From assembly GCA_964535755.1 (NCBI GenBank), contig CAZHTI010000001.1:20720-84719 (forward strand): a stretch of DNA of 64,000 nucleotides. The letters run 5' to 3'. This DNA comes from an uncultured Salinisphaerales bacterium. Its GTDB lineage: Bacteria > Pseudomonadota > Gammaproteobacteria > Nevskiales > Nevskiaceae. The position numbers were made by a program, and so were the translations under genes. Positions within the stretch are counted from its first letter, which is position 1; each line of letters opens with the position of its first letter. Below, in pieces: positions 1 to 64,000 of the stretch. The notes under the pieces were generated by a model, which saw only the letters and a program-made list of their open reading frames with translations, was not told the DNA's origin and did not search any database.

Positions 1-22
1 ACCCCACCCTAGGTAGTCCGAA

Positions 23-391
23 ATGGCCCGCGTAATGATTGTCGATGACTCTCCGACCGACCTGCTCAAGCTCAAGCAGATTTTGGAGTCAGCAGGGCAC
101 GTCGCACTCGCCGCCAGCAATGGTGCCGATGCGCTGGAGCGTATCCGCCACGCCAAGCCAGACTGCGTGCTGATGGACGTGGTGATGCCCGGCATCAATG
201 GCTTTGCCGCCACCCGAGCGCTGAGCAAAGACCCAGAGACCGCGGGCATTCCGGTCATTGTCGTCAGCAGCAAGAGTGCAGACTCCGACCGCCAGTGGGC
301 GCTACGCCAAGGCGCGCGTGAGTACCTCGTAAAGCCGGTGGTCGCTGAGGATTTGCTCGCACTGATTGCTCAAGTGCTCGACGCCCGTTAG
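23..391 (+). CDS. CheY-like single-domain response regulator (receiver only)
   Basis: 122-aa ORF with ATG at 23. Receiver hallmarks: MIVDDS acidic pocket, phospho-acceptor context VLMDVVMPG, conserved Lys in YLVKP. No output domain; sits directly upstream of a chemoreceptor gene. Confidence 0.9.
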   Translation: MARVMIVDDSPTDLLKLKQILESAGHVALAASNGADALERIRHAKPDCVLMDVVMPGINGFAATRALSKDPETAGIPVIVVSSKSADSDRQWALRQGAREYLVKPVVAEDLLALIAQVLDAR

Positions 392-430
392 TTTTTGCAT
401 CCCTTACCCAGCCTGACCCAGCGATCCCCC

Positions 431-1654
431 ATGAAATCCAACACCGGCTTCGGTCTGCTGATCTTCGCCATCCTGCTCGCCGCTGGGGGTACGGCGGCTC
501 TGGCCGCCCTGCAACCGGAAGCGCAAACTGTGCCTTGGCTGGGCTCGCTGGCCGCCTTGGGCGTGGCGGTGCTGATGATGATCACCCACCTGCTCATGGC
601 CGCCAGCGCGCAAAAGAAGCTGGAGGAGCGCCGTCGCCTCGCGGCGGAGGCCGAGAGCAAACGCCACAACGAAGCGGTGATGAAACTGCTCGATGGCATT
701 ACCTCGCTCGCCAACGGCGACCTCACCGGCGAGGTGGCGGTGACGGAGGACTTCACCGGCTCGCTGGCGGACTGCCTCAATTCCACCGTGCAAACCCTGC
801 GCGAATTGGTCGGCACCATTAATGCCAGTTCCAAAGAAATCAGCTCGGCGGCACTCACCACCACCGCCACCACCCAGCAGATGACCCGCGCCTCTGACGA
901 CCAAGCGCACGAAATCGCCGAGGCCGCCAAGGCGATCCAAGCGGCATCGGCCTCGCTGGAAGGCATTGCTGCGGATGCGGAATCGGTCGCGGCAGAGGCG
1001 AAGTCATCGGTCGCCATTGCCCACAACGGTGCCGCCACCGTGGGCCGCACCATCGTCGGCATGAGCGCCTTGCGCGAGCAGATTCAGGACACCGCCAAGC
1101 GCATCAAACGCCTGGGCGAGTCCAGCCAAGAGATTGGCGAAATCATCGAGTTCATCGATGAAATCGCCGAGCAAACCAATATGTTGGCGCTCAATGCCTC
1201 CATCCAAGCCGCCACGGCGGGCGAGGCAGGCCGTGGCTTCGCCGTCGTTGCCGAGCAGGTTCAGCAATTGGCCGAGCGCGCCAGTAACTACACGCGGCAG
1301 GTGGAATCCCTAGTCAAAACCATTCAAACCGATACCCAAGAAGCCATCACCTCGATGGAGCGCTCGACCGGCAACGTGGTGAGCGGGGCGCAAAATGCCG
1401 AGGAAGCAGGCTTAGCACTGACGCGGGTTGAGGCCGCCTCGCAACAGCTCGCCGAGCAGATCGAAGCGATGACGCTCGCCGCACGCAGGCAGTCGAGCTA
1501 CACCACCCAACTCGCCAGCAAGATGCAGGAAATCCGTGGGGTATCGGTGCAAAGCTCGATCGCTGCGGCGGAGGCTGCTGAGTCGGTTGGGCGGCTCAAT
1601 GTGCTTGCCGGGGGCCTACAGAAGTCGGTCGCCGGCTTCAAGTTGCCGCAATAA
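431..1654 (+). CDS. Methyl-accepting chemotaxis protein, PilJ-like signalling domain, no periplasmic sensor domain
   Basis: Frame 395-1654 (the track start is TTG); the internal ATG at 431 precedes two TM helices joined by a very short loop. Conserved MCP hairpin [34 protein letters not shown]. Segment [25 protein letters not shown] resembles PilJ-type transducers. Start codon uncertain (395 or 431). Confidence 0.85.
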
Positions 1655-1684
1655 TCGGCCTCTCAGCAGTCAGCAGTCGCCATA

Positions 1685-1714
1685 AAAAAGGCCGCGCTGA
1701 TCACGCGGCCTTTT
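1685..1714. terminator. Bidirectional rho-independent terminator between convergent genes
   Basis: aaaaa-GGCCGCG-ctgatca-CGCGGCC-tttt: 7-bp GC stem (1690-1696 / 1704-1710) flanked by an A-run and a T-run. Lies between the MCP stop (1654) and the stop of the minus-strand gene (1775). Confidence 0.7.
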
Positions 1715-1774
1715 GCATTTTTGGGCCTAAGGCCTGAGCACATTCATGGCGTAGCTCAGCGTCACGCGCTCGCC

Positions 1775-2170
1775 TTACTGCGGACGAACCTTCTTTTTGC
1801 TTTTGCGCTTGGCCACTTTTTTGCTGGCAGGCTTGGCCGCGACCGCAGCGGGCGCTGCTGGCGGGGCTGCTGCGGCATCTACCGGTTGCGGCAGGCTGAC
1901 GTAACTTGCGGACTGCTCGGCAGTCTTCCGATACACCTTGCCGTGTTGCTCAGCACCCGGCGGCGGCTCTTTGATTTTCTCTTGGTCGAAGTTCCCTTGG
2001 CTAGCATCGCCAAAGTGGCCTTGGTTGGGGTCACCAAAACGGCCCGACTGACGGTCACCAAATTGGTCGGGAGCGGCTTCGCGTGGCTGCGCCGACAGGT
2101 TAGGTGCCGCAGCCAAAAGCGTGGCCGCGAGCAGCGTTGCAGGGATTTTCGCGGGGAATTTCAATTTCAT
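1775..2170 (-). CDS. Small secreted hypothetical protein with GxFGD repeats and a polybasic C-terminus
   Basis: ATG at 2170 (M15 of the track ORF) gives the signal-peptide-like MKLKFPAKIPATLLAATLLAAAPNLSA. Followed by DQFGDRQS-GRFGDPNQ-GHFGDASQ-GNFDQEK repeats, an Ala/Pro-rich stretch and the KKVAKRKSKKKVRPQ tail. No family recognised. Confidence 0.55.
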   Translation of the reverse strand: MKLKFPAKIPATLLAATLLAAAPNLSAQPREAAPDQFGDRQSGRFGDPNQGHFGDASQGNFDQEKIKEPPPGAEQHGKVYRKTAEQSASYVSLPQPVDAAAAPPAAPAAVAAKPASKKVAKRKSKKKVRPQ

Positions 2171-2260
2171 CTTCAAGTTCCTAAAACAAAACGCCGATAG
2201 CTCAACAAACACCAGCTTACTGGTTTGTTAGCGGCAAAATCACCTCAAGCTTTACTGGAG

Positions 2261-2299
2261 AGCGTTGCAGGCTATCGGCTCGATAGCCTCGCAAACGCT
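2261..2299. promoter_or_regulatory. Inverted repeat in the divergent promoter region upstream of pckA
   Basis: Perfect 9-bp arms aggctatcg (2269-2277) and cgatagcct (2281-2289) with a 3-nt loop. Imperfectly extended by agcgttgc / gcaaacgct. Lies 76-114 nt upstream of the pckA ATG. Confidence 0.3.
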
Positions 2300-2374
2300 T
2301 GCCCAACACCGCCTGCGGCACTATCCTGCCGCCCTCTTTTTGGGGGCTTAACGCCCATTATTTAAGGATTCGCA

Positions 2375-4027
2375 ATGACTTACGCGGCAGACTTGGAAAA
2401 GCTGTTTGGACTCAAGGGCGTCACCTACAAGTACAACCTCGGCAAAACCGAGCTGTTCCACGAAGCCATTGCCAACGACCGTGGCCGCGTCGCCCGAGGC
2501 GGCCCGGATAACGCACAGAAGGCCTACCCCACCGTGTTGGGCGACAAAGGCCCGCTGGTTTACTACACCGACCCAGACTGCACCGGCCGCCGTACTAAGG
2601 ACACCTACGCGGTGGCTTGGCCTGAAGTTGAGAACGAGATTTGGTTCAAGGCCGACCTCAACAAGTACGACCCCGAGAAGTACCAAGCCCTGCTCAAGCG
2701 CGTCATCGACCACCTCAATGCCAAGGGCGGCACGCTCTACGTCAAAGACGTGTTCATGGGCAGCGACGAATCCTTCGCCGTGCCCTACCGCTTTGTCGGC
2801 GAATACGCGACCCACGCCATGTTCGTGGACAACATGTTCCCTAAGAACCTGCAAGGCGTGACGGACGTCGACGCGCGCCGCTGGACCATGCTCAACGTGC
2901 CCAGCTTTGTCTGCGTGCCCGAGCGCGACGGCAGCCGCAGCGAAGTCGTGGTGCTGATCGACACCCGCAACAAAATTTGCTTGGTAGCCGGCCGCGCCGA
3001 CTACTGCGGCGTCAATAAAAAGACCATCTTCACCGTCGGCAACTACCTGCTGCCGAAGGAAGGCCGCTTGTCGATGCACTGCTCCGCCAACGTTGGCGAG
3101 CAAGGCGACGGCGCGATTTTGTTCGGCCTCTCCGGCACCGGCAAAACCACGCTCTCCGCCGATGCCAGCCGCAAGCTGATCGGCGACGACGAAATCATCT
3201 GGAGCGACAACGGCCTCTGCAACTTGGAAGGCGGCTGCTACGCCAAGCTGATCAACCTCGACAAATCCGCCGAGCCGGTGATCGCCGAGGCGATGTCCAA
3301 GGCCGGTTGCATCATCGAAAACGTGCCTCCGCTGCCGGGCAAGACCATGCCGGAATGTCACCCGGATCAACTGGACCTGTTCGACGACTCCATCGCCGAA
3401 AACACCCGCCTTTCCTACCCGCTGGAAGTGGTGCCGAACACCATGCCCAAGGGCCAAGGCCCGCACCCGCAGACCATCGTGCTACTCACTGCCGACGCCT
3501 ATGGTGTGCTGCCGCCCGTGTCGATTCTTGAGCCCAAGGACGTGATGTATCACTTCGTCTCTGGCTTCACCGCCCGTGTTGCAGGTACCGAAGTCGGGGT
3601 GACCGAGCCGCAGCCCACCTTCAGCGCCTGCTTTGGCGGCCCGTTCATGGCGCACAAGCCTAACGTCTACGCTGAGCTGCTGGCGAAGAAGATGGAGAAA
3701 AACAACGCCCGCTGCATCCTGCTGAATACCGGTTGGAGCGGTGGTAAGTACGGCGTCGGTAAGCGCATGTCGCTGAAAGTGACGCGCGCGCTGCTCAAAG
3801 CCGCACTCGACGGCGAGCTGGATACGGTCGAAACCGAGACCCAGCCCATCCTCAACCTGAAGATGCCCAAGTCCTGCCCCGGCGTGGACGCAGCCATCCT
3901 CAACCCGCGCAACACTTGGGCCGACAAAGACGCCTATGACGCCACCGCCACCACGCTGCGCGATGCCTTCCGCAAGAACTTCGAATCCAAGGGCTTTGCC
4001 GCCTACGGGATTGAAGCGCGCATCTAA
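2375..4027 (+). CDS. pckA: Phosphoenolpyruvate carboxykinase (ATP)
   Basis: 550-aa ORF. ATP-PEPCK kinase-1a P-loop GLSGTGKTTLSAD followed by LIGDDE, plus full-length similarity by eye to PckA. Confidence 0.95.
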   Translation: MTYAADLEKLFGLKGVTYKYNLGKTELFHEAIANDRGRVARGGPDNAQKAYPTVLGDKGPLVYYTDPDCTGRRTKDTYAVAWPEVENEIWFKADLNKYDPEKYQALLKRVIDHLNAKGGTLYVKDVFMGSDESFAVPYRFVGEYATHAMFVDNMFPKNLQGVTDVDARRWTMLNVPSFVCVPERDGSRSEVVVLIDTRNKICLVAGRADYCGVNKKTIFTVGNYLLPKEGRLSMHCSANVGEQGDGAILFGLSGTGKTTLSADASRKLIGDDEIIWSDNGLCNLEGGCYAKLINLDKSAEPVIAEAMSKAGCIIENVPPLPGKTMPECHPDQLDLFDDSIAENTRLSYPLEVVPNTMPKGQGPHPQTIVLLTADAYGVLPPVSILEPKDVMYHFVSGFTARVAGTEVGVTEPQPTFSACFGGPFMAHKPNVYAELLAKKMEKNNARCILLNTGWSGGKYGVGKRMSLKVTRALLKAALDGELDTVETETQPILNLKMPKSCPGVDAAILNPRNTWADKDAYDATATTLRDAFRKNFESKGFAAYGIEARI

Positions 4028-4043
4028 GCGGCTTGGCCTTAGC

Positions 4044-4070
4044 AAAAAGCCCGCGCAAGCGGGCTTTTTT
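4044..4070 (+). terminator. Rho-independent terminator after pckA
   Basis: aaaaAGCCCGC-gcaa-GCGGGCTttttt, 17 nt after the pckA stop. Confidence 0.75.
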
Positions 4071-4163
4071 GTGAGTGCCAGAGTCATCGCGCTGCGCTGC
4101 TTGCGCCGCGATAAAGGCCCGCCGCGTCGTTACACTGCGCGCCCCAATCTCAGCATCGCTCCC

Positions 4164-4406
4164 ATGCCGGCCAAAACCGCCACGCCCGCAAGCACCACCG
4201 AGCCAGTCGCCCAGTTTGAAACTGCGCTGCAAGAGCTTGACCGCCTCGTCCAACAGTTGGAGCGCGGCGAGCTGCCTCTGGAGCAAGCGCTGCAAGCCTT
4301 TGAGCGCGGCAATGCCTTAGCCAATGACTGCCGCAAGGCGCTGGAAGCTGCCGAGCTGAAAATCGCCACGCTCACCGCCCAAGCTGAGGCCAACAGCGCA
4401 GCATGA
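4164..4406 (+). CDS. xseB: Exodeoxyribonuclease VII small subunit
   Basis: ATG at 4164 (M77 of the track ORF). 80-aa product with FETALQELDRLVQQLERGELPLEQALQAFERGNALANDCRKAL, typical XseB. Classic position upstream of ispA-dxs. Confidence 0.85.
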   Translation: MPAKTATPASTTEPVAQFETALQELDRLVQQLERGELPLEQALQAFERGNALANDCRKALEAAELKIATLTAQAEANSAA

Positions 4407-5206
4407 GGGCGGCGATCACCCTGCTCTATTCCGCACGCGCGCTGGCCCTGCCCGATAGCCCTTGGGCGGCTGAGGCCGCTGCCGTCGCCCGCTCGGGCAT
4501 CACCACGCTGACATGGCCCACCGATGCTGCGGCCATCGCAGCCACCGCGCCGGGCACCGAGTTGCTCTACCGTGGCCCAGCACTCCCAGCGGCGGAATAC
4601 GCGGCTTTGGCGTCCGCCGTGGCCGCTGATGACCGCAAGCTGATGACCGCCCAACAGGACTACTTACGCGCCCAGCAAATGCCCGGCTGGCACGCGCCCT
4701 TGGCCGATTACGGTGCGGAGTCTCGCTTGCTACCCCGCTCCCACAGCAGCCAGTTGCCGAAGGTCTTGGACAAACTCGGTTGGTGGCCGCTGGACGTGCG
4801 CGCCTACAGCGAGTGCGATGGCGGTGGCCGCCTGCGCTGCGCAAACGCCGCCAAAGCACAGGAGCATGCGGCGGCGCGGCTGGCGGCAATCGACGACGCG
4901 GGCGGCGGGCTGGTGCTGAGCCGACACGAGCCGATGATTGTCGGCAGCGAGCGCCGTTACTTCGTCTGGCACCAGAACGTCTGGCCGCACCCCAATGCGC
5001 CGGACGAAGCCACGGCACTGGCGAGAACGGTCACGCGCCACTTCTGGCACCTGTTCTACAGCGTCGACGTCGCCCAGCGCATCGATGGCCGCTGGCGCTT
5101 GGTCAATGTCAATGACGGGCAAGCTGCGGCGCTCAAAGAATGGCCAGCGGAGCTATTCGCCGAGTACCTCGCACTGTCGCTCAACCCGACCACTTTGTTG
5201 TCATGA
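4403..5206 (+). CDS. Hypothetical protein; C-terminal part resembles an ATP-grasp (R2K-clade/DUF4343-like) fold
   Basis: 267-aa ORF. Its ATG overlaps the xseB stop (ATGA at 4403-4406) and its stop overlaps the ispA ATG (ATGA at 5203-5206). Motifs ERRYFVW and GRWRLVNVNDGQAAAL are reminiscent of ATP-grasp R2K proteins. The assignment is tentative. Confidence 0.6.
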   Translation: MRAAITLLYSARALALPDSPWAAEAAAVARSGITTLTWPTDAAAIAATAPGTELLYRGPALPAAEYAALASAVAADDRKLMTAQQDYLRAQQMPGWHAPLADYGAESRLLPRSHSSQLPKVLDKLGWWPLDVRAYSECDGGGRLRCANAAKAQEHAAARLAAIDDAGGGLVLSRHEPMIVGSERRYFVWHQNVWPHPNAPDEATALARTVTRHFWHLFYSVDVAQRIDGRWRLVNVNDGQAAALKEWPAELFAEYLALSLNPTTLLS

Positions 5207-6084
5207 ACGCCGCCGAAAGCTTTGACGAACACGCCCTGGCGCGCTTCCACGCCGCGTTGGACGCCGCCCTGCCGCCCGCGCGCAGCCTGCCGCCCCGCTT
5301 GCATTCCGCCATGCGCTACGCCGCGCAAGGCGGCAAGCGGCTACGCGCGCTGTTGGTATATGCCGCAGGCCGCGCCGCCGGTGCCGATTGGCAAGTGCTG
5401 GACGCCCCCGCCGTGGCGGTCGAACTCATCCACGCCTACTCCCTGGTGCATGACGACCTCCCCGCCATGGACGACGACGCGCTGCGCCGAGGCCGGCCCA
5501 CCGTCCACGTCGCCTTCGACGAAGCCACCGCAATCTTGGCCGGCGACGGCCTGCAAACGCTCGCCTTTGCCGTGCTGGCGGACGCCGAATGCGCGAGTCC
5601 GGAGCTGGCTCTCACTTGGGTGCGGCAATTGGCAGCTGCGACCGGCTCTGAAGGCATGACCGGCGGCCAAGCCTTGGACTTAGAAGCCGAAGGCACGGCG
5701 CTGACATTGGATCAACTGCGGCAATTGCACCAACTTAAAACGGGCGCGCTGATCACTGCCAGCGTGCTGATGGGGCTTGCGGCTGGGCCAAAGGCAGGGG
5801 AATACCTTGGGCGCTTGCGCGGCTATGCAGATGCGATCGGCCTCGCCTTTCAGATTCAGGATGACGTGCTGGATGTCGAGGGCAGCGCCGCTAGCCTCGG
5901 CAAAACCCCCGGCAAGGACGCCGCCTCCGAGAAAAGCACGTATGTCCGTTTGCTCGGGCTAGGGGCGGCCAAAGGCCAAGCGGCCGGCCTATTCGACCAA
6001 GCCCAAGAGGCCCTAGTAGGCCTAGGGCCAGACGCCGCAGCGCTCCACTATTTACTCAACAAAATCCGCCACCGCAGTGCCTGA
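5203..6084 (+). CDS. ispA: (2E,6E)-farnesyl diphosphate synthase
   Basis: ATG at 5203 (M22 of the track ORF). First and second Asp-rich motifs present ([17 protein letters not shown] and FQIQDDVLD). Confidence 0.9.
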
Positions 6085-6170
6085 GCTGGGTTCAGCCTAG
6101 GGCATTTTGTGCACTGCACCATTGCCAACAGATGACGGATAATCACCGCAACTTTCTCGAATCTCACCCT

Positions 6171-8096
6171 ATGAGCAGCCACAGTTCCGATGTCCCCGGC
6201 TACACGCTGTTAGGCCAAGTCGATCATCCGGAAGATCTCCGCCGCCTGCCGGAGCGGGAATTGGCGCATTTGGCGGTAGAAGTGCGTCGCTATTTGATCG
6301 AGACCTTGGGCCGCATTGGCGGTCACTTTGCCGCCAATTTAGGCACGGTCGAGCTCACCATCGCGCTGCACCGCGTGTTCAACACCCCGCACGACCGTCT
6401 GGTCTGGGATGTCGGCCATCAGGCCTATCCGCACAAGATGCTCACCGGTCGGCGCGCGCGCTTGGAAACGATCCGTCGCTTGGGTGGCTTAGCGCCGTTC
6501 AACCACCGTGCTGAGAGCGAGTTCGACAGCTTTGGCGTAGGTCACTCCAGCACCAGTATCAGTGCCGCAGCGGGCATGGCGGCTGCGTCCAAAATCGCTG
6601 GCATCGCCCGCAAATGCATCGCCGTGATTGGCGATGGCGGCATGACCGCAGGCATGGCGTTTGAAGCCCTCAACCACGCCGGCCACGCGGGTTTGGACGT
6701 GCTCGTGGTCTACAACGACAACGACATGAGCATCTCGGAGAACGTCGGCGCACTGCGCGATCACTCCGCGCGCTTGGTCAAAAAGCTCTGCTTAGCTCAG
6801 CCGCCTTATTCCCGCCGCGCGGGCCATGTTGCCGACGCACAAGAGCACAACGAGGCGCATCTGCCCGACCCGGGCGCTCTATTCAGCACCCTGGGCTTCA
6901 GCTACACCGGCCCGATTGATGGCCATGACCTGCCCAGCCTGCTCGCCACGTTAGAGCAGCTCAAGCAGACGCCTGGGCCCAAGCTGCTGCACGTCATCAC
7001 CACCAAGGGCAAGGGTTTTGAGCCCGCCGAATGCGACCCCATCAAGTACCACGGCGTCACCCAGTTTGACCCCGTCACCGGTGCCTTCCCGCTCAAGAAG
7101 CCGAGCGTGAAGCCCAGCTACACCCAAGTCTTTGGCGACTGGCTCTGCGCCGCAGCCGCTGCCGACCCCTTGGTGGTCGGCATTACGCCGGCGATGCGCG
7201 AGGGCTCGGGTTTGGTCGAGTTCTCCAAGCAATTCCCTGAGCGCTACTTCGACGTCGGCATCGCCGAGCAGCATGCCGTAACGCTGGCCGCTGGCCTCGC
7301 CTGCGAGGGCATCAAGCCGATCTGCGCGATCTATTCCAGCTTCTTGCAGCGCGGCTATGACCAGCTGATCCACGACGTCGCCATCCAAAACCTACCCGTG
7401 GTGTTTGCCATCGACCGGGGTGGCTTGGTCGGTGCCGATGGTGCTACCCATCACGGCGTGTTTGATCTCAGCTTCCTGCGTTGCATCCCCAATATGGTGG
7501 TGATGACGCCTAGCGACGAGCTGGAAACCCAGCGCATGCTCAGCACCGGCTTGGCCCACAAAGGCCCCTCCGCAGTGCGCTACCCGCGCGGCAATGGGCT
7601 AGGTCTCGACTTAAGCAGCGGCCAGAAACCACTGACCTTGGGCAAGGCCCGCATCGTGCGCGAGGCCCATGGCCGCCGCCGCCCGCGCGTCGCCCTGCTG
7701 GCATTCGGTTGCATGGTCGCCCCGGCACTAGAGGCAGCGGACATCCTCGATGCCACGGTCGCCGATATGCGCTTCGTCAAGCCGCTGGACGTGGAGCTGA
7801 TCCTCGACCTCGCCCATGAGAACGACCTGCTGGTGACGCTGGAAGACAACGTCCGCATGGGCGGCGCGGGTTCGGGCGTCAACGAAGTCTTGGCGGCCCA
7901 CCACCAGTTGGTGCCGGTGCTCAACCTCGGCCTGCCGGATCACTTCATCGAGCACGGCACGCGCGAGGAATTACTCACGCAGGTCGGGCTCGATGGCGCA
8001 GGCATCTTGCGCAGCATCCAAAAGCGTTTGCGGGCGAAGGAGTTCGACGCCAGTAACGAAGGCCGCCCGGGCGGCAATCTAAGCTCCGTTCGCTGA
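6171..8096 (+). CDS. dxs: 1-deoxy-D-xylulose-5-phosphate synthase
   Basis: Full-length Dxs-like translation with [14 protein letters not shown] and the ThDP motif [18 protein letters not shown]. Start is 6132 or 6171; 6171 was chosen by N-terminal alignment by eye. Confidence 0.95.
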
Positions 8097-8123
8097 TCCG
8101 CGCCTTGATTGGGCGGCTTCCTC

Positions 8124-8906
8124 ATGACTCGCCAGCAGCTGCGGAGGGCAATGTTCGCGCTGCTGCTGTCCTCGATCAGTGCAGCACTGGCCGCGCCTAC
8201 TGCCCCAGTAGCCGCTAGCCCCGTCAGCAGCGAAGCGCCCGCTGGCAGCGATAAGCCCGTCGTGCAGGTGCGTGCACTGCTGCAAGGCAAGGCAGTTTTG
8301 CAGGTAGGCAACGCGCCGCCTCGGCTGGTGCGCGTCGGCGAGTCCGAGCAGGGCGTGCGCTTGCTGGCCGCAGATGCCAGCGGCGTGACGGTGTTGCAGG
8401 ATGGCCGCAAGCAACGCCTGAAGCTGACCGGCGGCACCGCAGTGCAGCCTTCCGTGGTCAGCAGCCAAGTCGTGCAGCCCTACATCCCACCGTCGGACGC
8501 GGCCAAACCACCTAATGGCCTGACGTTAACGGCGGATGCGTTCGGACACTTCAGCCTCAAGGGCCGCGTCAATGGGCGTGACACCGCCTTTTTAGTCGAT
8601 ACCGGTGCCTCGCTGGTGGTGTTGACTGAGGCACAGGCCAAGGCCGCAGGCTACGCACTGGAAGATGGCCGCCCAGTGCGCAGCCAGACGGCGAATGGGG
8701 TCGCCATCAACTACCTAGTCACGCTGCGCAGCCTACAAATCGGGCCTTGGACGTTCCAAAAAGTTGAAGCACTGATCGCCCCGACGATGGAGGGCGAGCA
8801 GGCGCTCTTGGGCAACAATATTCTTCAGCGTTTGCAGATGGAGCAGCGCGGCAATCGCTTGAAGCTCAGCCGCCCTGGCAGTTCCGGATCAGCGGAAGCG
8901 CCCTAG
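8124..8906 (+). CDS. Retropepsin-like (clan AA) aspartic protease, membrane/secreted
   Basis: N-terminal hydrophobic segment, then the catalytic FLVDTGASLVVL and GNNILQRL typical of bacterial retropepsin-like proteases (TIGR02281-type). Confidence 0.8.
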   Translation: MTRQQLRRAMFALLLSSISAALAAPTAPVAASPVSSEAPAGSDKPVVQVRALLQGKAVLQVGNAPPRLVRVGESEQGVRLLAADASGVTVLQDGRKQRLKLTGGTAVQPSVVSSQVVQPYIPPSDAAKPPNGLTLTADAFGHFSLKGRVNGRDTAFLVDTGASLVVLTEAQAKAAGYALEDGRPVRSQTANGVAINYLVTLRSLQIGPWTFQKVEALIAPTMEGEQALLGNNILQRLQMEQRGNRLKLSRPGSSGSAEAP

Positions 8907-8910
8907 GCCA

Positions 8911-8938
8911 GTAGGGGCGAGGCATGCCTCGCCCCTAC
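8911..8938. repeat. REP-like 28-bp perfect palindrome, copy A
   Basis: gtaggggcgaggca|tgcctcgcccctac, perfect 14+14 palindrome, between convergent stops 8906 and 8984. Related copies at 18499-18526 and 24793-24820. Confidence 0.85.
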
Positions 8939-8955
8939 CCGTGATCTCAACCGCA

Positions 8956-8983
8956 CCCCACGTCCCACAACCCACGTCCCACC
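8956..8983. repeat. Tandem heptamer array (TCCCACN)x4
   Basis: ccccacg tcccaca acccacg tcccacc, abutting the MMPL stop codon (8984-8986). Same unit as the arrays at 22604-22724. Confidence 0.75.
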
Positions 8984-11710
8984 TCACTTCAACATTGTCG
9001 TCATCCGCGAGATGCGCTCGGCTTGGATGCGATTGAGGTTGCGGAATACGGTGGCAGCGATGCGTGGGTGACGGGTGCGCAGGCGCTCTAGGTCTTGGCT
9101 ATCAAAACGCAGCAGGCGCGCGGCGGTGAGCGCATCGACATTCGCCGTCCGGCGCTGGCCGAAGTAGCCCGCTTCGCCCATCACCGCACCACGGCCCATG
9201 CTGGAGAGCAGCTTGCGTTCGCCTTCGCGCTCCACCCAAGCCTGCAACTGGCCATCGACCACGACGTAGATGTCGCGGGCGTAATCGCCCTCGGTGATGA
9301 GCCGAGTGCCGGGGGCGACTTGTTCTAGGTTCGACAGCAGTGCGAAGGTGCGCGCCTGCCGCAGCGACAGGCCGGAGAGCAAGGGGATGGTGTGTTGCGG
9401 GCTGCGGCCCAAGTCCAGCCTGAGCAAATCCCAAATGGTGACGATGCGCACCAGCGAGGCCAGCGCGGGGGTGAGGGTGATGTCGCAAACCCAGGACAAG
9501 AACAGGGTCGCAGCGGCCAGCCAGCCAAACTGGATTTGGCTCTTCATGTCCGAGCCAGTGAACACCAAAAAGCCTAGGCAGAGGGCGATCATCGTCAGGG
9601 TGATTGGCCGCAGCACGCCGCTCAAGGCGTGGCGCACGGCTTGCTCCTCGGAGCCACGGTTTCTGGCCTCCTCGTTGAAGCGCACCATGTAGTGGATGGT
9701 GTCGTCCACAGAAATGCCCAAAACGATGCTGGCGATCAGGCAGGTGGTGGGCGTGAGGCCGATGCCGGTGATGCTCAAGAGCCCGAAGTAAATCGCCACT
9801 GGCGTGAGGTTGGGCAGCAGGGCAACGAGTGCAGCGCGCGGCGAGGTGAAGATCACCGCCAACACCGCCCAAATGAAGAACACGGTGAGTGCGACGGTCT
9901 TCCATTGGCCGGAGGTCAGGTCGGCCACGGTGCGGGTGGCGAGCAAGCTGGTGCCGGTGAGATGCGCGTTGAGCGGCGGCGGCAGTGCGCGCAATTGCGC
10001 CTCGACGCGCTGGGAGAAATCACTCAGCGTGGTGGCGTCATCGACCTTCAGGCGCACCACGAGCTGGGCGGTCATGAACTGCGCGTCGAGCAAGGTGTTG
10101 AGCTGGTCGCCACCGCCAAAGATGAGGATTTGCTTGATGGCCGCAGCTTCATTCGGGATGACCGCAGCATCGGCGCGACCATCGTTGAAGCTGCGGTTGA
10201 GCAGCTTGAGCAAGTCCGGATAACCGTACACCGCGCCGACTTCCGGCTGTGTGCGCAGCCACTCGGCGAGGGCATCTAAACGCCGGGTCAGCGCCGGGTC
10301 GGCGAGGGAGTCGGCGACGTTGGTTTCCACCAAGACCGTGAGCAGATTGGCACCGGCGAACTGGGCATTGATGGCCTCGTAGTCCATGCGCACGGCGCTG
10401 TCCTCCGGAAAGCCACGGACGAACTCAGCGCTGGGCTTGAGGTTGGTCGAGAGCAGCAGGCCAGTGAGCATCAAGACCACCGCAGTGCCGATGATCAGCG
10501 CGCGCTGTCGGATGGCAAAGCCGGCGAGCTTCTGCGCGGTCTTCTCGTAGAGCGGGCCGGTCGGGCACGGCAGGCGGCCATGCCCCATCAATTGCACCAA
10601 GGCGGGCAGCAGGGTGAGGGTGAGCACCATCGCCATCAGCATGCCAATTGCCGAGAGCAGCGCGAACTGTCGGATCGCCGGCAAGCCGTTGCTGAGTAGG
10701 GCCAAAAAGCCCACGCTGGTGGTAACGGCGTTGAGCATCAGTGGCATTGCGCCGTGCTGCGTGGCTTGCAGCACCCGCTGGCTGAGCGCCTGCGCGGGGC
10801 CATCGGCGTCCTTAATGCACTCCGATAGCCAATGGATGGCGTAGCACAGCCCTTGGGTGACGACCAACACCGGCGTGAGCGCGGTGAGCAGATGCAGGCT
10901 GTAGCCCATGCCGCGCATCAGGGCGAAGGTGCAGAGCATCGCCACCGCTACGGTCAGCGTGCCCGCGAGCGCAAGGCGCAGGTCGCGGAAGGAAGCAATC
11001 AGCACCACCACAATCACTAAAAACACTGCGGGCACGGTGACCGTGAAGGTCTTTTGCAGTGCAGCAGCGGTGGCTTGCTTGACCACCGGCACGCCGGTTA
11101 CCCGAACCTCGGCCACACCGCTTGCCGCACGCGCCAGTTGAATCAGCCGATGCGGATAGCCAGCGGCTTGAAACTCGCGCTCGTCCATGCCCGCGAGCGT
11201 GAGTGCGAAGGCGGTCTCCAAGCCGTCCTCAGACACCAAACCGCTGCGATAGACCGGGTTGTCCTGCAATTGCTGCCGGAGCTGCGGGATGCTCGCCGGA
11301 GCTGCTGCGGCTTGCTCGGTAAAGGTGGAGACCTCCAAGTCCTCAGCGCTCGCAAGCAGGTTGGGGGCAGTCGCCAGCGAGAACACGCTGACCACACCCG
11401 CCTGCGCTTGCAGGGATTCGGTGATTGCTGCGACGGCGGCGAGACTCTCGGCGCTGAACACCGGCTGCTTGAAGCGCACCGTCAGCAGCAGCGGGTCGCC
11501 GTCCCCAAACGTGGCGCGAGCGCGCTCATAAATGCGGCGGTCTTCGTCCTGTGCGGGGAGCAGGCGCTCCATCGAGGGGTCGATGCGCAGTGCCAAACGG
11601 CGCGCTGGCCAATCGACGCAAGCGGCAGCCAGCAGCGCGCAGAGCACGGCGAAGAACGCGAGCGTCTTCCATGGGTGTTGCTGTAGCCATAAGAGCTTGC
11701 GCATCAGCAT
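8984..11710 (-). CDS. MMPL/RND-superfamily exporter fused to a C-terminal cyclic-nucleotide-binding domain
   Basis: 908-aa ORF. Two blocks of TM helices with two large loops, and an RND/SSD-type motif GISVDDTIHYMVRF. The last ~132 aa (nt 8987-9382) read as a cNMP-binding domain (YVVVDGQLQAWV...GRGAVMGEAGYFGQRRTANVDAL). Confidence 0.85.
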   Translation of the reverse strand: MLMRKLLWLQQHPWKTLAFFAVLCALLAAACVDWPARRLALRIDPSMERLLPAQDEDRRIYERARATFGDGDPLLLTVRFKQPVFSAESLAAVAAITESLQAQAGVVSVFSLATAPNLLASAEDLEVSTFTEQAAAAPASIPQLRQQLQDNPVYRSGLVSEDGLETAFALTLAGMDEREFQAAGYPHRLIQLARAASGVAEVRVTGVPVVKQATAAALQKTFTVTVPAVFLVIVVVLIASFRDLRLALAGTLTVAVAMLCTFALMRGMGYSLHLLTALTPVLVVTQGLCYAIHWLSECIKDADGPAQALSQRVLQATQHGAMPLMLNAVTTSVGFLALLSNGLPAIRQFALLSAIGMLMAMVLTLTLLPALVQLMGHGRLPCPTGPLYEKTAQKLAGFAIRQRALIIGTAVVLMLTGLLLSTNLKPSAEFVRGFPEDSAVRMDYEAINAQFAGANLLTVLVETNVADSLADPALTRRLDALAEWLRTQPEVGAVYGYPDLLKLLNRSFNDGRADAAVIPNEAAAIKQILIFGGGDQLNTLLDAQFMTAQLVVRLKVDDATTLSDFSQRVEAQLRALPPPLNAHLTGTSLLATRTVADLTSGQWKTVALTVFFIWAVLAVIFTSPRAALVALLPNLTPVAIYFGLLSITGIGLTPTTCLIASIVLGISVDDTIHYMVRFNEEARNRGSEEQAVRHALSGVLRPITLTMIALCLGFLVFTGSDMKSQIQFGWLAAATLFLSWVCDITLTPALASLVRIVTIWDLLRLDLGRSPQHTIPLLSGLSLRQARTFALLSNLEQVAPGTRLITEGDYARDIYVVVDGQLQAWVEREGERKLLSSMGRGAVMGEAGYFGQRRTANVDALTAARLLRFDSQDLERLRTRHPRIAATVFRNLNRIQAERISRMTTMLK

Positions 11711-11813
11711 GCTTGCAGGCTCGGGCTGTGGCCTAGGTCGAGCACCTCAGCAGCCCAGCAAGAGGCGATCCAGACAGGACTGCGGTAGGGCATGCAGGCA
11801 CTCGGTGGGCAAG

Positions 11814-12608
11814 CTAGCCGCCCACGAAAAAGTTTCGAGGGTCAAAGTAACGCTTTGCAAGATCCTCGCCACTTTTCACACCGGTGATTTTCAAGTGCGT
11901 CTCGGTGCCGGTTCTGAGGTCTTGCATGCTCGCAGCGGAGGCGTACCAAGAGCTGCCGGATTTGGCCAAGCTGGCGACCGGTGCGGTCATCCGTTTGCGG
12001 GCAGTTTTGCCCTCGATGAATTCGACTTTGACGGCGACGCAGCTGGCCTCATCAACCCAAGCGCGGATTTGGCTGTAGCTACCGGCGCTGGCGGCGGCTG
12101 GCTTCATCGACAAAATCTTGGCGTTACGGCCTTCGATGCGTTCGCTGCCTTGCAGCGCCACCTGATTGCCGTCGAACGCATTGTGCAGTTGCTTTACTTC
12201 CGCATAGGAGAAATCGGTGCCGAACAAAGCACCCTCGCTGGCCGTGCCGCGCACGCGGCGCACTTTGTTGAGGGCTGGGAGGTAGACAAAAATGTCGTCG
12301 TCCTTCTCGCCTTCGCGCAGCAGGTAGGCGGCGTCTTTGAGGTCTGGAGGGGAGCCCAGCTTAATCATCGCCCGCAGCAGCGCGCCCTCGCGCTTGGCGT
12401 ATAAGCGGCCGCGCAGCAGGCGCTCGCGTTTGCTGCGGTCCACCGTGCGCAGCTCAAACTCTTGAATGCGCACGCTGGTGGGGATGTTCTGACGCATGCA
12501 ATCCATCAGCTTGGTCTCAGCCTCGCCGGCGCGGGTCGCTGGCGCGATCAAGCACAGTGAAGCGGTCATCAGGAGGCTCAACAGGGCGTGGCGCAGGCGC
12601 TTAGTCAT
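11814..12608 (-). CDS. Outer-membrane lipoprotein-sorting (LolA-like) protein, usual partner of MMPL exporters
   Basis: 264-aa ORF with signal peptide MTKRLRHALLSLLMTASLCLIAPATRA. General resemblance to the LolA-like family commonly encoded next to HpnN/MMPL transporters; located directly upstream of the MMPL gene. Confidence 0.7.
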   Translation of the reverse strand: MTKRLRHALLSLLMTASLCLIAPATRAGEAETKLMDCMRQNIPTSVRIQEFELRTVDRSKRERLLRGRLYAKREGALLRAMIKLGSPPDLKDAAYLLREGEKDDDIFVYLPALNKVRRVRGTASEGALFGTDFSYAEVKQLHNAFDGNQVALQGSERIEGRNAKILSMKPAAASAGSYSQIRAWVDEASCVAVKVEFIEGKTARKRMTAPVASLAKSGSSWYASAASMQDLRTGTETHLKITGVKSGEDLAKRYFDPRNFFVGG

Positions 12609-12705
12609 TTTCTTGTTCTGATGTGGGGCCGGATTACTGCGGCGCGCGCAGTTTAGCGCTGCTGCCGGACTATCCTGAACCTATCGGCCACTAGGGAGCA
12701 GAGCA

Positions 12706-13707
12706 GTGTTCAATATCATCGGCGCGGGTGCGGTCGGCAGCAGCCTCATGGCGTACTTGGTCGCGGCGGGCCACGAAGTCCGGCTCTATGCGCGCAGCAA
12801 GGACGAACCGGCGTTTGCGGCCTGCGACAGCGTACGCGTGCAGACGGTGAAGGGCGGGCAGATGCGCGTGGCTCGGCCCGCCCTCACCGCTAGTCTGCTC
12901 AACAATGACTGCCCCGTGTTGGTGCTGGCGACCAAGTTCGCGGCACTCGATGCGCTGATCCAGCAATTGCGCGATGAGGGTGCGGGCGATGGTGCGGGTT
13001 GGTGCTTGCTCTCGACCCTCAATGGCATCAGCAGCCTGCCAAAGTTGCGCAGAGCCTTCCCGGCAGCCCAGGTGCTGCCGCTGACCATCATGTTCAACGC
13101 GCAGCTCACTGCGCCCTTGCAGACCACGCTCACCACCAAGCCGCGTGTGGTGCTCGGCGGCGGTGGCTCCGCAGTTGCGCTACTCCAAGCCCTAAAACGC
13201 ACTGAGCTCACCGTCCAGAGCGCAGCAGGCGAGCAAGCGGTGTACGGCAAGCTCTTGATTAACCTCGGCAATGCGCTGGGCACGCTGACCCACAGCACGT
13301 TTCGAGATTTGTTCTCTGATCCCGCGCTAAGGCGCGCGCAGGTGGCAGTCATGGATGAGGCCGTCGCCTGCTTTGAGCAAAACCAGCGCGCTTGGCGGCT
13401 GCCAGCGCCCCTGCCCTATGCGGTCTACCGCAGCCTGCTACTGCACGGTGGGCCACTGCCTTGGTGGATGGCCAAAATCAACAACGGCCTCGGTGACGGC
13501 GCTTATCCGAGCATGGTCAGTGACTTCCGCCAAGGTAAGCCCACGGAGATTGACCAGCTCAATGGCGAAATCCTGCGGCTTGCCGCCGCAACAGGCGGCA
13601 GCGCGCCGGTCAATGCGGCGGTCGTCGAGCTACTGAGAGGTCGTACCGCCAGCCAAGCGCCGATGAGCGCTGAGCAGCTGCTGCAGCGCTTGCCGATAAC
13701 CGCCTAG
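12706..13707 (+). CDS. 2-dehydropantoate 2-reductase family (ApbA/PanE) oxidoreductase
   Basis: GTG start at 12706 with AGGGAG 7 nt upstream. N-terminal Rossmann motif IIGAGAVGS; C-terminal KPTEIDQLNGEI typical of ketopantoate reductases. Confidence 0.8.
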   Translation: MFNIIGAGAVGSSLMAYLVAAGHEVRLYARSKDEPAFAACDSVRVQTVKGGQMRVARPALTASLLNNDCPVLVLATKFAALDALIQQLRDEGAGDGAGWCLLSTLNGISSLPKLRRAFPAAQVLPLTIMFNAQLTAPLQTTLTTKPRVVLGGGGSAVALLQALKRTELTVQSAAGEQAVYGKLLINLGNALGTLTHSTFRDLFSDPALRRAQVAVMDEAVACFEQNQRAWRLPAPLPYAVYRSLLLHGGPLPWWMAKINNGLGDGAYPSMVSDFRQGKPTEIDQLNGEILRLAAATGGSAPVNAAVVELLRGRTASQAPMSAEQLLQRLPITA

Positions 13708-13719
13708 CGGAGTGCCGAG

Positions 13720-15609
13720 CTACTCGTCGGCGTCAGGCTTGCGCTTCAGGCCCATACGCGGCTTAGCACCTACCGCCTTGCCGTTGCGGACTTCGTATTT
13801 TTGGCCCGCTGGCCGCGCAGGCTTAGCGGCTTGGTGCTCGCGGCGCACGAAGGGTGCCTTCTCGCCGTAGGGGCGGCTGGCAGAGGGCTTGGCATCGCGC
13901 GCTCCCTTGCCGTAGCGCGGTGCGGCATCGCCCTCGGCGCGGGGCTTGTTGAAGCGCGGGCGCTCGCCGTCTTGGCGTGGCCCAGAGCTGCGGGGGGCGT
14001 CTGGCTTCTTCCAAGCGGGTGCCGGTGCTGCGCCTTCGCGGCCAAAGCGCGGTGCGGACTCAGTGCGGGCAAAGCTCGGCGAACGCGGCTTGAATTGCGG
14101 CCGATCGCCATCACCAGCAGGCGCATCGCGGCCCTTGCTGCTCCAGACCGGTTTGTCGTCGCCAGCACGCGCTGGTTTAGCACTGGCCCAAGCTGAGCCG
14201 CCGCCGTCTGCGCGCGGGCCACGGCGCTCGCTGCCCTCAGCAGGCGCACTGCGCCACGCTGGGCGGTCACTGCGCGGGCCACGCGGGCCGGTGGCACTGG
14301 CATCACCGGAGGGCTTCTTCCAAGCGCTGCCCTCTTCGGATTTGCGCTGCCAAGGGCGCTCGCCCGCAGGCTTATCACCCATGCCACTGGGACGGGGACG
14401 GGCGCGGCTCGGCGCACCGTCGCCCCGTTCAACGTAGCTGCGCTCGCTCTTCGCACCAAAACCGCGTGCCTTGAACTGCTCGCCGTCGCCTCCTGATGAC
14501 TCACTCGCTGCTGGCTTGGCCCAAGGTTTTGGCCGCTCGCTCGCTGCCGTATAGGGCCTTGCACCTGCGGGTGCGCCGGGCTTGCGTGGGCCGGTGCTGC
14601 TAAACGAGCGCTTGGTCTTGGCAGCGGCGCCCGGGCCTTGCTCAAAGCGCTCAGCGCGGCGCTCACCGCGTTCGACTTCTTTGCGCTCTTCCTTGCTGGC
14701 GCGCACCCAGCCGCCTTCCTGCACCGCCTTCTTCTTAGGATTGGGCAAGGCATTGGGGCCAGAGCGGGAGAACTCACTGGTGTTCTTGTGGCTGTCGCGC
14801 ACGCGCTCTGGCAGGCGCTCACTGTGCGGCAGTTGCACGGCGTCTAGCAGCTTGGTGATTTCATCAGCAGTCGCCTCGCGATAGCTGCCGCTCTTGATGC
14901 CACGGCCAAGTTTGATCGGCCCATAGCCGGTGCGAATCAGGCGGTTGACGGTCAGGCCTTGGCTCTCAAACAGGCGGCGAACTTCGCGGTGGCGGCCTTC
15001 TGCGATGGTCACCACAAACCAGTGGTTGGCCCTACCCTGTACCGGCTCGCCTTCGCCATCGTCATCGCTGGTGTCGAGGTCAGGTTCGTTATCGCCAAAG
15101 CGAATGCTGTTGAAGTGCGCCTCGCCGTCTTCCAGGTTCACGCCTTTGCGCAGCTTGCCAAAGGCTTCGTCGCTGACTTCGCCCAGCGCTCGCACAGCGT
15201 ATTCGCGCAGCTGCTCGAAGCTCGGGTGCATCAGGCGGCGCGCCAGCTCACCGTGGTTGGTCAGCAGCAAAAGACCCGAGGTGTTGACGTCCAAGCGGCC
15301 CACGGCAATCCAGCGGCCGGTTTCTAGCTCCGGCAGCTTACGGAACACCGTGCGGCGGCCTTCTGGGTCTTCACGCGTCACCATCTCGCCGGTGCGCTTT
15401 TTGTAGAGCAGCACGCGCATCGGCTCGTTGCCGCTCTTGAGCGAGATGCGCTTGCCGTCGAGCTTTACGGCGTCGGATTCATCCACCTTTTGGCCGACCT
15501 CGGCGGTCGCGCCGTTGACCGTCAAGCGGCCTTCTTGCACCCACTCCTCAATCTCTCGGCGTGAGCCGTAACCGAGACTAGAGAGCAGTTTTTGGATTCT
15601 TTCAGACAT
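13720..15609 (-). CDS. rluB: 23S rRNA pseudouridine synthase RluB with a very long basic low-complexity C-terminal tail
   Basis: S4 domain (RIQKLLSSLGYGSRREIEEW) plus RsuA/RluB catalytic motif GRLDVNTSGLLLLTN in the first ~250 aa. The remaining ~375 aa are Arg/Gly/Pro/Ala/Lys-rich. Confidence 0.9.
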   Translation of the reverse strand: MSERIQKLLSSLGYGSRREIEEWVQEGRLTVNGATAEVGQKVDESDAVKLDGKRISLKSGNEPMRVLLYKKRTGEMVTREDPEGRRTVFRKLPELETGRWIAVGRLDVNTSGLLLLTNHGELARRLMHPSFEQLREYAVRALGEVSDEAFGKLRKGVNLEDGEAHFNSIRFGDNEPDLDTSDDDGEGEPVQGRANHWFVVTIAEGRHREVRRLFESQGLTVNRLIRTGYGPIKLGRGIKSGSYREATADEITKLLDAVQLPHSERLPERVRDSHKNTSEFSRSGPNALPNPKKKAVQEGGWVRASKEERKEVERGERRAERFEQGPGAAAKTKRSFSSTGPRKPGAPAGARPYTAASERPKPWAKPAASESSGGDGEQFKARGFGAKSERSYVERGDGAPSRARPRPSGMGDKPAGERPWQRKSEEGSAWKKPSGDASATGPRGPRSDRPAWRSAPAEGSERRGPRADGGGSAWASAKPARAGDDKPVWSSKGRDAPAGDGDRPQFKPRSPSFARTESAPRFGREGAAPAPAWKKPDAPRSSGPRQDGERPRFNKPRAEGDAAPRYGKGARDAKPSASRPYGEKAPFVRREHQAAKPARPAGQKYEVRNGKAVGAKPRMGLKRKPDADE

Positions 15610-15710
15610 GTGTGCAGCCTCCCGGCTTGCCGCCGGAATGATGAGGATGCGCGGGAGCGCTCCTCGAAGATAAAACCCAGCGCCAGAAACCCAGTGCCAG
15701 ACGGTACCAC

Positions 15711-16499
15711 TTAGTGAATCGTGACGGCCTCTGCGGGTGCTTCGTCGCTCTCGGCAGCGAGTTGCGCGCTCGGGTTCAGGGTGAGTCTGCTGAGTGCGGC
15801 TTCGAGCTGGTCCAAATCTTTAACGGCGGGCAAGTCCGGCAACTGATCCAGCGTCTTCAAATTGAGGTCATCGAGCAGCTGCGCGGTGGTACCGAACAAG
15901 GTCGGCCGCCCAGGGACTTCCTTAACGCCCAACTCGCGGATCCAGCCACGTTCCAGCAGGGTTTTGATGATGTTGCTGGAGACGGCAACGCCACGGATTT
16001 CTTCAATCTCGCCACGGGTAATCGGCTGGCGATAGCAAACCAGCGCGAGGGTTTCCAGCAGCGCGCGGGTGAGCTTGGGCGGCTTGTCCTGCCAGAGGCG
16101 GCCAACGACCTCCGCATGCTCGGCGCGCACTTGGATGCGCCAGCCGCTGGCGACTTCCTTGAGCTCCACCGCCGCCGCTTGCAGGCGCTGCTCCAGGCAC
16201 TCCAAGGCTTGGCGCATCTCGCGCTTGGTGATCAGCGCATCGGGGGCGATCAGCTTGGTCAGGGCGTCGAGCGTCAAGGCTTGGTCCGAGGCCAGCAAAA
16301 GTGCCTCAGCCATGCGCGCAAGCCGCTCGTAGTCCTGAGGCGCGCTGACACTCAGAGCCCCCAAAGGCAAGGTGGATTGCGGCTGGGCAGCGTCGGTAGC
16401 GGGCGCGGGTGCTACGGGCTCGATTGCAGCGGTCGCCTCACCGGTGGCTTCTTGCGCATCCGGCTGCGCGTCTTTGCGTGGGTCAGGGAGTGTGTTCAT
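15711..16499 (-). CDS. scpB: Segregation and condensation protein B
   Basis: 262 aa. ScpB winged-helix motifs (LETLALVCYRQPITRGEIEEIRGV...TLLERGWI). Immediately downstream of scpA. Confidence 0.9.
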   Translation of the reverse strand: MNTLPDPRKDAQPDAQEATGEATAAIEPVAPAPATDAAQPQSTLPLGALSVSAPQDYERLARMAEALLLASDQALTLDALTKLIAPDALITKREMRQALECLEQRLQAAAVELKEVASGWRIQVRAEHAEVVGRLWQDKPPKLTRALLETLALVCYRQPITRGEIEEIRGVAVSSNIIKTLLERGWIRELGVKEVPGRPTLFGTTAQLLDDLNLKTLDQLPDLPAVKDLDQLEAALSRLTLNPSAQLAAESDEAPAEAVTIH

Positions 16500-16503
16500 C
16501 GGT

Positions 16504-17412
16504 CTACTCGAAAGAGGCCTCGTCCAAGCGCAGCGCGGGCTCTGCAGGCTCTTCGCTGGGCTCGGCGTCGTGCTTGGCGGTCACTACGGACAGCCGTACC
16601 GGCTGGAAGGGGCCGTCCTGCACCAGTTGAATCAAAAACAATTTGGTCAGCTCGAGCACGGCCAGCAGCACGACGATGACGCCCGCACGGCCTTCGGCCT
16701 CATCGACCAATTCCATCATCTCGGCGGGGCCTTCGCGCAGGCGGGCAAGCACCGTGGACATGCGCGCACGCACCGAGAGCGGCTCGCGCCCGACTTGGTG
16801 TTTGCTAAACAGTGCGGCGCGTTGCAGCACATCGCGGAAGGCCAGCAGCAGCTCGCGCAGCTCAGGCTTCGGCAAGGGCGCATTGAGCTTGACCACCTCC
16901 GGCTTCGCACTCGCTGCGTGGGTCTCGCGGCCCATGCGCGGCAATTGGTCGATCTGCTCGGCGGCGACCTTGAAGCGCTCGTATTCCTGTAGGCGGCGCA
17001 CCAGCTCCATACGCGGGTCTTCTTCCACCGCGTCCTGCTCGACCGGCTTGGGCAGCAGCATCCGCGACTTAATCTCCGCCAACAGTGCGGCCATCACCAA
17101 ATACTCAGCCGCCAACTCCAAGCGCAGGTCCTTCATCAGCTCTATGTAGCGGACGTACTGCTGGGTAATGGTGTGGACGGGGATGTCCAGAATGTTGAGG
17201 TTCTGGCGGCGAATCAGGTAGAGCAGCAGGTCCAGCGGGCCTTCGAAGGCCTCAAGGAAAATTTGCAAGGCGTCCGGCGGGATGTAGAGGTCATCCGGCA
17301 GCTTCTCCATCGCCTGGCCATTGAGCTTGGGCCGCTGCGGCTCAGCCTCGGCGAGTGCTGCGGTCGGCAGCTCTGGCTCAGGGTTCAGCGGCTCGGCACT
17401 AGCGCTCATCAT
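16504..17412 (-). CDS. scpA: Segregation and condensation protein A
   Basis: 302 aa. FEGPLDLLLYLIRRQNLNILDIPV is the ScpA signature N-terminus. Confidence 0.9.
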   Translation of the reverse strand: MMSASAEPLNPEPELPTAALAEAEPQRPKLNGQAMEKLPDDLYIPPDALQIFLEAFEGPLDLLLYLIRRQNLNILDIPVHTITQQYVRYIELMKDLRLELAAEYLVMAALLAEIKSRMLLPKPVEQDAVEEDPRMELVRRLQEYERFKVAAEQIDQLPRMGRETHAASAKPEVVKLNAPLPKPELRELLLAFRDVLQRAALFSKHQVGREPLSVRARMSTVLARLREGPAEMMELVDEAEGRAGVIVVLLAVLELTKLFLIQLVQDGPFQPVRLSVVTAKHDAEPSEEPAEPALRLDEASFE

Positions 17413-17417
17413 TGGCC

Positions 17418-18413
17418 TTAGGCCGCGACCAAGCCCAAGGCTTCGTGCACACCGGCAAGCGTGGCATTGGCCTTTTCCGCTGCCTTGGCAGCACCTGCTT
17501 GCAGCACCTGCCGCAGATGGGCTTCGTCACCGCGCAGGGCGAGATATTGGCTCTGCACCGGGCGCAAGCACTCCACCACTGCCTCACTCACCGCGGTTTT
17601 GAGGTGGCCGTAACCCTTCCCTACGAAGGCCTCCTCCAAAGCGGCAAAGCTCTGGCCGTTAATCGCCGAGAGGATGCTGAGCAGGTTAGAAACCCCAGGC
17701 TTTTCGCTAGGCGCATAGCGAATCTCCGCGCCCAAGTCGGTCACCGAGCGCTTGATTTTGCGCACGATGACATCGGGGCTATCGAGCAGGTAAATCGCGT
17801 CCGTCTCTGCCTCGCCGGACTTGCTCATCTTGGCCGTGGGCTCTTGCAGGCCCATGATGCGCGCACCCACCGGCGGGATCATCGGCTCTGGCACGGTGAA
17901 TACCGGGCCATAGAGCCCGTTGAAGCGCTGGGCGATGTCCCGGGTCAACTCCAAGTGCTGCTTTTGGTCATCACCCACCGGCACATGGCTGGCTTGGTAG
18001 AGCAGGATGTCCGCCGCCATCAGCACTGGGTAGTCGAACAAACCGGCATTGAGGTTATCGGCATGTTTGGCGGATTTATCTTTGAACTGCGTCATCCGCT
18101 GCAGCTCGCCCATCATGGTGTAGCAGTTGAGAATCCAGCCCAATTGCGAGTGCGCGGGCACATGGCTCTGCACGAACAAGGTGTTCTTGGCTGGGTCCAA
18201 ACCGCAGGCGATGTAGAGCGCTAAAAACTCCAAGCAGCGCTCGCGCAGGACTTTGGGGTCTTGGCGGACGGTAATCGCGTGCAAGTCCACCAGCATGTAG
18301 TAGCAATCAAAGCGCTCAGAGAGCGGCAGCCAGTTCTTGATCGCGCCCAAGTAGTTGCCGAGGGTCAACTTGCCAGAGGGCTGGATGCCAGAAAGTACAG
18401 TTGGGCGAGTCAT
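17418..18413 (-). CDS. trpS: Tryptophan--tRNA ligase
   Basis: ATG at 18413 (M14 of the track ORF). Class I motifs [15 protein letters not shown] (HIGH-type) and KMSKS. Confidence 0.95.
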
Positions 18414-18498
18414 GGCGCGCGTCGAGCACGGTGCGGTAGGCGGGTCGGCCATTATAGAGGAGGCCGGTAGCGCCCCTGCGCACGGCGGCGAATTACCC

Positions 18499-18526
18499 GT
18501 AGGGGCAAGGCATGCCTTGCACCTAC
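18499..18526. repeat. REP-like 28-bp palindrome, copy B
   Basis: gtaggggcaaggcatgccttgcacctac, one arm mismatch. Lies 33 nt downstream of the stop at 18560. Confidence 0.8.
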
Positions 18527-18559
18527 CCGCCCCAATCGCAGACTAGGGTCTATTGACCC

Positions 18560-19186
18560 CTAAAGCCCCAGCATGCTGACGTCGCCACGGCCTTGGCGCA
18601 CCAGTTCGGGCGCCTCGCCAGTCAGATCGATCACCGTGGTGGGCTCGATCCCGCAATCGCCAGCGTCGAGCACCAAATCCACCTGATGCTCCAGTTCGTG
18701 GCGCTCGTCCTCTGGGCAGCGCATCGGCTCATCGGCATCTGGCCATTGCAAGGTGCAGGAGATTAAGGGCTCGTCCAAAGCACCCAGCAATTGCTGACAC
18801 ACCGCGTGCTCCGGGATGCGAATACCAATGGTTTTGCGCTTCTCGTGGCTCAAGCGCTTGGGCAGCTCTTTGCTGGCCGGCAGGATGAAGGTGTAGGGGC
18901 CGGGGGTCAGCTGCTTGAGCAAGCGGAACTGCCAGTTATCAACCCGCGCCCAGCGCGCAATCTCAGATAAATCGCGGCAAACCAGCGTGAATTGATGGTG
19001 TTTATCAAAGCGGCGAATCCGGCGCAGGCGCTCAGCCGCCTCGCGGTCATCCAAGCGGACACCCAAGGCATAGCAGGAGTCCGTCGGGTAGGCGATGACG
19101 CCGCCTTTGCGCACGCAGTCCGCCGCCTTGGCGATATAGCGCGCTTGCGGCGTCACGGGGTGGAGCTCTAGCCATTCACAAGTCAT
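18560..19186 (-). CDS. Sua5/YciO/YrdC-family protein (L-threonylcarbamoyladenylate synthase-like)
   Basis: ATG at 19186 (M34 of the track ORF). Family motifs IAYPTDSCYALG and GPYTFILPA. Confidence 0.85.
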   Translation of the reverse strand: MTCEWLELHPVTPQARYIAKAADCVRKGGVIAYPTDSCYALGVRLDDREAAERLRRIRRFDKHHQFTLVCRDLSEIARWARVDNWQFRLLKQLTPGPYTFILPASKELPKRLSHEKRKTIGIRIPEHAVCQQLLGALDEPLISCTLQWPDADEPMRCPEDERHELEHQVDLVLDAGDCGIEPTTVIDLTGEAPELVRQGRGDVSMLGL

Positions 19187-19220
19187 CGAATAAGTGTGGC
19201 ACAAACCGCATAATGCTCGG

Positions 19221-19781
19221 ATGAAAATCCTGCTCGACTTAGTCCCCTTTATTGCATTCCTCGGCACTTGGAGCCAATTCGGCATCTACCCAGCGACCGC
19301 CGTGCTGATCATCACGCTCTGGATCGCCGTGGTGCTGGACTACTTCTTCGTCGGCAAGAAGCGCAACAACATGATGCTCGGCACTGCCGCCATCGCCACG
19401 GTGTTCGGCGTGTTGACACTGGTGCTGCGCAACGCGCTGTTCATCCACATCAAACCGACGGTGATTTTCGGCCTACAGGGTCTGGTGTTCTTAGGCAGCC
19501 ACTTCATCGGCGACAAGGTCATCTTGCAGCGCCTGATGGGCGCGCAAATCCCGATGCCGGAGGCGCAGTGGCGCCGCCTGAGCTTGGCTTGGGTTGCCTA
19601 TTCGTTCCTGATGGCCGCCATCAACCTCTACACCGCGCTGTTCTGCAGCGAGGAAGTCTGGGCCTGGACGCTGGGTGCGATCAAAATCAGTTTCATCCCC
19701 TTCCTCATCGCCCACTACCCCTTCGTCGCGCCGTATTTGCAGGATGCAGCGGCCAAGGACGCCGCGGAGCGCAAGAGCTAG
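19221..19781 (+). CDS. yciB: Intracellular septation protein A (YciB/IspZ)
   Basis: ATG at 19221. MKILLDLVPFIAFLGTW N-terminus and five hydrophobic helices typical of YciB. Followed by yciI- and bolA-like genes. Confidence 0.85.
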   Translation: MKILLDLVPFIAFLGTWSQFGIYPATAVLIITLWIAVVLDYFFVGKKRNNMMLGTAAIATVFGVLTLVLRNALFIHIKPTVIFGLQGLVFLGSHFIGDKVILQRLMGAQIPMPEAQWRRLSLAWVAYSFLMAAINLYTALFCSEEVWAWTLGAIKISFIPFLIAHYPFVAPYLQDAAAKDAAERKS

Positions 19782-19784
19782 CCC

Positions 19785-20087
19785 ATGCTCTACGTCATCA
19801 TGGGGCAGGAAAACCCACTCTCAGGAGCCGCCCGTAAAGCGACTCGCCCCGCGCACTTGGCCTATCTCAAAGCCTTGCAAGACCAAGGCCGCTTGGTGCT
19901 CGCAGGGCCAAGGCCCAAGGCCGACAGCGCCTCAGCACCTGAGGCCGGCTACCACGGCAGCTTGATCGTCGCCGAGTTCCCCGACCTCGCGACCGCGCAA
20001 GCATGGGCCGATCAAGACCCGTACCTGCGCGCTGGCGTGTTCAGCCGCGTGCTGGTGCAACCCTTCGTGCAGGTGCTGCCCGCATGA
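19785..20087 (+). CDS. YciI-family protein
   Basis: 100 aa. RPAHLAYLKALQDQGRLVLAGP ... DPYLRAGVF pattern of YciI-like proteins. Its stop overlaps the next ATG (ATGA at 20084). Confidence 0.8.
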   Translation: MLYVIMGQENPLSGAARKATRPAHLAYLKALQDQGRLVLAGPRPKADSASAPEAGYHGSLIVAEFPDLATAQAWADQDPYLRAGVFSRVLVQPFVQVLPA

Positions 20088-20359
20088 GCGCACAACTCGG
20101 CGACCCCGCCACCCGTGTCGCGCGCATCGAAGCCAAGCTGCGCGCAGCCTTTGCGCCCACTCGGTTGGAAGTCCACGACGACAGCGCTGCCCACAAAGGC
20201 CATGTCGGCGCGCTCACCGGCAAGGGGCACTTCCGTGTGCGGATCGAATCGCCCCAGCTCGCAGGGCTAAGCCTGATTGCCCGCCACCGCGCGGTGTACG
20301 CAGCACTGGCGGTGGAGATGGACGAAGACATTCACGCGCTGGCGCTTGAGGCGCGCTGA
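20084..20359 (+). CDS. BolA-family protein
   Basis: ATG at 20084 (M28 of the track ORF). LEVHDDSAAHKGH ... HFRVRIESPQLAGLSLIARHRAVY ... IHAL is BolA-like. Confidence 0.85.
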   Translation: MSAQLGDPATRVARIEAKLRAAFAPTRLEVHDDSAAHKGHVGALTGKGHFRVRIESPQLAGLSLIARHRAVYAALAVEMDEDIHALALEAR

Positions 20360-20443
20360 GGGCTAAGGGCTAGTGCTTGCTAGCCCCGTAGCGGCGTCCG
20401 CCGCCGGCCTCAATTTACGGCCGTGTATCAGCGCGGCGACTTG

Positions 20444-21343
20444 CTACTGGCGTAAGCATCGCTCGGAGAACTCCCAAAGCCGACGCGCCACTGCCGTGTT
20501 GCTGGCCTCGGCGGATCGCTTGCTGGGGCGGCAGTGGGAAAAGTATCCGCCGGCAATCTCTGCCGCGGGCTCATGGGTCGCACACAGGACGCTGGTTGCC
20601 GCCCCCTGGTTTGGGGCCTTGGTGACTGGGCTTGCGAGCCAAAAAGCGAAGCGGGTTAAAGCCGAGCCTGCTCCGAAATTGGTGGTCACCAAATTGCCGG
20701 GGTGCACCGCGCAGGCGGTCAAGCCTTGAGCGCCGTAACGCTGCTGCAACTCAAGCGCCATTAAGGCATTACACAGTTTGGCCTGACCATAGGCATTGAA
20801 CGCCGTGATGCGGTTCTGCCGCTTAGCCCGCAAGAGATTGTCGAAGTCCAGCTTGCGCGGATATTTGTGCGAGTCGCTCGACACCACGACGACGCGCGGT
20901 GCTGGTGCCGCAAGCAGCTTGGGCAGCAAGGCTTTGGTGAGTTGGAAATGGCCCAGATGGCAGACCGCCACGGTGCGCTCGATGCCAGTTTCCGTGGTCG
21001 CGTAGGTCATGGACATAGAGCCGCCGTTGCAGATCAGGATGTCCAATTGCGTAATGCTGGCAGCGCAGGCCTCAATGCTCTTCGGCGAGGCCAAATCCAG
21101 CGCGACCAAGGAAAGCTGTGCGCTAGGGTGCGCCTGACGAATGTCCTTAATCGCCTGCGCCCCTAAAGACGCATTGCGACACCCCAACAGCACATGGGCA
21201 CCGGCAGCCGCGAGAGACCGGGCAGTCTCAAAACCAATGCCGCTATTGGCCCCGGTGACCAACACCACTTTGCCGGAGAGGTCTTTGCCCTCCAGCACGT
21301 CGTCAGCAGTGCTGTTGCCGTTGAATCGCCAAGAGTTAGTCAT
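20444..21343 (-). CDS. Short-chain dehydrogenase/reductase (SDR), retinol-dehydrogenase-like
   Basis: 299 aa. TGANSGIG cofactor motif, NGG, and catalytic YGQAK (YxxxK). Confidence 0.85.
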   Translation of the reverse strand: MTNSWRFNGNSTADDVLEGKDLSGKVVLVTGANSGIGFETARSLAAAGAHVLLGCRNASLGAQAIKDIRQAHPSAQLSLVALDLASPKSIEACAASITQLDILICNGGSMSMTYATTETGIERTVAVCHLGHFQLTKALLPKLLAAPAPRVVVVSSDSHKYPRKLDFDNLLRAKRQNRITAFNAYGQAKLCNALMALELQQRYGAQGLTACAVHPGNLVTTNFGAGSALTRFAFWLASPVTKAPNQGAATSVLCATHEPAAEIAGGYFSHCRPSKRSAEASNTAVARRLWEFSERCLRQ

Positions 21344-21393
21344 CAGTTATTCCTTTAGAGCATTTTTTGCTCAAGAGCAGGCATCGAATCGTC

Positions 21394-21482
21394 GTCATCC
21401 CCGCGAAGGCGGGGATCCAGCTTTTCCTTCAGATCAACGGTTCTGTGAGGGAAAACTGGATTCCCGCCTGCGCGGGAATGAC
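21394..21482. repeat. Inverted pair of dRS3-like 27-bp units (MITE-like, non-coding)
   Basis: 21394-21420 gtcatccccgcgaaggcggggatccag. 21456-21482 ctggattcccgcctgcgcgggaatgac, whose reverse complement is gtcattcccgcgcaggcgggaatccag. The two are 35 bp apart and each has an internal 8-bp palindrome. Confidence 0.75.
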
Positions 21483-21639
21483 AGGTTCACAAACAGGTAC
21501 TTGAACCAAAGTTGCTCTAGCTGCGAAAACACTTCAAATACCAGTGCACGGCAGGTTTGCGTGTGATGCTGCCGACAGCGCCTGTGCGCATAAAGATTGC
21601 ATCAGACCTAGAGAGCGCACACCGACCCAAAACAGTGAC

Positions 21640-22098
21640 CTAACCCGCGGCGACTTCCTGCTGGCGCACGACGCGGGCGTATTTGTCGAGCACGCCATTG
21701 ACGTACTTAAAACCCTCTTCCGAGCCGAACAATTTCGCCAAGTTGACGCACTCGTTGACGATCACGCGCCAGGGTACGGATGGCTGATTCGCCAGCTCAT
21801 AGGCCCCAAGCAGCAGGATGGCGTGCTCGACGGGGTCTAGCTGAGCGAGCGGGCGGTCAAGGTGCGGGATCAGTGCCAGCGTGAGTGGCTGAGCTTGCTC
21901 GACAGTGCCGCAGAGCAGCTCTTCAAAATAGGCCGGGTCGGCACGGCCTAGACCATCCTCTTGCTCGCGAAATTGCCGCATCAGCACTTCTGGCGGCGTG
22001 GTGTTGACCAGCCACTGATACAGCGCTTGCGCGGTGACGCGGCGGGCTAGGCCGCGCTTGCTAAAGGCAGGGTTGGGGACGTGCGGGGTATCGCTCAT
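21640..22098 (-). CDS. nusB: Transcription antitermination factor NusB
   Basis: ATG at 22098 overlapping the ribH stop (ATGA). RRVTAQALYQW...ILLLGAYEL...VNECVNLAKLFG typical of NusB. Confidence 0.9.
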   Translation of the reverse strand: MSDTPHVPNPAFSKRGLARRVTAQALYQWLVNTTPPEVLMRQFREQEDGLGRADPAYFEELLCGTVEQAQPLTLALIPHLDRPLAQLDPVEHAILLLGAYELANQPSVPWRVIVNECVNLAKLFGSEEGFKYVNGVLDKYARVVRQQEVAAG

Positions 22099-22592
22099 GC
22101 TTGCGCCTCGGGTGCCAATTCGCGGGTGAGCTTGAGCATTTCCAGCACTGCCTCGGCGCACTCGTAGCCCTTATTGCCCTTGCCGGGTGCTGCGCGCTCT
22201 TTGGCTTGCTCAAAGGTGTTGACGGTGAGCACGCCAAAGCCGACGGGGGCGGAGTTGGTGAGCTGCACGTCCATCAGGCCACGGGCGCATTCACCGGCCA
22301 CGAAGTCAAAGTGCGGTGTATCGCCACGAATCACCGCGCCTAGTGCGACAACGGCATCGAAGTACCCCGATTCCAGTGCTGCGGAGGCAGCCAGCGGTAG
22401 CTCGTAAGCGCCGGGGGCGCGGAACAGCTCGACATTGCCTTCCGGCACGCCGTAATCCCGCAGGCATTCGCGCGCGCCTTGCACTAAGGCATCAACGATA
22501 TCGACATTCCAACGCGTGGCGAGCAGAGCAATGCGCGCGTCCTTGAAGTCTTTCTTGTTCGGGGCGGCAGGTGCTTGGTAGCCAGATTTCAT
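22095..22592 (-). CDS. ribH: 6,7-dimethyl-8-ribityllumazine synthase
   Basis: ATG at 22592 (M25 of the track ORF; the upstream part of the ORF is only a read-through of the heptamer repeats). RIALLATRWN, GAYELP, ALGAVIRGDTPHFDFV lumazine synthase motifs. Confidence 0.93.
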   Translation of the reverse strand: MKSGYQAPAAPNKKDFKDARIALLATRWNVDIVDALVQGARECLRDYGVPEGNVELFRAPGAYELPLAASAALESGYFDAVVALGAVIRGDTPHFDFVAGECARGLMDVQLTNSAPVGFGVLTVNTFEQAKERAAPGKGNKGYECAEAVLEMLKLTRELAPEAQA

Positions 22593-22603
22593 GATTTTTT
22601 GGA

Positions 22604-22724
22604 CGTGGGACGTGGGAAGTGGGGCGTCGGGCGTGGGACGTGGGATGTGGGACGAGAGAATCAAGCCGCAGATTTCAGCGCGGCAGGGATTTTACGCCCC
22701 ACATCCCACGCCCTACATCCCACG
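22604..22724. repeat. Heptamer arrays in inverted orientation: (NGTGGGA)x7 and (TCCCACN)x4 with a 44-nt spacer
   Basis: 22604-22652: cgtggga cgtggga agtgggg cgtcggg cgtggga cgtggga tgtggga. 22697-22724: ccccaca tcccacg ccctaca tcccacg. Located in the ribBA-ribH intercistronic region. Confidence 0.85.
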
Positions 22725-22729
22725 GCTTT

Positions 22730-24109
22730 TCAATCACAGGGCACATATTCGACGACTTCCAGCCCGAAGCCAGAAATCCCCTGCATGCGCTTGGGCGCTG
22801 ACAGCACGCGCATCTTGCGCACGCCCAAGTCGCTCAGGATTTGCGCGCCTAGGCCGTAGGTGCGGAGCACCGGGCCGGTGGTTTCGTGCACTTCATCCGG
22901 CTTGTTGAGGCCGACGATTTGCTGGAGCAACTCTCTCGGGCTCTCGGGCTTGCGCAGCAGCACCACCACACCCGCACCCTCCTCGGCAATGCGCTGCAGG
23001 GCGCGGCGCACCGGCCAAGAGAAGTCGCCGTGCTGCACGCCGAGCACGTCCTGCAGCATGTTGCGAATGTGCACGCGCACCAGCGTCGGTTGGCTCATGG
23101 AGATCGAGCCTTTCACCATCGCCAAATGCACGGTGTTATCGACGGTGTCTTGATAGGTCACCAAGCGGAACTCGCCGAACTCGGTCTGCACATGCGTTTC
23201 GGCGACGCGCTCAACACTGTGCTCGTTGTCGAGGCGGTAGCGGATGAGGTCAGCAATGGTGCCGATCTTCAATCCGTGCTCGGCAGCGAAGACTTCTAAA
23301 TCCGGCCGCCGCGCCATGGTGCCGTCGTCTTTCAAAATCTCGCAGATGACTGCCGCCGGCGTGCGGCCCGCCATGCGCGCCAAGTCGCAGCCTGCTTCGG
23401 TGTGGCCAGCGCGGGTTAGCACGCCGCCAGGCTGGGCCATGAGCGGGAAGATGTGGCCCGGCTGGACAACGTCCTCGGGCTTGGCATCGGCCTTCACCGC
23501 GGTGCGCACGGTATGGGCGCGGTCGTGGGCGGATATACCCGTCGTCACACCTTGCGCGGCTTCAATGCTGACCGTGAAGTTGGTACCAAAGCCCGAGCCG
23601 TTATCGCTGACCATCAATGGCAGGCGCAGATTGCGGCATTTTTCTTGGGTCAGCGTCAGGCAGACCAAGCCGCGGCCAAAGCGCGCCATGAAGTTGATGT
23701 CCTCAGGGCGCACGGTGTCGGCGCACATCAGCAAGTCGCCCTCGTTCTCGCGATCTTCGTCATCCATCAGGATGATCATGCGCCCTGCTTTGAGGTCGGC
23801 GATGAGCTCTGGGATGGTGTTGAGGCCAGTGGCTGGCGCTGCGGCGGCGGGTTTGGCTTTGCTGCTGGCATCGGCGCTGAAGTCAGCGACGCTGCCGCCG
23901 AGTTCAGGTAAGTCCATCGCACCGGCAGGCAGGGCGAAGGCAGTCTCGATCCGGCGGGCGACGATATCGCCCATGCCTTTATCCAAGGTCGCCATCTGGC
24001 TGACGTGGGCGGGGGAGAGCCCTACCCGCTCCGCCAATTGCGCCTGCTGGCCGCTTTGATCGATGAGTAGACGAAGGTTATCCCGACGAAACTGCTTCAC
24101 TCCGGCCAT
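22730..24109 (-). CDS. ribB: 3,4-dihydroxy-2-butanone-4-phosphate synthase with degenerate GTP-cyclohydrolase-II-like C-terminus and an apparent N-terminal Cro/CI-type HTH domain
   Basis: ATG at 24109 with GGGAG 5 nt upstream (the track start at 24121 is TTG). RibB core GRMIILMDDEDRENEGDL ... TVSIEA ... HIFPL. The C-terminal half aligns to GCHII but lacks the zinc Cys cluster. The first ~65 aa read as an HTH (QAQLAERVGLSPAHVSQM...IVARRIETAFALPAGAMD). Confidence 0.88.
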   Translation of the reverse strand: MAGVKQFRRDNLRLLIDQSGQQAQLAERVGLSPAHVSQMATLDKGMGDIVARRIETAFALPAGAMDLPELGGSVADFSADASSKAKPAAAAPATGLNTIPELIADLKAGRMIILMDDEDRENEGDLLMCADTVRPEDINFMARFGRGLVCLTLTQEKCRNLRLPLMVSDNGSGFGTNFTVSIEAAQGVTTGISAHDRAHTVRTAVKADAKPEDVVQPGHIFPLMAQPGGVLTRAGHTEAGCDLARMAGRTPAAVICEILKDDGTMARRPDLEVFAAEHGLKIGTIADLIRYRLDNEHSVERVAETHVQTEFGEFRLVTYQDTVDNTVHLAMVKGSISMSQPTLVRVHIRNMLQDVLGVQHGDFSWPVRRALQRIAEEGAGVVVLLRKPESPRELLQQIVGLNKPDEVHETTGPVLRTYGLGAQILSDLGVRKMRVLSAPKRMQGISGFGLEVVEYVPCD

Positions 24110-24130
24110 GGCCGCTCCCAACGTACGATT

Positions 24131-24151
24131 GCATTAGCGGATTGCTAATGC
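24131..24151. promoter_or_regulatory. Inverted repeat GCATTAGC-N5-GCTAATGC immediately upstream of the HTH-ribB start (candidate operator)
   Basis: 8-bp perfect arms at 24131-24138 and 24144-24151. A third half-site gctaatgc lies at 24196-24203. On the minus strand no T-run follows, so it is not a classic terminator. Confidence 0.35.
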
Positions 24152-24205
24152 CACGCAGTTTAATGGCGGCCGCGACAGATTGCGATGCACGTCGCGCTAA
24201 TGCAG

Positions 24206-24688
24206 CTACCCGTGAATTGCCGCATCGGCGACGACGATGCCGTCGGCATCGGCATAGAGCCATGCTCCGGGGGCGAAGCGCACACCTGCAAATTGCAGCA
24301 CCCGCCCAGCTTGGGCGCTGTGCAGGCCCTTCTCACTCTTCTTGGGATGGCTGCCGAGCGCCTTTATGCCAACAGCCTGCGCGCCCAACTCGCCGACATC
24401 CCGCACATAGCCATACACGACGATGCCCGCCCAATGGTTCTTGACCGCCAACTCGCCCAACTGCCCGCCGACTAGGGCGCAGCGGATGGAGCCACCGCCA
24501 TCTACCACCAGCACCCTGCCCTCGCCCGGGGTCTCTAACGCCGCTCGGACTTGGGCGTTGTCTTCGAAGACCTTCAGCGTATGGATGGGGCCGAAGAACT
24601 CGGTTTTGCCGCCGAAGTCTCGGAACATAGGCTCCGCGACTTGGGCTTCAGGGTGGGCGTCGGAGAGGTCAGTGGTGGCAGTGGACAT
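24206..24688 (-). CDS. rraA: RraA-family protein (RNase E regulator / 4-hydroxy-4-methyl-2-oxoglutarate aldolase family)
   Basis: ATG at 24688 (M74 of the track ORF). 160 aa with [22 protein letters not shown] and [12 protein letters not shown] typical of RraA. Confidence 0.85.
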
Positions 24689-24792
24689 ATTCGGGTCGTG
24701 CAATTTGCTGTGGAAAGTAGGGTGCGCGGAGATACCAATTAATGCGAACTGCCGGTAGGGATTGATCCAAGAAGCAGGGTGAGCTTCAACCC

Positions 24793-24820
24793 GTAGGGGC
24801 AAGGCATGCCTTGCCCATAC
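24793..24820. repeat. REP-like 28-bp palindrome, copy C
   Basis: gtaggggcaaggcatgccttgcccatac, one arm mismatch. Lies 31 nt downstream of the dsbB stop. Confidence 0.8.
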
Positions 24821-24851
24821 CCGCCTTGCCCTTGCCAAAAATGCTTTGCCC

Positions 24852-25364
24852 CTAAGCCTCGCGGCGCGCAAGCAGCGGCATGGCAATGGCCCAGAGCGTG
24901 AAGCCAATAAAGGCCACCATGGTCCAAAACGGCAGGCTTTGGCCTAAAAACAGCCAGTCAATTTTCGCGCAGTTGCCGTCGCCCTTGAGAATGGTGGTGA
25001 CGACGTCTTTCATTGGCATCATGTCCATGAGGTAGTCAAGTGTCGGGCCGCAGGCGGGGCGTTGATCTTCCGGCAGGCCTTGCAGCCAGACGTGGCGGCC
25101 AGCGATGGCAGCACCGATCATGCTGGCATCGGCGGCGATCACGGCGTACACCCAGCGCCACGCCTTCGTGACCGGCGCATGCAGCGCGGCCACCGCAAAC
25201 ACGATGCCCGCTGCGAGCATCGCCACGCGTTGGAAGATACACATTGGGCAGGGCTCTAGGCCCAGTACCTTCTGGAAGTAGAACACCGCCATCGCTAAGC
25301 CAGCCACGCAGCCGAGCGCGCCAAGCCCAGCGAGTTGCCGGTAAGAAAGAGTGCGGATGTTCAT
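24852..25364 (-). CDS. dsbB: Disulfide bond formation protein B
   Basis: 170 aa, four TM helices. First periplasmic loop CPMCIFQR (CxxC) and a second Cys pair in the large loop. Its ATG overlaps the vapC stop (ATGA at 25361-25364). Confidence 0.85.
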
Positions 25365-25744
25365 CGAATAACCTCAATAGTGAGTTCAGGAATTAGCGGC
25401 AGTTGCGCCCAAATACGGTCTGCCGTCCAAGCCGGCGCGGCAAGTCTGTGCGCGAGTGCCAAGCAGGCCAGATCCCCCAAGGAGAGCCCAAAGCTGCGGG
25501 TGCGCGGGTACCAGCGCGCCATCAGTATGAGATCAGCGTCGTCCAGACTCTGGAACCCCAACCCGAGTTCCTGCAGCGCCGGCAAAAGCTCCTCGGGCTG
25601 AAAGCCGCGTTGACAGAGCTTTTGCAGCACCTCGGCGAGGTTCACCCGGCTGATCTGCGCGCCGTCCAACACCGCCGCCACGCGCTCGGCTCCCGGCTCG
25701 TTTTGCAGCAGGGCGAGCACGGCGGAGGCATCCAACACCACCAT
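25361..25744 (-). CDS. vapC: Type II toxin VapC (PIN-domain ribonuclease)
   Basis: 127 aa. N-terminal MVVLDASAVLALL with the PIN acidic residue, later SLGDLACLALA. Preceded by an overlapping antitoxin gene. Confidence 0.85.
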   Translation of the reverse strand: MVVLDASAVLALLQNEPGAERVAAVLDGAQISRVNLAEVLQKLCQRGFQPEELLPALQELGLGFQSLDDADLILMARWYPRTRSFGLSLGDLACLALAHRLAAPAWTADRIWAQLPLIPELTIEVIR

Positions 25745-26028
25745 CAGCGCGGCTCAGGCTCGTGCAGGCTGTAGCCCTCTCTGGCGGCCTCGGCGCGGCG
25801 TTCGCGCAGGAGTTCGTCCGCAAGACTCATGCCGCCCGTCAGCGCAGCTACGCGAGCTTGCAGGCGTTGCAGACGGTGGCTGCGGCTCTCCAACAGCAGA
25901 CGGCCCTGCTCAATCGCCAGCACCAAGTCGTCACCTGGCTTGAGGTCTAGTGCGTCGCGAATAGCTGCGGGTATCACCAAGCGGCCCTGAGGGCCTAGCT
26001 TGACCTGATGCGCGGTGCTGGTTGTCAT
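25744..26028 (-). CDS. vapB: Type II antitoxin VapB (AbrB/MazE/SpoVT-type)
   Basis: ATG at 26028 (M27 of the track ORF). VKLGPQGRLVIPAAIRDALDLKPGDDLVL is a SpoVT/AbrB swapped-hairpin motif. 1-nt overlap (TGATG) with vapC. Confidence 0.8.
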   Translation of the reverse strand: MTTSTAHQVKLGPQGRLVIPAAIRDALDLKPGDDLVLAIEQGRLLLESRSHRLQRLQARVAALTGGMSLADELLRERRAEAAREGYSLHEPEPR

Positions 26029-26169
26029 GGTCGATTGCCTATAAGGCGCTTGGGTGCCTATTTTGTCACCCAGTGGCACGGGTTGCAACAAGTGCCATCT
26101 GCGCAATTATGGGCACGAAACTGGACGGCCCACCCCGCACAGACACCCAGCCACGCGCCCCGCCGAACG

Positions 26170-26337
26170 CTACTCTGGCTTTTGCGTCTTACTCACCGCA
26201 GCCATCACGCCAAGCCCGATGGCGATAGCCGCACCCACCAGAATCCAAGTCATCGACGCGCCGAGCAGATGAGCGCCGTAGCCCGCACCGGCAACGACGA
26301 TCACGACACCGAGGAGAAAGATAAATAAGTTAGGCAT
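26170..26337 (-). CDS. Small (55 aa) two-helix membrane protein, hypothetical
   Basis: Not in the ORF track (below its length cutoff). Read from the sequence: MPNLFIFLLGVVIVVAGAGYGAHLLGASMTWILVGAAIAIGLGVMAAVSKTQKPE. Directly downstream of the class I fumarase gene on the same strand. Coding status unproven. Confidence 0.4.
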   Translation of the reverse strand: MPNLFIFLLGVVIVVAGAGYGAHLLGASMTWILVGAAIAIGLGVMAAVSKTQKPE

Positions 26338-26376
26338 GTCCGTATCCCTATAGCGCCGCTCTTGCGGCGCTGGGGA

Positions 26377-27912
26377 TCATGCCGAGACAACCTTAATGCC
26401 AGCGAACTTGCCCTGCCATTGCTTGGGGCCAGTCTCGTGCACCGAAGTGCCTTGGGCATCCACTGCGACGGTGACGGGCATGTCGACTACGTCAAATTCG
26501 TAGATCGCTTCCATGCCGAGGTCGGCAAAGCCCAGCACCTTGGCACTTTTGATTGCCTTGCTGACGAGGTAGGCAGCGCCACCCACCGCCATGAGGTAAG
26601 CGCTCCGATGCTTCTTGATGGCTTCAATAGCCGTCGGCCCACGTTCCGCCTTACCTACCATGGCGATCAGGCCGGTCTGCGCCAACATCATCTCGGTGAA
26701 CTTATCCATCCGGGTGGCGGTAGTCGGGCCTGCGGGGCCGACGGCCTCATCGCGCACTGGGTCAACTGGGCCTACGTAGTAAATGACGCGATTGGTGAAG
26801 TCCACCGGCAGTTTCTCGCCCTTGGCCAGCATGTCTTGGATGCGCTTATGCGCGGCGTCTCGGCCCGTCAGCATCTTGCCGTTGAGCAGCAGGGTTTGGC
26901 CGGGCTTCCAGCTAGCGACTGCCGCAGGCGTGAGGGTGTTGAGATCCACTCGCGTGGCTTTTTCGGTATCGGCCTGCCAAGTGACGTCGGGCCAGTCTTC
27001 GAGCTTGGGCGTTTCGAGCACCGCTGGGCCTGAGCCATCGAGCTCAAAATGCACATGGCGGGTGGCGGCACAGTTGGGGATCATCGCCACCGGCAGCGAC
27101 GCGGCGTGGGTGGGGTAGTCGATGATTTTCACGTCGAGCACGGTGGTGAGGCCACCCAAGCCCTGCGCGCCGATTCCCAGTGCATTGACCTTTTCCAGCA
27201 GTTCCAAACGTAGCTCTTCGACGCGCGACAAGGTCTCGCCGCGCGCTTTCTTTTCCTTAACTAAGTGGATGTCCACGGGTGCCATGATGGCCTCCTTGGC
27301 CATCACCATCGCCTTCTCGGGTGTACCACCAATACCTAGGCCCAAAATGCCGGGCGGGCACCAGCCAGCACCCATGGTCGGCACCGTCTTGAGTACCCAA
27401 TCGACGATGGAATCCGACGGATTGAGGCAGACCATCTTGCTCTTGTTCTCGGAGCCGCCGCCCTTCGCCGCACAGGTCACTTCCACATGGTGGCCAGGCA
27501 CGATTTCGTAGTGGATGACCGCAGGCGTGTTGTCTTTGGTGTTGATGCGTTTGCCGGCAGGGTCGGCCAGCACAGAGCCGCGCAGCTTGTTGTCGGGGTT
27601 GAGGTAGGCGCGGCGCACGCCCTCATTGACCATGTCCTGCACGGACATCGTCGCATTCCAGCGCACGTCCATCCCCACCTTCAAAAACACCACGCAAATG
27701 CCCGTGTCTTGGCAGATGGGGCGCTTGCCTTCTGCGCAGAGGCGGGAGTTGGTCAGGATTTGCGCAATGGCGTCTTTTGCTGCTGGCGATTCCTCCCGCT
27801 CATAGGCCTCACCTAGGGCTTGGATGTAGTCCAAGGGGTGGTAATAGCTGATGTGCTGAAAGGCGTCCGCGATGCTTTGGATGAAGTCGTCTTGGCGGAT
27901 GGTGGTGGTCAT
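26377..27912 (-). CDS. Class I (Fe-S dependent) fumarate hydratase
   Basis: ATG at 27912 (M9 of the track ORF). ~511 aa single-chain FumA/TtdAB-type protein with CQDTGI, GGGSENK and GPTTATRMD motifs. Confidence 0.92.
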   Translation of the reverse strand: MTTTIRQDDFIQSIADAFQHISYYHPLDYIQALGEAYEREESPAAKDAIAQILTNSRLCAEGKRPICQDTGICVVFLKVGMDVRWNATMSVQDMVNEGVRRAYLNPDNKLRGSVLADPAGKRINTKDNTPAVIHYEIVPGHHVEVTCAAKGGGSENKSKMVCLNPSDSIVDWVLKTVPTMGAGWCPPGILGLGIGGTPEKAMVMAKEAIMAPVDIHLVKEKKARGETLSRVEELRLELLEKVNALGIGAQGLGGLTTVLDVKIIDYPTHAASLPVAMIPNCAATRHVHFELDGSGPAVLETPKLEDWPDVTWQADTEKATRVDLNTLTPAAVASWKPGQTLLLNGKMLTGRDAAHKRIQDMLAKGEKLPVDFTNRVIYYVGPVDPVRDEAVGPAGPTTATRMDKFTEMMLAQTGLIAMVGKAERGPTAIEAIKKHRSAYLMAVGGAAYLVSKAIKSAKVLGFADLGMEAIYEFDVVDMPVTVAVDAQGTSVHETGPKQWQGKFAGIKVVSA

Positions 27913-28024
27913 GGCGCTCGTGGCTCGGCAGGGCAATGTGGGTGCGGACGTCGCGGTACAAATGCAGGCGCGGGATTATCAGGGATTCCCTAGCCCATCG
28001 CGCGGCAGATGCGTGCCAGAAGCG

Positions 28025-29416
28025 CTAGGCCAAGCCACCGCGAATCAGTCGCGCAGGGTCCATTAGGCGTGCCAGTTCGGCCTCAGCCATGCCCGTCACC
28101 TCGACCGCAACCGCCAGCACGCTGCGACGCTCGGCAAGGGCTCGGCGGGCAATCAAGGCACCTTGCTCGTAGCCGATGTGGCGATTCAGGGCGGTGACAA
28201 TCACCGGGTTCTGCCAAAGCTGCTGCGCCAGTCGCTCCTCATTCACGACTAGGCCATCAATGCATTGTGTTGCTAGCAAGCGACAAGCATTCGCCAGCAA
28301 CTCAATGGATTCGAGCAGATTGCGGGCGACCAATGGCCACATCACATTGAGCTGGAAGTTACCGCTCTGCGCGGCGATGGTGATGGCAGCGTCGTTGCCG
28401 ATGACTTGCGCTGCGACCATGCAACAGGCCTCTGGGATCACCGGGTTGACCTTGCCCGGCATGATGCTGGAGCCCGCTTGCAGTGCCGGTAGTTGAACCT
28501 CAGCAAGCCCGCAGACCGGCCCTGAGTTCATCCAGCGTAGGTCGTTGCTGATTTTCATCAGGCCTGTTGCCAGCACTTTGAGCTGGCCGCTCATTTCAAC
28601 CGCTGCTTCCACCGTCGCGAGTGCTTCAAAGCGATTCGGGTTGGCACGCAGTGCCAGCCCAGTGCGCTGGCAGAGTAGTTTGATCGCCGCTGCGGCGAAC
28701 TTTGGGTGGGCGTTCAGGCCGGTGCCGATCGCCGTGCCGCCAAGTGCTAGCCGACGCAGGCGCTTTTGGCTGTCGGCGATGCGCAGCAAGGCATTGCCGA
28801 GTTGCGCGGCCCATGCGGAGAGCTCCTGCCCCAAGCTCAGCGGCACCGCGTCCATCAGGTGCGTGCGCCCGGTCTTGACGATTTTCAGCGCGCTTTTACT
28901 GCGGCGCTGAATACTTTGGTGCAGTTGCTTCAGCGCCGGCAGCAGGGTTTCTTGCAATGCCGACTCAGCAGCAATGTGCACGGCGCTCGGGAAGACGTCA
29001 TTGGAAGACTGCCCGCAGTTGACGTGGTCATTAGCGTGCACCGGCTTGCCGTAGCGCTCCGATGCCAGCGTCGCCAGCACCTCGTTGACATTCATATTGC
29101 TGGAGGTGCCCGAGCCGGTTTGGAACACATCGACCGGAAACCACTCGGCGGATTGGCGCTCCAGCACGGAGTCGGCAGCCTGCACGATGGCGTCAGCGAT
29201 GCTCGGTTCGAGCTGCTGCAAGCCGGCATTAGCGCTGGCAGCTGCTGCTTTGATGTGCAGCAGCGCGGCAACCACCCGCCAAGGCAAGGGTTGGCCGGAG
29301 ATCGGGAAGTTGCGCACAGCGGCTGCGGTCTCTTTACCCCAAACCGTGGGGCCTGCCTTGGGAGCCGCCCGCTTGACTGGCCTAGGATTTGCTAACGCAT
29401 CAACAGGCTTTGGCAT
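28025..29416 (-). CDS. Class II fumarate hydratase (FumC/aspartase superfamily)
   Basis: ATG at 29416 with GGAGAG upstream. QTGSGTSSNMNVNEV and the fumarate-lyase signature GSSIMPGKVNP. The N-terminus is atypical (lacks the usual E.DSMG segment). Confidence 0.85.
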   Translation of the reverse strand: MPKPVDALANPRPVKRAAPKAGPTVWGKETAAAVRNFPISGQPLPWRVVAALLHIKAAAASANAGLQQLEPSIADAIVQAADSVLERQSAEWFPVDVFQTGSGTSSNMNVNEVLATLASERYGKPVHANDHVNCGQSSNDVFPSAVHIAAESALQETLLPALKQLHQSIQRRSKSALKIVKTGRTHLMDAVPLSLGQELSAWAAQLGNALLRIADSQKRLRRLALGGTAIGTGLNAHPKFAAAAIKLLCQRTGLALRANPNRFEALATVEAAVEMSGQLKVLATGLMKISNDLRWMNSGPVCGLAEVQLPALQAGSSIMPGKVNPVIPEACCMVAAQVIGNDAAITIAAQSGNFQLNVMWPLVARNLLESIELLANACRLLATQCIDGLVVNEERLAQQLWQNPVIVTALNRHIGYEQGALIARRALAERRSVLAVAVEVTGMAEAELARLMDPARLIRGGLA

Positions 29417-29530
29417 TTGCGGGCTCTCCAATGCCCCGGCAGGCCGCGTCTCCAGTGCCGTAGGCTAAAATGTTGCAGTGCAGCGATTCCTGAAGATGTA
29501 CGCCATCGATCAGGCCCTGCGCTGAACTGA

Positions 29531-30957
<1,427 letters not shown>

Positions 30958-30958
<1 letters not shown>

Positions 30959-31515
30959 TGAATGATTTTTTGCCAGATGAAACGATCCCCGCGCACGGCC
31001 TGACGCTGACGCTGCCGCCGCAAGCGGCAGAAGCCACGAAGCCGGGGGAGGTCGTCCAAGGTGCTCTGGGCTTCAGCCAAGCCGCCAAACTGGTCGTCAC
31101 CAGTGGCCGATTCGGCCTGTGCATCCTCTCGCATGAGCTGGATGCGAGCCTCTATGGCACGCCGACTTTCGTGGAGGCAGTGAAGCTCCTCGTGCTCACG
31201 CAGCGGCAATCCAAAGTACGCATTTTGTTGGCAGAACCGAGTGCCCGCCACAAGGCAGCACAGGCCTTAGTCGAGCTTGCGCGCATCGTCAGCAGCCGCA
31301 TTGAGCTCCGTGAGCTAGCTCTTCAGCGCCCTACTGAAGTCGCCGAGTTGGTGATTGCCGATGGTCGTGTGCATGTTGAGCGCAGAAGCAGCAAAGACGT
31401 GCAGGCCTACTACTTTGCCCAAGCGCCGCTGATGGCCCAAGAGCGCCAGCGCCTGTTTGATCGGCTTTGGGAGCAGGCCACGCCCAGTGCGGAACTGCGG
31501 CGGCTGTCCATTTAA
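30958..31515 (+). CDS. Hypothetical protein, translationally coupled to purB
   Basis: 185-aa ORF. Its ATG overlaps the purB TAA by 1 nt (TAATG). No family recognised. Confidence 0.55.
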
Positions 31516-31713
31516 ACGCGGCAAACCATTGCTTCTAGCTCTAGGCGCTGTGGGCCCCGCAAGCGGTACTGATTCGCCCGACTTCCCGACCTAGCTCGGC
31601 ATCGCTGTCGCTCAAGATTGCCGGTTGCGGAGCCCATCATTGCCGCCGTAATGCAGCCGGAACCACCGTCGCGGCGCGCTGCTCTAAGCCCTTCCTCCAT
31701 CGCCAGCTCGCCC

Positions 31714-33561
31714 ATGCAACGCCTACTGATCGCCCTTAGCCTATGGTTCGCGGTTTTACTTCCGGCTCAGGCCTACAGCGTCGTCAACGGGCAAATCCGT
31801 GACACCAACGGGCAAGCGGTTGAGTTGCGGGGCATCAATTGGTTTGGCTTTGAGACTGAAACCCTCGCCGCCCACGGCCTCTGGAAGCGCAATTGGAAGG
31901 AGCTGATTGCCCAGATCAAAACCCTCAACTTCAACGCCGTTCGCCTGCCGATTTGTCCTTCTACTTTGCGCGGCGCTGCGGTGTCCGGCGTAGATGGCGC
32001 GCTCAACCCGGACTTGGTGGGGCTTAACTCGCTGCAACTGCTGGATGCGTTCATCAAAGAGTTCGATCGGCAGGGGATTTATGTGCTGCTCGACCACCAT
32101 CGCCCCGACTGCCAAGCGCAGAGCCAGCTCTGGTATACCGACTTCTACTCCGAGCGCGATTGGATCAACGATTTACGCCTGATGGCGGAGCGCTATCGCC
32201 GCGTGGGGAGCGTGCTGGGCATAGATCTCAAAAACGAGCCGCATGGTGTGGCGACTTGGGGCTCGGGCGATAAAACCACGGATTGGAATCTTGCCGCCGA
32301 GCGCGCTGCATCAGAAGTGCTGGCAGTCGCTCCGAACTGGCTGGTGTTCGTCGAGGGCATTGGCCACACCAAGACGTGCACCAACACGCCCGCACACTTC
32401 TGGGGCGAAAACCTAGAGGTCTACGACTGCGCGCCGCTGAATATCCCGCGCCGCAACTTGGTGCTATCGCCCCACGTTTATGGGCCGGATGTGGCGGAAA
32501 TGCCGTACTTCAAAGCACCGAACTTCCCCGCCAACATGCCCGCCGTCTGGGACGCCCACTTTGGCCAGCACAGCCTGCGCGGCCACGCCGTGGTGCTGGG
32601 GGAATTCGGCGGTGGCTACGGCCACTGCGCGACTTTGCAAGACCGAACCTGGCACAACGCCTTGGTTGACTACCTCATCAGCCGTGGGATGACCTCCGCC
32701 TTCTACTGGACGCTGAACCCCAATAGCACGCAAACCGGCGGCCTACTCAAGGACGATTGGCAAACCGTGTGGGAGGACAAATACGCGATGCTGCAAGCCC
32801 TGTTCACCCAAGGCCGCAGCCCACTGCCGCCGCCGTTTTTTGGGCCTAAGGAGGCGAGTGCTTGTAGCCTCGCAGCGCCCCACAAGCCCACAGGTGCTCC
32901 AGCGGGCGTAGGCGACCCCAACTTTGCAGGGCCGAGAAAATCCCTAGGGTTCGTGAAGTTAGACGCCCCGCGCACCGTCGCAGGCCAAGTCTGCCGCGAC
33001 GCGGAAATCCGCAATGACGTGAGCAACCCCATCGCTTGGCAGCTTAGGGTTCGCACGACGGGCGCTGCTGGTACGGTGTCTGAGAACGCCAAGGTCGAGG
33101 CGGCAGACGCAGAGGGATTTTGGCTGCGGGGACGCGGCCGCGATGCCACCTTGGCACCAGGGGAGAAGGCCCGCATCAGCATCTGTGCCGCTCAGGGCTT
33201 TGAAGTTGCGCCGCCGAGCCCTTTGCCGATCAAGCCTGCACCGAGCCCCTCGATACCAGCGGCAGCTGCAAAAAAGCCAACGCCGCCAGCCCAACTGGCC
33301 CCTACCGCAGAGGGCTTTAAGGTGGAGATGGTCAAAGACTCAAGCTGGGAGCAAGGCTACTGCGCCCGCGTGCTGGTGCAGAACCAAAGCAACGAGCTGC
33401 GCGCTTGGCGCGTCAGCCTGCCGGTCCACGGCATAGTCCAAAAAGTCTGGAAGGCTAAATCAGAGCACCGTAATGGCCAGTTGCGCGCCCAAGGCGAGGA
33501 CTACAACCGCGCGCTCAAGCCCAAGGAGTCCACCGACTTCGGCTTTTGTGTGGACTATTAA
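31714..33561 (+). CDS. Secreted GH5 endoglucanase (cellulase) with C-terminal CBM2-like module(s)
   Basis: ATG at 31714 gives signal peptide MQRLLIALSLWFAVLLPAQA. GH5 motifs GINWFGFE, acid/base LKNEPHG, nucleophile LGEFGG. C-terminal WEQGYCARVLVQN...DFGFCVDY resembles CBM2. Confidence 0.85.
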   Translation: MQRLLIALSLWFAVLLPAQAYSVVNGQIRDTNGQAVELRGINWFGFETETLAAHGLWKRNWKELIAQIKTLNFNAVRLPICPSTLRGAAVSGVDGALNPDLVGLNSLQLLDAFIKEFDRQGIYVLLDHHRPDCQAQSQLWYTDFYSERDWINDLRLMAERYRRVGSVLGIDLKNEPHGVATWGSGDKTTDWNLAAERAASEVLAVAPNWLVFVEGIGHTKTCTNTPAHFWGENLEVYDCAPLNIPRRNLVLSPHVYGPDVAEMPYFKAPNFPANMPAVWDAHFGQHSLRGHAVVLGEFGGGYGHCATLQDRTWHNALVDYLISRGMTSAFYWTLNPNSTQTGGLLKDDWQTVWEDKYAMLQALFTQGRSPLPPPFFGPKEASACSLAAPHKPTGAPAGVGDPNFAGPRKSLGFVKLDAPRTVAGQVCRDAEIRNDVSNPIAWQLRVRTTGAAGTVSENAKVEAADAEGFWLRGRGRDATLAPGEKARISICAAQGFEVAPPSPLPIKPAPSPSIPAAAAKKPTPPAQLAPTAEGFKVEMVKDSSWEQGYCARVLVQNQSNELRAWRVSLPVHGIVQKVWKAKSEHRNGQLRAQGEDYNRALKPKESTDFGFCVDY

Positions 33562-33595
33562 AAAGCCCTCTGGCGCAAGCGCTGCGACAGAGGGC
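33560..33595. terminator. Hairpin between convergent GH5 and S8 genes (T-run on the minus strand)
   Basis: aaaaa-GCCCTCTG-(15 nt)-CAGAGGGC: 8-bp stem at 33565-33572 / 33588-33595. The A-run on the plus strand is a T-run following the hairpin on the minus strand. Confidence 0.6.
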
Positions 33596-33655
33596 TGGGT
33601 GCGGCGACGTAGGCCGGATGGCCTAGGCCGGGTTCGAGGTGCTGATGGCCGGCAA

Positions 33656-35377
33656 CTAGGGGGCTTTGGTGCAGAGCGTGAAGCTGCCGGTGCCTGCATA
33701 CGAGGCCACGCGCCAGCGGTAGGTCTGCCTGGACGAGCCGGAGGCATAGTTGATGCTCTCGGAGGAGGTAGCCGTCTCTGAGGCCGCTACCTGCGACCAA
33801 GAGCCGTTGTTAGCGCGGCGCTGCAAGTAGAGGTCAAAGTCAGTCCCAGTAGGGCCTGCGAGTGTCGCGAGCAGTGAGCCGTTAGCACTTGGGCGGAAGC
33901 CAGTGGTGTTCGGCGCGTAGAGGTTCTGGCCGGTTGCGGTGAAATTGCCGGTGTAGGTGGTGTACCCCGTTGGGCAAGCACCCGTGCCGCCGCCACCTGA
34001 TCCACCACCAACGGCGGCTGCTGCAGCAATGGCTGCGGGCGCATCCGCGATACCAGTACCGCACTGACTGCAAGTGGCGGGGAAGGCGCGTGCGGAGGAC
34101 TTTAGTGATGCCTCGACTTGGTCAGGGGTGATCGTTGGCTTGACGGCGTACATCAAGGCAGCGACACCGGCGATGTGCGGTGCGGCCATGCTGGTGCCTT
34201 GAGAGAACCCGTAGCTATCCGCCGCAGGCACCGTAGTGCCAGCGTTGTAGGTGGAGAGCACGCCGTTAGGGTCAGTGCTGCTAGTCATTGACCCACCGGG
34301 TGCTGCGATATCGACAATGCTGCCGAAGTTCGAGTACGGCGCTTTCCCGCCGGAGCGATTGACCGCCGCCACTACGACCACGCCGGAGCAGCTCGCAGGG
34401 CTCTGCGTCGAGGCGTCTTTGTTGGCGTTGCCCGCCGTCACCACCACCGTCGTGCCACGGCTACGCGCCGAGTTAATGGCGGCTTGGCTGGTGGCATCGC
34501 AGGAGCCGGAGCCGCCCAAGCTCATGTTGATCACTTTGGCCGGGTTAGCATTTGCGGGCACGCCGCTGACCGTGCCGCCCGAAGCCCAGATGATGCCGTC
34601 GGCGATATCACTGGTGTAGCCGCCGCAACGGCCTAGGACGCGCACCGGCACGACCTTCGCCCCGTAGGCCACGCCAGCAACACCCGAGCCATTGTTGGTT
34701 ACCGCCGCGACGGTGCCGGCCACATGGGTGCCGTGCCAGCTGGAGTTTCTCGCCGCGCTCCCCGTGCCGCATTGCCCTGCGGTCGTCCAGTCGCCCGGGT
34801 CCTGCGCATCGGAATCTCGGCCATTGCCATCGTTACCGACCGTCGCGTCAGAAATCATGTCGTAACCACCAACGATATTGCCGACCAAGTCCGCATGGGG
34901 GCGATAGCCGGTGTCGAGTACCGCAACAACCACCCCACTACCGGTGGTGGTGTCCCATGCCGTATCGGCGCGGATGCCGCCGGCCGGCTCGAAGTAATGC
35001 CACTGCTCGTTGTAGCGGCTGTCGTTCGGCGTGGCGTCGGCTTGCAAGACGCGGTCTTCCTCAACGTACTCGACCTGCGGATCTGCGGCGATAGCCGCTA
35101 AGTAGCCACGCATCGCCGCCGCATCTAAGCGTTTATCGAGCGCCACGAGCTCTGCGCCGGTACCGAGCGTGCGCATAAACGCGGCGTTCAAGCCATGCGC
35201 GCGGCCTGCATGATCAATCGCGGCAGTGCGGCCCTTGCCGCGCAACTCAGCTGCCGCGCTGGCAGATTTATATTTGACGATCACCCGCTGCTGCAGGCCC
35301 AGCGCAGAAACCGTTTGGGCAAAGCAGAGTGCAGCAAGCGCAAGCGCAAGTCGACGCATTTGGGGGGCAGCAGTCAT
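33656..35377 (-). CDS. Secreted S8 (subtilisin-like) serine protease with pre-peptidase C-terminal (PPC) domain
   Basis: Signal peptide (MRRLALALAALCFAQTVSA) and inhibitor-I9-like propeptide. Catalytic triad contexts VAVLDTGY, HGTHVAGT, GTSMAAPH. C-terminal DFDLYLQ PPC-type domain. Start is 35377 or 35359. Confidence 0.9.
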   Translation of the reverse strand: MTAAPQMRRLALALAALCFAQTVSALGLQQRVIVKYKSASAAAELRGKGRTAAIDHAGRAHGLNAAFMRTLGTGAELVALDKRLDAAAMRGYLAAIAADPQVEYVEEDRVLQADATPNDSRYNEQWHYFEPAGGIRADTAWDTTTGSGVVVAVLDTGYRPHADLVGNIVGGYDMISDATVGNDGNGRDSDAQDPGDWTTAGQCGTGSAARNSSWHGTHVAGTVAAVTNNGSGVAGVAYGAKVVPVRVLGRCGGYTSDIADGIIWASGGTVSGVPANANPAKVINMSLGGSGSCDATSQAAINSARSRGTTVVVTAGNANKDASTQSPASCSGVVVVAAVNRSGGKAPYSNFGSIVDIAAPGGSMTSSTDPNGVLSTYNAGTTVPAADSYGFSQGTSMAAPHIAGVAALMYAVKPTITPDQVEASLKSSARAFPATCSQCGTGIADAPAAIAAAAAVGGGSGGGGTGACPTGYTTYTGNFTATGQNLYAPNTTGFRPSANGSLLATLAGPTGTDFDLYLQRRANNGSWSQVAASETATSSESINYASGSSRQTYRWRVASYAGTGSFTLCTKAP

Positions 35378-35484
35378 GGAAAAACTCCAGTGGGAGGTAA
35401 AGACGAGCACCCTAGTTGGTGGGCGCGCCAGAAACCGAACTTCCGACCAACGATGCACATTTCATGCCCAGGCGGCACTTTCCC

Positions 35485-36795
35485 CTACTTGATCCCTGAC
35501 ATCAGCGCATTGAGTGCTCGGTGATATTCCTGCATTGGGAAGGCATCAGCAGATCGGGCAGCGGCATACAGGGCGTCGATGGCAGCACGCCCCGCGGGGG
35601 AGATCGGTGCACCTTGCGCAGCCAAGGCGTTGGCGAATACCACCGACGCCATCGCGGCTTGTTGTGCGGTCGCAAAATCCCCCGCCCGCGCGCCTCGGCT
35701 TGCGCTGCTGAGACTTTGCAGCATCTGCCGCAGTTGCGTCGCACTGGGCGTTTGTTGCTGCATGCGCGGCAGCACATCCCCGCGCAATTGCTGCAAGAGC
35801 GCTGCTGCTTGCGCCTTTAGGGCTGTCGGCGAGGTTTGTGCAGCCGTCTGCAACTGAGCCACCTGCTGCTGCCATAACCGGCCACGCTCTGGGGCCACTG
35901 CGTGCAGCCACAGCCCAAGCCAATGGAGGTGGGTGTCTGCGAGCGGCACAGCGCCAATCGCCGCAGCGCCATTACGGCCCAGCATCGCCCGTCCTGCACC
36001 CATGGCGTGATGACAGGCGGCACAGTCAAAGTGCACGAGCTCAGGAAACACTCCTTGCTGGAAGCGGCCCTCGGCGAGCCCCTCCAGGTACATCTTGGCG
36101 GCGGCACCCTGCCCGATTTGCCAATCCAACATCCCGCTCTGCCCGCCTTTACGGCGCTGGTAGTCGGCATCGCGGTCGTAATGCGGTGGCTGAAGGCTGG
36201 TGAAGGTGTCCAACTCAAACAGTAAGGGCGGATGCCCTGCGGCCATCATCGCGTGGGTAATTGGCCGCTCAGCATTGCCTTGGTGGCAGCTCAGGCAGAG
36301 CTGTGCGCGCTCAGCACCGCGCCAAGTCGGGAACATCCCCATGCGCTCCTTCTCAGCCAGCGAGAGACCTGGGCGCGTGTGCTCTTTGAGCCAGTTCTGC
36401 GCGCCGCCGTGGCAGGTCTCACAGCCGATGCCGTCGCTGGTTTGGAATTTCGCACCACGCAAATTCTGTGGAACCGACTCGGTATGGCAGGACAAGCAAG
36501 CGCGATCCGTCTGCGGGCTAATGCCGAGTGCTTGGCCGATCTTCCGAGAGCGCTCGGAGCCCAGCGTTGCAAAGGCTTTGCCGTGCACGTCTTGGGTTTG
36601 CCAGATGAAGTATTCGTCCCCGCGAATACCGCTTTCACCGAAGGGGACGGTCGCTGCGTGGCAGGTGCCGCCAGCACAGCTAGCCACACCTTCATGGATG
36701 GCGTCTGCGACGGCCGTAGCGGATGCAATCAGCAGGAGTAAACCCGCCCAGCATGGCGACCACTTAGAGGCTGTGCGCTGCTCTCGTTTCGACAT
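35485..36795 (-). CDS. Periplasmic multihaem c-type cytochrome (4 CXXCH + 1 CX4CH) with haem-free helical C-terminal half
   Basis: ATG at 36795 with GGGAG upstream and a signal peptide (WSPCWAGLLLLIASATAVADA). Motifs CAGGTCH, CLSCH, CETCH, CLSCH, CAACH. The last ~170 aa are Ala/Gln/Leu-rich without Cys. Confidence 0.8.
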   Translation of the reverse strand: MSKREQRTASKWSPCWAGLLLLIASATAVADAIHEGVASCAGGTCHAATVPFGESGIRGDEYFIWQTQDVHGKAFATLGSERSRKIGQALGISPQTDRACLSCHTESVPQNLRGAKFQTSDGIGCETCHGGAQNWLKEHTRPGLSLAEKERMGMFPTWRGAERAQLCLSCHQGNAERPITHAMMAAGHPPLLFELDTFTSLQPPHYDRDADYQRRKGGQSGMLDWQIGQGAAAKMYLEGLAEGRFQQGVFPELVHFDCAACHHAMGAGRAMLGRNGAAAIGAVPLADTHLHWLGLWLHAVAPERGRLWQQQVAQLQTAAQTSPTALKAQAAALLQQLRGDVLPRMQQQTPSATQLRQMLQSLSSASRGARAGDFATAQQAAMASVVFANALAAQGAPISPAGRAAIDALYAAARSADAFPMQEYHRALNALMSGIK

Positions 36796-36933
36796 TTCAA
36801 ACTCCCTTTGCGTCTGTATTCGTGTCCGCGTCACAGTTTATGTGCTCAAGCGCTCGCTAGTCCTTGCACTACGCTGAACCGCACTCTAGGCTGATACTCA
36901 AGAAGCCTCAAGACTGACAGGGAGTGTGGGGGC

Positions 36934-39333
36934 ATGGGCACATCTGCAAAAGTTGCCGTCGTAGGTTCAGGGCCAGCCGGCTTGGCTGCCGCAGCGCGGT
37001 GCGCGGAGCTAAAAATCCCGCATATTTTGTTTGAGGCGGAAGGCCACCTCTCCAACACGATCTATCGGTATCAAAAGGGCAAGCACGTGATGGCGGAGCC
37101 TGTGGTGCTGCCGCTGCGGGCATCGCTGGGCTTCGAGGCCGGCAAGCGCGAGGCGATTCTCAGCACATGGGATGCGGGCGCAAAAAAGCTCGGTATCAAT
37201 GTGCTCCACCGCACGGAAGTGACCGAGATCTCCGGCAGCGATGGTCACTTCACGCTCACCACGGCGCTTGGTGAGATTTACACCGCTGAGAAGGTGGTGC
37301 TCGCCATCGGCTTGCAGGGCAACATCCGCAAGCTCGGCTGTGAGGGCGAAGATTTAGAGGCAGTCCAGTACACCCTGGATGACCCCGACGAATTTACGAA
37401 TGAAGCGATCGTCGTTATCGGCGCAGGCGATGCCGCGATCGAAAATGCCGTGGCGCTGTCCGGCCGCAATCGGGTCACCATCGTCAATCGTCGGGATGAA
37501 TTCGACCGCGCCAAGGAAGGCAATAACAGCCTGATTCTCAAGGCGATTGACGATGGCCGCGTGGCGGTAGTGCGCAATGCCGGGGTAGGCAAAGTAGCGA
37601 TGCGCGACGCCCGCAGCGCGGTGATCACGTTGACCACGCCCAACGGTGATTTGGACCTCGACTGCAATCGCGTAATCGCCCGCCTCGGTGCTACGCCGCC
37701 GCGCAAGTTTGTAGAGGCGATGGGCGTGCAGTTCCCCAGCAAAGACCCAAGCTCGGTGCCGGCGGTATCTGCCACGTACGAGAGCAACGTCAAAGGCCTC
37801 TACATCATCGGCGCGCTGGCGGGTTTCCCGCTGATTAAGCAGGCGATGAACCAAGGGTATGAAGTCGTTGAGTTCATCGAAGGCCGCAACCCCGAGCCCG
37901 CGGACACCCCATTGCTGCGCAAGAAGTTTGAGTCCATGCCCGGCTTTCGCTCGGTCGATGCGACCATCGATCGCATCAAGCAGGGCATCCCAGTGTTGAG
38001 CCCGCTCACGCCCCTACAGTTGCGGGAGTTTTTGCTCGACTCCGACATTCGCACGCCCAAGGCCGGCGCGGTGATCTTCAGCCGCAACGACTACTCCGAC
38101 ACCTTCTTTTCGGTGCTGGAGGGTAGCGTCAGCATCGCCATTGACCCCAACGATGACAGCAAGCGCATCAGCCTAGGCGCGGGGCAGTTCTTCGGGGAGA
38201 TGAGCCTGATCTCTGGCCGCAGGCGCTCGGCGACGGTCTATGCCGGTGAACGCGCTGTGCTGGTAGAGACTCCCCGCCGTTCGATGAACAAGTTGATCGC
38301 GAGTGTGGCTGCGGTGAAGCGCGTGTTGGACGAGACCTACCTGTCTCGGGCGATCCAGTCACAGATTGCACCGAATCTGTCCGGCGATTTGCTGAAGGAG
38401 GTCGTGACCTCTGCGACCATCCAAAAATACAAAGCGGGCGAGGTCTTGTTCCGCGAGGGCGAAGCTGCCGACGGCCTGCATATGATCCGCAAGGGCTCGG
38501 TCACCGTGGCGCGCAACATCGGTGGCCGCGAGGCCATCCTCGCTTATGTGCCGGCCGGGCAGTACGTCGGTGAGATGGCCTTGATGACCGAGCAGCCGCG
38601 CAGTGCGACGGTTAAAGCGGCCATCGCCACCGAGACCATTCGCCTCGACGGTGCGGTGTTCAAATCGGTGCTGGCGCGCGACGAAACCCTGCGTGGTCAC
38701 CTCACTGCACTTGCTAAACAGCGGATTGCCGCCAATGCCCGGGTGCGTAGCGACGAAACCGCCAACGGCAATCTGGTGTCGTTTTTGATGAATCAAGGCT
38801 TGGGCGAGGCGACCGACGTCCTGCTCATCGACGAGAGCCTCTGCGTGCGCTGCGACCACTGCGAAAAAGCCTGCGCAGACACCCACGGCGGCCTCTCGCG
38901 GCTAGACCGCGAAGCAGGCCCCAGCTTTGGCTCGCTGCACATCCCCACCAGTTGCCGCCACTGCGAGCATCCGCACTGCATGAAGGACTGTCCGCCGGAT
39001 GCCATCCACCGCTCACCCGGCGGTGAGGTCTTCATTAGTGACGCCTGCATCGGCTGCGGCAACTGCGAGCGCAACTGCCCTTACGGCGTCATCCACATGG
39101 GGGTGACGAGCAAGAAGCAACCCAGCCTCTGGCAATGGCTGATGTTCGGCGGCAAGGAGCCCGGCAATTACGAGGTGCAGTACGACAAAAAGACGGCGGC
39201 GAAAAAAGCCACCAAGTGCGATATGTGCAGGGACCTCCCACAAGGGCCAGCCTGTGTACGCGCCTGCCCAACCGGTGCGGCGATTCGTGTTAGCCCTGAG
39301 AAGTTCATGCGCATCTCCCAGGGTGCTGCCTAA
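36934..39333 (+). CDS. FAD/NAD(P)H pyridine-nucleotide-disulfide-type oxidoreductase fused to two cNMP-binding domains and a four-cluster [4Fe-4S] ferredoxin module
   Basis: 799 aa, AGGGAG upstream of the ATG. GxGxxG motifs VAVVGSGPAGLAAA and VVIGAGDAAIENA. cNMP motifs FFGEMSLISGRRRSATVYA (aa ~355-465) and YVGEMALMTEQPRSATVKA (aa ~475-600). Cys motifs CVRCDHCEKAC, CRHCEHPHCMKDCP, CIGCGNCERNCP, CDMCx8CVRACP (aa 637-778). Confidence 0.85.
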   Translation: MGTSAKVAVVGSGPAGLAAAARCAELKIPHILFEAEGHLSNTIYRYQKGKHVMAEPVVLPLRASLGFEAGKREAILSTWDAGAKKLGINVLHRTEVTEISGSDGHFTLTTALGEIYTAEKVVLAIGLQGNIRKLGCEGEDLEAVQYTLDDPDEFTNEAIVVIGAGDAAIENAVALSGRNRVTIVNRRDEFDRAKEGNNSLILKAIDDGRVAVVRNAGVGKVAMRDARSAVITLTTPNGDLDLDCNRVIARLGATPPRKFVEAMGVQFPSKDPSSVPAVSATYESNVKGLYIIGALAGFPLIKQAMNQGYEVVEFIEGRNPEPADTPLLRKKFESMPGFRSVDATIDRIKQGIPVLSPLTPLQLREFLLDSDIRTPKAGAVIFSRNDYSDTFFSVLEGSVSIAIDPNDDSKRISLGAGQFFGEMSLISGRRRSATVYAGERAVLVETPRRSMNKLIASVAAVKRVLDETYLSRAIQSQIAPNLSGDLLKEVVTSATIQKYKAGEVLFREGEAADGLHMIRKGSVTVARNIGGREAILAYVPAGQYVGEMALMTEQPRSATVKAAIATETIRLDGAVFKSVLARDETLRGHLTALAKQRIAANARVRSDETANGNLVSFLMNQGLGEATDVLLIDESLCVRCDHCEKACADTHGGLSRLDREAGPSFGSLHIPTSCRHCEHPHCMKDCPPDAIHRSPGGEVFISDACIGCGNCERNCPYGVIHMGVTSKKQPSLWQWLMFGGKEPGNYEVQYDKKTAAKKATKCDMCRDLPQGPACVRACPTGAAIRVSPEKFMRISQGAA

Positions 39334-39356
39334 GACACGAGCACGGAGCCGCAGAT

Positions 39357-40319
39357 ATGTCATCCACCACCGCCTCCAAGTCACCTAAACGCGAGCAATC
39401 GCACAGTGGGTTTTTGCTACATGCCGGACTGCGCTGGGCCAAAGTCGCCGTGTTGCTCTGCATCGCAAGCCTCATCGCCTACATCTGGCACGAGCCAGCT
39501 GATGGCCCCAATGGCGGCACTTGGCTCGGCTACACCTTGGGCGGCTTGGGTGCCTTCCTCATTCTCTGGCTGACCTGGCTGGGCGTGCGCAAGCGCAAAT
39601 ATTCTGGCGGCACTGCGACGGTGAAGGCTTGGACCAGCGCCCACGTTTACTTAGGCCTCTCGCTCATCGTCATTGCCACGTTGCATTGCGGATTCCAGTA
39701 CGGCTGGAATATCCACACGCTCGCCTATGTATTGATGATGTTAGTGATTGCCTCTGGCATTTACGGCATCGTCGTCTATACCCGCCTGCCAGACGCCGTG
39801 ACGCGCCTGCGCGATGGCAACACCCGCGAGGCTTGGATCGATGAGGTGTTTGAGCTCAACCTGCAAAGCGTCAAACTCGCCGACAAAATCGGCCCAGAAG
39901 TGCACCGCAGAATTGTCAGCTCGGTCGAGAAGGTCAGGATCGGCGGCGGTTTGCTGGCGCAGCTCTATGGCAAACCACAATCGGGTGGCGTGCTTGAGGA
40001 CCTCAATCAAGCACTGAAGGATCGGGTGCGTGAGATCAAAGCGCAGACGCCCAGCTTCAACCCGAGTTCTACCGCACAAAGCACCGTGGTGTTTATGGCG
40101 GGGCAAATGACCGCGCTGGATAAATCCGAGGCCGAGGCTGCCCGTCTTCAACAGTTGCTAGATATGGTCGCGCGGCGCAACAGCCTGGTCGCTCGGATCA
40201 ATAAGGACATTGCCCTGCACGCACGCTTGCAGGTGTGGCTGCTCGTGCACGTCCCCCTTACGTTCGCGCTGTTGGCGGCGCTGATCGCGCATGTGTTTAG
40301 CGTCTTCTTCTACTGGTGA
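39357..40319 (+). CDS. 5-TM membrane protein with two His pairs spaced 14 residues (candidate di-haem b electron carrier)
   Basis: 320 aa, five hydrophobic helices. H96/H110 lie in one helix (AHVYLGLSLIVIATLH) and H298/H312 in the last (HVPLTFALLAALIAH). A ~140-aa soluble helical insert precedes the last TM. No family recognised by eye. Confidence 0.65.
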   Translation: MSSTTASKSPKREQSHSGFLLHAGLRWAKVAVLLCIASLIAYIWHEPADGPNGGTWLGYTLGGLGAFLILWLTWLGVRKRKYSGGTATVKAWTSAHVYLGLSLIVIATLHCGFQYGWNIHTLAYVLMMLVIASGIYGIVVYTRLPDAVTRLRDGNTREAWIDEVFELNLQSVKLADKIGPEVHRRIVSSVEKVRIGGGLLAQLYGKPQSGGVLEDLNQALKDRVREIKAQTPSFNPSSTAQSTVVFMAGQMTALDKSEAEAARLQQLLDMVARRNSLVARINKDIALHARLQVWLLVHVPLTFALLAALIAHVFSVFFYW

Positions 40320-40376
40320 GGGCAGCCGCGCTATGACCCGCACCGCTCACGTCTCGCCGCCCAGCAAGGCCACGCC

Positions 40377-42230
40377 ATGAAGATTCTCCTCCGCTCGCAG
40401 ACGGCTGATGGCGCGTTACAGGGCGATCAATGGCTGAATGTCCCCACCTTGCGCATCGGCCGCGACGCCGCCCAAGACATCGTGTTGGCCGATTTCCACG
40501 TCGCCCTAAAGCATGCGGAGATCAACCTCAAGCCTGCATTCTTAGGCTTGGGCAGCACCTTGCGCATCGAGAGCCGTTCCAAGTTGCCGGTGTACGTCAA
40601 TGGCGTGCCGGTACATGGTGCGGATTTGTCACTGGGCGATGAAATCCGCTTGGGCAGGTTTAGCTTGCAGGTTGCCAAGCCACAGGCATCCGCCGACGGC
40701 ACTCTGGTGCTCAAGGAAAGCTACGAGGCGCACGACGAGCGCGATGCACAGAAAGCAGGATTAAAGACCACCCTAAGGGCCGCCGGTTGGTCACGTCGGT
40801 CTATGGCATGGCTGCTGTTCATCGTGGTGTTGATCCCAGCGCTGTTGATTCCGGTTTTTTTGCACCTACAGACGCTCGAAGCAGCGCCCCCTGAAGCCCA
40901 GAAGGTCGACCGTGAATACCGTGCGCAAAAGGTGATGGGTTGGGATATCGCTTGGAATTCTGGGCCTATGTCCTCGGCGCACAAGCAGTTAGCCAACGAC
41001 TGTACGGTTTGCCATCAACAACCGTTCCAACAAGTGACGGATGCCAGCTGCAAGGGCTGCCATGCTGAAGTTGGGGAGCACGCAGCCACGGTGGTCACCC
41101 TGCAACACAGCAGCTTTGCCGATCTCAACTGCACCGACTGCCACCGCGAGCACAACGGCGGTGGCGGTGCGGCTGGCGCATCCTCAGGGCACGGCATCAT
41201 TCCGCTGCAAAATCAGTCCTGTACGGATTGCCACGCAGCGCCTGAAGGCCTGCCGGGCAAACAAGTTTTGGCGGTGAGCACTTGGAGCAAAGACCACCCG
41301 CAGTTTTCTATCCAGTTAGCCCGATACGACGCCAACAAAAGCGCATTCGTCTGGAAGGAGTTCCGCCAAGGCACCGCAGACGCGCTGCGGCAGGACACCG
41401 GCATCAAGTACCCGCACGATATCCACCTCGACCCCAAGGGTATTGATGCACCCGGTGGGCGTAAGGTGCTGGAGTGCGTGGACTGCCACCAACTGGCCGA
41501 TGACGGCGTGCAGTTCAAGCCAATTGCCATGGAACCCCATTGCGGCGAATGTCATCGCTTGGACTTTGACCCCGCCGCAAAAGCCCGTGAGCTGCCGCAT
41601 GGCAAGCCTGCGGAGGTGGTGCAAGTCGTCCGTGACCACTATGCCCGCGTCGCACTCGCGGGTGGCGTTACTGAAAAGGGCGCTCCGGCGATCGTGACTA
41701 GCCGCCGCGCACCCGGGCAATCCTTAAGCCCTGCACTCGCCAAGGCCGCACTGCAATGGGCGGATGCACGCGCAGACGTCGCCCTGCGCGATGTCTTTGA
41801 GCGCCGTACCTGCAACTACTGCCACGAGGTGACGAAGCAAAGCGGCGACGCCACAGCACCTTGGCAGATCGCTCCGGTTGCACCGGTGCAGCGGACGATG
41901 AACAGCAGCGTCTTCCCCCACCAAGCGCATGCGACGGAAACCTGCGAAAGCTGCCACGACGTCAGCAAGTCCAAGAAATCTGAAGACGTGCACCTGCCCA
42001 AGATCGAACAATGCCGCGACTGCCACGGCGATACCGGCGCGATGACTGAAGTCGAAGCGGCCTGCCAGACCTGCCACGTGTACCACCTCAATGACTTGAC
42101 TCCCGCCGGGTCTAGCAGCAATTCGGCCAAACCCACTTTGCCCGCGGCGCACCCGGCGATACCCGCTGCCAAGCCCTCTAGCGAGCTCAATACCGTCAAG
42201 CCATCGGCACTACCGGAGCAGAAGTCATGA
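40377..42230 (+). CDS. FHA domain - single TM - decahaem c-type cytochrome
   Basis: 617 aa. The N-terminal ~100 aa are FHA-like (LRIGRDAAQDIVLADFHVALKHAEI...VYVNGVPV...GDEIRLGRFSL). TM helix MAWLLFIVVLIPALLIPVFL. Ten CXXCH motifs follow (CTVCH, CKGCH, CTDCH, CTDCH, CVDCH, CGECH, CNYCH, CESCH, CRDCH, CQTCH). Confidence 0.85.
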   Translation: MKILLRSQTADGALQGDQWLNVPTLRIGRDAAQDIVLADFHVALKHAEINLKPAFLGLGSTLRIESRSKLPVYVNGVPVHGADLSLGDEIRLGRFSLQVAKPQASADGTLVLKESYEAHDERDAQKAGLKTTLRAAGWSRRSMAWLLFIVVLIPALLIPVFLHLQTLEAAPPEAQKVDREYRAQKVMGWDIAWNSGPMSSAHKQLANDCTVCHQQPFQQVTDASCKGCHAEVGEHAATVVTLQHSSFADLNCTDCHREHNGGGGAAGASSGHGIIPLQNQSCTDCHAAPEGLPGKQVLAVSTWSKDHPQFSIQLARYDANKSAFVWKEFRQGTADALRQDTGIKYPHDIHLDPKGIDAPGGRKVLECVDCHQLADDGVQFKPIAMEPHCGECHRLDFDPAAKARELPHGKPAEVVQVVRDHYARVALAGGVTEKGAPAIVTSRRAPGQSLSPALAKAALQWADARADVALRDVFERRTCNYCHEVTKQSGDATAPWQIAPVAPVQRTMNSSVFPHQAHATETCESCHDVSKSKKSEDVHLPKIEQCRDCHGDTGAMTEVEAACQTCHVYHLNDLTPAGSSSNSAKPTLPAAHPAIPAAKPSSELNTVKPSALPEQKS

Positions 42231-44170
42231 GCTTGCGCGCACGCTTTTTCGCGCTGATGACCGCCGCCGTGCTCAGTGCCTGTGGCGGTGGTGGCGGCAC
42301 GAGCCCATGCGATGGCTCTTGCGGCGAGGCCACACCGGTGCGCTTGGAGATCAGCGAGGTTGAGCGGGTGCTCAGCTCGGCGATTGCGGAAGCGCAGGCC
42401 CGTAACGCCGCAGCGACCATCGCGGTAGTGGATCGCGTCGGCAATGTGCTCGCGGTGTACCGCATGCAGGGGGCGGACATCAGCATCGAAGCGCGCACTG
42501 GGTTACCGGTTGAGGGCGGGCTGGAGGGCGTCAACGTCATCCCCGATGGCTTGGTTGCCATCGCCAAGGCGGTGACCGGCGCATTTTTATCGACCGAGGG
42601 CAATGCCTTTACCACCCGAACGGCCAACCAAATCGTGCAAGACCACTTCAATGTCGGCGAGCGCGACCAACCCTCCGGGCCCTTGTTCGGCGTGCAGTTT
42701 TCCTCGCTGGCCTGCTCTGATCTCAACCTACCGTTTGCCGGTAGTCGGCCAACCGTCGGTCCGCAGCGCAGCCCCTTGGGGCTTGGGGCCGACCCCGGGG
42801 GCTTCCCGCTCTACAAGGGCGGCGTGTTGGTCGGTGGCATCGGTGCCGTTGCCGATGGCACCTACGGTGCCGACCTCAACATTAGCGACACCGACCAAGA
42901 CTTGGACGAGTTGATCGCACTGGCCGCCACACGCGGCTTTGAGCCACCTGAGGATCGTCGCGCCGACCGCATCACGGTCGATGCCAAAACCCTGCGCTAC
43001 AGCGACGCCAAACCCTCCGACCTGCGCAGCACCACGGTGCCCGTCTTTAACGCGCTGCCGGCAAATACCGGCGCGCTCATCAGCGTGCGCGGGTATATGG
43101 CGTCAGGCGACACCGCAATCCGCCGTGGCACCAGCTTTGGCCGCCCAGAATCTGGGATTCGTCCGGCCGGCCTCGCAGCTTTTGCGCAACATGATGGCTT
43201 TGTGTTGGTGGATGCCGCCAACCTAGAGCGCTTCCCTCCCCGTGCTGGAGCGGATGCCGCAACGATCGGCGCGAGCAACATACTCAATGCCTCTGAGGTC
43301 ACCACGATCTTGGAAGAAGCACTCAAGCTCGCCAACCGCGAGCGCGCGCAAATCCGCCGCCCCTTGGGTAGCCAGAGCCGCGTCACGATTTCCGTGGTCG
43401 ACACCTTCGGCAGCGTGCTCGGTATTGTTCGCACCCGCGATGCGCCGGTATTCGGCACCGATGTGTCCTTACAAAAGGCGCGCAGCGTGGCGTTTTTCAG
43501 CAATCGAGAAGCCGCCTCAGATTTGGCCTCTACCCCCAACACCACCTACCTAGGCAACAACCAAACCGTCAGCATTGCCGCCTATGTGCCTGCACTGAGG
43601 GATTTCTTAGGCCAGCCCAGCGCGCTGGCAGACGGGGCCTTTGCCTATGGCAACCGCAGCATCGGCAACGTCGCACGGCCATTTTTCCCGGATGGCATCG
43701 ACAACGCCCCGCACGGCCCCTTGTCCAAGCCGCGCGGCGAGTGGAGCCCGTTCTCAACCGGCCTACAGCTCGACCTCGTCAACAGCGCGATCTTGCAGCA
43801 TGTGGTGTTTGTCCTCGGCGGCGGCAACGATGTGGAACCGGGCACATGCACACAAATGCCCGCGACATCCACCGGGCGCAATCGGCTCGCCAATGGTTTG
43901 CAAATTTTTGCCGGCGGCGTTCCCATCTACCGGGGCACCCAGCTTGTCGGTGCCATTGGGATTTCCGGCGACGGTATCGACCAAGACGATTTGGTCGCCT
44001 TCTTGGGTGTTCATAACGCTGGGCAACGGTTGGGCGGCGCGTTGGGCAATGCGCCCAAAGAAATGCGCGCGGACACCATCAACAAAGATGGCAACTTCCT
44101 GCGCTATGTGCAGTGCCCGCAAGCGCCGTTTTTGGACACGGACGAACAAAATGTCTGCGCCGGAAAATAA
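42227..44170 (+). CDS. Lipoprotein with two GlcG/HbpS-like (PF03928-type, haem-binding/DUF336) domains carrying long insertions
   Basis: ATGA overlap with the upstream gene. Lipobox LSAC followed by a Gly-run. Domain 1: IAVVDRVGNVLAVYRM ... GGFPLYKGGVLVGGIG. Domain 2: ISVVDTFGSVLGIVRTRDA...SLQKARSVAFFS ... FAGGVPIYRGTQLVGAIGISGDGIDQDD. Confidence 0.7.
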   Translation: MSLRARFFALMTAAVLSACGGGGGTSPCDGSCGEATPVRLEISEVERVLSSAIAEAQARNAAATIAVVDRVGNVLAVYRMQGADISIEARTGLPVEGGLEGVNVIPDGLVAIAKAVTGAFLSTEGNAFTTRTANQIVQDHFNVGERDQPSGPLFGVQFSSLACSDLNLPFAGSRPTVGPQRSPLGLGADPGGFPLYKGGVLVGGIGAVADGTYGADLNISDTDQDLDELIALAATRGFEPPEDRRADRITVDAKTLRYSDAKPSDLRSTTVPVFNALPANTGALISVRGYMASGDTAIRRGTSFGRPESGIRPAGLAAFAQHDGFVLVDAANLERFPPRAGADAATIGASNILNASEVTTILEEALKLANRERAQIRRPLGSQSRVTISVVDTFGSVLGIVRTRDAPVFGTDVSLQKARSVAFFSNREAASDLASTPNTTYLGNNQTVSIAAYVPALRDFLGQPSALADGAFAYGNRSIGNVARPFFPDGIDNAPHGPLSKPRGEWSPFSTGLQLDLVNSAILQHVVFVLGGGNDVEPGTCTQMPATSTGRNRLANGLQIFAGGVPIYRGTQLVGAIGISGDGIDQDDLVAFLGVHNAGQRLGGALGNAPKEMRADTINKDGNFLRYVQCPQAPFLDTDEQNVCAGK

Positions 44171-46301
44171 TCGCCCGCTGCGCCGCCACGCCTTGGCGCT
44201 CGCGGCCGCGCTATTGGCACAACCGAGTGCAATTGCGCTGCCGAGCTTGGCGGAGCTCAAGGCGGATGGCCAAGCGCTCTCTGCTGCCGCCACCGCGAAG
44301 AGCGCCGCGGCGGCTCAGCAGCCCGCGGAGCAGCCAGCGAGCAAGTCGGCCCAAGCTCATGTCACCGCGCAGCCTCCCGCAGGGAGTCCCGCGAAGCCAC
44401 CTCCAGTCGCAATAGCCTCTGCGGCTAAACGGCATGAGCAGGTCGTCGCACCTGCGCCGAGTTCCGAGTTCTTCTACCGCGCTGGCGAAGCTGCTGATGC
44501 CCACCGGGTGGCCGCCCCTCCTGCGGCCACGTCGCCCCGCCCTAGCCTCAAACAGCTCAGCACGCCGACAACGCCTGCTAGCGCAGACACCGCGTTGGCA
44601 GCAGCCCCAGTCGCTCTGCCCCAGCGGCGGCCAGATCGCAGCGTGCAATATCGAGCAATCCCCAGTGCGGAAGCAGTCGACCCGAACGCTGCGACCGGCA
44701 TCCCCAAACTCGCGCCGCAAGAGGTCCGCAGCCCCACCATCGGCGCACCGGTGCCAGACCGTTGGCGCTTGGTGAATGACTTGGGCCTGCTCAAAGAAAA
44801 CCCGCTCGACCCCTATAACCAGAACACACTGAAGGGCGATAAACCCATCCGTGGCGACGACGAGTTTTTAATTCTCTCGGCCATTGCCGACAGCATCTGG
44901 GAACCACGCCGTGTGCCCACACCGGTGAGCCCGCAGAGCACGACGCGGCCGGGTAGCGTGGATATCTTCGGCGGTAGCACACAGAACGTACTGGCCACCA
45001 GCATCATCGTGCCGATCATTTATTTGAAGGGCGACACCGCGTTTAAACCGCCAGATTACGAGCTGCACTTCACGCCCGCCTTCAACTTTAATCACGTCCA
45101 AGTGGAGGAGAACCGCGCGCTACGCATCAGCCCCGGCGAGAGCCGCACGCGGCGCGAGACCTTCATCGGCGTGCAGGAATTGTTCGCCGACTATCACCTG
45201 CGCAATGTCTCGGACCGCTACGATTTCGACTCCATTCGCGTCGGCATCCAGCCGATTTCCTTAGATTTTCGCGGCTTCCTGTTCCAAGACCTGCCGATGT
45301 CGGTGCGCTTGTTCGGCACCCGCGACAACAACTACTGGCAGTACAACATTCTCTGGGCCCGCCGCTTAGAGAAGGACACCAACAGCCTGCTCAACAGCAT
45401 CAACCAGAAGCTGCGGGATGACGACGTTTTCGCGGTCAACCTGTTCCGGCAAGATTGGCCGGTGGTCGGCTTCACCACCCAAGGCATCGTCGCCCACAAC
45501 GTCAATCGAGAAGGCCAAGAGGTTTACTACAACCGCAATGGCTTCATCGAGCGGCCCGGCTCCTTCGGCTTAGAAAAAGGCCGGAACTACCAAGTGACGT
45601 ATCTAGGCCTCAATGGCGACGGCCACTTTGGCCGCACCAACCTCACCGCTGCGGCCTATTTGGCCGTTGGGCGTGAATCCCGTGGCGCGTTTATCGACCG
45701 CCCACGCGAGGTTTTTGCGGGCTTTGCCGCCGCCGAAGCCTCTTGGGATTTCGACTGGACTCGGCTGCGCGTTTCTGGCCTCTATGCCAGCGGCGACCCA
45801 GACCCATTCGACGATACCGCGAATGGCTACGACGCCATCAACGAGCTACCGCTGATTGCCGGTGCTGACACCAGCTACCACATCCGCCAGAGCATCCCGC
45901 TGATCGGCGGCGGCGGCGTTGCGCTGACCACCCGCAACGGCGTACTCAACAACCTGCGCACCAGCATCCAGCACGGGCAGAGCAACTTTGCCAACCCAGG
46001 AACCGTCATCTTGGGCGTGGGGACCGACTTTGACTTGAGCCCGACCTTCCGCCTGAGCACCAATGTGAACCACGTCCGGTTTGCCGACTCAACGGTGCTG
46101 GAAGTTGCGCGCAACCAAGGCAATATCTCGGAAGAACTCGGCTGGGATGTATCGGTCGCCAGTATCTGGCGGCCGTTTATGACCCAGAACATCGTCATCC
46201 GAGTGTCCTACGCAGAGATGTTGCCCGGCAAAGGCTTTAAGCAGTTATTCCCCGATCAACGGGGTTATTCGATGTTGGCCAATCTGGTGTTTACGTATTA
46301 G
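44151..46301 (+). CDS. Putative outer-membrane beta-barrel protein with Ala/Pro-rich N-terminal linker
   Basis: ATG at 44151 (M171 of the track ORF) gives signal peptide MSAPENNRPLRRHALALAAALLAQPSAIA. aa ~30-200 are low-complexity Ala/Pro/Ser/Gln. The remaining ~510 aa have alternating beta-strand-like patterning and end in NLVFTY (aromatic terminal residue typical of OMPs). Overlaps the upstream gene by 20 nt. Confidence 0.65.
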   Translation: MSAPENNRPLRRHALALAAALLAQPSAIALPSLAELKADGQALSAAATAKSAAAAQQPAEQPASKSAQAHVTAQPPAGSPAKPPPVAIASAAKRHEQVVAPAPSSEFFYRAGEAADAHRVAAPPAATSPRPSLKQLSTPTTPASADTALAAAPVALPQRRPDRSVQYRAIPSAEAVDPNAATGIPKLAPQEVRSPTIGAPVPDRWRLVNDLGLLKENPLDPYNQNTLKGDKPIRGDDEFLILSAIADSIWEPRRVPTPVSPQSTTRPGSVDIFGGSTQNVLATSIIVPIIYLKGDTAFKPPDYELHFTPAFNFNHVQVEENRALRISPGESRTRRETFIGVQELFADYHLRNVSDRYDFDSIRVGIQPISLDFRGFLFQDLPMSVRLFGTRDNNYWQYNILWARRLEKDTNSLLNSINQKLRDDDVFAVNLFRQDWPVVGFTTQGIVAHNVNREGQEVYYNRNGFIERPGSFGLEKGRNYQVTYLGLNGDGHFGRTNLTAAAYLAVGRESRGAFIDRPREVFAGFAAAEASWDFDWTRLRVSGLYASGDPDPFDDTANGYDAINELPLIAGADTSYHIRQSIPLIGGGGVALTTRNGVLNNLRTSIQHGQSNFANPGTVILGVGTDFDLSPTFRLSTNVNHVRFADSTVLEVARNQGNISEELGWDVSVASIWRPFMTQNIVIRVSYAEMLPGKGFKQLFPDQRGYSMLANLVFTY

Positions 46302-46328
46302 CCACAGGACGTGGCAAGGGAGACGAAA

Positions 46329-47012
46329 ATGATGCCCAAATGGATGAGACGCGCAGGAGTTGCCGCGCTATTCGGCCTAACCAGCCTAGGTCTCAACGCC
46401 GCCGATCACGTCGATGCGCCCGGCACGGATACCGCCCCTGGTCGCAACCCACAAGTACTCGGAGCGGACATGGCCGATGTCTTCATCTTCCGCCGAGACG
46501 GTGCCTTAGTCGGTGGCATCACCTTTGCGGGCACCCCCGCACCTCGGTCTAGGGTCGATGGCAGCATCGGCAGCTACGACCCCGATGTGATCTACCTCTA
46601 CAACATCGACACCAACGCTGACGCGCGGCCAGAGTTCGTAGTGAAGATGCGCTTCGGCCGCAATGGTGCTGGTCAATGGGGCGTGGAGTTTGAAGACCTG
46701 CCCGGCGCAGGCACAAAGTATGTATTTGGCCCCGTGGAGACGGTACTGCGCTCACGCAACGGCTTGAAGGTATTTGCAGGCCGTAAGGATGACCCCTTCT
46801 TTTTTGACGTCCAAGGCTTCAACGCCACACTCGCCACTTTTGGTGATGACTCTGCACCCAACGGCACCTTGCAGTTCAATGGCAACCGCGATTCCTTCGG
46901 TAGCCGCAATCTCACGGCCCTCGTCTTCGAGATGGATCTCGTGACCATCGCCACCAGAGCACAAAACAATGAGTTGCGGGTTTGGGCCACCACTGAACGC
47001 CTGATGCGCTAG
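46329..47012 (+). CDS. Secreted DUF4331-family protein (N-terminal-half type)
   Basis: ATG at 46329 with AAGGGAG upstream and a signal peptide. Mature N-terminus AADHVDAPGTD, ADMADVFIF and VFAGRKDDPFFFD match DUF4331 hallmarks as I remember them. Confidence 0.7.
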   Translation: MMPKWMRRAGVAALFGLTSLGLNAADHVDAPGTDTAPGRNPQVLGADMADVFIFRRDGALVGGITFAGTPAPRSRVDGSIGSYDPDVIYLYNIDTNADARPEFVVKMRFGRNGAGQWGVEFEDLPGAGTKYVFGPVETVLRSRNGLKVFAGRKDDPFFFDVQGFNATLATFGDDSAPNGTLQFNGNRDSFGSRNLTALVFEMDLVTIATRAQNNELRVWATTERLMR

Positions 47013-47023
47013 GGAGCACTGCC

Positions 47024-47677
47024 ATGTCCAGACACAATTACTTGCGCAATTTCCTATTGATCGGCCTCGCGGCAGCCGCCTCCGCCTGCGGCGGCGGCGG
47101 CGGCGGTGGGGGTGGCAGCAGCGGCGGAAGTCCTAGCCCAGAAGACCCGCGCGGCCCAGATCCTTTCGTATTTTCCACAGCCCCGCTGACTTCCTACCAA
47201 CGCATTGACCGCATGGGCGGCCCGGTCACCGCCACCGTACTCTTGCTGACTCGCGACAAAGACCCGTTCAACGCGGCAGACCCGCTCAACGATGCGGACT
47301 TCGTTGGCAGGCAGGTCACGCAACTCACCAAGATTCATTATGAGTTGGGCGACGATCTACAAGCTGCCGGTTTGACGCTGTGTTCGCGCCACTCTGCGGA
47401 CATTAACCAAGTCGACGTCAGCAAATGCGTGTCGCAAGCCGCGCCCTTTATCGTGCCGGACGTGCTCCGCTTAAAACTGAGCGAGCCCGACGGCTACCCC
47501 AATGGCCGCGACTTCTCCACCTCGGTAGTCAACCGCTTACTTGCCTTTGCCTTGCTCGACCGCGCTGTGCATGACATCGATACCGTAAACCGCGCCGGCA
47601 TCATCAGCCCCGCAAATAATGACGTCAGTTACTCAGCTACCTTCCCTTACTTGGGCGATCCGCACCTAGCACCCTGA
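47024..47677 (+). CDS. Lipoprotein resembling the C-terminal half of DUF4331 proteins
   Basis: Lipobox ASAC plus a Gly/Ser linker. IDRMGGPVTATVLL..KDPFNAADP, YPNGRDFSTSVVNRLL and C-terminal FPYLGDPH resemble the distal DUF4331 motifs. Confidence 0.65.
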   Translation: MSRHNYLRNFLLIGLAAAASACGGGGGGGGGSSGGSPSPEDPRGPDPFVFSTAPLTSYQRIDRMGGPVTATVLLLTRDKDPFNAADPLNDADFVGRQVTQLTKIHYELGDDLQAAGLTLCSRHSADINQVDVSKCVSQAAPFIVPDVLRLKLSEPDGYPNGRDFSTSVVNRLLAFALLDRAVHDIDTVNRAGIISPANNDVSYSATFPYLGDPHLAP

Positions 47678-47695
47678 GGTTCGGCAGCACCACCG

Positions 47696-47722
47696 AAAAG
47701 CCCGCGAAAGCGGGCTTTTTTT
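47696..47722. terminator. Bidirectional rho-independent terminator (end of the redox cluster / end of rimO)
   Basis: aaaAGCCCGC-gaaa-GCGGGCTttttttt at 47699-47722, between convergent stops 47677 and 47751. Confidence 0.8.
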
Positions 47723-47750
47723 GGTCAAATCGGCCGCCCGCTGCCCTTGC

Positions 47751-49115
47751 TTACTCCACCAACTCCCCCAGCAAGTCGTGCGCTGCGGCTTGAACGATCT
47801 CTACTTCGACAAACTGCCCCGGCTTGAGTGGCCGTGAGGAATTGACATAGACCTTGCCGTCGATCTCCGGTGCATCGGCGCTGGAGCGGGCGATGATTTC
47901 GCCCTGCTCACCGATCTCGTCAATCAGCACTTTCATCACGGTGCCGACCTTCTTCTTCAGCTTGGCCTTGCTGATTTTCTCCTGCGCTTTCATGAAGCGC
48001 TTGAGCCGATCTTGCTTGACGTTTTCGTCCAGAGCACCGGGCAGCTTATTGGCGGTAGCACCATCGACGGGCGAGTAAGCAAAAGCCCCAGCGCGGTCGA
48101 TTTTTGCCTCTTTGAGCCAAGCCAGTAGCTCCTCAAACTGAGCCTCAGTTTCACCTGGGAAACCGACGATAAAGGTCGAGCGCACGGTAAGCTCTGGGCA
48201 AATCCGTCGCCAAGCTTCTAAGCGCCGCAGCGTGTCCTCCGCCATGGCGGGGCGCTTCATGGCTTTCAGCACCTCACGATTGGCGTGCTGGAAGGGGATG
48301 TCCAAGTAAGGCAGGATCTTCCCTTGTGCCATCAAGGGGATGACGTGGTCAACATGTGGGTAGGGGTAGACGTAGTGCAGGCGCGTCCAAATGCCTAGCT
48401 CCGATAGGCCCTCGCACAAGCCCAACATCGACGCCGCATATTCCTTGCCGCGCCATTCGCCGTTGGCGTACTTCAAATCCAAGCCGTAGGCGCTGGTGTC
48501 TTGGCTGATGACCAGCAGTTCCTTGACGCCAGACTTTGCGAGTTTTTCCGCCTCGCGCAGGACGTCCCCCACTGGGCGCGACACCAACTTGCCGCGCATG
48601 CTGGGGATGATGCAAAAGCTGCACTTGTGGTTGCAGCCTTCAGAAATCTTCAAGTACGCGTAGTGCTTGGGCGTGAGTTTGATGCCCACTTCGTCCAAGG
48701 CGCGTGGGCGTGACGCGGACGACGCACTGCGGGGGATGAGGTCGGTGAACGGGTCGTGCTTAGGCGGTGCGGCTAAGTGCACGGCGCGCATCACGCTCTC
48801 GTAATCCTGCGGGCCAGAGATGCTGAGCACGTCCGGGAACTGCTGCAGGATGGTGTCCTTCTTCGCTCCCAAGCAGCCGGTGACGATGACCTTGCCGTTC
48901 TCGGCCATCGCTTCGCCGATGGCGTCTAAGCTTTCCTTGACCGCTGAGTCGATGAAACCACAGGTGTTGATGATGACTACGTCGGCGGCATCGTAGGTCG
49001 GCACGGTTTTGTAGCCCTCTACACGCAACTGCGTGAGGATGCGCTCGGAGTCCACCAGTGCCTTGGGGCACCCCAGAGACACGAATCCAACTTTGGGGGT
49101 GGCGGTACGGGCCAT
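47751..49115 (-). CDS. rimO: Ribosomal protein S12 methylthiotransferase
   Basis: ATG at 49115 (M28 of the track ORF). UPF0004 domain ([16 protein letters not shown]), radical-SAM CNHKCSFC, C-terminal TRAM. Confidence 0.93.
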
Positions 49116-49224
49116 GCGACAACCTTTTCTAAACGAGCGCGAGCGGGGTGCGGAGTTTAACGGTAGAGCTGCGCAGCCGCTTTGTGACTGGCACACCGCC
49201 GCCTATGCGGCACGCAGCTCGGCC

Positions 49225-50946
49225 CTAAGCCGCTTGGACTTGCCGGATCATCAGCTGCAAAGACTCCTGCCCCTGCCAGCGGTTGATGGCGAGTTGGAAC
49301 GCGGCCTCGACTCGGCTGCCTAGGCCAAAGGCTGTCTCCGCACCATGGAAATGAACCGCTTCGATCGCAGCCGCAGCGCTCTGGCCCGGCAAACTCAGTC
49401 GGTAACGGGCGTGTTGCTGCTCGCTGCCCATCAGCCGCAAGCCCTGCACGACGAAACTTCCCTCAAACATCGGTTCGGGGAAGCCCTGCCCCCAAGGCTG
49501 GGCCGCCTCTAGTTGCTTTGCGGTATCGATGGTGAACTCGGCTGCTGCCAAAGGGCCATCAGTCTCCAGCCACTGCTCCAAGCTCTCAGGTGCCAGCGTG
49601 CTTTGGCAGAGTGCATCGAAGGCGGCGGCGAAGGCGGGGTAGTGCTCGGCGCGCAACGTTAAACCGGCGGCCATCGCATGGCCCCCGAAGCGCTCGATGA
49701 GCTGCGGATTGCGCGCCTGCAGGGCGGCTAGGGCATCGCGCAGATGAAAGCCGTCGATAGAGCGGGCGGAGCCCTTCAGCAGCGCGGGGTCCTCCGCCGG
49801 CGCGAAAGCAATCGCAGGCCGATGGTGCGCGTCCTTAAGCTTGCTGGCGATGAGGCCGACGATGCCCTCATGCCAGCTCGGGTCGTATGCCGTTACTCCG
49901 TAGGCACCGCTCCCTTCGGTAAGCAGCACCGCCTCCTCCGTCATTTGCTTTTGCAGGCTGCGGCGCTCGCGGTTGAGCGCGTCCAAGGCTTGGGCGATGG
50001 GCAGTCCCGACGCTGCATCGTCGGCCATGAGTAGGGCGATGCCCATGCGCATGTCGTCCAATCTCCCGGCGGCATTTAGGCGCGGCCCGAGCACGAAGCC
50101 CAAGTCGGTGCTGCGAATGGTCTCTGGCGCGCGTCCCGCCACTTTGAGGAGTGCGGCAATCCCGGCGCAGGCCTTGCCGGCGCGAATCCGCCGCAGTCCC
50201 AGCTCGACCAAGATGCGGTTGTTGTAATCGAGCCGGGCGAGGTCGGCGACGGTGCCTAGCGCCACTAAGTCCAGCAGCCCCGCCAACTGCGGCTCAGGCC
50301 CTAGGCGGAAGCGACCAGCCGCGCGCAGCCGCGCCCGCAGCGCGAGCAGCACATAGAACATCACGCCCACGCCGGCCAAAGCCTTGCTGGCAAAGCCACA
50401 GCCGGGTTGATTCGGATTGACGATGGCCGCCGCTGCGGGCAGCTGCTCGCCGGGTAAATGGTGGTCGGTAATCAATACGGCGATGCCCAAGGCATTGGCC
50501 GCCGCCACGCCCTCCACACTGGCGATGCCGTTATCCACCGTCACCAGCAACTCAGCGCCTTGAGCGTGGGCCAAGGCGACCAAGCCAGGGCTCAGGCCAT
50601 AGCCCATCTTGAAGCGATCCGGCACAACATAGCCCAAGTGCTCAGCGCCCAAAGCGCGTAAGCCCCGCAGCGCGACCGCGCAGGCCGTAGCACCGTCGGC
50701 GTCGTAGTCGGCAGCGATGATGATCTTCTGCTGGCGAACGATCGCCCGCTCTATCAATGCGGCGGCAGCATCAATCCCTAATAGTCCAGAGGGCGGCAAA
50801 AGACAGTCCGCCTCCAAGCGCAACTGCGCTGCGTCACAGAGACCGCGTGCGGCGTAGACCCGGCGCAACACTCGGGGCAGTGTGCTCGGTAGCGGGTCAA
50901 ATGCAGGAGTCGGGCGGGGTCTGAGCGGAAGGGGCAAATGCGGCAT
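49225..50946 (-). CDS. recJ: Single-stranded-DNA-specific exonuclease RecJ
   Basis: 573 aa. DHH motifs (IIIAADYDADGATA, VTVDNGI, ITDHH) and DHHA1 (GGHAMAAG). Confidence 0.93.
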   Translation of the reverse strand: MPHLPLPLRPRPTPAFDPLPSTLPRVLRRVYAARGLCDAAQLRLEADCLLPPSGLLGIDAAAALIERAIVRQQKIIIAADYDADGATACAVALRGLRALGAEHLGYVVPDRFKMGYGLSPGLVALAHAQGAELLVTVDNGIASVEGVAAANALGIAVLITDHHLPGEQLPAAAAIVNPNQPGCGFASKALAGVGVMFYVLLALRARLRAAGRFRLGPEPQLAGLLDLVALGTVADLARLDYNNRILVELGLRRIRAGKACAGIAALLKVAGRAPETIRSTDLGFVLGPRLNAAGRLDDMRMGIALLMADDAASGLPIAQALDALNRERRSLQKQMTEEAVLLTEGSGAYGVTAYDPSWHEGIVGLIASKLKDAHHRPAIAFAPAEDPALLKGSARSIDGFHLRDALAALQARNPQLIERFGGHAMAAGLTLRAEHYPAFAAAFDALCQSTLAPESLEQWLETDGPLAAAEFTIDTAKQLEAAQPWGQGFPEPMFEGSFVVQGLRLMGSEQQHARYRLSLPGQSAAAAIEAVHFHGAETAFGLGSRVEAAFQLAINRWQGQESLQLMIRQVQAA

Positions 50947-51200
50947 GGGAAGGGCTGATCAGCGACGGCAAAAGACGCGCCGCAGTATTGCGGCGAAGAC
51001 TAGAAACGCAAACCTGCTGAAAACAAAGACCGCCAGCACCAAACGCTTCGTCGGCTCAACTGCACCGATGGCGAAGGTAAATATTTACTTTTGCCGACAG
51101 ACTGCCTGCGGTTTGTTGAATCAACAGTCAGGTGTTGCCAGTATCGACGCCATTGATGGCCCAGCGGGGACATCCACATTAACGATTGGGGAATACGCCG

Positions 51201-53651
51201 ATGCTGCTTAACTTCCGCCGTGGACTGCTCGCCGCGGTGCTCACTGCGACCTGTACCTTACCGACCACTGCACTGACCTCCGATGCCCTCAGTAAGGTCG
51301 ACCCGAGCCTTCTCACTGCGGCGCAGACCCACCCACAGTTGGAGTTTCTGATTCGCATGGGAACGGCGGCGGACCTCTCGATGTCGGAAGCGGCGCGAAC
51401 GCGCGAAGCACGCGGCAAGATCGTCGTACAAATCCTCAAAGCGCATGCGGCTGCGAGCCAGAAGGACCTGTTAGCGCAGCTCAATGCGCGCGGCCTAAAG
51501 CACCGTAGCTTTTGGATAGCCAACAGCGTGGCGGCGACGGGCAGTCTGGCGGACATCCAAGCCCTCGCCGTGCGTCCGGATATCGCCCACATTTACTTGG
51601 TAAAGGCCGAGCGGCCCAACCTGCCCGGCGGCGTTGAGGCCGCAAGCCTCGCTTCCGCCTTCGACCCCAGCACCAGCACGAGTATCGAGCCCGGCTTGGT
51701 GCGGGTGGGCGCACCCGAGGTTTGGGCGAAGGGCTACACCGGCCAAGGTGTGGTGGTGGGCGACCACGACATCGGCGTGGAATGGACGCACCCCGCTCTC
51801 AAGAAAAAATATCGCGGCTGGGACGAGGCTAACCAATCCGCGAGCCACGACTACAACTGGCGCAACGCGTTCGAGGTCGATACCTACTGCCCTGACCCGG
51901 CCATCCCCTGCGATCCCAACAGCCACGGTACCCACACCACTGGCACCATGGTTGGGAGTGAAGACGGCGGCAGGGTGGTCGGCATGGCACCCAACGCACA
52001 GTGGATAGGCTGCCGCTCGCTCTACGATGACATTGCCGGTGCAGGCACCGTGCCGACCTACATGGACTGCATGGAGTTCATGCTCGCGCCCTTCCCCATC
52101 GGCCAACCTGAAATGGGCGACCCGAGCAAAGCACCGGATGTAGTCAACAACTCGTGGGGCTGCTTGGAGGCTTGTGCGCCGCCCCTGCTCAAGGACATCA
52201 ACGACGCCACCAAGGCTGCGGGGATCGTGCAGGTGGTATCCGCAGGCAATGACGGCTCACAGTGCATGACCATCATCACGCCGCTCGCCGTCTACGACTC
52301 CAGCTTTACCGTTGGCGCGTCGAATACCGTGGATGACGGCATGGCATCGTTCTCCAGCCGTGGGCCGGTGGCGGTGGATGGTTCGATGCGCATCAAGCCA
52401 GACATCGTCGCACCCGGTGTCGGGACGGTCTCGACCGTCCCGGGTGATGGTTATGGCGCAAAGAGTGGCACCAGCATGGCGGGGCCGCATGTGGCCGGTT
52501 TGGTCGCGTTGATGATGAGCGCCGAGCCTAGGCTCAAGGGCCGCGTCGATGATGTGCGCAATTTGATTACCCGCACCGCTTTTACGGGTGTCGCCAGCAC
52601 GCAGGCCTGTGGCGGTGTCGCTGCCTCGACCATCCCCAACAGCGTCTTTGGCTTTGGCCGTATTGATGCCCTTGCCGCTGTCAACGGCATCCCCAAACTC
52701 GAAACGACGGTCAGTGCGCCAGCGTCGGCAATGCGCGACACCACCTATCCCGCAAGCATTACCGTGCGCCAAGCCGATGGCGGCAAAATTGACGTGACCC
52801 TCGCCACCTTAGAGGTGACGCTCGCTCCGGGAGTCAGCGTGATCGCAGCAACGCCGACGCCTGCCGCTGTGGCGTCCGATCTCAACGGCACCACCCTCGT
52901 GTTTAGTCGGGCAGCGGCGCTCGCACCGTCGCAGCTGTGGCAAATCGATTTGCAGCTCAAGTCCAGCAGCGGCGGCGCGAAGGCCATCCGCGCCGTCGCC
53001 GAGGGCAACCAAGTAAGCCCACAGGCGGGTGCGGAGGTCATCACCCTAATTGAAGCCGGTGTTACGCCTTTTGCTTTTATTGAGCGCAACCCAGTGGCCT
53101 TGGGCAAGATGATCACCAGCGAGGAGATTACGCTGCGCGGCTTCAGCGGCAGCCTGCCGATCAGCGTGAGTGAGGGTGCTCAGTACCGCATTAACGGCGG
53201 CGCGTTCACCAATTCTGTAGGCACCGTCCACGCGGGGGATACCCTCGCCGTGCGTCATGTATCCGCGACGAGCGTCAGCACCCGTACCGTGAGCAGCGTG
53301 ACGGTAGGCAGCTACAACGCCGCCTTTGTCAGCGTCACCACCTCAGAAGACACCGTGCCTGCGCGCTTTGGCTTTGCCACGCTGACTAACCAAGCGCCCA
53401 ATACTCTGGTGACAAGTGCGGCGATTGTGCCAACCGATTTCGACGCCGCCGCCAGCGTGTCGCCCGGCCCGAATGCTCAGTACAGCGTCAATGGCGGACC
53501 GTTCACGAATAGCGTCGGCAAGATAGCGCCTGGTCAGACCTTGGCCATCCGGCACTTGAGTAATCGGGCCGCGCTTGGCTACACCAAGAGCTATCTCAAT
53601 GTCGGCGGCGTGACTGGCCACTTTGTCACGCGGACGCGGCAAGCTCCATAA
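51201..53651 (+). CDS. Secreted S8 serine protease with two tandem ~95-aa C-terminal repeat domains
   Basis: ATG at 51201, signal peptide. Triad contexts VVVGDHDIG, HGTHTTGT, GTSMAGPHVAG. C-terminal repeats are centred on QYRINGGAFTNSVGTVHAGDTLAVRH and QYSVNGGPFTNSVGKIAPGQTLAIRH. Confidence 0.88.
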   Translation: MLLNFRRGLLAAVLTATCTLPTTALTSDALSKVDPSLLTAAQTHPQLEFLIRMGTAADLSMSEAARTREARGKIVVQILKAHAAASQKDLLAQLNARGLKHRSFWIANSVAATGSLADIQALAVRPDIAHIYLVKAERPNLPGGVEAASLASAFDPSTSTSIEPGLVRVGAPEVWAKGYTGQGVVVGDHDIGVEWTHPALKKKYRGWDEANQSASHDYNWRNAFEVDTYCPDPAIPCDPNSHGTHTTGTMVGSEDGGRVVGMAPNAQWIGCRSLYDDIAGAGTVPTYMDCMEFMLAPFPIGQPEMGDPSKAPDVVNNSWGCLEACAPPLLKDINDATKAAGIVQVVSAGNDGSQCMTIITPLAVYDSSFTVGASNTVDDGMASFSSRGPVAVDGSMRIKPDIVAPGVGTVSTVPGDGYGAKSGTSMAGPHVAGLVALMMSAEPRLKGRVDDVRNLITRTAFTGVASTQACGGVAASTIPNSVFGFGRIDALAAVNGIPKLETTVSAPASAMRDTTYPASITVRQADGGKIDVTLATLEVTLAPGVSVIAATPTPAAVASDLNGTTLVFSRAAALAPSQLWQIDLQLKSSSGGAKAIRAVAEGNQVSPQAGAEVITLIEAGVTPFAFIERNPVALGKMITSEEITLRGFSGSLPISVSEGAQYRINGGAFTNSVGTVHAGDTLAVRHVSATSVSTRTVSSVTVGSYNAAFVSVTTSEDTVPARFGFATLTNQAPNTLVTSAAIVPTDFDAAASVSPGPNAQYSVNGGPFTNSVGKIAPGQTLAIRHLSNRAALGYTKSYLNVGGVTGHFVTRTRQAP

Positions 53652-53771
53652 AGCAAGCAGTAGCCGCGGCGGGACTACCCTTAAGCCCTCGTATTAGCGG
53701 GTTGCGATGCCAGCAAGTACGGGGGCTGTCCGTGGCGGGAGGCGGGCGTTGGGGAAGCGGCTAGCGACTCG

Positions 53772-54392
53772 TCAGCGCCAAAAATGCACGGCTGTGACCA
53801 GCGACCCAGCGAGCGCCCAACCGGCCACGACGTCGCTGAGGTAGTGCACCCGTAGAACCACCCGCGAGGCACCGATCAGCAGGGCGAGCAGCACGGCTAA
53901 GCCATACACGGCAGGTGCGACTGCACTTGGCAGCAGCGGCAGGATGAGAACGGCGGTGCTGCCGTAGAGCGTGCTGCCCATCACGGTATGCGCGCTCGGG
54001 AACGACGAGCCAAAGTGCACGGCGCCGGCCTGCCCGGGCCGCGTGCGGCGCGTCAAGCGCTTGAGCAAATTGCCGCAGGCCCCGCCAAAAATACTCACGC
54101 CGATGAGCGTCCAGGCCGCTTGCGCCTGCCCAGCCAGCCAAAACAACCCGGCAAAGCAGGCGGTGAATAAGGTCACGACGGTCGAGGAGCCGAGTGCGGA
54201 GAAATCGAGCGCCAACTCGCGCGTGCGCGGGGCTTCAAAGTAGCGGCCCAAGCCATGCAGCCGACCGGGGCCGCCTGCAAAGCGCCCGCGACGGCGCAAT
54301 AGAGCCGCCCACAGCAGCAACACGCCGACTGCGCCTATCGGCAGCAGCAGCACGAGCCATGAATGCAGCAGCGGTTCAGTCGTTAGGAGCAT
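53772..54392 (-). CDS. PAP2-family lipid phosphatase (membrane)
   Basis: 206 aa, multiple TM helices. PAP2 motifs KRLTRRTRP, SFPSAH, SRVVLRVHYLSDV. Confidence 0.8.
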   Translation of the reverse strand: MLLTTEPLLHSWLVLLLPIGAVGVLLLWAALLRRRGRFAGGPGRLHGLGRYFEAPRTRELALDFSALGSSTVVTLFTACFAGLFWLAGQAQAAWTLIGVSIFGGACGNLLKRLTRRTRPGQAGAVHFGSSFPSAHTVMGSTLYGSTAVLILPLLPSAVAPAVYGLAVLLALLIGASRVVLRVHYLSDVVAGWALAGSLVTAVHFWR

Positions 54393-54444
54393 GCTCGCAA
54401 CTTAGCCCATTGGGCATGAACAAAAACCTACTTTGGGATGGCCC

Positions 54445-55365
54445 ATGTCGAACCCCCGCCGCATCATCGTGGTCGCCAACGCCAAGTCCGGCAGCGCCGG
54501 CGGTGATGCGTTAGATCAACTCAGCGCCGCGCTCTGCGCGCTCGGCGTGGCGGTCGACTGCTGGCGTGCGGAGCAGCCCAATCAGCTACCTACTCTGGCG
54601 GCTCGGGCTGCCGCAGCCTCGCCGGATGTGCTGGTCGCATTCGGCGGCGATGGCACCGTCAACACCGTCGCGAATGCCTTGGCGGGGTCAACCGTCGCGA
54701 TGGGCATCGCCCCGCGCGGCACCTTTAATTACGTCGCCAAGCGCTACGGGCTTCCTAGCGCGGTGGATGAGGTCGCCGCACTGCTCGCGCGCGGCCGCGC
54801 GACCGCCATCGGCGCAGGAGAAGTCAACGGCAAACTGTTCCTCAACAATTGCAGCTTCGGGCTCTACGCAGACGTCATCGAAGCGCGCGAGCGGCACAAG
54901 GCACAGTGGGGGCGCTCGCGCGTCGTCGCGGTGCTCAGCGCGCTAGCGACGACGCTGAGCGCCCGTGCTCGACTGCCCTTACGGATCACCGACCCCACCA
55001 CCGGCCTAAGCCAAGTCCGTCGCGCCAGCATGGTGTTTGCGGGGGTTAATCCGGCGCAGTTTGAGGACGGCGGCTTCGCACTCTCAGAGGAGGTCGCTGG
55101 AGGAGCGGTCGGCGTGGTCGTCGTCGATGCCCTCAACCCTTGGCGCGTGCTGCGCATGTTGCTCGGCGCAGCCGCGGGAACAGTCGAAGACTTGCAGCAC
55201 ATCGAAGCGTTCCCAGCGCAGCGCCTAGAGATCGCCGTGTCGAATCGCCTGCGCTCACTGAAGGTGGTGTTGGATGGCGAAATCCTGCGCTTGCTGGCAC
55301 CGCTGCGCCTGCGCTACCGGCCCAATGCGCTGCGCCTGTTGCTGCCAGCCGCCTTCAACCCATGA
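54445..55365 (+). CDS. Diacylglycerol-kinase-catalytic-domain lipid kinase (YegS/BmrU family)
   Basis: ATG at 54445. IIVVANAKSGS ... VLVAFGGDGTVNTVANAL ... GIAPRGTFNY typical of the DAGK_cat family. Confidence 0.8.
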   Translation: MSNPRRIIVVANAKSGSAGGDALDQLSAALCALGVAVDCWRAEQPNQLPTLAARAAAASPDVLVAFGGDGTVNTVANALAGSTVAMGIAPRGTFNYVAKRYGLPSAVDEVAALLARGRATAIGAGEVNGKLFLNNCSFGLYADVIEARERHKAQWGRSRVVAVLSALATTLSARARLPLRITDPTTGLSQVRRASMVFAGVNPAQFEDGGFALSEEVAGGAVGVVVVDALNPWRVLRMLLGAAAGTVEDLQHIEAFPAQRLEIAVSNRLRSLKVVLDGEILRLLAPLRLRYRPNALRLLLPAAFNP

Positions 55366-55399
55366 GCGAGTAGGGCTAGGCTAATAGCTGCTCCGGGCT

Positions 55400-56023
55400 T
55401 CAATGACCGCAGTGCTGATCCTCACACGGCCTACCATCGCCGTCGCCGTCGGTCACGCTTCCGGGGCAGTTGTTTAGGTAAAACTGAGCTTCTGCACAGC
55501 TCGTCATCTGGCTGCAACGGGTCTTGCCTTGGCATTGAAAGCCACTGCTCGATGCTGCACTAGCTCTGCCCTGCCGCCAGCCGTCATCCTCACTGCTGGA
55601 GGCCGGACTAGTAAGCTGCGACGCAGCCGTTACCGCCTCAAGCGACGTAGGCGACTGAGCAGCGCGCTTCTGCCACCCGCTATACGCTGCCATCAGTGCT
55701 GCAAGCGCTGCGACCATTAGTAGCTTGGCAAACCAAGAACTACCACTCGCTTTGTGCGGCTCTGCTGAAGAACTGCGAGTAGATCGCGGAATTGCGATGT
55801 TTGGGCTGTTCGCCGGTGCAGCCAGCAAAGTCACGTCCTGGGCAACTGGCCCCTTCGGCCCGGAACCAAGGGTGTAGGTCACCTTATCGTCCAAGCGCGG
55901 ACGTTGGCTGCGGGCACTGAAGGCAGAGATATGCAGAAAGACGCGCTCGCCCCCACCCCCCGGGGTGACAAAGCCAAAACCTCGTTGATCATTCCACTCG
56001 GTAATTCGACCCTGATAACGCAT
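55400..56023 (-). CDS. Cold-shock-domain protein with TM helix and C-terminal Excalibur calcium-binding domain
   Basis: ATG at 56023. N-terminal GRITEWNDQRGFGFVTP (CSD RNP1-like), TM helix FAKLLMVAALAALMAAYSGW, C-terminal CAEAQFYLNNCPGSVTDGDGDGRPCEDQHC. Confidence 0.8.
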   Translation of the reverse strand: MRYQGRITEWNDQRGFGFVTPGGGGERVFLHISAFSARSQRPRLDDKVTYTLGSGPKGPVAQDVTLLAAPANSPNIAIPRSTRSSSAEPHKASGSSWFAKLLMVAALAALMAAYSGWQKRAAQSPTSLEAVTAASQLTSPASSSEDDGWRQGRASAASSSGFQCQGKTRCSQMTSCAEAQFYLNNCPGSVTDGDGDGRPCEDQHCGH

Positions 56024-56029
56024 GGACAA

Positions 56030-57157
56030 CTACCGCATCGCCCCCAAAATCGCTTTCTCAACCGCCCCACGCTCAGCGGCGACTTGAATCAATCCCTTGA
56101 GCCCGCCTTGGATAACGATGTCTGGGTCCTTCAGGCCGTTGCCGGTGAGGGTGCAGACGACGGTGCTGCCTTGGGCGATTTTGCCGTTGGCAATGTCGCG
56201 CAGTGCACCGCAGAGCGAGGCCGCCGATGCAGGCTCGCACCAAACACCTTCTTGCTCGGCCAGCATGCGCTGGGTGCTGAGGATCTCGGCGTCGATGCAT
56301 TCATCAAACCAACCGCCGGATTCTTTCTGCGCGACCCAAGCGCGGTCCCAGCTTTGCGGGTCGCCGATGCGGATTGCGGTGGCGACCGTTTCTGGGTTCG
56401 CCACGCGGCCACCGCGCATGAATGGGGCTGCACCTGCTGCTTGGTAGCCCACCATCTTTGGGCGACGGAGGTCAGTGGTGAGTGCTACCGGATGGGTCAT
56501 GCAGTTGCCATCGCAGAGCGCGCAAGCCTTAGTGCCTTGGCCGATAGCCTCGGAGTAACCAATCCAATGCGCGGTGATGTTGCCGGCGTTGCCGACCGGC
56601 AAGCAGTGGTAGTCCGGCGCTTGGCCTAGGGCTTCGACGATTTCAAACGCCGCCGTCTTTTGCCCCTGCAAGCGGTAGGGGTTGATGGAGTTGACGATGG
56701 TGACCGGCGCGGTTTCGGCGACTTCCTTCACCAAGCGCATGCCGTCATCGAAGTTGCCCTGAATCTGCACCACGACCGCACCGTGCACGACGGCCTGAGC
56801 GAGCTTGCCGAGCGCGATTTTGCCGTCGGGAATCAGCACGAAGGCGGTGATGCCCGCGCGTGCGGCGTAGGCGGCGGCGGCGGCGCTGGTATTGCCGGTA
56901 GAGGCACAGATGATGGCCTTGCTGCCCTCATGCACGGCTTGGGTCACGGCTGCTGTCATGCCCCGGTCCTTAAAGCTGCCGGTGGGGTTCAAGCCTTCAA
57001 ACTTCACCAGAATTCGGCCTTCGAAACCGACACGCTTGGGGATGTTGACCAGCTCAATCAGCGGCGTGTTGCCCTCGTTGAGCGTCACTGCTTTGACGTC
57101 TGCCGAAAAGGGCATACGCGAGCGGTATTTGTTGATAAGGCCGGTGTAGTGGGTCAT
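56030..57157 (-). CDS. thrC: Threonine synthase (short form)
   Basis: 375 aa. PLP lysine context FEGLNPTGSFKDRGM. Downstream of hom. Confidence 0.92.
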   Translation of the reverse strand: MTHYTGLINKYRSRMPFSADVKAVTLNEGNTPLIELVNIPKRVGFEGRILVKFEGLNPTGSFKDRGMTAAVTQAVHEGSKAIICASTGNTSAAAAAYAARAGITAFVLIPDGKIALGKLAQAVVHGAVVVQIQGNFDDGMRLVKEVAETAPVTIVNSINPYRLQGQKTAAFEIVEALGQAPDYHCLPVGNAGNITAHWIGYSEAIGQGTKACALCDGNCMTHPVALTTDLRRPKMVGYQAAGAAPFMRGGRVANPETVATAIRIGDPQSWDRAWVAQKESGGWFDECIDAEILSTQRMLAEQEGVWCEPASAASLCGALRDIANGKIAQGSTVVCTLTGNGLKDPDIVIQGGLKGLIQVAAERGAVEKAILGAMR

Positions 57158-57208
57158 GGCTGATGGCTCGGCAAATCGGGGTGGAGCGGGTTAAAAACAG
57201 CGGCGCGC

Positions 57209-58516
57209 TTACTTGAAGTGCTCGACCCGCAGGCGGCTGATGCCTTCGCGCACGAAAGGCAGGCTCTGCATGGCAGCAAGTGCCAGGTTGAACTGTGTCT
57301 CTGCGACACGGCTGGTGATGAGGGCGACGGTGGCATCGTCATCGCCTCTAGGCTCCTTCTGCAGGATGGCCTCGATGCTGATGTCGTGCTCAGCCAGGAT
57401 GCCGGTAAGCGCGTTGAGCACGCCAGGCTCATCGGCCACCCGAAGGCGCAGGTAGTAGCAGCTCTCGATGCCCTCCAGCGGCAGTAAGGTTTGCGGCTGT
57501 AACGCTTCGGTTTGGAAGGCGAGCGGCGGCACGGTGTAAGGCGCGCCAGCGACCAAGCCACGCGCGACGTCGACCAAGTCAGCGATCACCGAGCTTGCAG
57601 TCGCATCACCGCCCGCGCCACGGCCATAGAAGCCAATCTGGCCGACGGCATTGCCCTGCACGACAACGCTATTGAGCACGCCATCGACCTTCGCCAGTAG
57701 ATGGTCGTCCGGCACCAGCGTCGGCTGCACGCGCAACTCCACGCCGGCAGCCGATTGCTTGGCAATGCCCAGCAGCTTGATGCGATAGCCCAGGGTGCTG
57801 GCGATGGTGATGTCCGCCGCCGTCACCTTGCTGATGCCTTCGCAGGCGACGGAAGGGAAGGAGAGCGGTATGCCGAAGGCAATGCTGGCCAGAATGGTGA
57901 GCTTGTGCGCGGCATCAATGCCTTCGACGTCGAAGGTCGGGTCGGCCTCGGCGTAGCCCAAGCGCTGGGCGTCGGCGAGTGCTTCGGCATAGGGCTGCCC
58001 CTTCACCGTCATCTGCGTGAGGATGTAGTTGCAGGTGCCATTGATGATGCCCGCGAGGCTCTCGATGCGGTTACCCGCCAAGCCCTCACGGATCGCTTTG
58101 ATGATGGGGATACCACCGGCCACACTGGCCTCAAAGGCCACCGGCTGACCTGCTTTGGCGGCAGCGGCGAAGATCGTGTTGCCGTCCTCCGCAAGCAGCG
58201 CTTTATTGGCGGTGACCACTGGCTTGCCGCGTGCGAGTGCGGCGAGGATAGCGTCCTTCGCCGTGGTGTGGCCGCCGATGACTTCCACCACCACATCGAC
58301 GTCCGCCTCACGCGCCAGAGTCAGTGCGTCGGGCAGCAGGGTGATGCCGTCTAGCGACACCTCACGCGCCTTGCTGCTGCGGGCCGTGGCATGGGTCACA
58401 ACGACTTTGGCACCGACGCGGCGCTCGATCTCCGCCGCATTCTTTTGCAGCACCCGCACCACGCCTTGGCCGACGGTGCCTAGGCCAATGAGGCCGACTC
58501 GGATGACTTTGCTCAT
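57209..58516 (-). CDS. hom: Homoserine dehydrogenase
   Basis: 435 aa. N-terminal Rossmann motif GLIGLGTVG, catalytic domain, C-terminal ACT domain. Confidence 0.93.
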
Positions 58517-59748
58517 TTGGGCTTTGCTTCCTTCAGCAATTTCTTGATGCCGCGCACGGCTTGGCGGGTGCGCTGTTCGTTCTCGATAAGCGCAAAGCGC
58601 ACGTGGGTATCGCCATATTGGCCAAAGCCAATGCCCGGGCTCACGGCAACGCCGGCCTTCTCTAGCAGGAGCTTGGAGAACTCCATGCTGCCCAAGTGCT
58701 TGAAGGGCTCAGGGATTTCTGCCCAGACGAACATCGTCGCCTTGGGCTTCTCGACCTTCCAACCCGCCGCATTCAGCCCCTCGCAGAGCACGTCACGGCG
58801 CTGGCGGTACATCTCACAAATCTCCGCGACACAGTCTTGCGGGCCTTCAAGCGCAGCAATCGCAGCGACTTGAATCGGCGTAAACATGCCGTAGTCCAGA
58901 TAACCCTTGATGCGCGCCAAAGCGTTGACCAAGGTCGGATTGCCGACCATAAATCCGACGCGCCAGCCGGGCATGTTGTAGCTCTTGGAGAGCGTGAAAA
59001 ACTCGACCGCGATGTCCTTAGCACCCGGTACTTCCAGCACGCTCGGGGCTTTGTAGCCGTCGAAGACGATGTCAGCATAGGCGAGGTCGTGCACCAGCCA
59101 CATCTCATGCTGCTTGCAGAAGGCGACCGCGCGCTCAAAAAAGCTCAGCTCGACGCACTCCGTGGTCGGGTTGCCGGGGAAGTTCAAAATCAACATCTTC
59201 GGCTTCGGCCAAGACTCGGCGACGGCTTTCTCCAGCTCTTCGAAGAAGTCGACTTCGGGCGTCATCCGCACATGGCGGACATCCGCGCCTGCCAGCACCA
59301 CGCCATAGGGGTGGATGGGGTAGGCAGGGTTCGGCACCAGCACCAAGTCACCCGGGCCCAAAGTCGCCATCGCCAAGTGGCTCAGGCCCTCTTTGCTGCC
59401 GATGGTGGCAATGCACTCGGTGTCGGGGTCTAAGCTGATGTCGTAGCGGGTTTTGTACCACTTGGTCATCGCCCGGCGCAGGCGCGGGATGCCCTTGCTG
59501 ACCGAATACCGATGGGTATGGGTGCCATCTTCGTCGTGCAGCTCAGGGCGGACGTAATCGCTCTCGGTGCCACGGACTGCGGCCTCGACGAGCTTATCGA
59601 CGATGTGCTTAGGGGTGGGCTGGTCGGGGTTGCCCATGCTCATGTCCACCACGTCTTCGCCGCGCGCGCGCGCCGCCTTCTTCATCTCAGCAACGACGTT
59701 GAAGACGTAGGGCGGCAAGCGCTGGATGCGCGGGAAGTTGGTATTCAT
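58513..59748 (-). CDS. PLP-dependent class I/II aminotransferase (AlaC-like), first gene of the aminotransferase-hom-thrC operon
   Basis: 411 aa. PLP-Lys context [15 protein letters not shown]. Its stop overlaps the hom ATG (ATGA). Confidence 0.9.
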
Positions 59749-59876
59749 GCTCTGGGGACTCGCTAAGGGGCGAAATCAAGTGGGTGGATGCAAAACGACC
59801 GCCGCACTACGAATGCGGGGCGCGTATTAGATGGGCAAAGGTTTTGCACCGCAACAAAAACCGCGCGAGCGGCAGC

Positions 59877-61010
59877 TTAGAGGGTGTCCTCTGCGGGCAC
59901 GACGGTGCCCCATTGCTTGCAGCTTGGGCACTTCCAAAACAACAAGCTGGGGGTAAAGCCGCAATGGCTACAGCGGTAGCGCGGCCGCTTGTCCATGAGC
60001 TTGGTGATGGCATCACGAAAGGCGGCAACCGGCGTCGATAAGGTGCCGGCATCGCTCGCCACGGGCTGGCTTAAAAACTCCACCAAGCCGCGCCAAGAGG
60101 GCCGCTGGGCGAGCTTTGCCGCCAGAAACTCAGCCTTGCCAGCGTCCGGCAGTAGCGCGCTGCGGGCGAGCCAGACGGCTGGCTCTTGCGGATTGAGCGC
60201 TTCAAAGCTGGTGAGAATTTCCTCAAACGTTGCAACCTGCCCGCGGGACTCACATAAGGCGCGCAGGCGGGGCAGCACTTCGGGCAAAAACCGCGCGTCG
60301 TGCTCCGGCACGCGTACCAGCGCGGCAAGCGCATCCGCAGGGTGCCCGGCAGCCTCCAGCAACTGCGCGCGGGTCAAGTGGGCGCGGACACAGCTTGGGT
60401 CTTTGACCAAGGCTTTCTCGGCGAACTCCAGCGCCATAGCGCTCTTGCCAGCGGCTTGGGCTTCGTCGGCAAGCTCGCATAGGTAGTGCGCGCGCACCGC
60501 GACGGTGGACTGCCCTTTCAGCCCTTGCAGGCGGTGGGCGACCTCAAGCGCCTCGTCCCAATTGCCGTGCTGCTCGTGCAGAGGCAACAAATGTTCGAGC
60601 GCAAGGATGGTGAGCGGCGGGTGCGTAGCCGCCTCCTTCAGCACCTGCTCGGCGCGATCGGTCAAGCCGGCTTTGGCGTAGTCCTGCCCGAGTTCGAGCA
60701 GCACTAAGGGCCGCAATTCCGGCTTGTTGTCGGCATGGGCGAGCACATCCTCGTGGATGCGCAGCGCACGGTCGATCTCCCCCCGCTTGCGGAACAACGC
60801 GCCCAGCGTGAGGTTGAGCTCATCGGCAGCAGGGTCGTTCGCGCTGGTTTTGCCCAAGCTATCGATCGCCGCGTCGGTGTTCTCGTTGGCAAGTTGATTG
60901 AGGCTATGGAGTGCTGAGCTAGACGCCGCACCCGTGCCATTGCGCGCTAGGGCGTAGCCCAAAGCCGCGCCTAAGGGCAGCAACAAATAGGTGATCAAGC
61001 CATCCAACAT
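59877..61010 (-). CDS. lapB: Lipopolysaccharide assembly protein B (TPR + rubredoxin-like metal site)
   Basis: ATG at 61010 (M18 of the track ORF). N-terminal TM helix, TPR repeats, C-terminal CSHCGF...WKCPSCKQW. Confidence 0.85.
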   Translation of the reverse strand: MLDGLITYLLLPLGAALGYALARNGTGAASSSALHSLNQLANENTDAAIDSLGKTSANDPAADELNLTLGALFRKRGEIDRALRIHEDVLAHADNKPELRPLVLLELGQDYAKAGLTDRAEQVLKEAATHPPLTILALEHLLPLHEQHGNWDEALEVAHRLQGLKGQSTVAVRAHYLCELADEAQAAGKSAMALEFAEKALVKDPSCVRAHLTRAQLLEAAGHPADALAALVRVPEHDARFLPEVLPRLRALCESRGQVATFEEILTSFEALNPQEPAVWLARSALLPDAGKAEFLAAKLAQRPSWRGLVEFLSQPVASDAGTLSTPVAAFRDAITKLMDKRPRYRCSHCGFTPSLLFWKCPSCKQWGTVVPAEDTL

Positions 61011-61087
61011 GCCGCGCGTTTCCTCAATGCCTTGCAGGCGAAGGCAGCTAGTATGCCGCAAGCCCTCTCGACGTTAGTCCCACCCCT

Positions 61088-61561
61088 ATGCACGCCAACG
61101 CCGCGCTCATCACCCGCTTTTACTCCGCCTTCCAGCAGCGCGATGCCGACACCATGGCCGCCTGCTATCACCCTGAAGCGAGCTTTAGCGACCCTGCCTT
61201 CCCTGCCCTACACGGCTCAGAGATAGGCGATATGTGGCGCATGCTGTTGGCACGCGGGCATGACCTGAGGCTGGATTTTTCGGATGTTCAGGCCGACGAC
61301 CAACGCGGGTCGGCACATTGGGATGCCCGCTACACCTTTAGCAAGACCGGCCGCCGCGTGCTGAATCGCATCGACGCCGAGTTTCACTTCCAAAGCGGGC
61401 TGATCGTTCGCCATCAGGATCACTTCGCCTTTGCCGCTTGGGCGCGGCAGGCATTAGGGCCGGTGGGATGGCTGTTGGGCTACACGCCGCTGTTGCGCAA
61501 AAAGGTGCAAGGCGAGGCGGCCAAGGGTCTAGCCCAATTCCGTGCCGGTTTGGGGCGCTAA
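61088..61561 (+). CDS. SnoaL/NTF2-like fold protein
   Basis: 157 aa. N-terminal LITRFYSAFQQRDADTMAACYHPEASFSDP is typical of SnoaL-like/ketosteroid-isomerase-like proteins. Confidence 0.7.
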   Translation: MHANAALITRFYSAFQQRDADTMAACYHPEASFSDPAFPALHGSEIGDMWRMLLARGHDLRLDFSDVQADDQRGSAHWDARYTFSKTGRRVLNRIDAEFHFQSGLIVRHQDHFAFAAWARQALGPVGWLLGYTPLLRKKVQGEAAKGLAQFRAGLGR

Positions 61562-61679
61562 ACCCAAAGCGCACAGTAGTGTGGATCAGCCACCGGCGCG
61601 CCTGCGGCGAATCCGCACTTAGACGCCGCCCGCTCTGCCCCGTTATGCTGCGCGCCCCTTTGCTATTCAGGTGTTTGTC

Positions 61680-62048
61680 ATGATCGGCTACGTCACCCTC
61701 GGCACCAACGATATGGCTCGTGCGGCGTCCTTCTACGACGCGCTGTTGGGCGAGTTGGGCGCTAAGCGCTTCATGGAATCTGACCGCTTCGTCGCTTGGG
61801 CAGTGAGCCCCGCGCAGCCCTCCCTAGGCGTCATCAAGCCCTTTGACGGCGCGCCCGCCTCCGTCGGCAACGGCACGATGGTGTCCCTAGCGATGCCCAA
61901 CAAAGCGAAAGTCGACCAGTTGCACGCCAAGGCGATGAGCCTAGGTGCGACGGACGAAGGCGCGCCGGGCGCGCGCAGCCCAAGCTTCTACGGCGCTTAC
62001 TTCCGCGATCTTGACGGCAACAAGCTGTGTGCGTTCTTCATGGGCTAA
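61680..62048 (+). CDS. VOC-family (glyoxalase/bleomycin-resistance fold) protein
   Basis: ATG at 61680. IGYVTLGTNDMARAASFYDALLG ... YGAYFRDLDGNKL typical of VOC proteins. Confidence 0.75.
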   Translation: MIGYVTLGTNDMARAASFYDALLGELGAKRFMESDRFVAWAVSPAQPSLGVIKPFDGAPASVGNGTMVSLAMPNKAKVDQLHAKAMSLGATDEGAPGARSPSFYGAYFRDLDGNKLCAFFMG

Positions 62049-62130
62049 GCCCAGAGTTAGCACCATAATTTTTGGGCCATTGGCGCGGTCAGATCGCCGC
62101 GCCTTTAGCCCCTGCACACAGGTTTATTTC

Positions 62131-62784
62131 ATGAGCATCACCGTTGGGTCGGCCGTCCCTCAGCGCGGCAACGCATTTTCCCGATGGTTAGGTCGCACGG
62201 TGCTCACGCTCCTCGGCTGGAAGCTGCGCGGCGAGATCCCCAACTTGAGTAAGGTGGTGATGATCGGCGCGCCGCATACCACCAATTTTGATGGCGTCAT
62301 CAGCATCGGCACTTTGATCGCGCTGGGCTTGGACGCCCACACGATGATCAAAGACTCCGCGTTTAAGGGCGTTTTAGGGCGGTTTCTGCTCTGGGCGGGT
62401 GCGCTACCCATCAACCGCAACAGCCCCAAGGGCGTGGTGGAGCAGTCCATCGACACCATCACCCGCAGCGAGAAAATGTGGTTGCTGATTGCCCCGGAAG
62501 GCACCCGTAGCGGGCCGGAAACTTTTAAGCGCGGCTTTCACCTCATCGCCCACGGCGCAGGCGTGCCCATCTTCCCCGTCGCCTGCAACTACAAAACCAA
62601 GACGCTCACCTTCGGTGTCCCGCTGACCACCACGGCCGACTACGCAGCCGATTTAGCCCAGATCATTGGCTTTATCGCCGAGCACTGCGAGCCGCGCCAC
62701 CCGACGCGCCTGTCAAAGCCTCTGTGCGAGGCAATGGGCCGCACTTGGACGCCGCCGCCCAGCAAAGCCAAATCCAAGCCTTAG
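62131..62784 (+). CDS. Lysophospholipid (1-acyl-glycerol-3-phosphate-type) acyltransferase
   Basis: ATG at 62131 (M63 of the track ORF). HxxxxD motif APHTTNFDG and IAPEGTRS block. Confidence 0.8.
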   Translation: MSITVGSAVPQRGNAFSRWLGRTVLTLLGWKLRGEIPNLSKVVMIGAPHTTNFDGVISIGTLIALGLDAHTMIKDSAFKGVLGRFLLWAGALPINRNSPKGVVEQSIDTITRSEKMWLLIAPEGTRSGPETFKRGFHLIAHGAGVPIFPVACNYKTKTLTFGVPLTTTADYAADLAQIIGFIAEHCEPRHPTRLSKPLCEAMGRTWTPPPSKAKSKP

Positions 62785-62801
62785 GCGCTGACCGCACAGC
62801 C

Positions 62802-63338
62802 ATGGCACTCAAGGCAACCATTTGCAAGGTCGAGCTCAACATCGCGGATATGGACCGCGGCTACTACGCGGACCACAGCCTCACGCTCGCCCAGCACCCA
62901 TCAGAGACTGACGAGCGTTTGATGGCACGGCTGCTCGCGTTTGCCTTGTTCGCGCATGAGCACCTCGCATTTAGCAAGGGCATGGCCGACCCCGACGAAC
63001 CCGAGCTTTGGCAAAAAGACCTCACCGGTGCCATCGACCTCTGGATTGATCTCGGCCAACCCGACGACAAACGCGTGCTCAAAGCCTGTGGCCGCGCGCG
63101 CCAAGTCGCGGTGGTGAGCTATGCGTCGAGCACCGCCATTTGGTGGGATGGCATCGCATCTAAATTGGAGCGCGCCCGTAATCTGCGCGTCATGCAATTG
63201 GTTTCGGTGGGCGAGCAAGCCCCTGCTGCACTGTTCGCACGCAATATGCAACTGCAATGCAGCATTCAAGACGGCCAGATTTGGCTCTCGGATGGCACCC
63301 GCTCGGCGACGGTGGATTGCCTAGCATTGCGCAGCTAG
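62802..63338 (+). CDS. yaeQ: YaeQ-family protein
   Basis: ATG at 62802 (M27 of the track ORF). MALKATICKVELNIADMDRGYYADHSLTLAQHPSETDERLM is the characteristic YaeQ N-terminus. Confidence 0.85.
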   Translation: MALKATICKVELNIADMDRGYYADHSLTLAQHPSETDERLMARLLAFALFAHEHLAFSKGMADPDEPELWQKDLTGAIDLWIDLGQPDDKRVLKACGRARQVAVVSYASSTAIWWDGIASKLERARNLRVMQLVSVGEQAPAALFARNMQLQCSIQDGQIWLSDGTRSATVDCLALRS

Positions 63339-63527
63339 TGCGGCCTGCATTGTTTCAGGCTTCGGCCTGATTCAAATCAGGCTAACCCCTACAAAAGCCG
63401 CTTGTGCGGACAAGCCTGAGCTCAGAATTTCCGGTTTTCCGCACAACTTTCGGCCAATGCCGCTTAAGTCGGAGGCTTGCCGAGCCGATAGGGCTACTGA
63501 GCCGAGTTTCTCGGGAAGGATGCCCTC

Positions 63528-64000
63528 ATGTTCGACAGCCACGCCAAACCCAATCTTCTGCTGATTGATGATTCCGCAGCGGATCGCCGCCTTTCGCAGC
63601 TGCTGCTGGAGGAATACTTTCAGATCACCCTCGCCTCTGGTCCCAAAGAGGCGCGGCAGATGCTCACCGAGGCCGCCAACGCGCCTGATCTCGTGCTCTG
63701 TGACTACCGCATGCCCGCCGAAGACGGCCTGCAACTCTATGAATCGCTGCGCGGCAATGACCTTGACGAGGCAACCCCATTTGTTTTGATGACCGCCGCA
63801 GGCAGCCCCGCCATCGAGCGGCAAGCACTTGAGGGCCATGTATCGGCGGTGTTTGCCAAGCCCATCGACCCCGAGGTCGTGGTGCCGCACCTATTGCGCT
63901 GTGTCGATGTAGCGCGCGAGCAGCTGCGCCAGCGCGAGGAAATCCGCAAGCAGAATGATGCAATCCATCGCATTGAGGCGGAGTTGCAACGCCAAGCGCA
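63528..64000 (+). CDS. Response regulator receiver protein (3-prime partial, runs off the window)
   Basis: Not in the ORF track (no stop in the window). ATG at 63528 with GGAAGGA upstream. Translation MFDSHAKPNLLLIDDSAADRR...DLVLCDYRMP...VFAKP is a CheY-like receiver, followed by a coiled-coil-like segment. Confidence 0.75.
   Translation, partial: MFDSHAKPNLLLIDDSAADRRLSQLLLEEYFQITLASGPKEARQMLTEAANAPDLVLCDYRMPAEDGLQLYESLRGNDLDEATPFVLMTAAGSPAIERQALEGHVSAVFAKPIDPEVVVPHLLRCVDVAREQLRQREEIRKQNDAIHRIEAELQRQA

Follow-up and report, generated by a model that had tools for sequence, protein, structure and literature searches.

Positions 35485-47677 of the window (the whole stretch of DNA that was analysed, 64 kb from an uncultured Salinisphaerales bacterium) carry eight genes that, judged by comparison with related loci, are a real conserved unit, found in hundreds of mostly aerobic bacteria. 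The cluster is probably an uncharacterized variant of the transmembrane electron-export systems, with NADPH-driven outward flow. In a more specific form, to which we give about an even chance, it would be a module of the inner membrane that exports electrons, with accessories in the periplasm and outer membrane (OM), fed by NAD(P)H and switched by cyclic nucleotides. Three of the predicted proteins make up a plausible transmembrane path: an NAD(P)H-flavin/four-cluster protein, a bis-His protein of the di-haem b type, and a decahaem cytochrome. An earlier sequence-only reading had given the eight open reading frames coordinates that all agree with ours; the gaps of 23, 57, 27, and 11 nt within the operon and the overlaps of 4 nt (42227-42230) and 20 nt (44151-44170) were likewise recovered as claimed, and the haem, Fe-S, and His motifs are all present as described. 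The features are collected in Table 1.

Table 1. Features of the cluster and its flanks, in window coordinates
Feature	Coordinates	Strand	Basis or remark
Periplasmic pentahaem cytochrome, divergent	35485..36795	-	Pfam Cytochrome_C554, 42.7 bits; signal peptide
Divergent promoter region	36796..36933		138 nt; separates the pentahaem gene from the operon
Cytoplasmic entry subunit, 799 aa	36934..39333	+	Pfam, NCBIfam, and PDB matches
Five-TM subunit, proposed di-haem b	39357..40319	+	His pattern, AF2 model, weak profile matches
FHA-fold + TM + decahaem c cytochrome	40377..42230	+	Pfam FHA, Cytochrome_C7, c3_2
OM-type lipoprotein, two GlcG/HbpS (DUF336) domains	42227..44170	+	PF03928; lipobox LSAC
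OM beta-barrel, 716 aa, AlgE-like, 18-strand	44151..46301	+	AF2 model, Foldseek; ends NLVFTY
Secreted protein, N-terminal half of DUF4331	46329..47012	+	PF14224, 48.5 bits, profile 159-236; signal peptide
Probable lipoprotein, C-terminal half of DUF4331	47024..47677	+	PF14224, 40.5 bits, profile 250-421
Intrinsic terminator	47695..47721		Bidirectional; common to the convergent rimO gene

The strong hairpin that had been proposed to end the unit is real: it folds at -22.6 kcal/mol (z = -5.8), a stability reached by 0 of 200 shuffled sequences. Searches of the divergent promoter region for a Fur box and an FNR box found neither, and a partial CRP-like site within it (TCGTGTCCGCGTCACA) is a candidate regulatory element only. 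At the opposite end, the S8 protease gene had been offered as a possible member of the unit; it adjoins the cluster in 0 related loci and was rejected on that ground. The gap between this gene and the pentahaem cytochrome had been described as free of any obvious terminator, which stands only in part: a weak terminator-like hairpin lies there on the minus strand (35426-35407), but the gap is not significantly structured (z = -0.19). Synteny bore out the unit itself. Of 85 related loci, ∼60 show the gene order flavo-FeS, five-TM, decahaem, HbpS2, barrel; they come from Nevskiales, Lysobacterales, Steroidobacteraceae, Woeseiaceae, Methylococcales, and other groups. The order is kept across orders of Gammaproteobacteria, i.e., beyond chance, and the three-gene core alone occurs in Alphaproteobacteria. 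The cofactor ligands are invariant across 37 to 84 orthologues, the number differing by protein.

The entry subunit has the composition that the sequence-only reading assigned to it, an FAD/NAD(P)H oxidoreductase fused to two cNMP domains and a 16-Cys module, all of it confirmed by Pfam (Pyr_redox_2/3, two cNMP_binding, and 4Fe-4S dicluster domains). Residues ∼1 to 330 correspond to a TrxR/YpdA-like FAD/NAD(P)H domain that lacks the redox CxxC and keeps an NRRDEF..R motif among orthologues. Residues ∼350 to 600 hold tandem cNMP-binding domains of the PKA-R/PKG type, as aligned to PDB entries, and residues ∼630 to 795 make up a HycB/HybA-type module with four predicted [4Fe-4S] clusters, the 16 Cys of which fall into four CxxCxxCxxxC(P)-type groups and are invariant (16/16) in 70/70 orthologues. 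Neither an export signal nor a Tat motif was found in this protein. Its electron donor is probably NAD(P)H, more likely NADPH; in favour of NAD(P)H are the YpdA/TrxR-type, FNR-like flavin domain with its conserved motif and the FNR-type flavoprotein that takes its place in locus L086. PF00027 matches at 131 bits over two stretches, and the phosphate-binding cassettes (G-E...R-[ST]-A-T) are intact in both cNMP domains (FGEMSLISGRRRSATV and VGEMALMTEQPRSATV), their Gly, Glu, and Arg being invariant in 68 to 70 of 70 orthologues. CHASE2-cyclase/TPR/FecR genes (class III cyclases) adjoin the operon in ∼15 related loci and a Crp gene lies near it in locus L005; within the 64 kb, no cyclase gene was found, a point against the export model. 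Gating by cyclic nucleotides is well supported, since both cassettes are invariant and CHASE2 cyclases are recurrent neighbours, and the cyclic-nucleotide control of the entry point suggested earlier is plausible, with cAMP or cGMP as the putative ligand.

The two His pairs 14 residues apart that had been noticed in the five-TM subunit, His96/His110 and His298/His312 (each i, i+14), belong to a set of five His invariant in 81/81 orthologues. In the AF2 model (pLDDT, 77.5; five TM helices), both pairs lie at equal depths on TM3 and TM5, with His96 and His298 on the cytoplasmic side and His110 and His312 on the periplasmic side. A Pfam search with the protein returned nothing above threshold; it scored 14.6 bits on PF01292 (prokaryotic cytochrome b561/Ni-hydrogenase cytochrome b) against a cut-off of 30.1. 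When 45 members of the family were scanned with profiles at E ≤ 1, 40/45 matched PF01292 weakly (best E, 7e-7) and 20/45 matched its clan-mate DUF4405, whereas PF01794 (Ferric_reduct) was absent from the window protein and from the 25 of 41 families listed for these members. No PDB relative emerged from sequence or Foldseek searches, a point against export, and the haem b assignment therefore rests on the His pattern and the sub-threshold profile matches, which suggest a remote relationship to the di-haem cytochrome b clan, with two putative b haems. Between TM4 and TM5, the model places a helical cytoplasmic insert of ∼140 aa, whose size and conservation suggest a docking surface for a cytoplasmic partner.

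The predicted FHA domain, single TM helix, and ten CXXCH motifs of the next gene product were also confirmed. A cytoplasmic FHA fold (residues 1 to 100; PF00498, 37.7 bits against a cut-off of 20.7) is followed by the TM helix (144-162) and the periplasmic decahaem c domain, in which the ten CXXCH and ten further distal His are invariant in ∼84/84 orthologues. The FHA domain aligns to those of GarA/OdhI (E = 1.4e-6) and keeps their GR and His. Among 84 orthologues, the Ser that would contact the phosphate is replaced by Ala in 60 and kept in 4, the Arg that should follow is Leu in 72, and GSLNGT of GarA aligns to RSKLPV in the window protein, the NGT loop being absent. Because the Ser/Arg/Asn-Gly-Thr phosphothreonine contacts are missing family-wide, gating by Ser/Thr kinases, which the sequence-only reading had inferred from this domain, is doubtful, as is its role as a phosphothreonine reader; by analogy with YscD, a docking or structural role is the more likely one. 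The divergent gene encodes the signal-peptide multihaem protein expected of it, with four CXXCH and one CX4CH motif (CAGGTCH); all five, together with five other His, are invariant in 37/37 orthologues. Its N-terminal part is c554-like, with a weak PDB match to Nitrosomonas europaea c554, and its C-terminal part is helical. Nevskiales carry this gene in divergent orientation; in other lineages, it is co-directional with the operon and downstream of it.

Together, the predicted cofactors amount to 15 c-type haems (10 + 5), 2 b-type haems, 4 clusters, and FAD, with the flavo-FeS protein devoid of an export signal and the haem c domain placed after a single TM helix. If the module exports electrons, cytoplasmic NAD(P)H (probably NADPH) would reduce the FAD of the 799-aa protein, and electrons would pass through its four [4Fe-4S] clusters to the two bis-His b haems of the five-TM subunit and thereby across the inner membrane. 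The ten c haems of the TM-anchored cytochrome would receive them in the periplasm and hand them to the pentahaem c554-like protein, a putative soluble shuttle, or to the final acceptor. Electrons that leave NAD(P)H (∼-320 mV) for haems by way of Fe-S clusters run downhill, with the membrane potential assisting, and on such standard bioenergetics flow is probably outward. Along the polypeptide, the tandem cNMP domains separate the flavin domain from the Fe-S module. A cAMP/cGMP-dependent conformational switch joining or parting the FAD and the Fe-S chain would be the most likely means of control, and a gate makes sense here because outward flow costs NAD(P)H and membrane potential. Of this scheme, the genes present, the cofactor ligands, the synteny, the predicted topology, and the barrel fold are direct results, whereas flow direction, mode of gating, contacts between subunits, and acceptor are inferred.

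Further along the operon, the lipoprotein has the two GlcG/HbpS-like domains claimed for it: PF03928 matches at 78.2 bits (cut-off, 25), and the two halves are homologous (self-BLAST E, 2e-7). Lipidation is predicted at Cys19, with Gly at +2, and PDB relatives are EfgA/GlcG, PduO-C, and NahX. Among 71 orthologues the conserved residues are Cys and Met80, and no His is kept at ≥85%, a result that bears on His ligation only. The 716-aa protein is indeed an OM barrel according to its AF2 model, for which Foldseek returned AlgE as the best hit (E = 4e-16; TM, 0.63 to 0.67) and OprD/Occ porins next. Besides a signal peptide, it shows a disordered N-terminal stretch of ∼160 aa rich in Ala/Pro and a long, highly conserved loop (∼547-617); the family counts at least 5289 clusters, and searches of the barrel against Pfam and NCBIfam gave no match. 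PF14224 matches support the two secreted DUF4331-like proteins of the earlier reading, but these are halves of a single domain split over two genes. The first of these genes is confined to a Nevskiales-like subset of loci; the product of the second shows ASAC followed by a Gly-rich linker and has no relative in a PDB search. Our literature search retrieved no mention of DUF4331. Conserved His or Cys haem ligands were found in none of the lipoprotein, barrel, and DUF4331 proteins, and this lack of recognizable redox ligands in the outer genes of the window counts against electron export.

In ∼50 relatives, a 1272-aa decahaem/LVIVD surface-type protein (22 bits on Mtrc-MtrF_II-IV_dom; cut-off, 30) is encoded directly after the barrel. 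It was not found by tblastn of the window and is absent also in the closest relatives of the latter. The path through the envelope is incomplete in the window because this protein is missing, and the continuous route proposed earlier is not supported, given an AlgE/OprD-like barrel and outer genes without haem ligands. The terminal redox partner in most genomes would be the decahaem/LVIVD-propeller protein. In the window, where its gene is absent, the chain would end in the periplasm unless the gene lies elsewhere in the genome; with the usual partner missing and the outer genes devoid of redox ligands, we can name no acceptor. The lipoprotein, the barrel, and the split DUF4331 pair would together form an OM module that most likely passes or presents a substrate or partner and is not itself electron-conducting. 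We regard it as unlikely that two separate functions are merely co-transcribed, i.e., a redox core and unrelated genes for an OM uptake/export channel. The core does occur without outer genes (loci L004, L005, and L086), the barrel fold is that of a typical substrate channel, the outer genes lack redox ligands, and DUF4331 is limited to a subset of loci. However, HbpS2 and barrel genes directly follow the decahaem gene in ∼60 loci from several orders, with a 4-nt overlap with it in the window, and the decahaem/LVIVD gene right after the barrel in ∼50 loci ties the OM genes to redox chemistry.

Several known systems share parts of this electron-export design. NOX/FRE and Fre-MsrQ conduct electrons from cytoplasmic NAD(P)H through flavin and two stacked bis-His b haems to an outside acceptor. 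The window cluster resembles them in electron logic and in two TM helices each with a His pair; it differs in the lack of PF01794, in having 5 rather than 6 TM helices and a separate flavoprotein of another fold, in the four Fe-S clusters and cNMP domains inserted into the path, and in the proposed acceptor, a 10-haem wire instead of O2, Fe(III), or MsrP. The FNR-type FAD/NADPH domain, a NOX hallmark, is not in the window flavin domain (Pyr_redox_2/3) and is present in L086. Tmc/Hmc complexes pair a cytoplasmic Fe-S protein with a cytochrome b in the membrane and a multihaem c in the periplasm, and CbcL joins a cytochrome b to a multihaem c domain. The combination of multihaem c with cytochrome b is common to Tmc/Hmc, Geobacter CbcL, and the window, and the cytoplasmic Fe-S protein to Tmc/Hmc and the window. 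In contrast, Tmc/Hmc use an HdrD-like CCG protein in place of an NAD(P)H flavoprotein, the hosts of the window cluster are aerobes, the TmcA match (24.4 bits; cut-off, 114) reflects local haem-motif likeness only, and the profile of the Fe-S subunit HmcB scores 33.2 bits (cut-off, 420). As in MtrCAB, MtoAB, and Pcc, multihaem cytochromes lie beside an OM barrel, and most relatives, not the window, add a large decahaem protein, probably at the surface. MtrB has ∼26 strands, whereas the window barrel is AlgE-like with 18; entry is from quinol in MtrCAB and, as proposed here, from NAD(P)H in the window. On the MtrA/DmsE family (TIGR03508; cut-off, 192.2), the decahaem and pentahaem proteins scored 15.9 and 26.9 bits, and the window holds no gene for an MtrC/OmcA-type surface lipoprotein. 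A cytochrome sheath of the MtrB/PioB family was rejected for the barrel, whose best fold match is 18-strand AlgE and which matches nothing in Pfam or NCBIfam.

The sequence-only reading took the gene combination for an undescribed one, which is no longer tenable: the core was tabulated in 2023, named ptdC-G in 2024, and reported as "NHC" plus neighbours in 2026, three reports that assign no function to it. In the ptdABCDEFG cluster of marine Alphaproteobacteria UBA11136 (Elbon et al., bioRxiv 10.1101/2023.11.21.568154), PtdC is an FAD/NAD(P) oxidoreductase, PtdE a cNMP-binding protein with 4Fe-4S clusters, PtdF a "ferric reductase-like" membrane protein, PtdG a decahaem cytochrome, and PtdD a small periplasmic multihaem protein. 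This published description matches the parts list of the window, and locus L086, a ptd-like variant, has the split layout, with 27-36% identity to the window proteins. In the window, by contrast, a TrxR/YpdA-like flavin domain shares one polypeptide with the cNMP/Fe-S part, an FHA fold is present in the decahaem protein, and an HbpS-like lipoprotein, an AlgE-like barrel, and DUF4331 proteins stand against PtdA (pentahaem + beta-sandwich) and PtdB (porin). The "NHC" of Ferrigenium straubiae (10.64898/2026.01.22.701106), described without OM genes, comprises a nonahaem FHA-cytochrome, a five-TM protein, and a 4Fe-4S protein, i.e., the three-gene core with the same FHA/TM/multihaem fusion as in the window. 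Its authors report no redox motif in the five-TM protein, whereas the window family has four invariant TM His and PF01292/DUF4405 matches.

For "NHC", the same preprint favours an inward route that starts at Fe(II) oxidases and ends at quinone (10.64898/2026.01.22.701106). More generally, periplasmic or extracellular donors such as Fe(II) could reduce the c haems, and electrons could then reach, via the decahaem cytochrome and the b subunit, quinone or, through Fe-S and FAD, NAD(P)+; as an account of the family, we find such uptake improbable. The family is present in Fe(II)-oxidizing Gallionellaceae, for which a "Forkhead-associated protein, 10 haems" was tabulated in 2023 in 27/87 members (PMC10734462, Table 1), and in Ferrigenium, an occurrence that counts against export. 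Expression in F. straubiae was seen under every condition tested (10.64898/2026.01.22.701106), a Nitrosomonas MAG and the Mn-enrichment "Bacterium MnTg04" are among the carriers, and the b subunit resembles quinone-reactive PF01292 proteins. Most carriers, however, are aerobic heterotrophs (Nevskiales, Lysobacterales, and Steroidobacteraceae), and flow to NAD(P)+ would run uphill in redox and against the membrane potential. Quinone reduction needs no NAD(P)H-flavin/four-cluster subunit, yet this subunit is always present, and in L086 a non-homologous NAD(P)H flavoprotein of the FNR type (FAD_binding_6 + NAD_binding_1) refills the flavin slot.

Cytochromes b of the PF01292 type usually react with quinones, and with its likeness to them the b subunit might instead exchange electrons with the quinone pool, in either direction, a point against export. 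It might form, with the decahaem protein, a quinol dehydrogenase that works like CbcL/CymA and supplies periplasmic acceptors, the flavo-FeS/cNMP protein being an auxiliary or regulatory donor and not the main entry point; to this possibility we attach little weight. The PF01292 matches are weak but consistent. A cytochrome b with a one-TM multihaem c, a layout known from the CbcL, CymA, and NrfH families, parallels known quinol oxidases, and His120 and Asn118, invariant at the periplasmic end of TM4, could speculatively form a quinol site. Nevertheless, the flavo-FeS gene and its two partners are closely packed in the window (23- and 57-nt gaps) and occur together in every locus with enough flanking sequence, and the large conserved insert of the b subunit would suggest that a cytoplasmic partner docks there. 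Very improbable is a sensor of redox, haem, or envelope stress whose haems and clusters report redox state for the cNMP and FHA domains to relay: 15 c-type and 2 b-type haems, 4 clusters, and FAD far exceed the load of any known sensor, Pfam and NCBIfam reveal no output domain (kinase, DNA-binding, or cyclase) in any subunit, the FHA domain lacks pThr-binding residues, and the HbpS-like domains lack a conserved His, which also tells against the haem sensing considered earlier. In its favour are the signalling-type domains (cNMP, FHA, and HbpS-like) and the fact that Streptomyces HbpS works with a two-component sensor (PMC3754957).

With outward flow from NADPH as the preferred reading, we tentatively propose, as a less likely extension, that the cluster serves aerobic heterotrophs as an "electron valve" driven by NADPH and gated by a second messenger, which would make it a functional counterpart of NOX in prokaryotes, extended by a 15-haem wire. 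If so, a cAMP/cGMP signal would cause reducing power to be dumped into the periplasm, and most carriers would also deliver electrons to the cell surface via the decahaem/LVIVD protein, so as to reduce extracellular metals, produce reactive oxygen, or balance the redox state. In the lineage of the window, a natural variant, the surface terminal would then have been lost and the valve would work in the periplasm only, where the GlcG/HbpS lipoprotein, the AlgE-like barrel, and the DUF4331 proteins may supply a diffusible acceptor.

The cluster is a real and conserved feature of this DNA. Its ORFs lie where the sequence-only reading had placed them, with one divergent gene on the minus strand and seven co-directional genes on the plus strand (36934-47677), spaced by gaps of 23, 57, 27, and 11 nt and overlapping by 4 nt (at 42227) and 20 nt (at 44151). 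The strong terminator proposed 3′ of the cluster was recovered as hairpin AAAAGCCCGCGAAAGCGGGCTTTTTTT (−22.6 kcal/mol; z = −5.8), which is common to the cluster and the convergent rimO gene. Profile searches with Pfam and NCBIfam bore out every domain call, and the motif counts hold as well, i.e., ten CXXCH motifs and one TM helix (144-162) in the decahaem subunit, four CXXCH plus CAGGTCH in the divergent cytochrome, 16 Cys in four cluster motifs in the flavo-FeS subunit, and the lipobox LSAC in the lipoprotein. CXXCK was found nowhere, as had been reported.

Features of the cluster, of its surroundings in the window, and of related loci in other genomes (L handles)
Feature	Location	Position	Strand	Source
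Pentahaem, c554-like cytochrome (Cytochrome_C554)	window	35485-36795	-	Pfam/NCBIfam
Divergent intergenic region	window	36796-36933
Flavo-FeS subunit, 799 aa (Pyr_redox_2/3, two cNMP_binding, 4Fe-4S diclusters)	window	36934-39333	+	Pfam/NCBIfam
5-TM membrane subunit	window	39357-40319	+
Decahaem subunit, 617 aa (FHA, cytochrome c3/c7 families)	window	40377-42230	+	Pfam/NCBIfam
Lipoprotein, 647 aa (HbpS-like)	window	42227-44170	+	Pfam/NCBIfam
Barrel, 716 aa	window	44151-46301	+
Barrel residues 1-165	window	44151-44650
Barrel loop, residues ~547-617	window	45789-46001
DUF4331 pair, last two genes of cluster	window	46329-47012; 47024-47677	+	Pfam
Secreted S8 subtilase (Peptidase_S8)	window	33656-35377		Pfam/NCBIfam
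Second secreted S8 subtilase	window	51186-53651
Secreted GH5 cellulase with CBM2 domain	window	31618-33561
Class I (Fe-S) and class II fumarases	window	26377-27936; 28025-29431
Decahaem/LVIVD protein, 1272 aa	L001 (also L007-L087)	15475-19293
Ser/Thr kinase-WD40 gene	L035	5793-10106
Ser/Thr kinase-WD40 gene	L040	13301-17620
Ser/Thr kinase-WD40 gene	L051	13500-16751
PP2C phosphatase gene, last in cluster	L087	18598-19377
CHASE2 cyclase neighbours	L005, L055, L062, L063, L066-L068, L071, L073, L075, L076, L083, L086
Cyclase only as neighbour	L017, L020, L026
Decahaem protein with Cys-rich cytoplasmic N-terminal region, not FHA fold	L086	10001-11578
Membrane-anchored FNR-type flavoprotein	L086	6124-7296

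Comparison of all window proteins with 85 related loci by tblastn revealed that, where the flanking sequence is long enough, ∼60 loci have the flavo-FeS gene followed by those for the 5-TM, decahaem, HbpS-like lipoprotein, and barrel proteins, in this order. In Nevskiales the c554-like gene is divergent and upstream, and in other lineages it lies downstream in the same orientation. The DUF4331 pair is confined to a Nevskiales-like subset, and a three-gene core occurs by itself, beside ccm genes, in two alphaproteobacterial loci (L004, from Sandarakinorhabdus, and L005). The S8 protease gene next to the divergent cytochrome had been considered a possible member of the unit; a homologue lies beside the cluster in none of the 85 loci. 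Similarly, the GH5 cellulase gene was rejected as a member, since no homologue adjoins the cluster in any of these loci (tblastn). The cellulase and two S8 subtilases flank the cluster without being conserved with it, and the closest relative carries an M6/InhA-like peptidase gene and feoAB at the S8/GH5 position. A weak terminator-like hairpin is present in the 107-nt gap ahead of the S8 gene, where the folding test detected no significant structure. Farther upstream, two fumarase genes of different classes are adjacent on the same strand, followed by purB, with ribBA close by.

A scan of one genome per species, with a query alignment built from collected FHA-decahaem homologues, identified a relative in 246 of 185,579 species genomes, mostly of Gammaproteobacteria; the decahaem protein of the closest one is just 52% identical. 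Carriers within Nevskiales are Stagnimonas, Nevskia, Solimonas, Fontimonas thermophila DSM 23609, and Panacagrimonas perspica DSM 26377, and others belong to Lysobacterales, Steroidobacteraceae, Woeseiaceae, Ahniellaceae, and Methylococcales or are a Nitrosomonas MAG and "Bacterium MnTg04". When 1.84 billion cluster representatives were searched with a profile, 1943 clusters (50% identity) fell into the family at E ≤ 1e-30, and nearly all of the best 150 of these 1943 match over the full length, N-terminal domain included.

The flavo-FeS subunit is predicted to be cytoplasmic, as it has neither a signal nor a Tat motif. Its N-terminal domain is nearest to YpdA/Bdr and TrxR-type ferredoxin-NADP reductases and lacks a redox CxxC. 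The motif NRRDEF..R is retained (Arg186 in 67 of 70 orthologues) and appears to resemble the HRRD NADPH-2′-phosphate site of thioredoxin reductase. The tandem cNMP domains align jointly, as one pair, with PKA-R and PKG, and the C-terminal module matches four-cluster ferredoxins of the HycB/HybA type, with all 16 Cys invariant. A distant relative, L086, has the layout described for the ptd cluster of marine bacteria. There, a separate FNR-type flavoprotein (FAD_binding_6 plus NAD_binding_1) replaces the TrxR-like domain, and the cNMP/Fe-S, membrane, decahaem, and c554-like proteins are homologous to those of the window (27 to 36% identity). That two unrelated NAD(P)H-flavin modules fill one slot argues for NAD(P)H as the cytoplasmic redox partner. 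The system is like Tmc and CbcL as a cytochrome b/c module, and a quinol-linked module of the CbcL or CymA kind is an unlikely explanation.

The sequence-only reading had placed this entry point under cyclic nucleotide control, which appears to be right, given that the phosphate-binding cassettes of the cNMP domains are invariant (68 to 70 of 70 orthologues) and that CHASE2-adenylate/guanylate cyclase genes adjoin the operon in ∼15 loci of different lineages. These cyclase genes usually come with TPR and FecR-domain genes, and in L005 additionally with Crp and a metallophosphatase; no neighbours of the CHASE2 cyclase, TPR, or FecR type are encoded within the window. The divergent intergenic regions of 29 loci contained no Fur or FNR boxes. 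CRP-like GTG-N8-CAC palindromes occur in the divergent promoter regions of seven Nevskiales loci (L013, L014, L016, L017, L019, L020, and L026), and the window region carries TCGTGTCCGCGTCACA, a perfect right half-site only. Because its carriers are for the most part closely related and the window shows no more than the half-site, we judged this motif not statistically robust.

An AF2 model of the membrane subunit (pLDDT 77.5) has five TM helices and a helical cytoplasmic insert of ∼140 aa between TM4 and TM5, with the N terminus inside according to the positive-inside rule. His96/His110 (TM3), His298/His312 (TM5), and His120 are invariant in 81 of 81 orthologues, and by depth in the model, His96 pairs with His298 (inner side) and His110 with His312 (outer side). 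A PDB profile search returned no solved relative, and a Foldseek search with the whole model gave nothing significant, its matches being dominated by the long helical insert. The prokaryotic cytochrome b561 profile (PF01292) matched 40 of 45 family members (best E 7e-7) and DUF4405 matched 20 of 45, which suggests that the protein belongs, as an outlying member, to the group of two-haem cytochromes b. Assignment to the Ferric_reduct (NOX/FRE) domain was rejected, despite the "ferric reductase-like" label in UniRef and the ptd paper.

The ten CXXCH motifs of the decahaem subunit are invariant, as are ten additional His, a pattern consistent with bis-His ligation. Its cytoplasmic domain has an FHA fold (E 1.4e-6 to GarA) and matches a YscD-type Pfam model too. 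Gating by Ser/Thr kinases through this domain, as first proposed, went too far: the phosphothreonine-contact site is degenerate across 84 orthologues. VSRRHA and GSLNGT of GarA align with VALKHA and RSKLPV, and of the 84 orthologues, 60 have Ala and 4 have Ser at the Ser position and 72 have Leu at the one that follows, so canonical phosphothreonine binding is unlikely. Three Lysobacterales MAGs have a Ser/Thr kinase-WD40 gene (1437 aa) inserted after the decahaem gene. Such neighbours and the PP2C phosphatase gene hint at weak links to phospho-signalling though the site is degenerate. The pentahaem protein is weakly similar to Nitrosomonas c554, and its five motifs, CX4CH among them, are invariant in 37 orthologues.

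The outer genes are of a different kind. The lipoprotein consists of two homologous GlcG/HbpS (DUF336) halves, with EfgA/GlcG, PduO-C, and NahX as nearest solved relatives; no His is conserved, so His-ligated haem binding is unsupported. An Idiomarina paper pursued as a DUF336 lead concerns DUF3365. The barrel model (pLDDT 68.6) best matches the 18-strand alginate exporter AlgE (Foldseek, E 4e-16, TM 0.63 to 0.67), followed by OprD/Occ channels and general porins, and the protein has no Cys and no invariant His. Its N-terminal Ala/Pro/Gln-rich segment is disordered and variable in length, and probably explains the "FimV/HubP" or "LysM" labels on homologues in public annotations. The start codon is uncertain, with the ORF open upstream to a TTG at 43641. 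A loop of ∼70 residues, modelled at pLDDT <50, has >25 invariant positions, and few parts of the barrel are as well conserved; it could serve as a plug or bind a ligand. The first DUF4331 gene covers profile positions 159-236 and the second 250-421, and the two are therefore halves of one domain, split likewise in relatives. For DUF4331 we found no PDB relative, no NCBIfam match, and no paper in the literature search. Lacking redox ligands and including a channel-sized barrel, the outer genes probably deal with a substrate or partner and do not themselves carry electrons. Two separate functions merely co-transcribed would also accommodate such genes, as well as the solitary alphaproteobacterial core; set beside the shared gene order of ∼60 loci, this is improbable.

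Directly after the barrel gene, ∼50 related loci encode a 1272-aa protein with a signal peptide, ten CXXCH, and a C-terminal LVIVD region (beta-propeller, cell-surface type), which is likely the terminal redox component in most genomes. Of all members of the set, this protein seems to be the best conserved (58 to 90% identity across orders relative to the L001 copy; figures for other members use a different reference). We did not assign it to ExtM of the Geobacter selenite/tellurite operon, the only family-level similarity being a local match of 71.7 bits against a cut-off of 800. The uet cluster of Tenderiales, another LVIVD lead, proved unrelated. No such gene was found by tblastn in the entire 64-kb window, nor in the closest relatives, L002 and L003; the ∼7 kb beyond the window's upstream start, read from a metagenome contig (L088) with an identical PEPCK gene, contained nothing relevant. 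The window lineage thus appears to carry a reduced version. Every cofactor ligand of the remaining genes is intact despite this absence, and the window copy offers a natural comparison for telling inner- from outer-module roles.

Collectively, an electron-export chain is the best-supported reading of the cluster. Electrons would pass from NAD(P)H to FAD, four [4Fe-4S] clusters, two b haems, and ten c haems, and then to the pentahaem shuttle or an acceptor. The inner-membrane chain of the sequence-only reading thereby seems correct, its cofactor ligands being invariant across orthologues, whereas the "continuous" path across the envelope was overstated, with redox ligands lacking in the outer genes and the decahaem/LVIVD protein absent. 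Because the cNMP domains come after FAD and before the Fe-S module in the chain, a ligand-driven rearrangement could make or break the electron path; a PKA-R-like movement on ligand binding would provide this switch. By standard bioenergetics, outward flow should be downhill and aided by the membrane potential, and inward flow to NAD(P)+ uphill on both counts; inward uptake, as proposed for Ferrigenium, is accordingly doubtful. A role as a sensor is very improbable. Electron export across the membrane would be a trait shared with NOX.

The claim that this is not a described system is weakened: the core has already been noticed in the literature but never characterised. In a 2024 preprint, a marine cluster received the name ptdABCDEFG, and a role of the porin-cytochrome type was proposed for it, although its function was stated to be unknown (10.1101/2023.11.21.568154); the parts list of ptdC-G matches the window core. 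In Ferrigenium straubiae, an FHA-bearing "nonahaem" cytochrome, a 5-TM protein, and a 4Fe-4S protein were described in 2026, with the genes expressed in all conditions tested and the combination of FHA and multihaem regarded by the authors as previously unreported (10.64898/2026.01.22.701106). According to a Gallionellaceae pangenome (2023), 27 of 87 iron oxidisers have a "Forkhead-associated protein" with 10 haems (PMC10734462). The HbpS-like/AlgE-like/DUF4331 module, the decahaem/LVIVD partner, the membrane-subunit His pattern, the degeneracy of the FHA site, and the linkage to cyclases are absent from all three papers.

The system is directly testable because several carriers are in culture, namely Fontimonas thermophila DSM 23609, Stagnimonas aquatica, Nevskia soli DSM 19509, Solimonas spp., and Panacagrimonas perspica DSM 26377. 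Carriers include Gammaproteobacteria that are common in soil, freshwater, and sediment and are not considered to respire metals. Should the outward, NAD(P)H-fed reading prove true, the cluster would be a new entry route to extracellular or periplasmic electron transfer, starting directly at the pyridine-nucleotide pool, not at quinol, and the first chain of this sort to have a cyclic-nucleotide switch built in. It would then be relevant to the debate over what these genes do in Fe(II) oxidisers, as well as to cases of extracellular reduction and superoxide formation in aerobic heterotrophs that lack an explanation.

Follow-up and report, generated by a model that had tools for sequence, protein, structure and literature searches.

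A 799-residue protein encoded in a 64-kb window (the whole stretch of DNA analysed) of an uncultured Salinisphaerales bacterium joins, in this order, a TrxR-fold flavoprotein, two tandem cNMP-binding (CNB) domains and a four-cluster ferredoxin, and we hold with moderate confidence that it serves as the subunit through which electrons enter a conserved export module spanning the envelope, in which flow would be outward and gated by cyclic nucleotides. Its gene is followed by those for a membrane protein (mem320), a decahaem cytochrome, an HbpS-like lipoprotein and a probable outer-membrane protein (Table 1), an order kept in about 13 loci that span the Gammaproteobacteria, Alphaproteobacteria and Acidobacteriota and in which neighbouring genes overlap or are separated by short gaps. 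The cluster has already been noticed in two preprints and is uncharacterised. The architecture of the fusion protein is not new either, the question of whether it exists in databases, raised in an earlier note on this DNA, having a positive answer there and in the literature, where it is represented by PtdE.

The reading frame of the fusion gene is intact, yielding 799 residues without a stop, and a Shine-Dalgarno sequence (GGGAG) lies 8 nt 5′ of its start; the product has zero TM segments. Pfam recognises cNMP_binding (E 1.4e-38, two stretches), Pyr_redox_3 (E 1e-29) and Fer4_11 (E 3e-11), sequence matches that far exceed chance, and the Pfam and NCBIfam mapping bears out the four-part domain reading of the earlier note, which had also placed the Cys groups, Gly motifs and cNMP cassettes at the residues where they are found. 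The same note named a mis-assembled fusion of separate genes as a refuting outcome, which is ruled out by more than 100 full-length homologues (~800 aa) at 62–100% identity and by about 45 remoter full-length lineages with identity down to 32%. Across a wide alignment of 34 full-length homologues, with identity down to 30%, 16 of 16 cysteines are invariant, as are both Gly motifs. Members of the family abound in heterotrophic Nevskiales and Xanthomonadales. Upstream, the divergent intergenic region contains no match to the sigma-70 consensus, and a promoter and terminator scan was uninformative.

Table 1. Features of the gene cluster and of the fusion protein, in window coordinates.
Feature	Coordinates	Strand	Basis
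Divergent periplasmic cytochrome c554-like, PtdD (or 'ptdC tetraheme')-like	35485..36834	-	4 CXXCH + 1 CX4CH; 1bvb E 1.7e-4
Divergent intergenic region, 99 nt, presumed promoters	36835..36933	.	Between cytochrome c and fusion gene
PtdE-like cytoplasmic flavo-iron-sulfur protein, 799 aa	36934..39333	+	Intact ORF, Pfam and NCBIfam domains
TrxR-fold FAD/NAD(P)H two-dinucleotide-binding domain without redox disulfide, aa 1-330	36934..37923	+	Pyr_redox_3/2, Foldseek
cNMP-binding domain A, aa ~345-470, cassette FFGEMSLISGRRRSATV	37966..38343	+	Pfam cNMP_binding, MloK1 CNBD match
cNMP-binding domain B, aa ~476-600, cassette YVGEMALMTEQPRSATV	38359..38733	+	Pfam best stretch 497-583
Four-[4Fe-4S] ferredoxin domain, 16 Cys, aa 630-795	38821..39318	+	Cys groups, HycB/HydN matches
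PtdF-like 5-TM membrane protein mem320, 320 aa	39357..40319	+	H-x13-H pairs, PF01292 hits
PtdG-like FHA-like decahaem cytochrome c, 617 aa	40377..42230	+	10 CXXCH, one TM, FHA E 2.8e-9
Lipoprotein with HbpS/GlcG-like domains, 647 aa	42227..44170	+	Lipobox LSAC, PF03928 E 7e-22 (3 stretches)
Secreted protein, probable outer-membrane beta-barrel, PtdB 'porin'-like?, 716 aa	44151..46301	+	Signal peptide, C-terminal ...NLVFTY

The Pyr_redox_3/2 match of the flavoprotein domain spans residues 6–308. Two GxGxxG motifs had been claimed in it, of which the first (G11-S-G-P-A-G16) is confirmed and the second proves to be GxGxxA (G163-A-G-D-A-A168); G11, G13, G16, G163 and G165 are invariant in the 34 homologues. 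Foldseek matches the domain to YpdA/Bdr (7a7b, E 6e-25), to the TrxR-type ferredoxin-NADP+ reductases (FNRs) of T. thermophilus (2zbw), C. tepidum (3ab1) and B. subtilis (YumC, 3lzw) and, at E ~1e-20, to many TrxRs. The stretch VTIVNRRDEFDRA pairs with ITLIHRRPQF-RA of 2zbw, NRRDEFDRA standing opposite HRRPQF-RA, and the resulting RR..R motif is proposed to favour NADPH. The protein accordingly shows the TrxB-type two-dinucleotide fold, with GxGxxG for FAD and GxGxxA/G plus RR..R for NADPH.

The description of this domain as TrxR-like holds for the fold and fails for the redox CxxC, since across the fusion protein CxxC is confined to the Fe-S domain; C136 is not conserved either (V12/C8/I8 of 34 homologues). 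A thioredoxin reductase is ruled out by the lack of CxxC in the domain and by a score of 72 bits against the TIGR01292 (TrxB) cut-off of 343. A YpdA/Bdr bacillithiol-disulfide reductase is likewise rejected, the active Cys14 of YpdA being Ala here (YpdA GGGPCGL lies opposite GSGPAGL in the 7a7b alignment) and the TIGR04018 score being 120 bits against a cut-off of 339.9. Fold and CxxC absence are, in turn, hallmarks of the TrxR-type FNRs, with which, as with YpdA/Bdr, the domain shares both dinucleotide motifs. These enzymes are NADPH-linked and without CxxC, and in the case of the FNRs the electron-exchange partners are Fe-S proteins. The fusion protein differs from them in its low identity (20–22%) and, unlike the FNRs, carries its ferredoxin partner covalently attached, with two CNB domains in between.

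The C-terminal cysteines form four groups (C637/640/643/647, C674/677/682/686-P, C705/708/711/715-P and C762/765/774/778-P), the 16 Cys, in CxxCxxCxxxC(P)-type spacing, by which the four-cluster ferredoxin family is defined. The domain is matched over its full length by HycB3 (7qv7_A, 631–788), HycB (7z0s_B, 630–795) and NCBIfam HydN (630–795). It had been called an NrfC/DmsB-like four-cluster domain; the Cys pattern supports the four clusters, but the domain lies nearer to the cytoplasmic HycB/HydN/AegA-N proteins than to the periplasm-facing DmsB, NrfC and HybA. A specific identity as DmsB, NrfC, HybA or HydN is ruled out, every equivalog score falling far under its curated cut-off (DmsB 51 vs 214 bits, NrfC 46 vs 378, HydN 53.9 vs 260). 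With HycB, HydN and AegA-N, of the DmsB/NrfC superfamily, it shares 16 Cys in four groups of identical spacing as well as the full-domain match, and unlike them it forms one chain with a flavoprotein and CNB domains and stands outside any hydrogenase, FDH or CISM complex. In the AF2 model the Fe-S domain has a low pLDDT (~45), and the inter-domain geometry is not trustworthy.

A 23-nt gap separates the fusion gene from that of mem320, for which AF2 predicts five TM helices and a cytoplasmic helical insert. Its histidines H96/H110 and H298/H312 are invariant and constitute two H-x13-H pairs, retained in homologues at ~20% identity; two TM helices, each with two His about 13 residues apart, are the pattern of di-haem b proteins. 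Cytochrome b561 (PF01292) is matched by 38 of 42 family members (best E 4.4e-7), and the protein of the window itself scores E 0.028, below the gathering threshold. Because Foldseek of the model against the PDB found no significant neighbour (best E 0.19), the di-haem assignment rests on the His pattern and sub-threshold Pfam hits; mem320 looks like a putative di-haem b transmembrane electron carrier. In one homologue (P0123) a flavo-cNMP-Fer4 protein and mem320 are joined in a single chain (E 3e-49); this fusion is a single cluster representative, in which sequencing read-through is possible. The view of the earlier note that the enzyme feeds electrons from NAD(P)H into Fe-S clusters gains strength from this natural fusion and from synteny with the putative di-haem protein and the decahaem cytochrome.

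The decahaem protein consists of a cytoplasmic FHA-like domain (PF00498; aa ~20–100), a TM segment (139–170) and a periplasmic haem part with Cytochrome_C7/c3 matches. All 10 CXXCH motifs occur in 16 of 16 orthologues, and the FHA-like N-terminus is conserved; in this domain GR, H and NG are kept, while the phosphothreonine-binding Ser is Ala here and variable in 14 of the 16. The HbpS-like lipoprotein gene overlaps the decahaem gene by 4 nt and is syntenic in at least 13 loci. The next gene, for the probable barrel, is syntenic at other loci too; its product has no Pfam or NCBIfam match, and its homologues are annotated hypothetical, with the UniRef label 'Alginate export' for the Fontimonas homologue. 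The 886-aa ORF listed with a start at 43641 extends this gene too far upstream. The divergent c554-like cytochrome, whose true start is likely M14, near 36795, adjoins the fusion gene in L001, L004, L011 and L012. A decahaem-LVIVD protein of ~1250 aa comes after the cluster in L001, L003, L011 and L012, and tblastn found no copy of it in the window. Two DUF4331 genes 3′ of the cluster show no synteny elsewhere and were not counted as parts.

Aside from the full architecture, several variants retain the same neighbours. Two loci without cNMP domains (L023 and L025) have Fer4 and flavoprotein next to mem320 and a cytochrome, and two without the flavoprotein (L083 and L084) have two cNMP domains with Fer4, then a mem320 homologue and a 4- or 7-haem cytochrome. 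FHA recurs as well: it sits on the cytochrome or, in P0131 and P0135, on the flavoprotein.

The preprint that describes the ptd operon, with marine examples, declares the function of PtdE/F/G 'completely unknown'. By description, not by sequence, its account fits the window: a cNMP/4Fe-4S protein comes first, a TM protein resembling ferric reductases second and a decahaem cytochrome third, with an adjoining tetrahaem c554-type cytochrome and a porin-like protein in the cluster. The preprint has a separate FAD/NAD(P) oxidoreductase (PtdC) and two clusters, while in the window protein the flavoprotein is part of the fusion and the clusters number four; the HbpS-like gene of the window goes unmentioned there, and no counterpart of the pentahaem PtdA with its beta-sandwich was identified in the window. 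In the supplementary tables of that preprint ptdC is labelled 'tetraheme', at odds with the main text, and details of PtdE are absent. Independently of the ptd operon, a related trio has been described in Ferrigenium straubiae (see below), and both accounts speak for the module. Literature searches on the architecture by Pfam names, or with FHA/HbpS, found nothing.

The case for gating begins with the tandem CNB domains. Residues 350–472 match the CNBD of MloK1, and PKA-R and PKG are also matched. Cassette FFGEMSLISGRRRSATV lies at residue 419 and YVGEMALMTEQPRSATV at 544, the latter aligning with YFGERALLYDEPRSATI of PfPKG and FGELALLYNAPRAATV of PKA. Both phosphate-binding cassettes (GEMSL..RRRSATV and GEMAL..PRSATV) contain the G-E...R-[ST/A]-A signature of the PF00027 site. 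The earlier note had named loss of the ligand Arg/Glu on alignment, together with a lack of nucleotide binding, as a result that would refute its idea of cyclic-nucleotide control; instead, both cassettes can be matched residue by residue to those of PKG and PKA and keep the ligand-contacting Gly-Glu and Arg-Ser-Ala, so that at the level of sequence this refutation does not apply. G421, E422 and R431 of domain A and G546, E547 and R556 of domain B are invariant in relatives with at least 62% identity. In the wide alignment, G421 is found in 34/34 sequences, E422 in 33/34, R431 in 22/34 and E547 in 21/34; R431 and E547 are thus not kept by all of the remotest members of the family. Since the cassette Arg/Glu are not universal and cNMP-less relatives exist, the core chemistry can do without gating.

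With two CNB domains in a row, both of them with canonical cassettes, the protein recalls CNB-A/CNB-B of the PKA regulatory subunit and PKG, and the proposed allosteric control of a non-transcriptional output by a CNB domain recalls bacterial cNMP-regulated enzymes such as the mycobacterial cAMP-dependent acetyltransferase Pat. Unlike in PKA, PKG and Pat, the putative output would be an electron-transfer chain; we know of no characterised precedent for such a chain under CNB control, and literature searches found none. No cyclase or kinase occurs among the ~35 ORFs scanned in the window. The fusion protein is apparently under cyclic-nucleotide control, and that this control acts directly on electron flow is something we purely infer. 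More specifically, cAMP or cGMP on the tandem CNB domains might directly switch on NOX-like export of cytoplasmic reducing power through a 5-TM di-haem b family not recognised before, the FHA-tagged decahaem cytochrome and an outer-membrane conduit, a proposal that we put forward tentatively and with some doubt. It is unlikely that the cNMP-like domains instead bind another ligand, or only dimerise or link, leaving the enzyme constitutive. CNB folds in CooA, NtcA and CprK do bind other ligands, the cassette residues are degenerate in distant homologues, and the cNMP-less sister architectures have the same neighbours; against this, both cassettes in this protein and in all relatives at or above 62% identity keep G-E...R-S-A-T-V as in PKG and PKA.

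From the composition, conservation and synteny of the cluster, and from its natural fusion, we infer the cofactors, direction, gating and terminal acceptor of the chain as follows. NAD(P)H would reduce FAD in the TrxR-fold domain, and the electrons would travel via the four [4Fe-4S] clusters of the HycB-like domain to mem320. There a stack of two b haems, held by the two H-x13-H pairs, would pass them on to the periplasmic ten-haem domain. Past this cytochrome, the HbpS-like lipoprotein and the outer-membrane barrel might follow, to which many genomes add the decahaem-LVIVD protein. The PKA-R-like cNMP domains between the FAD and Fe-S modules would most likely work as a hinge, operated by ligand, through which either the transfer from FAD to the clusters or the docking to the membrane partner is allowed or stopped. 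The net direction would be outward, as in NOX/FRE or Fre-MsrQ, consuming NAD(P)H and dissipating membrane potential, and such costs would explain tight regulation by cNMP and FHA-like domains. The proposed logic is that of NOX/FRE and Fre-MsrQ: cytoplasmic NAD(P)H, flavin, two bis-His b haems stacked across the membrane and an outside acceptor. Unlike in NOX/FRE, the dehydrogenase is of the TrxR and not the FNR fold and sits on a polypeptide of its own, four Fe-S clusters are interposed, mem320 crosses the membrane with five helices and does not significantly resemble the FRD fold, and the acceptor would be a decahaem cytochrome.

Inward flow, in which the periplasmic cytochromes would take electrons from an extracellular or periplasmic donor such as Fe(II) and hand them over either to quinone or, by way of mem320 and the Fe-S clusters, to FAD and NAD(P)+, seems distinctly unlikely. 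It draws on a related trio in the Fe(II) oxidiser Ferrigenium straubiae, comprising a [4Fe-4S] protein, a 5-TM protein and an FHA-nonahaem cytochrome expressed under all conditions tested, for which the authors favour inward flow and propose that it links Fe(II) oxidation to the inner membrane (bioRxiv 10.64898/2026.01.22.701106). The likeness extends to a multihaem cytochrome that has one TM helix and a cytoplasmic FHA domain, to a 5-TM protein without an InterPro match and a cytosolic [4Fe-4S] protein, with nine haems there against ten in the window protein. An FHA decahaem protein is common in Gallionellaceae, which together with the adjoining c554-like cytochrome would suit an inward route. 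On bioenergetic reasoning, however, this route would run uphill to low-potential Fe-S, FAD and NAD(P)+ against an inside-negative potential; an energy-coupling subunit is absent, and the family is well represented in heterotrophs of the Nevskiales and Xanthomonadales.

Distinctly improbable, too, is a fusion protein acting not as a bulk electron donor but as a redox and second-messenger sensor that regulates the membrane cytochrome complex, with FAD and the clusters reporting NAD(P)H/NAD(P)+ or O2. The heavy regulatory load, with two CNB domains here and FHA in the partners, would fit such a role, and no terminal enzyme has been identified; yet a four-cluster wire with 16 invariant Cys is typical of conduits such as HycB and HydN, and P0123, where such a protein is naturally joined to a membrane protein bearing two His pairs, also fits a wire. 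A stand-alone soluble reductase of the AegA/YgfT kind, with a soluble substrate and unrelated neighbours, is very improbable, for although NCBIfam reports partial similarity to the AegA/YgfT N-terminus, the synteny across phyla, the recurrence of the triad in truncated architectures and the Rosetta-stone fusion P0123 all oppose it.

If the outward, cyclic-nucleotide-gated reading is true, the cluster would encode an allosterically switched electron chain, in which cyclic nucleotides steer reducing power and not which genes are read, and would add a so far undefined family of di-haem carriers that cross the membrane. A single soluble protein, once purified, would allow a direct test of the hypothesis. 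The two preprints flag the cluster as a possible iron- or nitrogen-cycling player of 'function unknown', and a job would now be assigned to a cluster present in thousands of environmental genomes, whose carriers include Nevskiales, Xanthomonadales, Steroidobacterales, Alphaproteobacteria, Acidobacteriota and Gallionellaceae. The gated wire would then be a widespread system of aerobic heterotrophs, kept under regulation and acting in extracellular electron transfer or as a periplasmic reductase.

The 799-aa fusion protein, a thioredoxin-reductase-fold (TrxR-fold) flavoprotein joined to two cNMP-binding (CNB) domains and a four-cluster ferredoxin, is encoded by one uninterrupted ORF of 799 codons, with a GGGAG ribosome-binding site 8 nt upstream. 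The earlier note's description of it (ORF, motifs and domains) is real and correct, every quoted motif being found at the residue given; only the second of the two dinucleotide-binding motifs, rightly placed, reads GxGxxA (G163-A-G-D-A-A168) and not GxGxxG. Sequence prediction found neither a transmembrane (TM) segment nor a signal peptide, so the protein is cytoplasmic. Searching 5.8 billion proteins for homologues gave more than 6000 matches, the best 120 of which are all about 800 aa long with 96-100% query coverage and 62-100% identity, including Fontimonas thermophila (71%), Stagnimonas aquatica, Nevskia soli and Solimonas terrae. Scanned exhaustively with HMMER, 1.8 billion 50%-identity representatives yielded about 45 further full-length lineages, down to 32% identity, and in an alignment of 34 distant full-length sequences all 16 cysteines and both glycine motifs are invariant. 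A mis-assembled fusion of separate genes, which the earlier note had raised as a danger, is ruled out by these homologues, and the architecture, already present full length in databases, is old and widespread, so many lineages sharing it with invariant cysteine and glycine motifs. The matches also mark the source organism of the window as a relative of the Nevskiales. Source annotations of the homologues read 'thioredoxin reductase', 'cyclic nucleotide-binding domain-containing protein' or '4Fe-4S dicluster domain-containing protein'.

Locations of the fusion protein, its domains and the associated genes
Feature	Location	Strand	Basis or remark
Divergent c554-like cytochrome, four CXXCH + one CX4CH	window 35485-36834	-	
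Fusion gene	window 36934-39333	+	
Pyr_redox_3/Pyr_redox_2	fusion aa 6-308		Pfam
Two cNMP_binding domains	fusion ~aa 345-470 and 476-600		Pfam, E 1.4e-38
4Fe-4S dicluster families	fusion aa 630-795		Pfam
Membrane protein mem320, 320 aa	window 39357-40319	+	
Decahaem cytochrome, 617 aa: cytoplasmic FHA-like domain, one TM helix, ten CXXCH	window 40377-42230	+	FHA-like domain (40377-40700) E 2.8e-9
Lipoprotein, HbpS/GlcG-like domains	window 42227-44170	+	Pfam, three stretches
Secreted protein, 716 aa, C-terminus resembling beta-barrel signal	window 44151-46301	+	
Secreted ~1250-aa decahaem-LVIVD protein	L012:1485-5288, L011:6256-9981, L001:19178-22400, L003:19036-22403		related loci

The N-terminal domain folds like thioredoxin reductase; structurally it lies closest to YpdA/Bdr (7a7b, Foldseek E 6e-25) and to the TrxR-type ferredoxin-NADP+ reductases (2zbw, 3ab1, 3lzw, 6gar). 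Unlike TrxR it has no redox CxxC, such motifs being confined to the Fe-S domain, and unlike YpdA, with its active-site cysteine in GGGPCGL, it carries GSGPAGL without this residue; C136 is not conserved among homologues. The HRRxxxR motif of TrxR marks NADPH, and the alignment of 'VTIVNRRDEFDRA' in the fusion with 'ITLIHRRPQF-RA' of 2zbw suggests NADPH as its nucleotide. At the other end, the C-terminal domain matches four-cluster ferredoxins along its entire length, with cytoplasmic proteins as best matches (HycB3 of HDCR, 7qv7_A; formate hydrogenlyase HycB, 7z0s_B; HydN; the AegA N-terminus) and all family scores well under the equivalog cut-offs.

Between the two, aa 375-584 correspond to the CNB-A/CNB-B tandem found in PKG and in PKA regulatory subunits, and the Plasmodium PKG sequence 'YFGERALLYDEPRSATI' aligns with cassette B residue for residue. 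Loss of the ligand-binding Arg/Glu, named earlier as a point against cyclic-nucleotide binding, is not seen at the sequence level: both cassettes keep Gly-Glu and Arg-Ser-Ala-Thr-Val unchanged in all relatives of at least 62% identity, and variability is limited to the most distant relatives (R431 22/34, E547 21/34, R556 25/34). Nucleotide specificity lies beyond what the sequence can tell. A second non-transcriptional cNMP effector is encoded within the same 64 kb, a 908-aa MMPL/RND-type (sterol-sensing-domain-like) transporter with a C-terminal cNMP-binding domain (8984-11710, minus strand; E 4.8e-16).

The fusion gene comes first in a compact cluster whose successive junctions measure 23, 57, -4 and -20 nt. 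The window's mem320 matched no Pfam or NCBIfam family, and its AF2 model, with five predicted TM helices plus a helical insert on the cytoplasmic side, has no significant PDB neighbour by Foldseek. In a 42-homologue alignment H96/H110 and H298/H312 are invariant, forming two H-x13-H pairs in TM3 and TM5 that are kept even at only ~20% identity. Di-haem b cytochromes classically show such a bis-His arrangement; the positive-inside rule would place H96 and H298 towards the cytoplasm, with H110 and H312 towards the periplasm. Weak cytochrome b561 (PF01292) matches occur in 38 of the 42 family members (best E 4.4e-7), and UniRef names the Fontimonas orthologue 'ferric reductase like'. All 16 decahaem orthologues examined have exactly ten CXXCH motifs and the same N-terminal domain, which retains GR, H and NG (orthologues L001-L028); since the SxxH serine, the canonical phosphothreonine contact, is replaced by Ala or varies in 14 of the 16, this domain is perhaps no phosphothreonine reader. 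The Fontimonas homologue of the 716-aa secreted protein is labelled 'alginate export' in UniRef; an 886-aa ORF listed at 43641-46301 (+) is a 5' over-extension overlapping the HbpS-like gene, the true start and signal peptide lying at 44151. Two small genes follow at 46311-47012 and 47024-47677 (+), after gaps of 9 and 11 nt, and match separate halves of DUF4331 (profile positions 159-236 and 250-421); the pair is either one gene split in two or a variant in two parts, and BLAST of related loci found no synteny for it. The flanks (31618-35458 and 51186-53651) encode secreted hydrolases, a GH5 cellulase with CBM2 and two large S8 subtilases, and at 26377-30958 class I fumarase, class II fumarase and adenylosuccinate lyase genes are adjacent, followed by a DUF7931 gene.

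BLAST comparison of the cluster proteins with six-frame ORFs from related loci revealed the conserved order fusion, mem320, decahaem, HbpS-like and outer-membrane (OM) protein in Fontimonas, a Lysobacteraceae MAG, Chromatiales, Steroidobacteraceae, Wenzhouxiangella, Stellaceae, Rhizomicrobium, Rubrimonas, Thermoanaerobaculia and several unclassified MAGs. At many loci an extra companion is a secreted protein with ten CXXCH motifs and an LVIVD beta-propeller repeat, of which the 64-kb window holds no copy. Relatives lacking the CNB domains (Fer4 + Pyr_redox_3, 434-452 aa) have a mem320 homologue as neighbour, and the one in L023 a multihaem cytochrome too; those lacking the flavoprotein (two cNMP + Fer4, 460-480 aa) precede a mem320 homologue and then a membrane-anchored four- or seven-haem cytochrome. 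In one 1110-aa representative (P0123), flavoprotein, both CNB domains, Fer4 and mem320 form a single chain (E 3e-49 versus mem320), and P0131 and P0135 bear one or two canonical FHA domains N-terminal to the flavo-Fe-S protein. The triad of Fe-S protein, mem320 and multihaem cytochrome is the conserved core; these variants argue that the Fe-S domain, His-pair membrane protein and cytochrome act together physically, and that the CNB and FHA modules are accessory parts for regulation. Among P0123, P0131, P0135, P0129 and P0171, one variant has a ~400-aa repeat insertion between and around the CNB domains and one an extra ferredoxin domain past the flavoprotein.

We infer the cofactor content, direction, ligand and acceptor of the system alike. 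Electrons would pass from NAD(P)H via FAD to four [4Fe-4S] clusters in the fusion, across the membrane through two b haems of mem320, and via ten c haems to a periplasmic or extracellular acceptor. Outward flow would be favoured because it is downhill in redox and aided by the inside-negative membrane potential, and because the reverse would be doubly uphill with no coupling subunit present. Control would be needed since the reaction would drain NAD(P)H and membrane potential; the tandem CNB module, placed exactly between flavin domain and cluster wire, may gate the flavin-to-cluster step or docking. The earlier proposal of NAD(P)H-to-Fe-S electron input under cyclic-nucleotide control is plausible, the strong comparative evidence backing the electron-input role and not the cNMP control.

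The fusion family is already catalogued and the gene cluster has been noted before, in two preprints whose ptd operon and Ferrigenium trio were matched to this module by description, not sequence. Elbon et al. named the 'ptdABCDEFG' operon, whose function 'remains completely unknown' (bioRxiv 10.1101/2023.11.21.568154); its lettering is inconsistent: the main text gives the FAD/NAD(P) oxidoreductase as PtdC and the tetrahaem as PtdD, and supplementary file 2 has 'ptdC, tetraheme'. In Ferrigenium straubiae, an FHA-nonahaem cytochrome adjoins a 5-TM protein and a [4Fe-4S] protein, with function left unresolved (bioRxiv 10.64898/2026.01.22.701106). Literature searches returned no paper characterising the fusion protein or proposing its cNMP gating, and the novelty lies in the proposed mechanism. 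The proposed electron route is akin to that of NOX/FRE and Fre-MsrQ, in which NAD(P)H reduces flavin and then two b haems that deliver electrons outside, and also to porin-cytochrome conduits, but the parts of the system belong to other families. The fusion system would be a regulated version of known functional logic, made from unfamiliar parts.

Follow-up and report, generated by a model that had tools for sequence, protein, structure and literature searches.

What is an FHA domain doing on the same polypeptide as a ten-haem cytochrome c? The question is raised by one open reading frame in the stretch of DNA analyzed here (64 kb, referred to below as the window), for which the original prediction proposed a phosphothreonine (pThr) reader physically coupled to a multihaem wire. 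We approached it through the architecture and conservation of the protein, the residues of its FHA pocket, the genes that accompany it, and its resemblance to known systems.

A conserved fusion of FHA domain, membrane helix and decahaem cytochrome

The layout originally proposed, with a cytoplasmic FHA domain, one transmembrane (TM) helix and a periplasmic ten-haem cytochrome, is confirmed by the agreement of Pfam profiles, hydropathy, CXXCH motifs and family conservation (Table 1). The FHA profile PF00498 matches aa 26 to 93 with 37.7 bits, well above its gathering score of 20.7. Family alignments retain both the FHA core and an N terminus of the form M-[KR]-[VI]-L-[LI]-R down to ~27% overall identity, and the FHA region is therefore translated from position 40377 rather than from a downstream start codon. 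The sole hydrophobic helix of the protein (~aa 143 to 163, Kyte-Doolittle maximum of 2.84) carries residues R141, W145, and P159, which are invariant in an alignment of 23 sequences and at least 90% conserved across 47. Since the basic stretch WSRRS precedes this helix and an acidic stretch follows it, the N terminus should lie inside. Beyond the helix, all 20 cysteines of the protein sit within ten CXXCH motifs (aa 209, 225, 252, 282, 367, 389, 479, 523, 546, and 563). Together with ten further invariant histidines (aa 202, 235, 259, 307, 347, 350, 408, 515, 518, and 570), these motifs would be sufficient for ten predicted bis-His haems. Three Pfam profiles for class III (c3/c7-type) cytochromes were passed, namely, Cytochrome_C7 (52.7 bits; gathering score, 24.8), Cytochrom_c3_2 (43.4 bits; 25), and Cytochrom_CIII (28.5 bits; 22.9), and by profile and motif we assign the domain to the class III multihaem cytochromes c, with haem attachment predicted. 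A search of PDB sequences with the decahaem domain returned no significant relative.

Table 1. Positions of the fusion protein, its domains and its neighbors in the window
Feature	Coordinates	Strand	Basis or remark
MHC2, secreted c554-like cytochrome with four CXXCH and one CX4CH	35485..36834	-	Pfam Cytochrome_C554; divergently transcribed
RED, cytoplasmic reductase, 799 aa	36934..39333	+	Pfam, PDB matches, motifs
MEM, 5-TM protein, 320 aa, with ~140-aa cytoplasmic helical insert	39357..40319	+	Probable dihaem b transmembrane cytochrome
FHA-TM-decahaem cytochrome c, 617 aa	40377..42230	+	ATG start; Pfam FHA, Cytochrome_C7, and Cytochrom_c3_2 above gathering scores
Cytoplasmic FHA domain, aa 1 to 115, with degenerate pThr pocket	40377..40721	+	Pfam, AlphaFold2, Foldseek, 179 family members
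Single N-in/C-out membrane helix, aa 143 to 163	40803..40865	+	Hydropathy, conserved residues, model helix at aa 142 to 168
Periplasmic decahaem domain, aa 202 to 570	40980..42086	+	Ten CXXCH and ten invariant distal His
Triple HbpS-like (PF03928) lipoprotein	42227..44170	+	Three Pfam-matched stretches; lipobox LSAC; syntenic in most loci
X, secreted 716-aa protein, probable outer-membrane beta-barrel	44151..46301	+	Signal peptide; C-terminal ...LVFTY
Two adjacent genes jointly spanning the DUF4331 profile (46311-47012 and 47024-47677)	46311..47677	+	Pfam; Nevskiales-specific appendage

The fusion is a conserved arrangement and neither a one-off nor a product of chance. The decahaem family comprised 2266 matches. 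At E values of 1e-30 or below, at least 564 relatives were found among representatives at 50% identity, nearly all aligning from aa 1 to 25 onward, and ~90% of these carry the N-terminal domain. Among 148 representative relatives, 145 have exactly ten CXXCH motifs, and in ~133 the first membrane helix falls at aa 120 to 160.

The phosphothreonine pocket of the FHA domain

There is little doubt that the N-terminal domain has an FHA fold. An AlphaFold2 model of aa 1 to 110 is a beta-sandwich with pLDDT values of 91 to 98, and the top 50 Foldseek matches to it are FHA domains without exception, the best in the PDB being those of GarA/OdhI (target TM-scores of 0.75 to 0.78). The pocket within this fold is degenerate. 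Three of the five canonical residues are retained, namely, Gly28, Arg29, and His46, which recur in 179, 168, and 151 of 179 family members, respectively. By alignment, the other two are replaced. The phosphate-contacting serine is Ala43 in the window protein, and across the family this position is alanine in 102/179 members and serine in 12/179; the asparagine is Leu70, with asparagine present in 12/179. The complete canonical set (Arg, Ser/Thr, His, and Asn) was found in only 3/179 members. In solved FHA domains such as those of Rad53 and GarA, it is this serine and this asparagine that touch the phosphopeptide, and binding is lost when the serine is mutated to alanine. We also looked for Hanks-type kinases and PP2C phosphatases, which the original prediction had suggested seeking; validated queries found none in the 64-kb window or in 78 related loci, each covered together with as much as 10 kb of flanking sequence. 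The idea of a pThr reader coupled to a wire is therefore weakened, since the fold appears to have persisted in this family while the phosphothreonine-binding Ser and Asn were lost.

The FHA domain could nonetheless be a genuine pThr reader, with a distant Hanks-type kinase phosphorylating RED, MEM, or some other partner and the resulting binding switching the conduit. Passage of the profile threshold, the fold itself, and the conservation of Gly28, Arg29, and His46 are all consistent with such a role, and kinase genes need not be nearby. Myxobacteria have many Ser/Thr kinases, and a Myxococcota clade of the family retains the canonical serine; however, the same clade has glutamine in place of the conserved histidine. 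Given this substitution, the rarity of a full canonical set elsewhere, and the lack of kinase or phosphatase genes in the loci searched, we consider pThr reading unlikely. Because Arg29 is nearly invariant, the FHA loop may still bind an anionic group, possibly phosphate.

The distribution of the domain offers a further view of its role. FHA is absent in a clade of Methylophilaceae and Ferrovum in which the rest of the cluster persists, and a distant clade has a Cys-rich domain in its place. The N-terminal cytoplasmic domain thus appears to be modular (FHA, Cys-rich, or none), and the FHA domain to be dispensable or replaceable. Since the FHA-less clade retains a RED of the same type, FHA is not essential for RED function. 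In that clade the RED gene is relocated and MEM has lost the R-I-G-G-G motif that is conserved in its cytoplasmic part. This association of FHA loss with motif loss is seen in one clade, and eight FHA-bearing loci also lack R-I-G-G-G by a regular-expression test.

The best reading of these patterns, by analogy with SctD/YscD or GarA, is that the FHA domain would act as a phospho-independent docking or assembly module. The earlier suggestion that it recruits the cytoplasmic reductase encoded at 36934 is one that we also favor, with docking as its likely mode. GarA and OdhI contain the solved FHA structures nearest to that of the window protein, both by sequence and by fold. The FHA domain of GarA binds metabolic enzymes directly, without phosphorylation of the partner; PDB entries 6i2q and 8p5r are complexes of this kind. 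Unlike the membrane-tethered cytochrome described here, with its replaced Ser and Asn, GarA is small and soluble, keeps its pThr pocket intact, and has a kinase-controlled switch.

Redox partners and the surrounding gene cluster

Across 78 species genomes, whose loci were collected with an alignment of nine closer sequences, the decahaem gene belongs to a conserved cluster that also encodes RED, MEM, the triple HbpS-like lipoprotein, the probable outer-membrane barrel, and further multihaem cytochromes. Genes of the cluster in the window are separated by -20 to +57 nt, and the start codon of the HbpS-like gene overlaps the decahaem stop codon (ATGA). The order and strand of RED, MEM, decahaem, and HbpS-like genes are common to Nevskiales, Steroidobacteraceae, Alcanivorax, Azotimanducaceae, Alphaproteobacteria, Myxococcota, and Spirochaetaceae bins; relatives of the family also occur in Ferrovum. 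Most hosts of related loci are aerobic heterotrophs or methylotrophs, not iron oxidizers.

RED combines a TrxR-like, FNR-type FAD/NAD(P)H domain that has no redox disulfide with two cyclic-nucleotide (cNMP)-binding domains, both with canonical phosphate-binding cassettes, and with 16 cysteines in 4Fe-4S motifs, enough for four [4Fe-4S] clusters. It has no membrane anchor. Its PDB matches are to YpdA/TrxR-like reductases, to the tandem cNMP-binding domains of PKA-R, and to HycB. By tblastn, the RED gene lies just 5′ of the MEM and decahaem genes in most of the 78 loci; positions of RED and HbpS-like genes were taken from tblastn coordinates, since adjacency based on open reading frames undercounts as a result of over-extended starts. 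In one distant variant (L081), the cNMP/FeS protein lacks a TrxR-type FAD domain, and a separate FNR-type flavoprotein (FAD_binding_6 plus NAD_binding_1) adjoins it. This nonorthologous replacement of one flavoprotein by another supports NAD(P)H as the cytoplasmic partner. Genes for CHASE2 adenylate/guanylate cyclases adjoin the cluster in at least ten loci from several lineages, and regulation probably enters through the two intact cNMP-binding domains of RED rather than through Ser/Thr phosphorylation.

MEM, whose gene is directly 5′ of the decahaem gene in 75/75 loci, has five histidines (H96, H110, H120, H298, and H312) that are invariant in 76/76 sequences. Four of them form two H-x13-H pairs (H96/H110 and H298/H312) in TM3 and TM5, with one pair near each membrane face. 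The profile for cytochrome b561 (PF01292) matched 30 of 35 members and DUF4405 matched 14 of 35, all below cutoff (best PF01292 match, 7e-7). MEM had no significant Pfam match, a PDB sequence search with the family profile returned only noise, and a Foldseek search of the PDB with the MEM model (pLDDT 73) gave nothing better than an E value of 0.5, the hits being mostly helical-bundle sensors. Haem b binding is thus suggested by histidine patterns and subthreshold profiles, from which MEM is probably a dihaem b transmembrane cytochrome.

Toward the outside of the cell, protein X has a homologue in the same place in nearly all loci (39 to 69% identity) and belongs to no Pfam family; we consider it a probable outer-membrane beta-barrel. 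In most loci the cluster includes MHC2, which lies upstream in divergent orientation or sits at the downstream end. Most other loci encode a large LVIVD decahaem protein that is highly conserved and has no significant relative among PDB sequences; it is missing from the cluster in the window. The conduit here may therefore be incomplete, or the LVIVD gene may lie elsewhere in the genome. The split DUF4331 pair might be mistaken for a pseudogene, a possibility that we reject because relative L001 also has two distinct genes, whose products bear a signal peptide in one case and a lipoprotein signal in the other. The closest relative (L079/L080) has feoAB beside the cluster and the other 78 loci do not, which hints faintly at a link to iron uptake through Feo. 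A promoter/terminator scan, Rfam, and a tRNA scan yielded nothing informative, and no obvious Fur or CRP box was seen by eye in the 100-bp divergent intergenic region.

Altogether, we favor a reading, to which we give a probability of roughly one-half, in which the decahaem protein is the periplasmic wire of a three-part transmembrane redox module within an envelope-spanning cluster, with FHA as its phospho-independent docking domain. Electrons taken by RED from NAD(P)H would travel over FAD and four [4Fe-4S] clusters to MEM, whose b-haems would conduct them through the inner membrane. In the periplasm, the ten bis-His c-haems of the decahaem protein could then relay them to the HbpS-like lipoprotein, whose gene is translationally coupled, to the probable outer-membrane barrel, and to accessory multihaem cytochromes, and presumably on to a terminal acceptor. 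Meanwhile, the FHA domain would hold a cytoplasmic partner, either RED or the helical insert of MEM, against the membrane b and c cytochromes. Outward flow seems most likely, although relatives occur in Fe(II) oxidizers (Ferrovum in our data, Gallionellaceae in the literature), for which inward flow has been proposed.

Relation to known electron-transfer systems

The original prediction knew of no characterized FHA-multihaem protein. That still holds, but the fusion itself had already been reported. A "Forkhead-associated protein" with ten CXXCH motifs is listed as cluster 403, in 27 Gallionellaceae genomes, by Hoover et al. 2023 (PMC10734462, Table 1), and for Ferrigenium straubiae a preprint (bioRxiv 10.64898/2026.01.22.701106) reports a "nonaheme cytochrome c (NHC)" that bears FHA and adjoins 5-TM and [4Fe-4S] proteins. 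The preprint gives the protein nine haems and proposes transfer from Fe(II) to quinone; it finds the 5-TM protein to have no redox motif. The fusion is known from a 2023 pangenome table and a remark in a 2026 preprint and is otherwise uncharacterized. As described, these proteins, which may belong to the same family, resemble ours in having a cytoplasmic FHA domain, one TM helix, and a periplasmic multihaem domain with 5-TM and [4Fe-4S] neighbors. Unlike the Ferrigenium NHC, the window family has ten haem sites, and its 5-TM protein has two invariant H-x13-H pairs. It further differs from NHC and cluster 403 in that the iron-sulfur protein adds FAD/NAD(P)H and cNMP domains and that the hosts are mostly aerobic heterotrophs. 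A literature search returned no paper tying decaheme or multiheme proteins to cyclic-nucleotide-binding, thioredoxin reductase, or HbpS, and searches on LVIVD and Methylophilaceae returned only unrelated systems.

Two known architectures are close to the proposed module in function. In the Hmc and Tmc complexes of sulfate reducers and in Geobacter CbcL, periplasmic multihaem c, membrane b, and cytoplasmic FeS components likewise link redox pools on both sides of the membrane. The resemblance to Hmc/Tmc is functional only, with no subunit at family cutoff: the C-terminal c3 module of the decahaem protein gave a weak TmcA-like match (24.4 bits; cutoff, 114), and RED and MEM matched none of the Hmc/Tmc equivalogs apart from generic ferredoxin similarity to HmcB. 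Moreover, the place of the cytoplasmic HdrD-like protein is taken here by an NAD(P)H flavoprotein that carries cNMP domains, and the c subunit is membrane anchored and bears FHA. NOX/FRE and MsrQ-Fre provide the second comparison, in that electrons pass from NAD(P)H to flavin and then over two stacked b-haems to an acceptor on the far side of the membrane; the L081 flavoprotein matches the ferric-reductase NAD-binding domain. Unlike NOX/FRE, the components are on separate proteins, four [4Fe-4S] clusters precede the b-haems and ten c-haems follow them, and MEM is not recognizable as a member of the ferric-reductase-domain family. More tentatively, and with well under even odds, the cluster may represent a previously unrecognized envelope-spanning NAD(P)H oxidoreductase (a "split NOX" with FeS and multihaem wires), in which export would be gated by cAMP/cGMP from dedicated CHASE2 cyclases and a phospho-independent FHA adaptor would assemble the soluble reductase on the b/c cytochromes. 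Such an enzyme would be widespread among aerobic heterotrophs, methylotrophs, and iron oxidizers, and the electrons that it exports could serve reductive acquisition of iron or haem, in view of the HbpS-like lipoprotein and of the Feo genes that adjoin the cluster in one relative.

Alternatively, the decahaem protein, alone or with MEM, could be a quinol/quinone-linked inner-membrane cytochrome of the NapC/NirT/CymA/NrfH or CbcL/ImcH type, with RED in an accessory or regulatory role and flow possibly inward, from Fe(II) to quinone, in iron oxidizers. One N-terminal membrane helix and a periplasmic multihaem domain are features shared with CymA and NrfH, and ten haems are shared with MtrA/DmsE. 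Dihaem b proteins are often quinone reactive, relatives in Ferrovum and Gallionellaceae would fit, and an NrfH fragment gave a weak match to the decahaem domain among PDB sequences (E value of 0.1). However, CymA and NrfH have four haems and MtrA is soluble, compared with ten haems and a membrane anchor here, and none of these proteins has a cytoplasmic domain. For the decahaem protein, no Pfam or NCBIfam match to the NapC/NirT/NrfH/CymA families came near cutoff, the MtrA/DmsE family TIGR03508 scored 15.9 bits against a cutoff of 192.2, and QrcA was likewise far below its own. An integral cytoplasmic partner is suggested by the invariable presence of an NAD(P)H-flavo-polyferredoxin and by its nonorthologous replacement in L081, and most hosts are not iron oxidizers. 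On this balance, we find a quinone-linked role improbable.

SctD proteins (YscD/EscD/PrgH/MxiG) are laid out like the fusion, with an FHA-type domain at a cytoplasmic N terminus followed by one membrane helix and a periplasmic domain. Their FHA domains are without the canonical pThr residues and dock a cytoplasmic complex, linking it to the membrane ring. In the window protein, the periplasmic part is a decahaem cytochrome rather than a set of ring-building domains, and PF16697 (the YscD/SctD cytoplasmic FHA domain) stays below its cutoff (29.7 versus 33.2 bits). That the FHA domain serves self-association or localization only, as in an SctD-like ring or array or in polar targeting, with no direct recruitment of a redox partner, is the least probable of the alternatives: the subthreshold PF16697 match, the shared topology, and the loss of FHA from otherwise intact clusters would agree with it, but the cluster contains no secretion-system or cytoskeletal genes, and the Cys-rich replacement domain is more naturally explained by a role facing a cytoplasmic redox partner.

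Returning to the proposed module, in which the decahaem protein is the wire and FHA the docking domain, its interest would lie in where electrons enter. To our knowledge, the known routes by which Gram-negative cells export respiratory electrons start at the quinone pool (CymA-Mtr, or ImcH/CbcL with porin-cytochrome complexes). A module in which a flavo-polyferredoxin takes electrons directly from NAD(P)H and a b-type membrane protein passes them to a ten-haem wire would, if correct, be a different entry point. It would also add the FHA fold as a phospho-independent adaptor on a redox complex and join second-messenger (cNMP) signaling to extracytoplasmic electron transfer. The module is found in organisms not regarded as electroactive, including Nevskiales, Steroidobacteraceae, marine and freshwater Gammaproteobacteria, streamlined Methylophilaceae, and Myxococcota. 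It is directly testable, since the cluster is carried by several cultured isolates: Fontimonas thermophila DSM 23609, Nevskia soli DSM 19509, Stagnimonas aquatica THS-13, Panacagrimonas perspica DSM 26377, and Solimonas fluminis HR-BB.

Architecture and spread of the FHA-decahaem fusion

The decahaem protein carries ten CXXCH motifs (aa 209, 225, 252, 282, 367, 389, 479, 523, 546, and 563), which use up all 20 of its Cys, and its sole strongly hydrophobic segment spans aa 143 to 163. Pfam places an FHA domain at aa 26 to 93 (37.7 bits versus a gathering score of 20.7) and finds c7/c3-type cytochrome modules above threshold. In an AlphaFold2 model with an input alignment of 47 sequences, aa 1 to 110 form a beta-sandwich (pLDDT 91 to 98), followed by a long helix at 142 to 168; the best 50 PDB fold matches are all FHA domains, with GarA and OdhI at the top (target TM-scores 0.75 to 0.78). 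Lying 140 residues from the N-terminus, the helix is a signal-anchor rather than a cleavable signal peptide. It is preceded by a basic WSRRS and followed by an acidic segment, a combination that by the positive-inside rule predicts a cytoplasmic FHA domain and an exported haem domain. By profile, the protein joins the FHA fold family to the class III c3/c7 cytochrome superfamily; profile and PDB sequence searches did not support membership of NapC/NirT/NrfH, DmsE/MtrA, TmcA, or QrcA. A Gly/Ala-rich insertion after the CHREHNG motif (GGGGAAGASSGHG, aa 260 to 276) occurs in no aligned homologue and is modelled with pLDDT below 50, and the Pro/Ala-rich C-terminal tail (aa 570 to 617) is disordered and variable.

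The fusion is ancient and widespread, and it is under selection. Searched exhaustively, 1.84 billion representative proteins yielded 2266 matches, at least 564 of them with E ≤ 1e-30, and nearly all align from query residue 1 to 25 through to ~570. Among the 150 matches listed, 145 of the 148 newly returned representatives have exactly ten CXXCH; in ~133 of these 148 the first membrane helix falls at residue 120 to 160, indicating that an N-terminal domain is present. Every CXXCH is invariant in alignments down to 27% identity, and ten further His are invariant (202, 235, 259, 307, 347, 350, 408, 515, 518, and 570), the number required by ten bis-His haems. Furthermore, R141, W145, and P159, in or around the helix, are invariant in a 23-sequence alignment and at least 90% conserved over 47 sequences, which suggests that the helix may pack specifically rather than serve as a passive anchor. 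Two conserved features, the FHA core and an N-terminal M-[KR]-[VI]-L-[LI]-R, settle the start codon, on which translation of the FHA region had seemed to depend.

The fusion is already in the literature, without analysis or experiment: it is listed in a table by Hoover et al. 2023 (PMC10734462) and treated in a descriptive section of a 2026 preprint (bioRxiv 10.64898/2026.01.22.701106), which states that FHA plus multihaem was previously unreported. The module is widespread, uncharacterised, and testable in cultured isolates.

The gene cluster and its products

The decahaem gene sits in a tight same-strand array with genes for a cytoplasmic reductase (RED), a five-helix membrane protein (MEM), an HbpS-like lipoprotein, and a secreted protein (X); MiaB and RecJ mark the right border of the cluster in the window. 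Scanning one genome per GTDB species, we found 78 related loci. Hosts include Nevskiales, among them the isolates Fontimonas thermophila, Stagnimonas aquatica, Nevskia soli, Solimonas fluminis, and Panacagrimonas perspica, as well as Steroidobacteraceae, Alcanivorax and Azotimanducaceae bins, Alphaproteobacteria, Methylophilaceae and Ferrovum, and Myxococcota; some loci are in bins labelled Spirochaetaceae. By tblastn, the order and orientation of the RED, MEM, decahaem, and HbpS-like genes are kept in essentially all 78, with MEM immediately 5' of the decahaem gene in 75/75 loci with enough flank and X at the same position in nearly all. The c554-like cytochrome gene varies in place: in Nevskiales it lies divergently upstream, and otherwise it closes the cluster at the downstream end. 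The DUF4331 pair joins the cluster in Nevskiales only. The DUF4331 profile is split between two adjacent genes; a frameshift is ruled out as the cause by the same two-gene arrangement at locus L001, where one gene has a signal peptide and the other a lipoprotein signal. Two large subtilase genes and the cellulase gene flanking the cluster in the window are not syntenic with it in other genomes.

Positions of the decahaem gene, its neighbours, and related features (window coordinates unless a locus is named)
Feature	Position	Strand	Remark
GH5 cellulase with CBM2	31618-33561	+	
Subtilase (S8)	33656-35458	-	
c554-like cytochrome	35485-36834	-	divergent from RED array
RED	36934-39333	+	23-nt gap to MEM
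MEM	39357-40319	+	57-nt gap to decahaem gene
Decahaem protein	40377-42230	+	617 aa; ATGA overlap with HbpS-like gene
Gly/Ala-rich insertion	41154-41204		
HbpS-like lipoprotein	42227-44170	+	20-nt overlap with X
X	44151-46301	+	9-nt gap to DUF4331 genes
Two DUF4331 genes	46311-47677	+	46311-47012 and 47024-47677, different frames; array ends here
Subtilase (S8)	51186-53651	+	
Large LVIVD-type protein	L001 15613-19332; L059 15616-19455		after X
Variant module	L081/L082 4943-11578		decahaem proteins P0046, P0047
CHASE2 cyclase, upstream	L041 1824-6737		likewise L033, L038, L042, L045, L054, L069, L076, L077
CHASE2 cyclase, beside MEM	L067 6760-9000 (-)		
CHASE2 cyclase, downstream	L081 12625-15680		
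feoA, feoB	L079/L080 1-724		

RED (799 aa) has three parts and no membrane segment: an FAD/NAD(P)H domain resembling thioredoxin reductase, whose single Cys precludes a redox disulfide, as in the FNR-type subclass; two cyclic-nucleotide-binding (cNMP) domains, each with a canonical phosphate-binding cassette (FGEMSLISGRRRSA and GEMALMTEQPRSA); and a C-terminus similar to HycB, in which four ferredoxin-type motifs contain 16 Cys.

MEM (320 aa) is predicted to cross the membrane with five helices and carries a helical cytoplasmic insert of 140 residues. In 76/76 sequences five His are invariant, four of which pair as H96-x13-H110 (TM3) and H298-x13-H312 (TM5), one pair near each membrane face if the RKRKY loop is placed inside. 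Two such pairs are the classical haem ligands in transmembrane b cytochromes with two haems, for example NOX and the cytochrome b of the bc1 complex. No Pfam family scored above threshold for MEM; sub-threshold matches in its family were to prokaryotic cytochrome b561 in 30 of 35 members (best E = 7e-7) and to DUF4405 in 14 of the 35, and one source names one member "ferric reductase like." Given the His pattern and these matches, yet nothing found in sequence and fold searches of the PDB, haem b binding by MEM is likely but unproven. The fifth invariant His, His120, lies at the periplasmic end of TM4. The family is very large (at least 7694 members with E ≤ 1e-5, of 8000 scored candidates), and Pfam has no entry dedicated to it. 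The authors of the 2026 preprint saw no redox motif in their 5-TM protein (bioRxiv 10.64898/2026.01.22.701106); if that protein is homologous to MEM, the His pattern adds to its description.

The HbpS-like protein has three PF03928 domains and a lipobox. X is probably an outer-membrane beta-barrel: it has a signal peptide, and its C-terminus, ...LVFTY, is of the type seen in such barrels. Most other loci encode, after X, a large secreted protein of about 1260 to 1320 aa; LVIVD beta-propeller repeats and ten CXXCH are present in the copy that was studied closely (L059, 1279 aa). Identity between Methylophilaceae and other lineages is 45 to 66%, mostly 55 to 66%, and an ExtM-like match is weak (68 bits versus a cut-off of 800). 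The LVIVD gene is cleanly absent from the window, where X and DUF4331 nearly abut (46301 to 46311), and from the closest relative (L079).

A degenerate and modular FHA domain

The original prediction took the FHA domain for a phosphothreonine reader coupled to a multihaem wire. Aligned to GarA and counted over 179 family N-domains, the canonical Gly (G28; Gly in 179), Arg (R29; Arg in 168), and His (H46; His in 151) are present. A43 stands in for the phosphate-contacting Ser (Ala in 102, Ser in 12), L44 for the Arg after it (Leu in 136), and L70 for the beta6-beta7 loop Asn (Asn in 12). Arg, Ser/Thr, His, and Asn occur together in only 3/179; a Myxococcota clade that keeps Ser has Gln in place of His. 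Furthermore, phmmer searches with the PknB kinase domain and PstP, both validated against the PDB, found no Hanks-type kinase or PP2C in any ORF of the window or the 78 loci (up to 10 kb of flank each). Phosphothreonine reading is unlikely on this residue pattern, and the domain is probably phospho-independent. The architecture in the original prediction stands, as does part of its interpretation.

The N-terminal domain is modular. The Methylophilaceae/Ferrovum clade (L057, L059, L064, and L068) has no FHA domain, and its proteins begin ~24 residues ahead of the membrane helix. Two distant relatives, P0046 and P0047, carry in place of the FHA a cytoplasmic domain of 100 residues that contains 14 Cys. 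The RED gene of the FHA-less clade has shifted from the front of the cluster to its tail, and in that clade a conserved cytoplasmic R-I-G-G-G motif of MEM is lost, although by the motif test used it is also absent from eight FHA-bearing loci. This covariation is suggestive and amounts to one evolutionary event.

Proposed electron path, control, and end use

We put at roughly 85% the probability that the decahaem protein is a subunit of a conserved transmembrane redox module. Electrons would pass from NAD(P)H through FAD and four [4Fe-4S] clusters in RED to two b-haems of MEM, then to the ten c-haems, and on to the HbpS-like lipoprotein, the putative barrel X, and accessory cytochromes. The FHA domain might act at the cytoplasmic face as a phospho-independent docking or assembly module that holds RED or the MEM cytoplasmic insert; we give such docking an even chance. 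Outward flow from NAD(P)H is slightly favoured: the membrane potential and the difference in potential between NAD(P)H and haem c should both drive it, the hosts are mostly aerobic heterotrophs, and the architecture parallels NOX and ferric reductases.

The system belongs with multihaem transmembrane electron conduits. Functionally, it resembles Hmc/Tmc and CbcL in its b/c/FeS transmembrane logic, NOX/FRE in passing electrons from NAD(P)H via flavin to two b-haems, SctD/YscD in topology and a degenerate FHA, and GarA in the direct enzyme binding by an FHA that docking would entail. Its unusual features would be a degenerate FHA adaptor, a predicted NAD(P)H-flavo-polyferredoxin donor with cNMP domains, and a previously unrecognised candidate dihaem b partner, MEM.

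The cNMP-polyferredoxin protein of the distant variant L081/L082 has no thioredoxin-reductase-like domain and adjoins a separate FNR-type flavoprotein (FAD_binding_6 plus NAD_binding_1), which also matches the ferric-reductase NAD-binding domain and has an N-terminal membrane helix. The flavoprotein gene is followed by those for a MEM-like protein (247 aa, one H-x13-H pair kept, TM5 absent) and the decahaem protein. That a non-orthologous flavin module has taken over here speaks for an NAD(P)H dehydrogenase as an integral component of the system.

The path may be under cyclic-nucleotide control. Genes for CHASE2-adenylate/guanylate cyclases, with TPR and FecR-domain genes, lie directly upstream of RED at nine Steroidobacteraceae-type loci, and a class III cyclase lies near Solimonas clusters; the window has no CHASE2 or class III cyclase gene. 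CHASE2 cyclases flanking the cluster in several lineages fit control of RED through its cNMP-binding domains. Given the canonical cassettes and nearby cyclases, the tandem cNMP pair in RED is the signal reader that the system keeps intact.

One candidate end use of the exported electrons is to acquire iron or haem reductively, the sole hints being the Pfam name of PF03928 ("haem degrading") and feoAB adjoining the cluster in one relative. Among the 78 loci, these ferrous iron uptake genes lie beside the cluster only at L079/L080, where the window protein has its closest relative (59% identity); an unrelated 1322-aa protein is encoded between feoAB and the cluster there.
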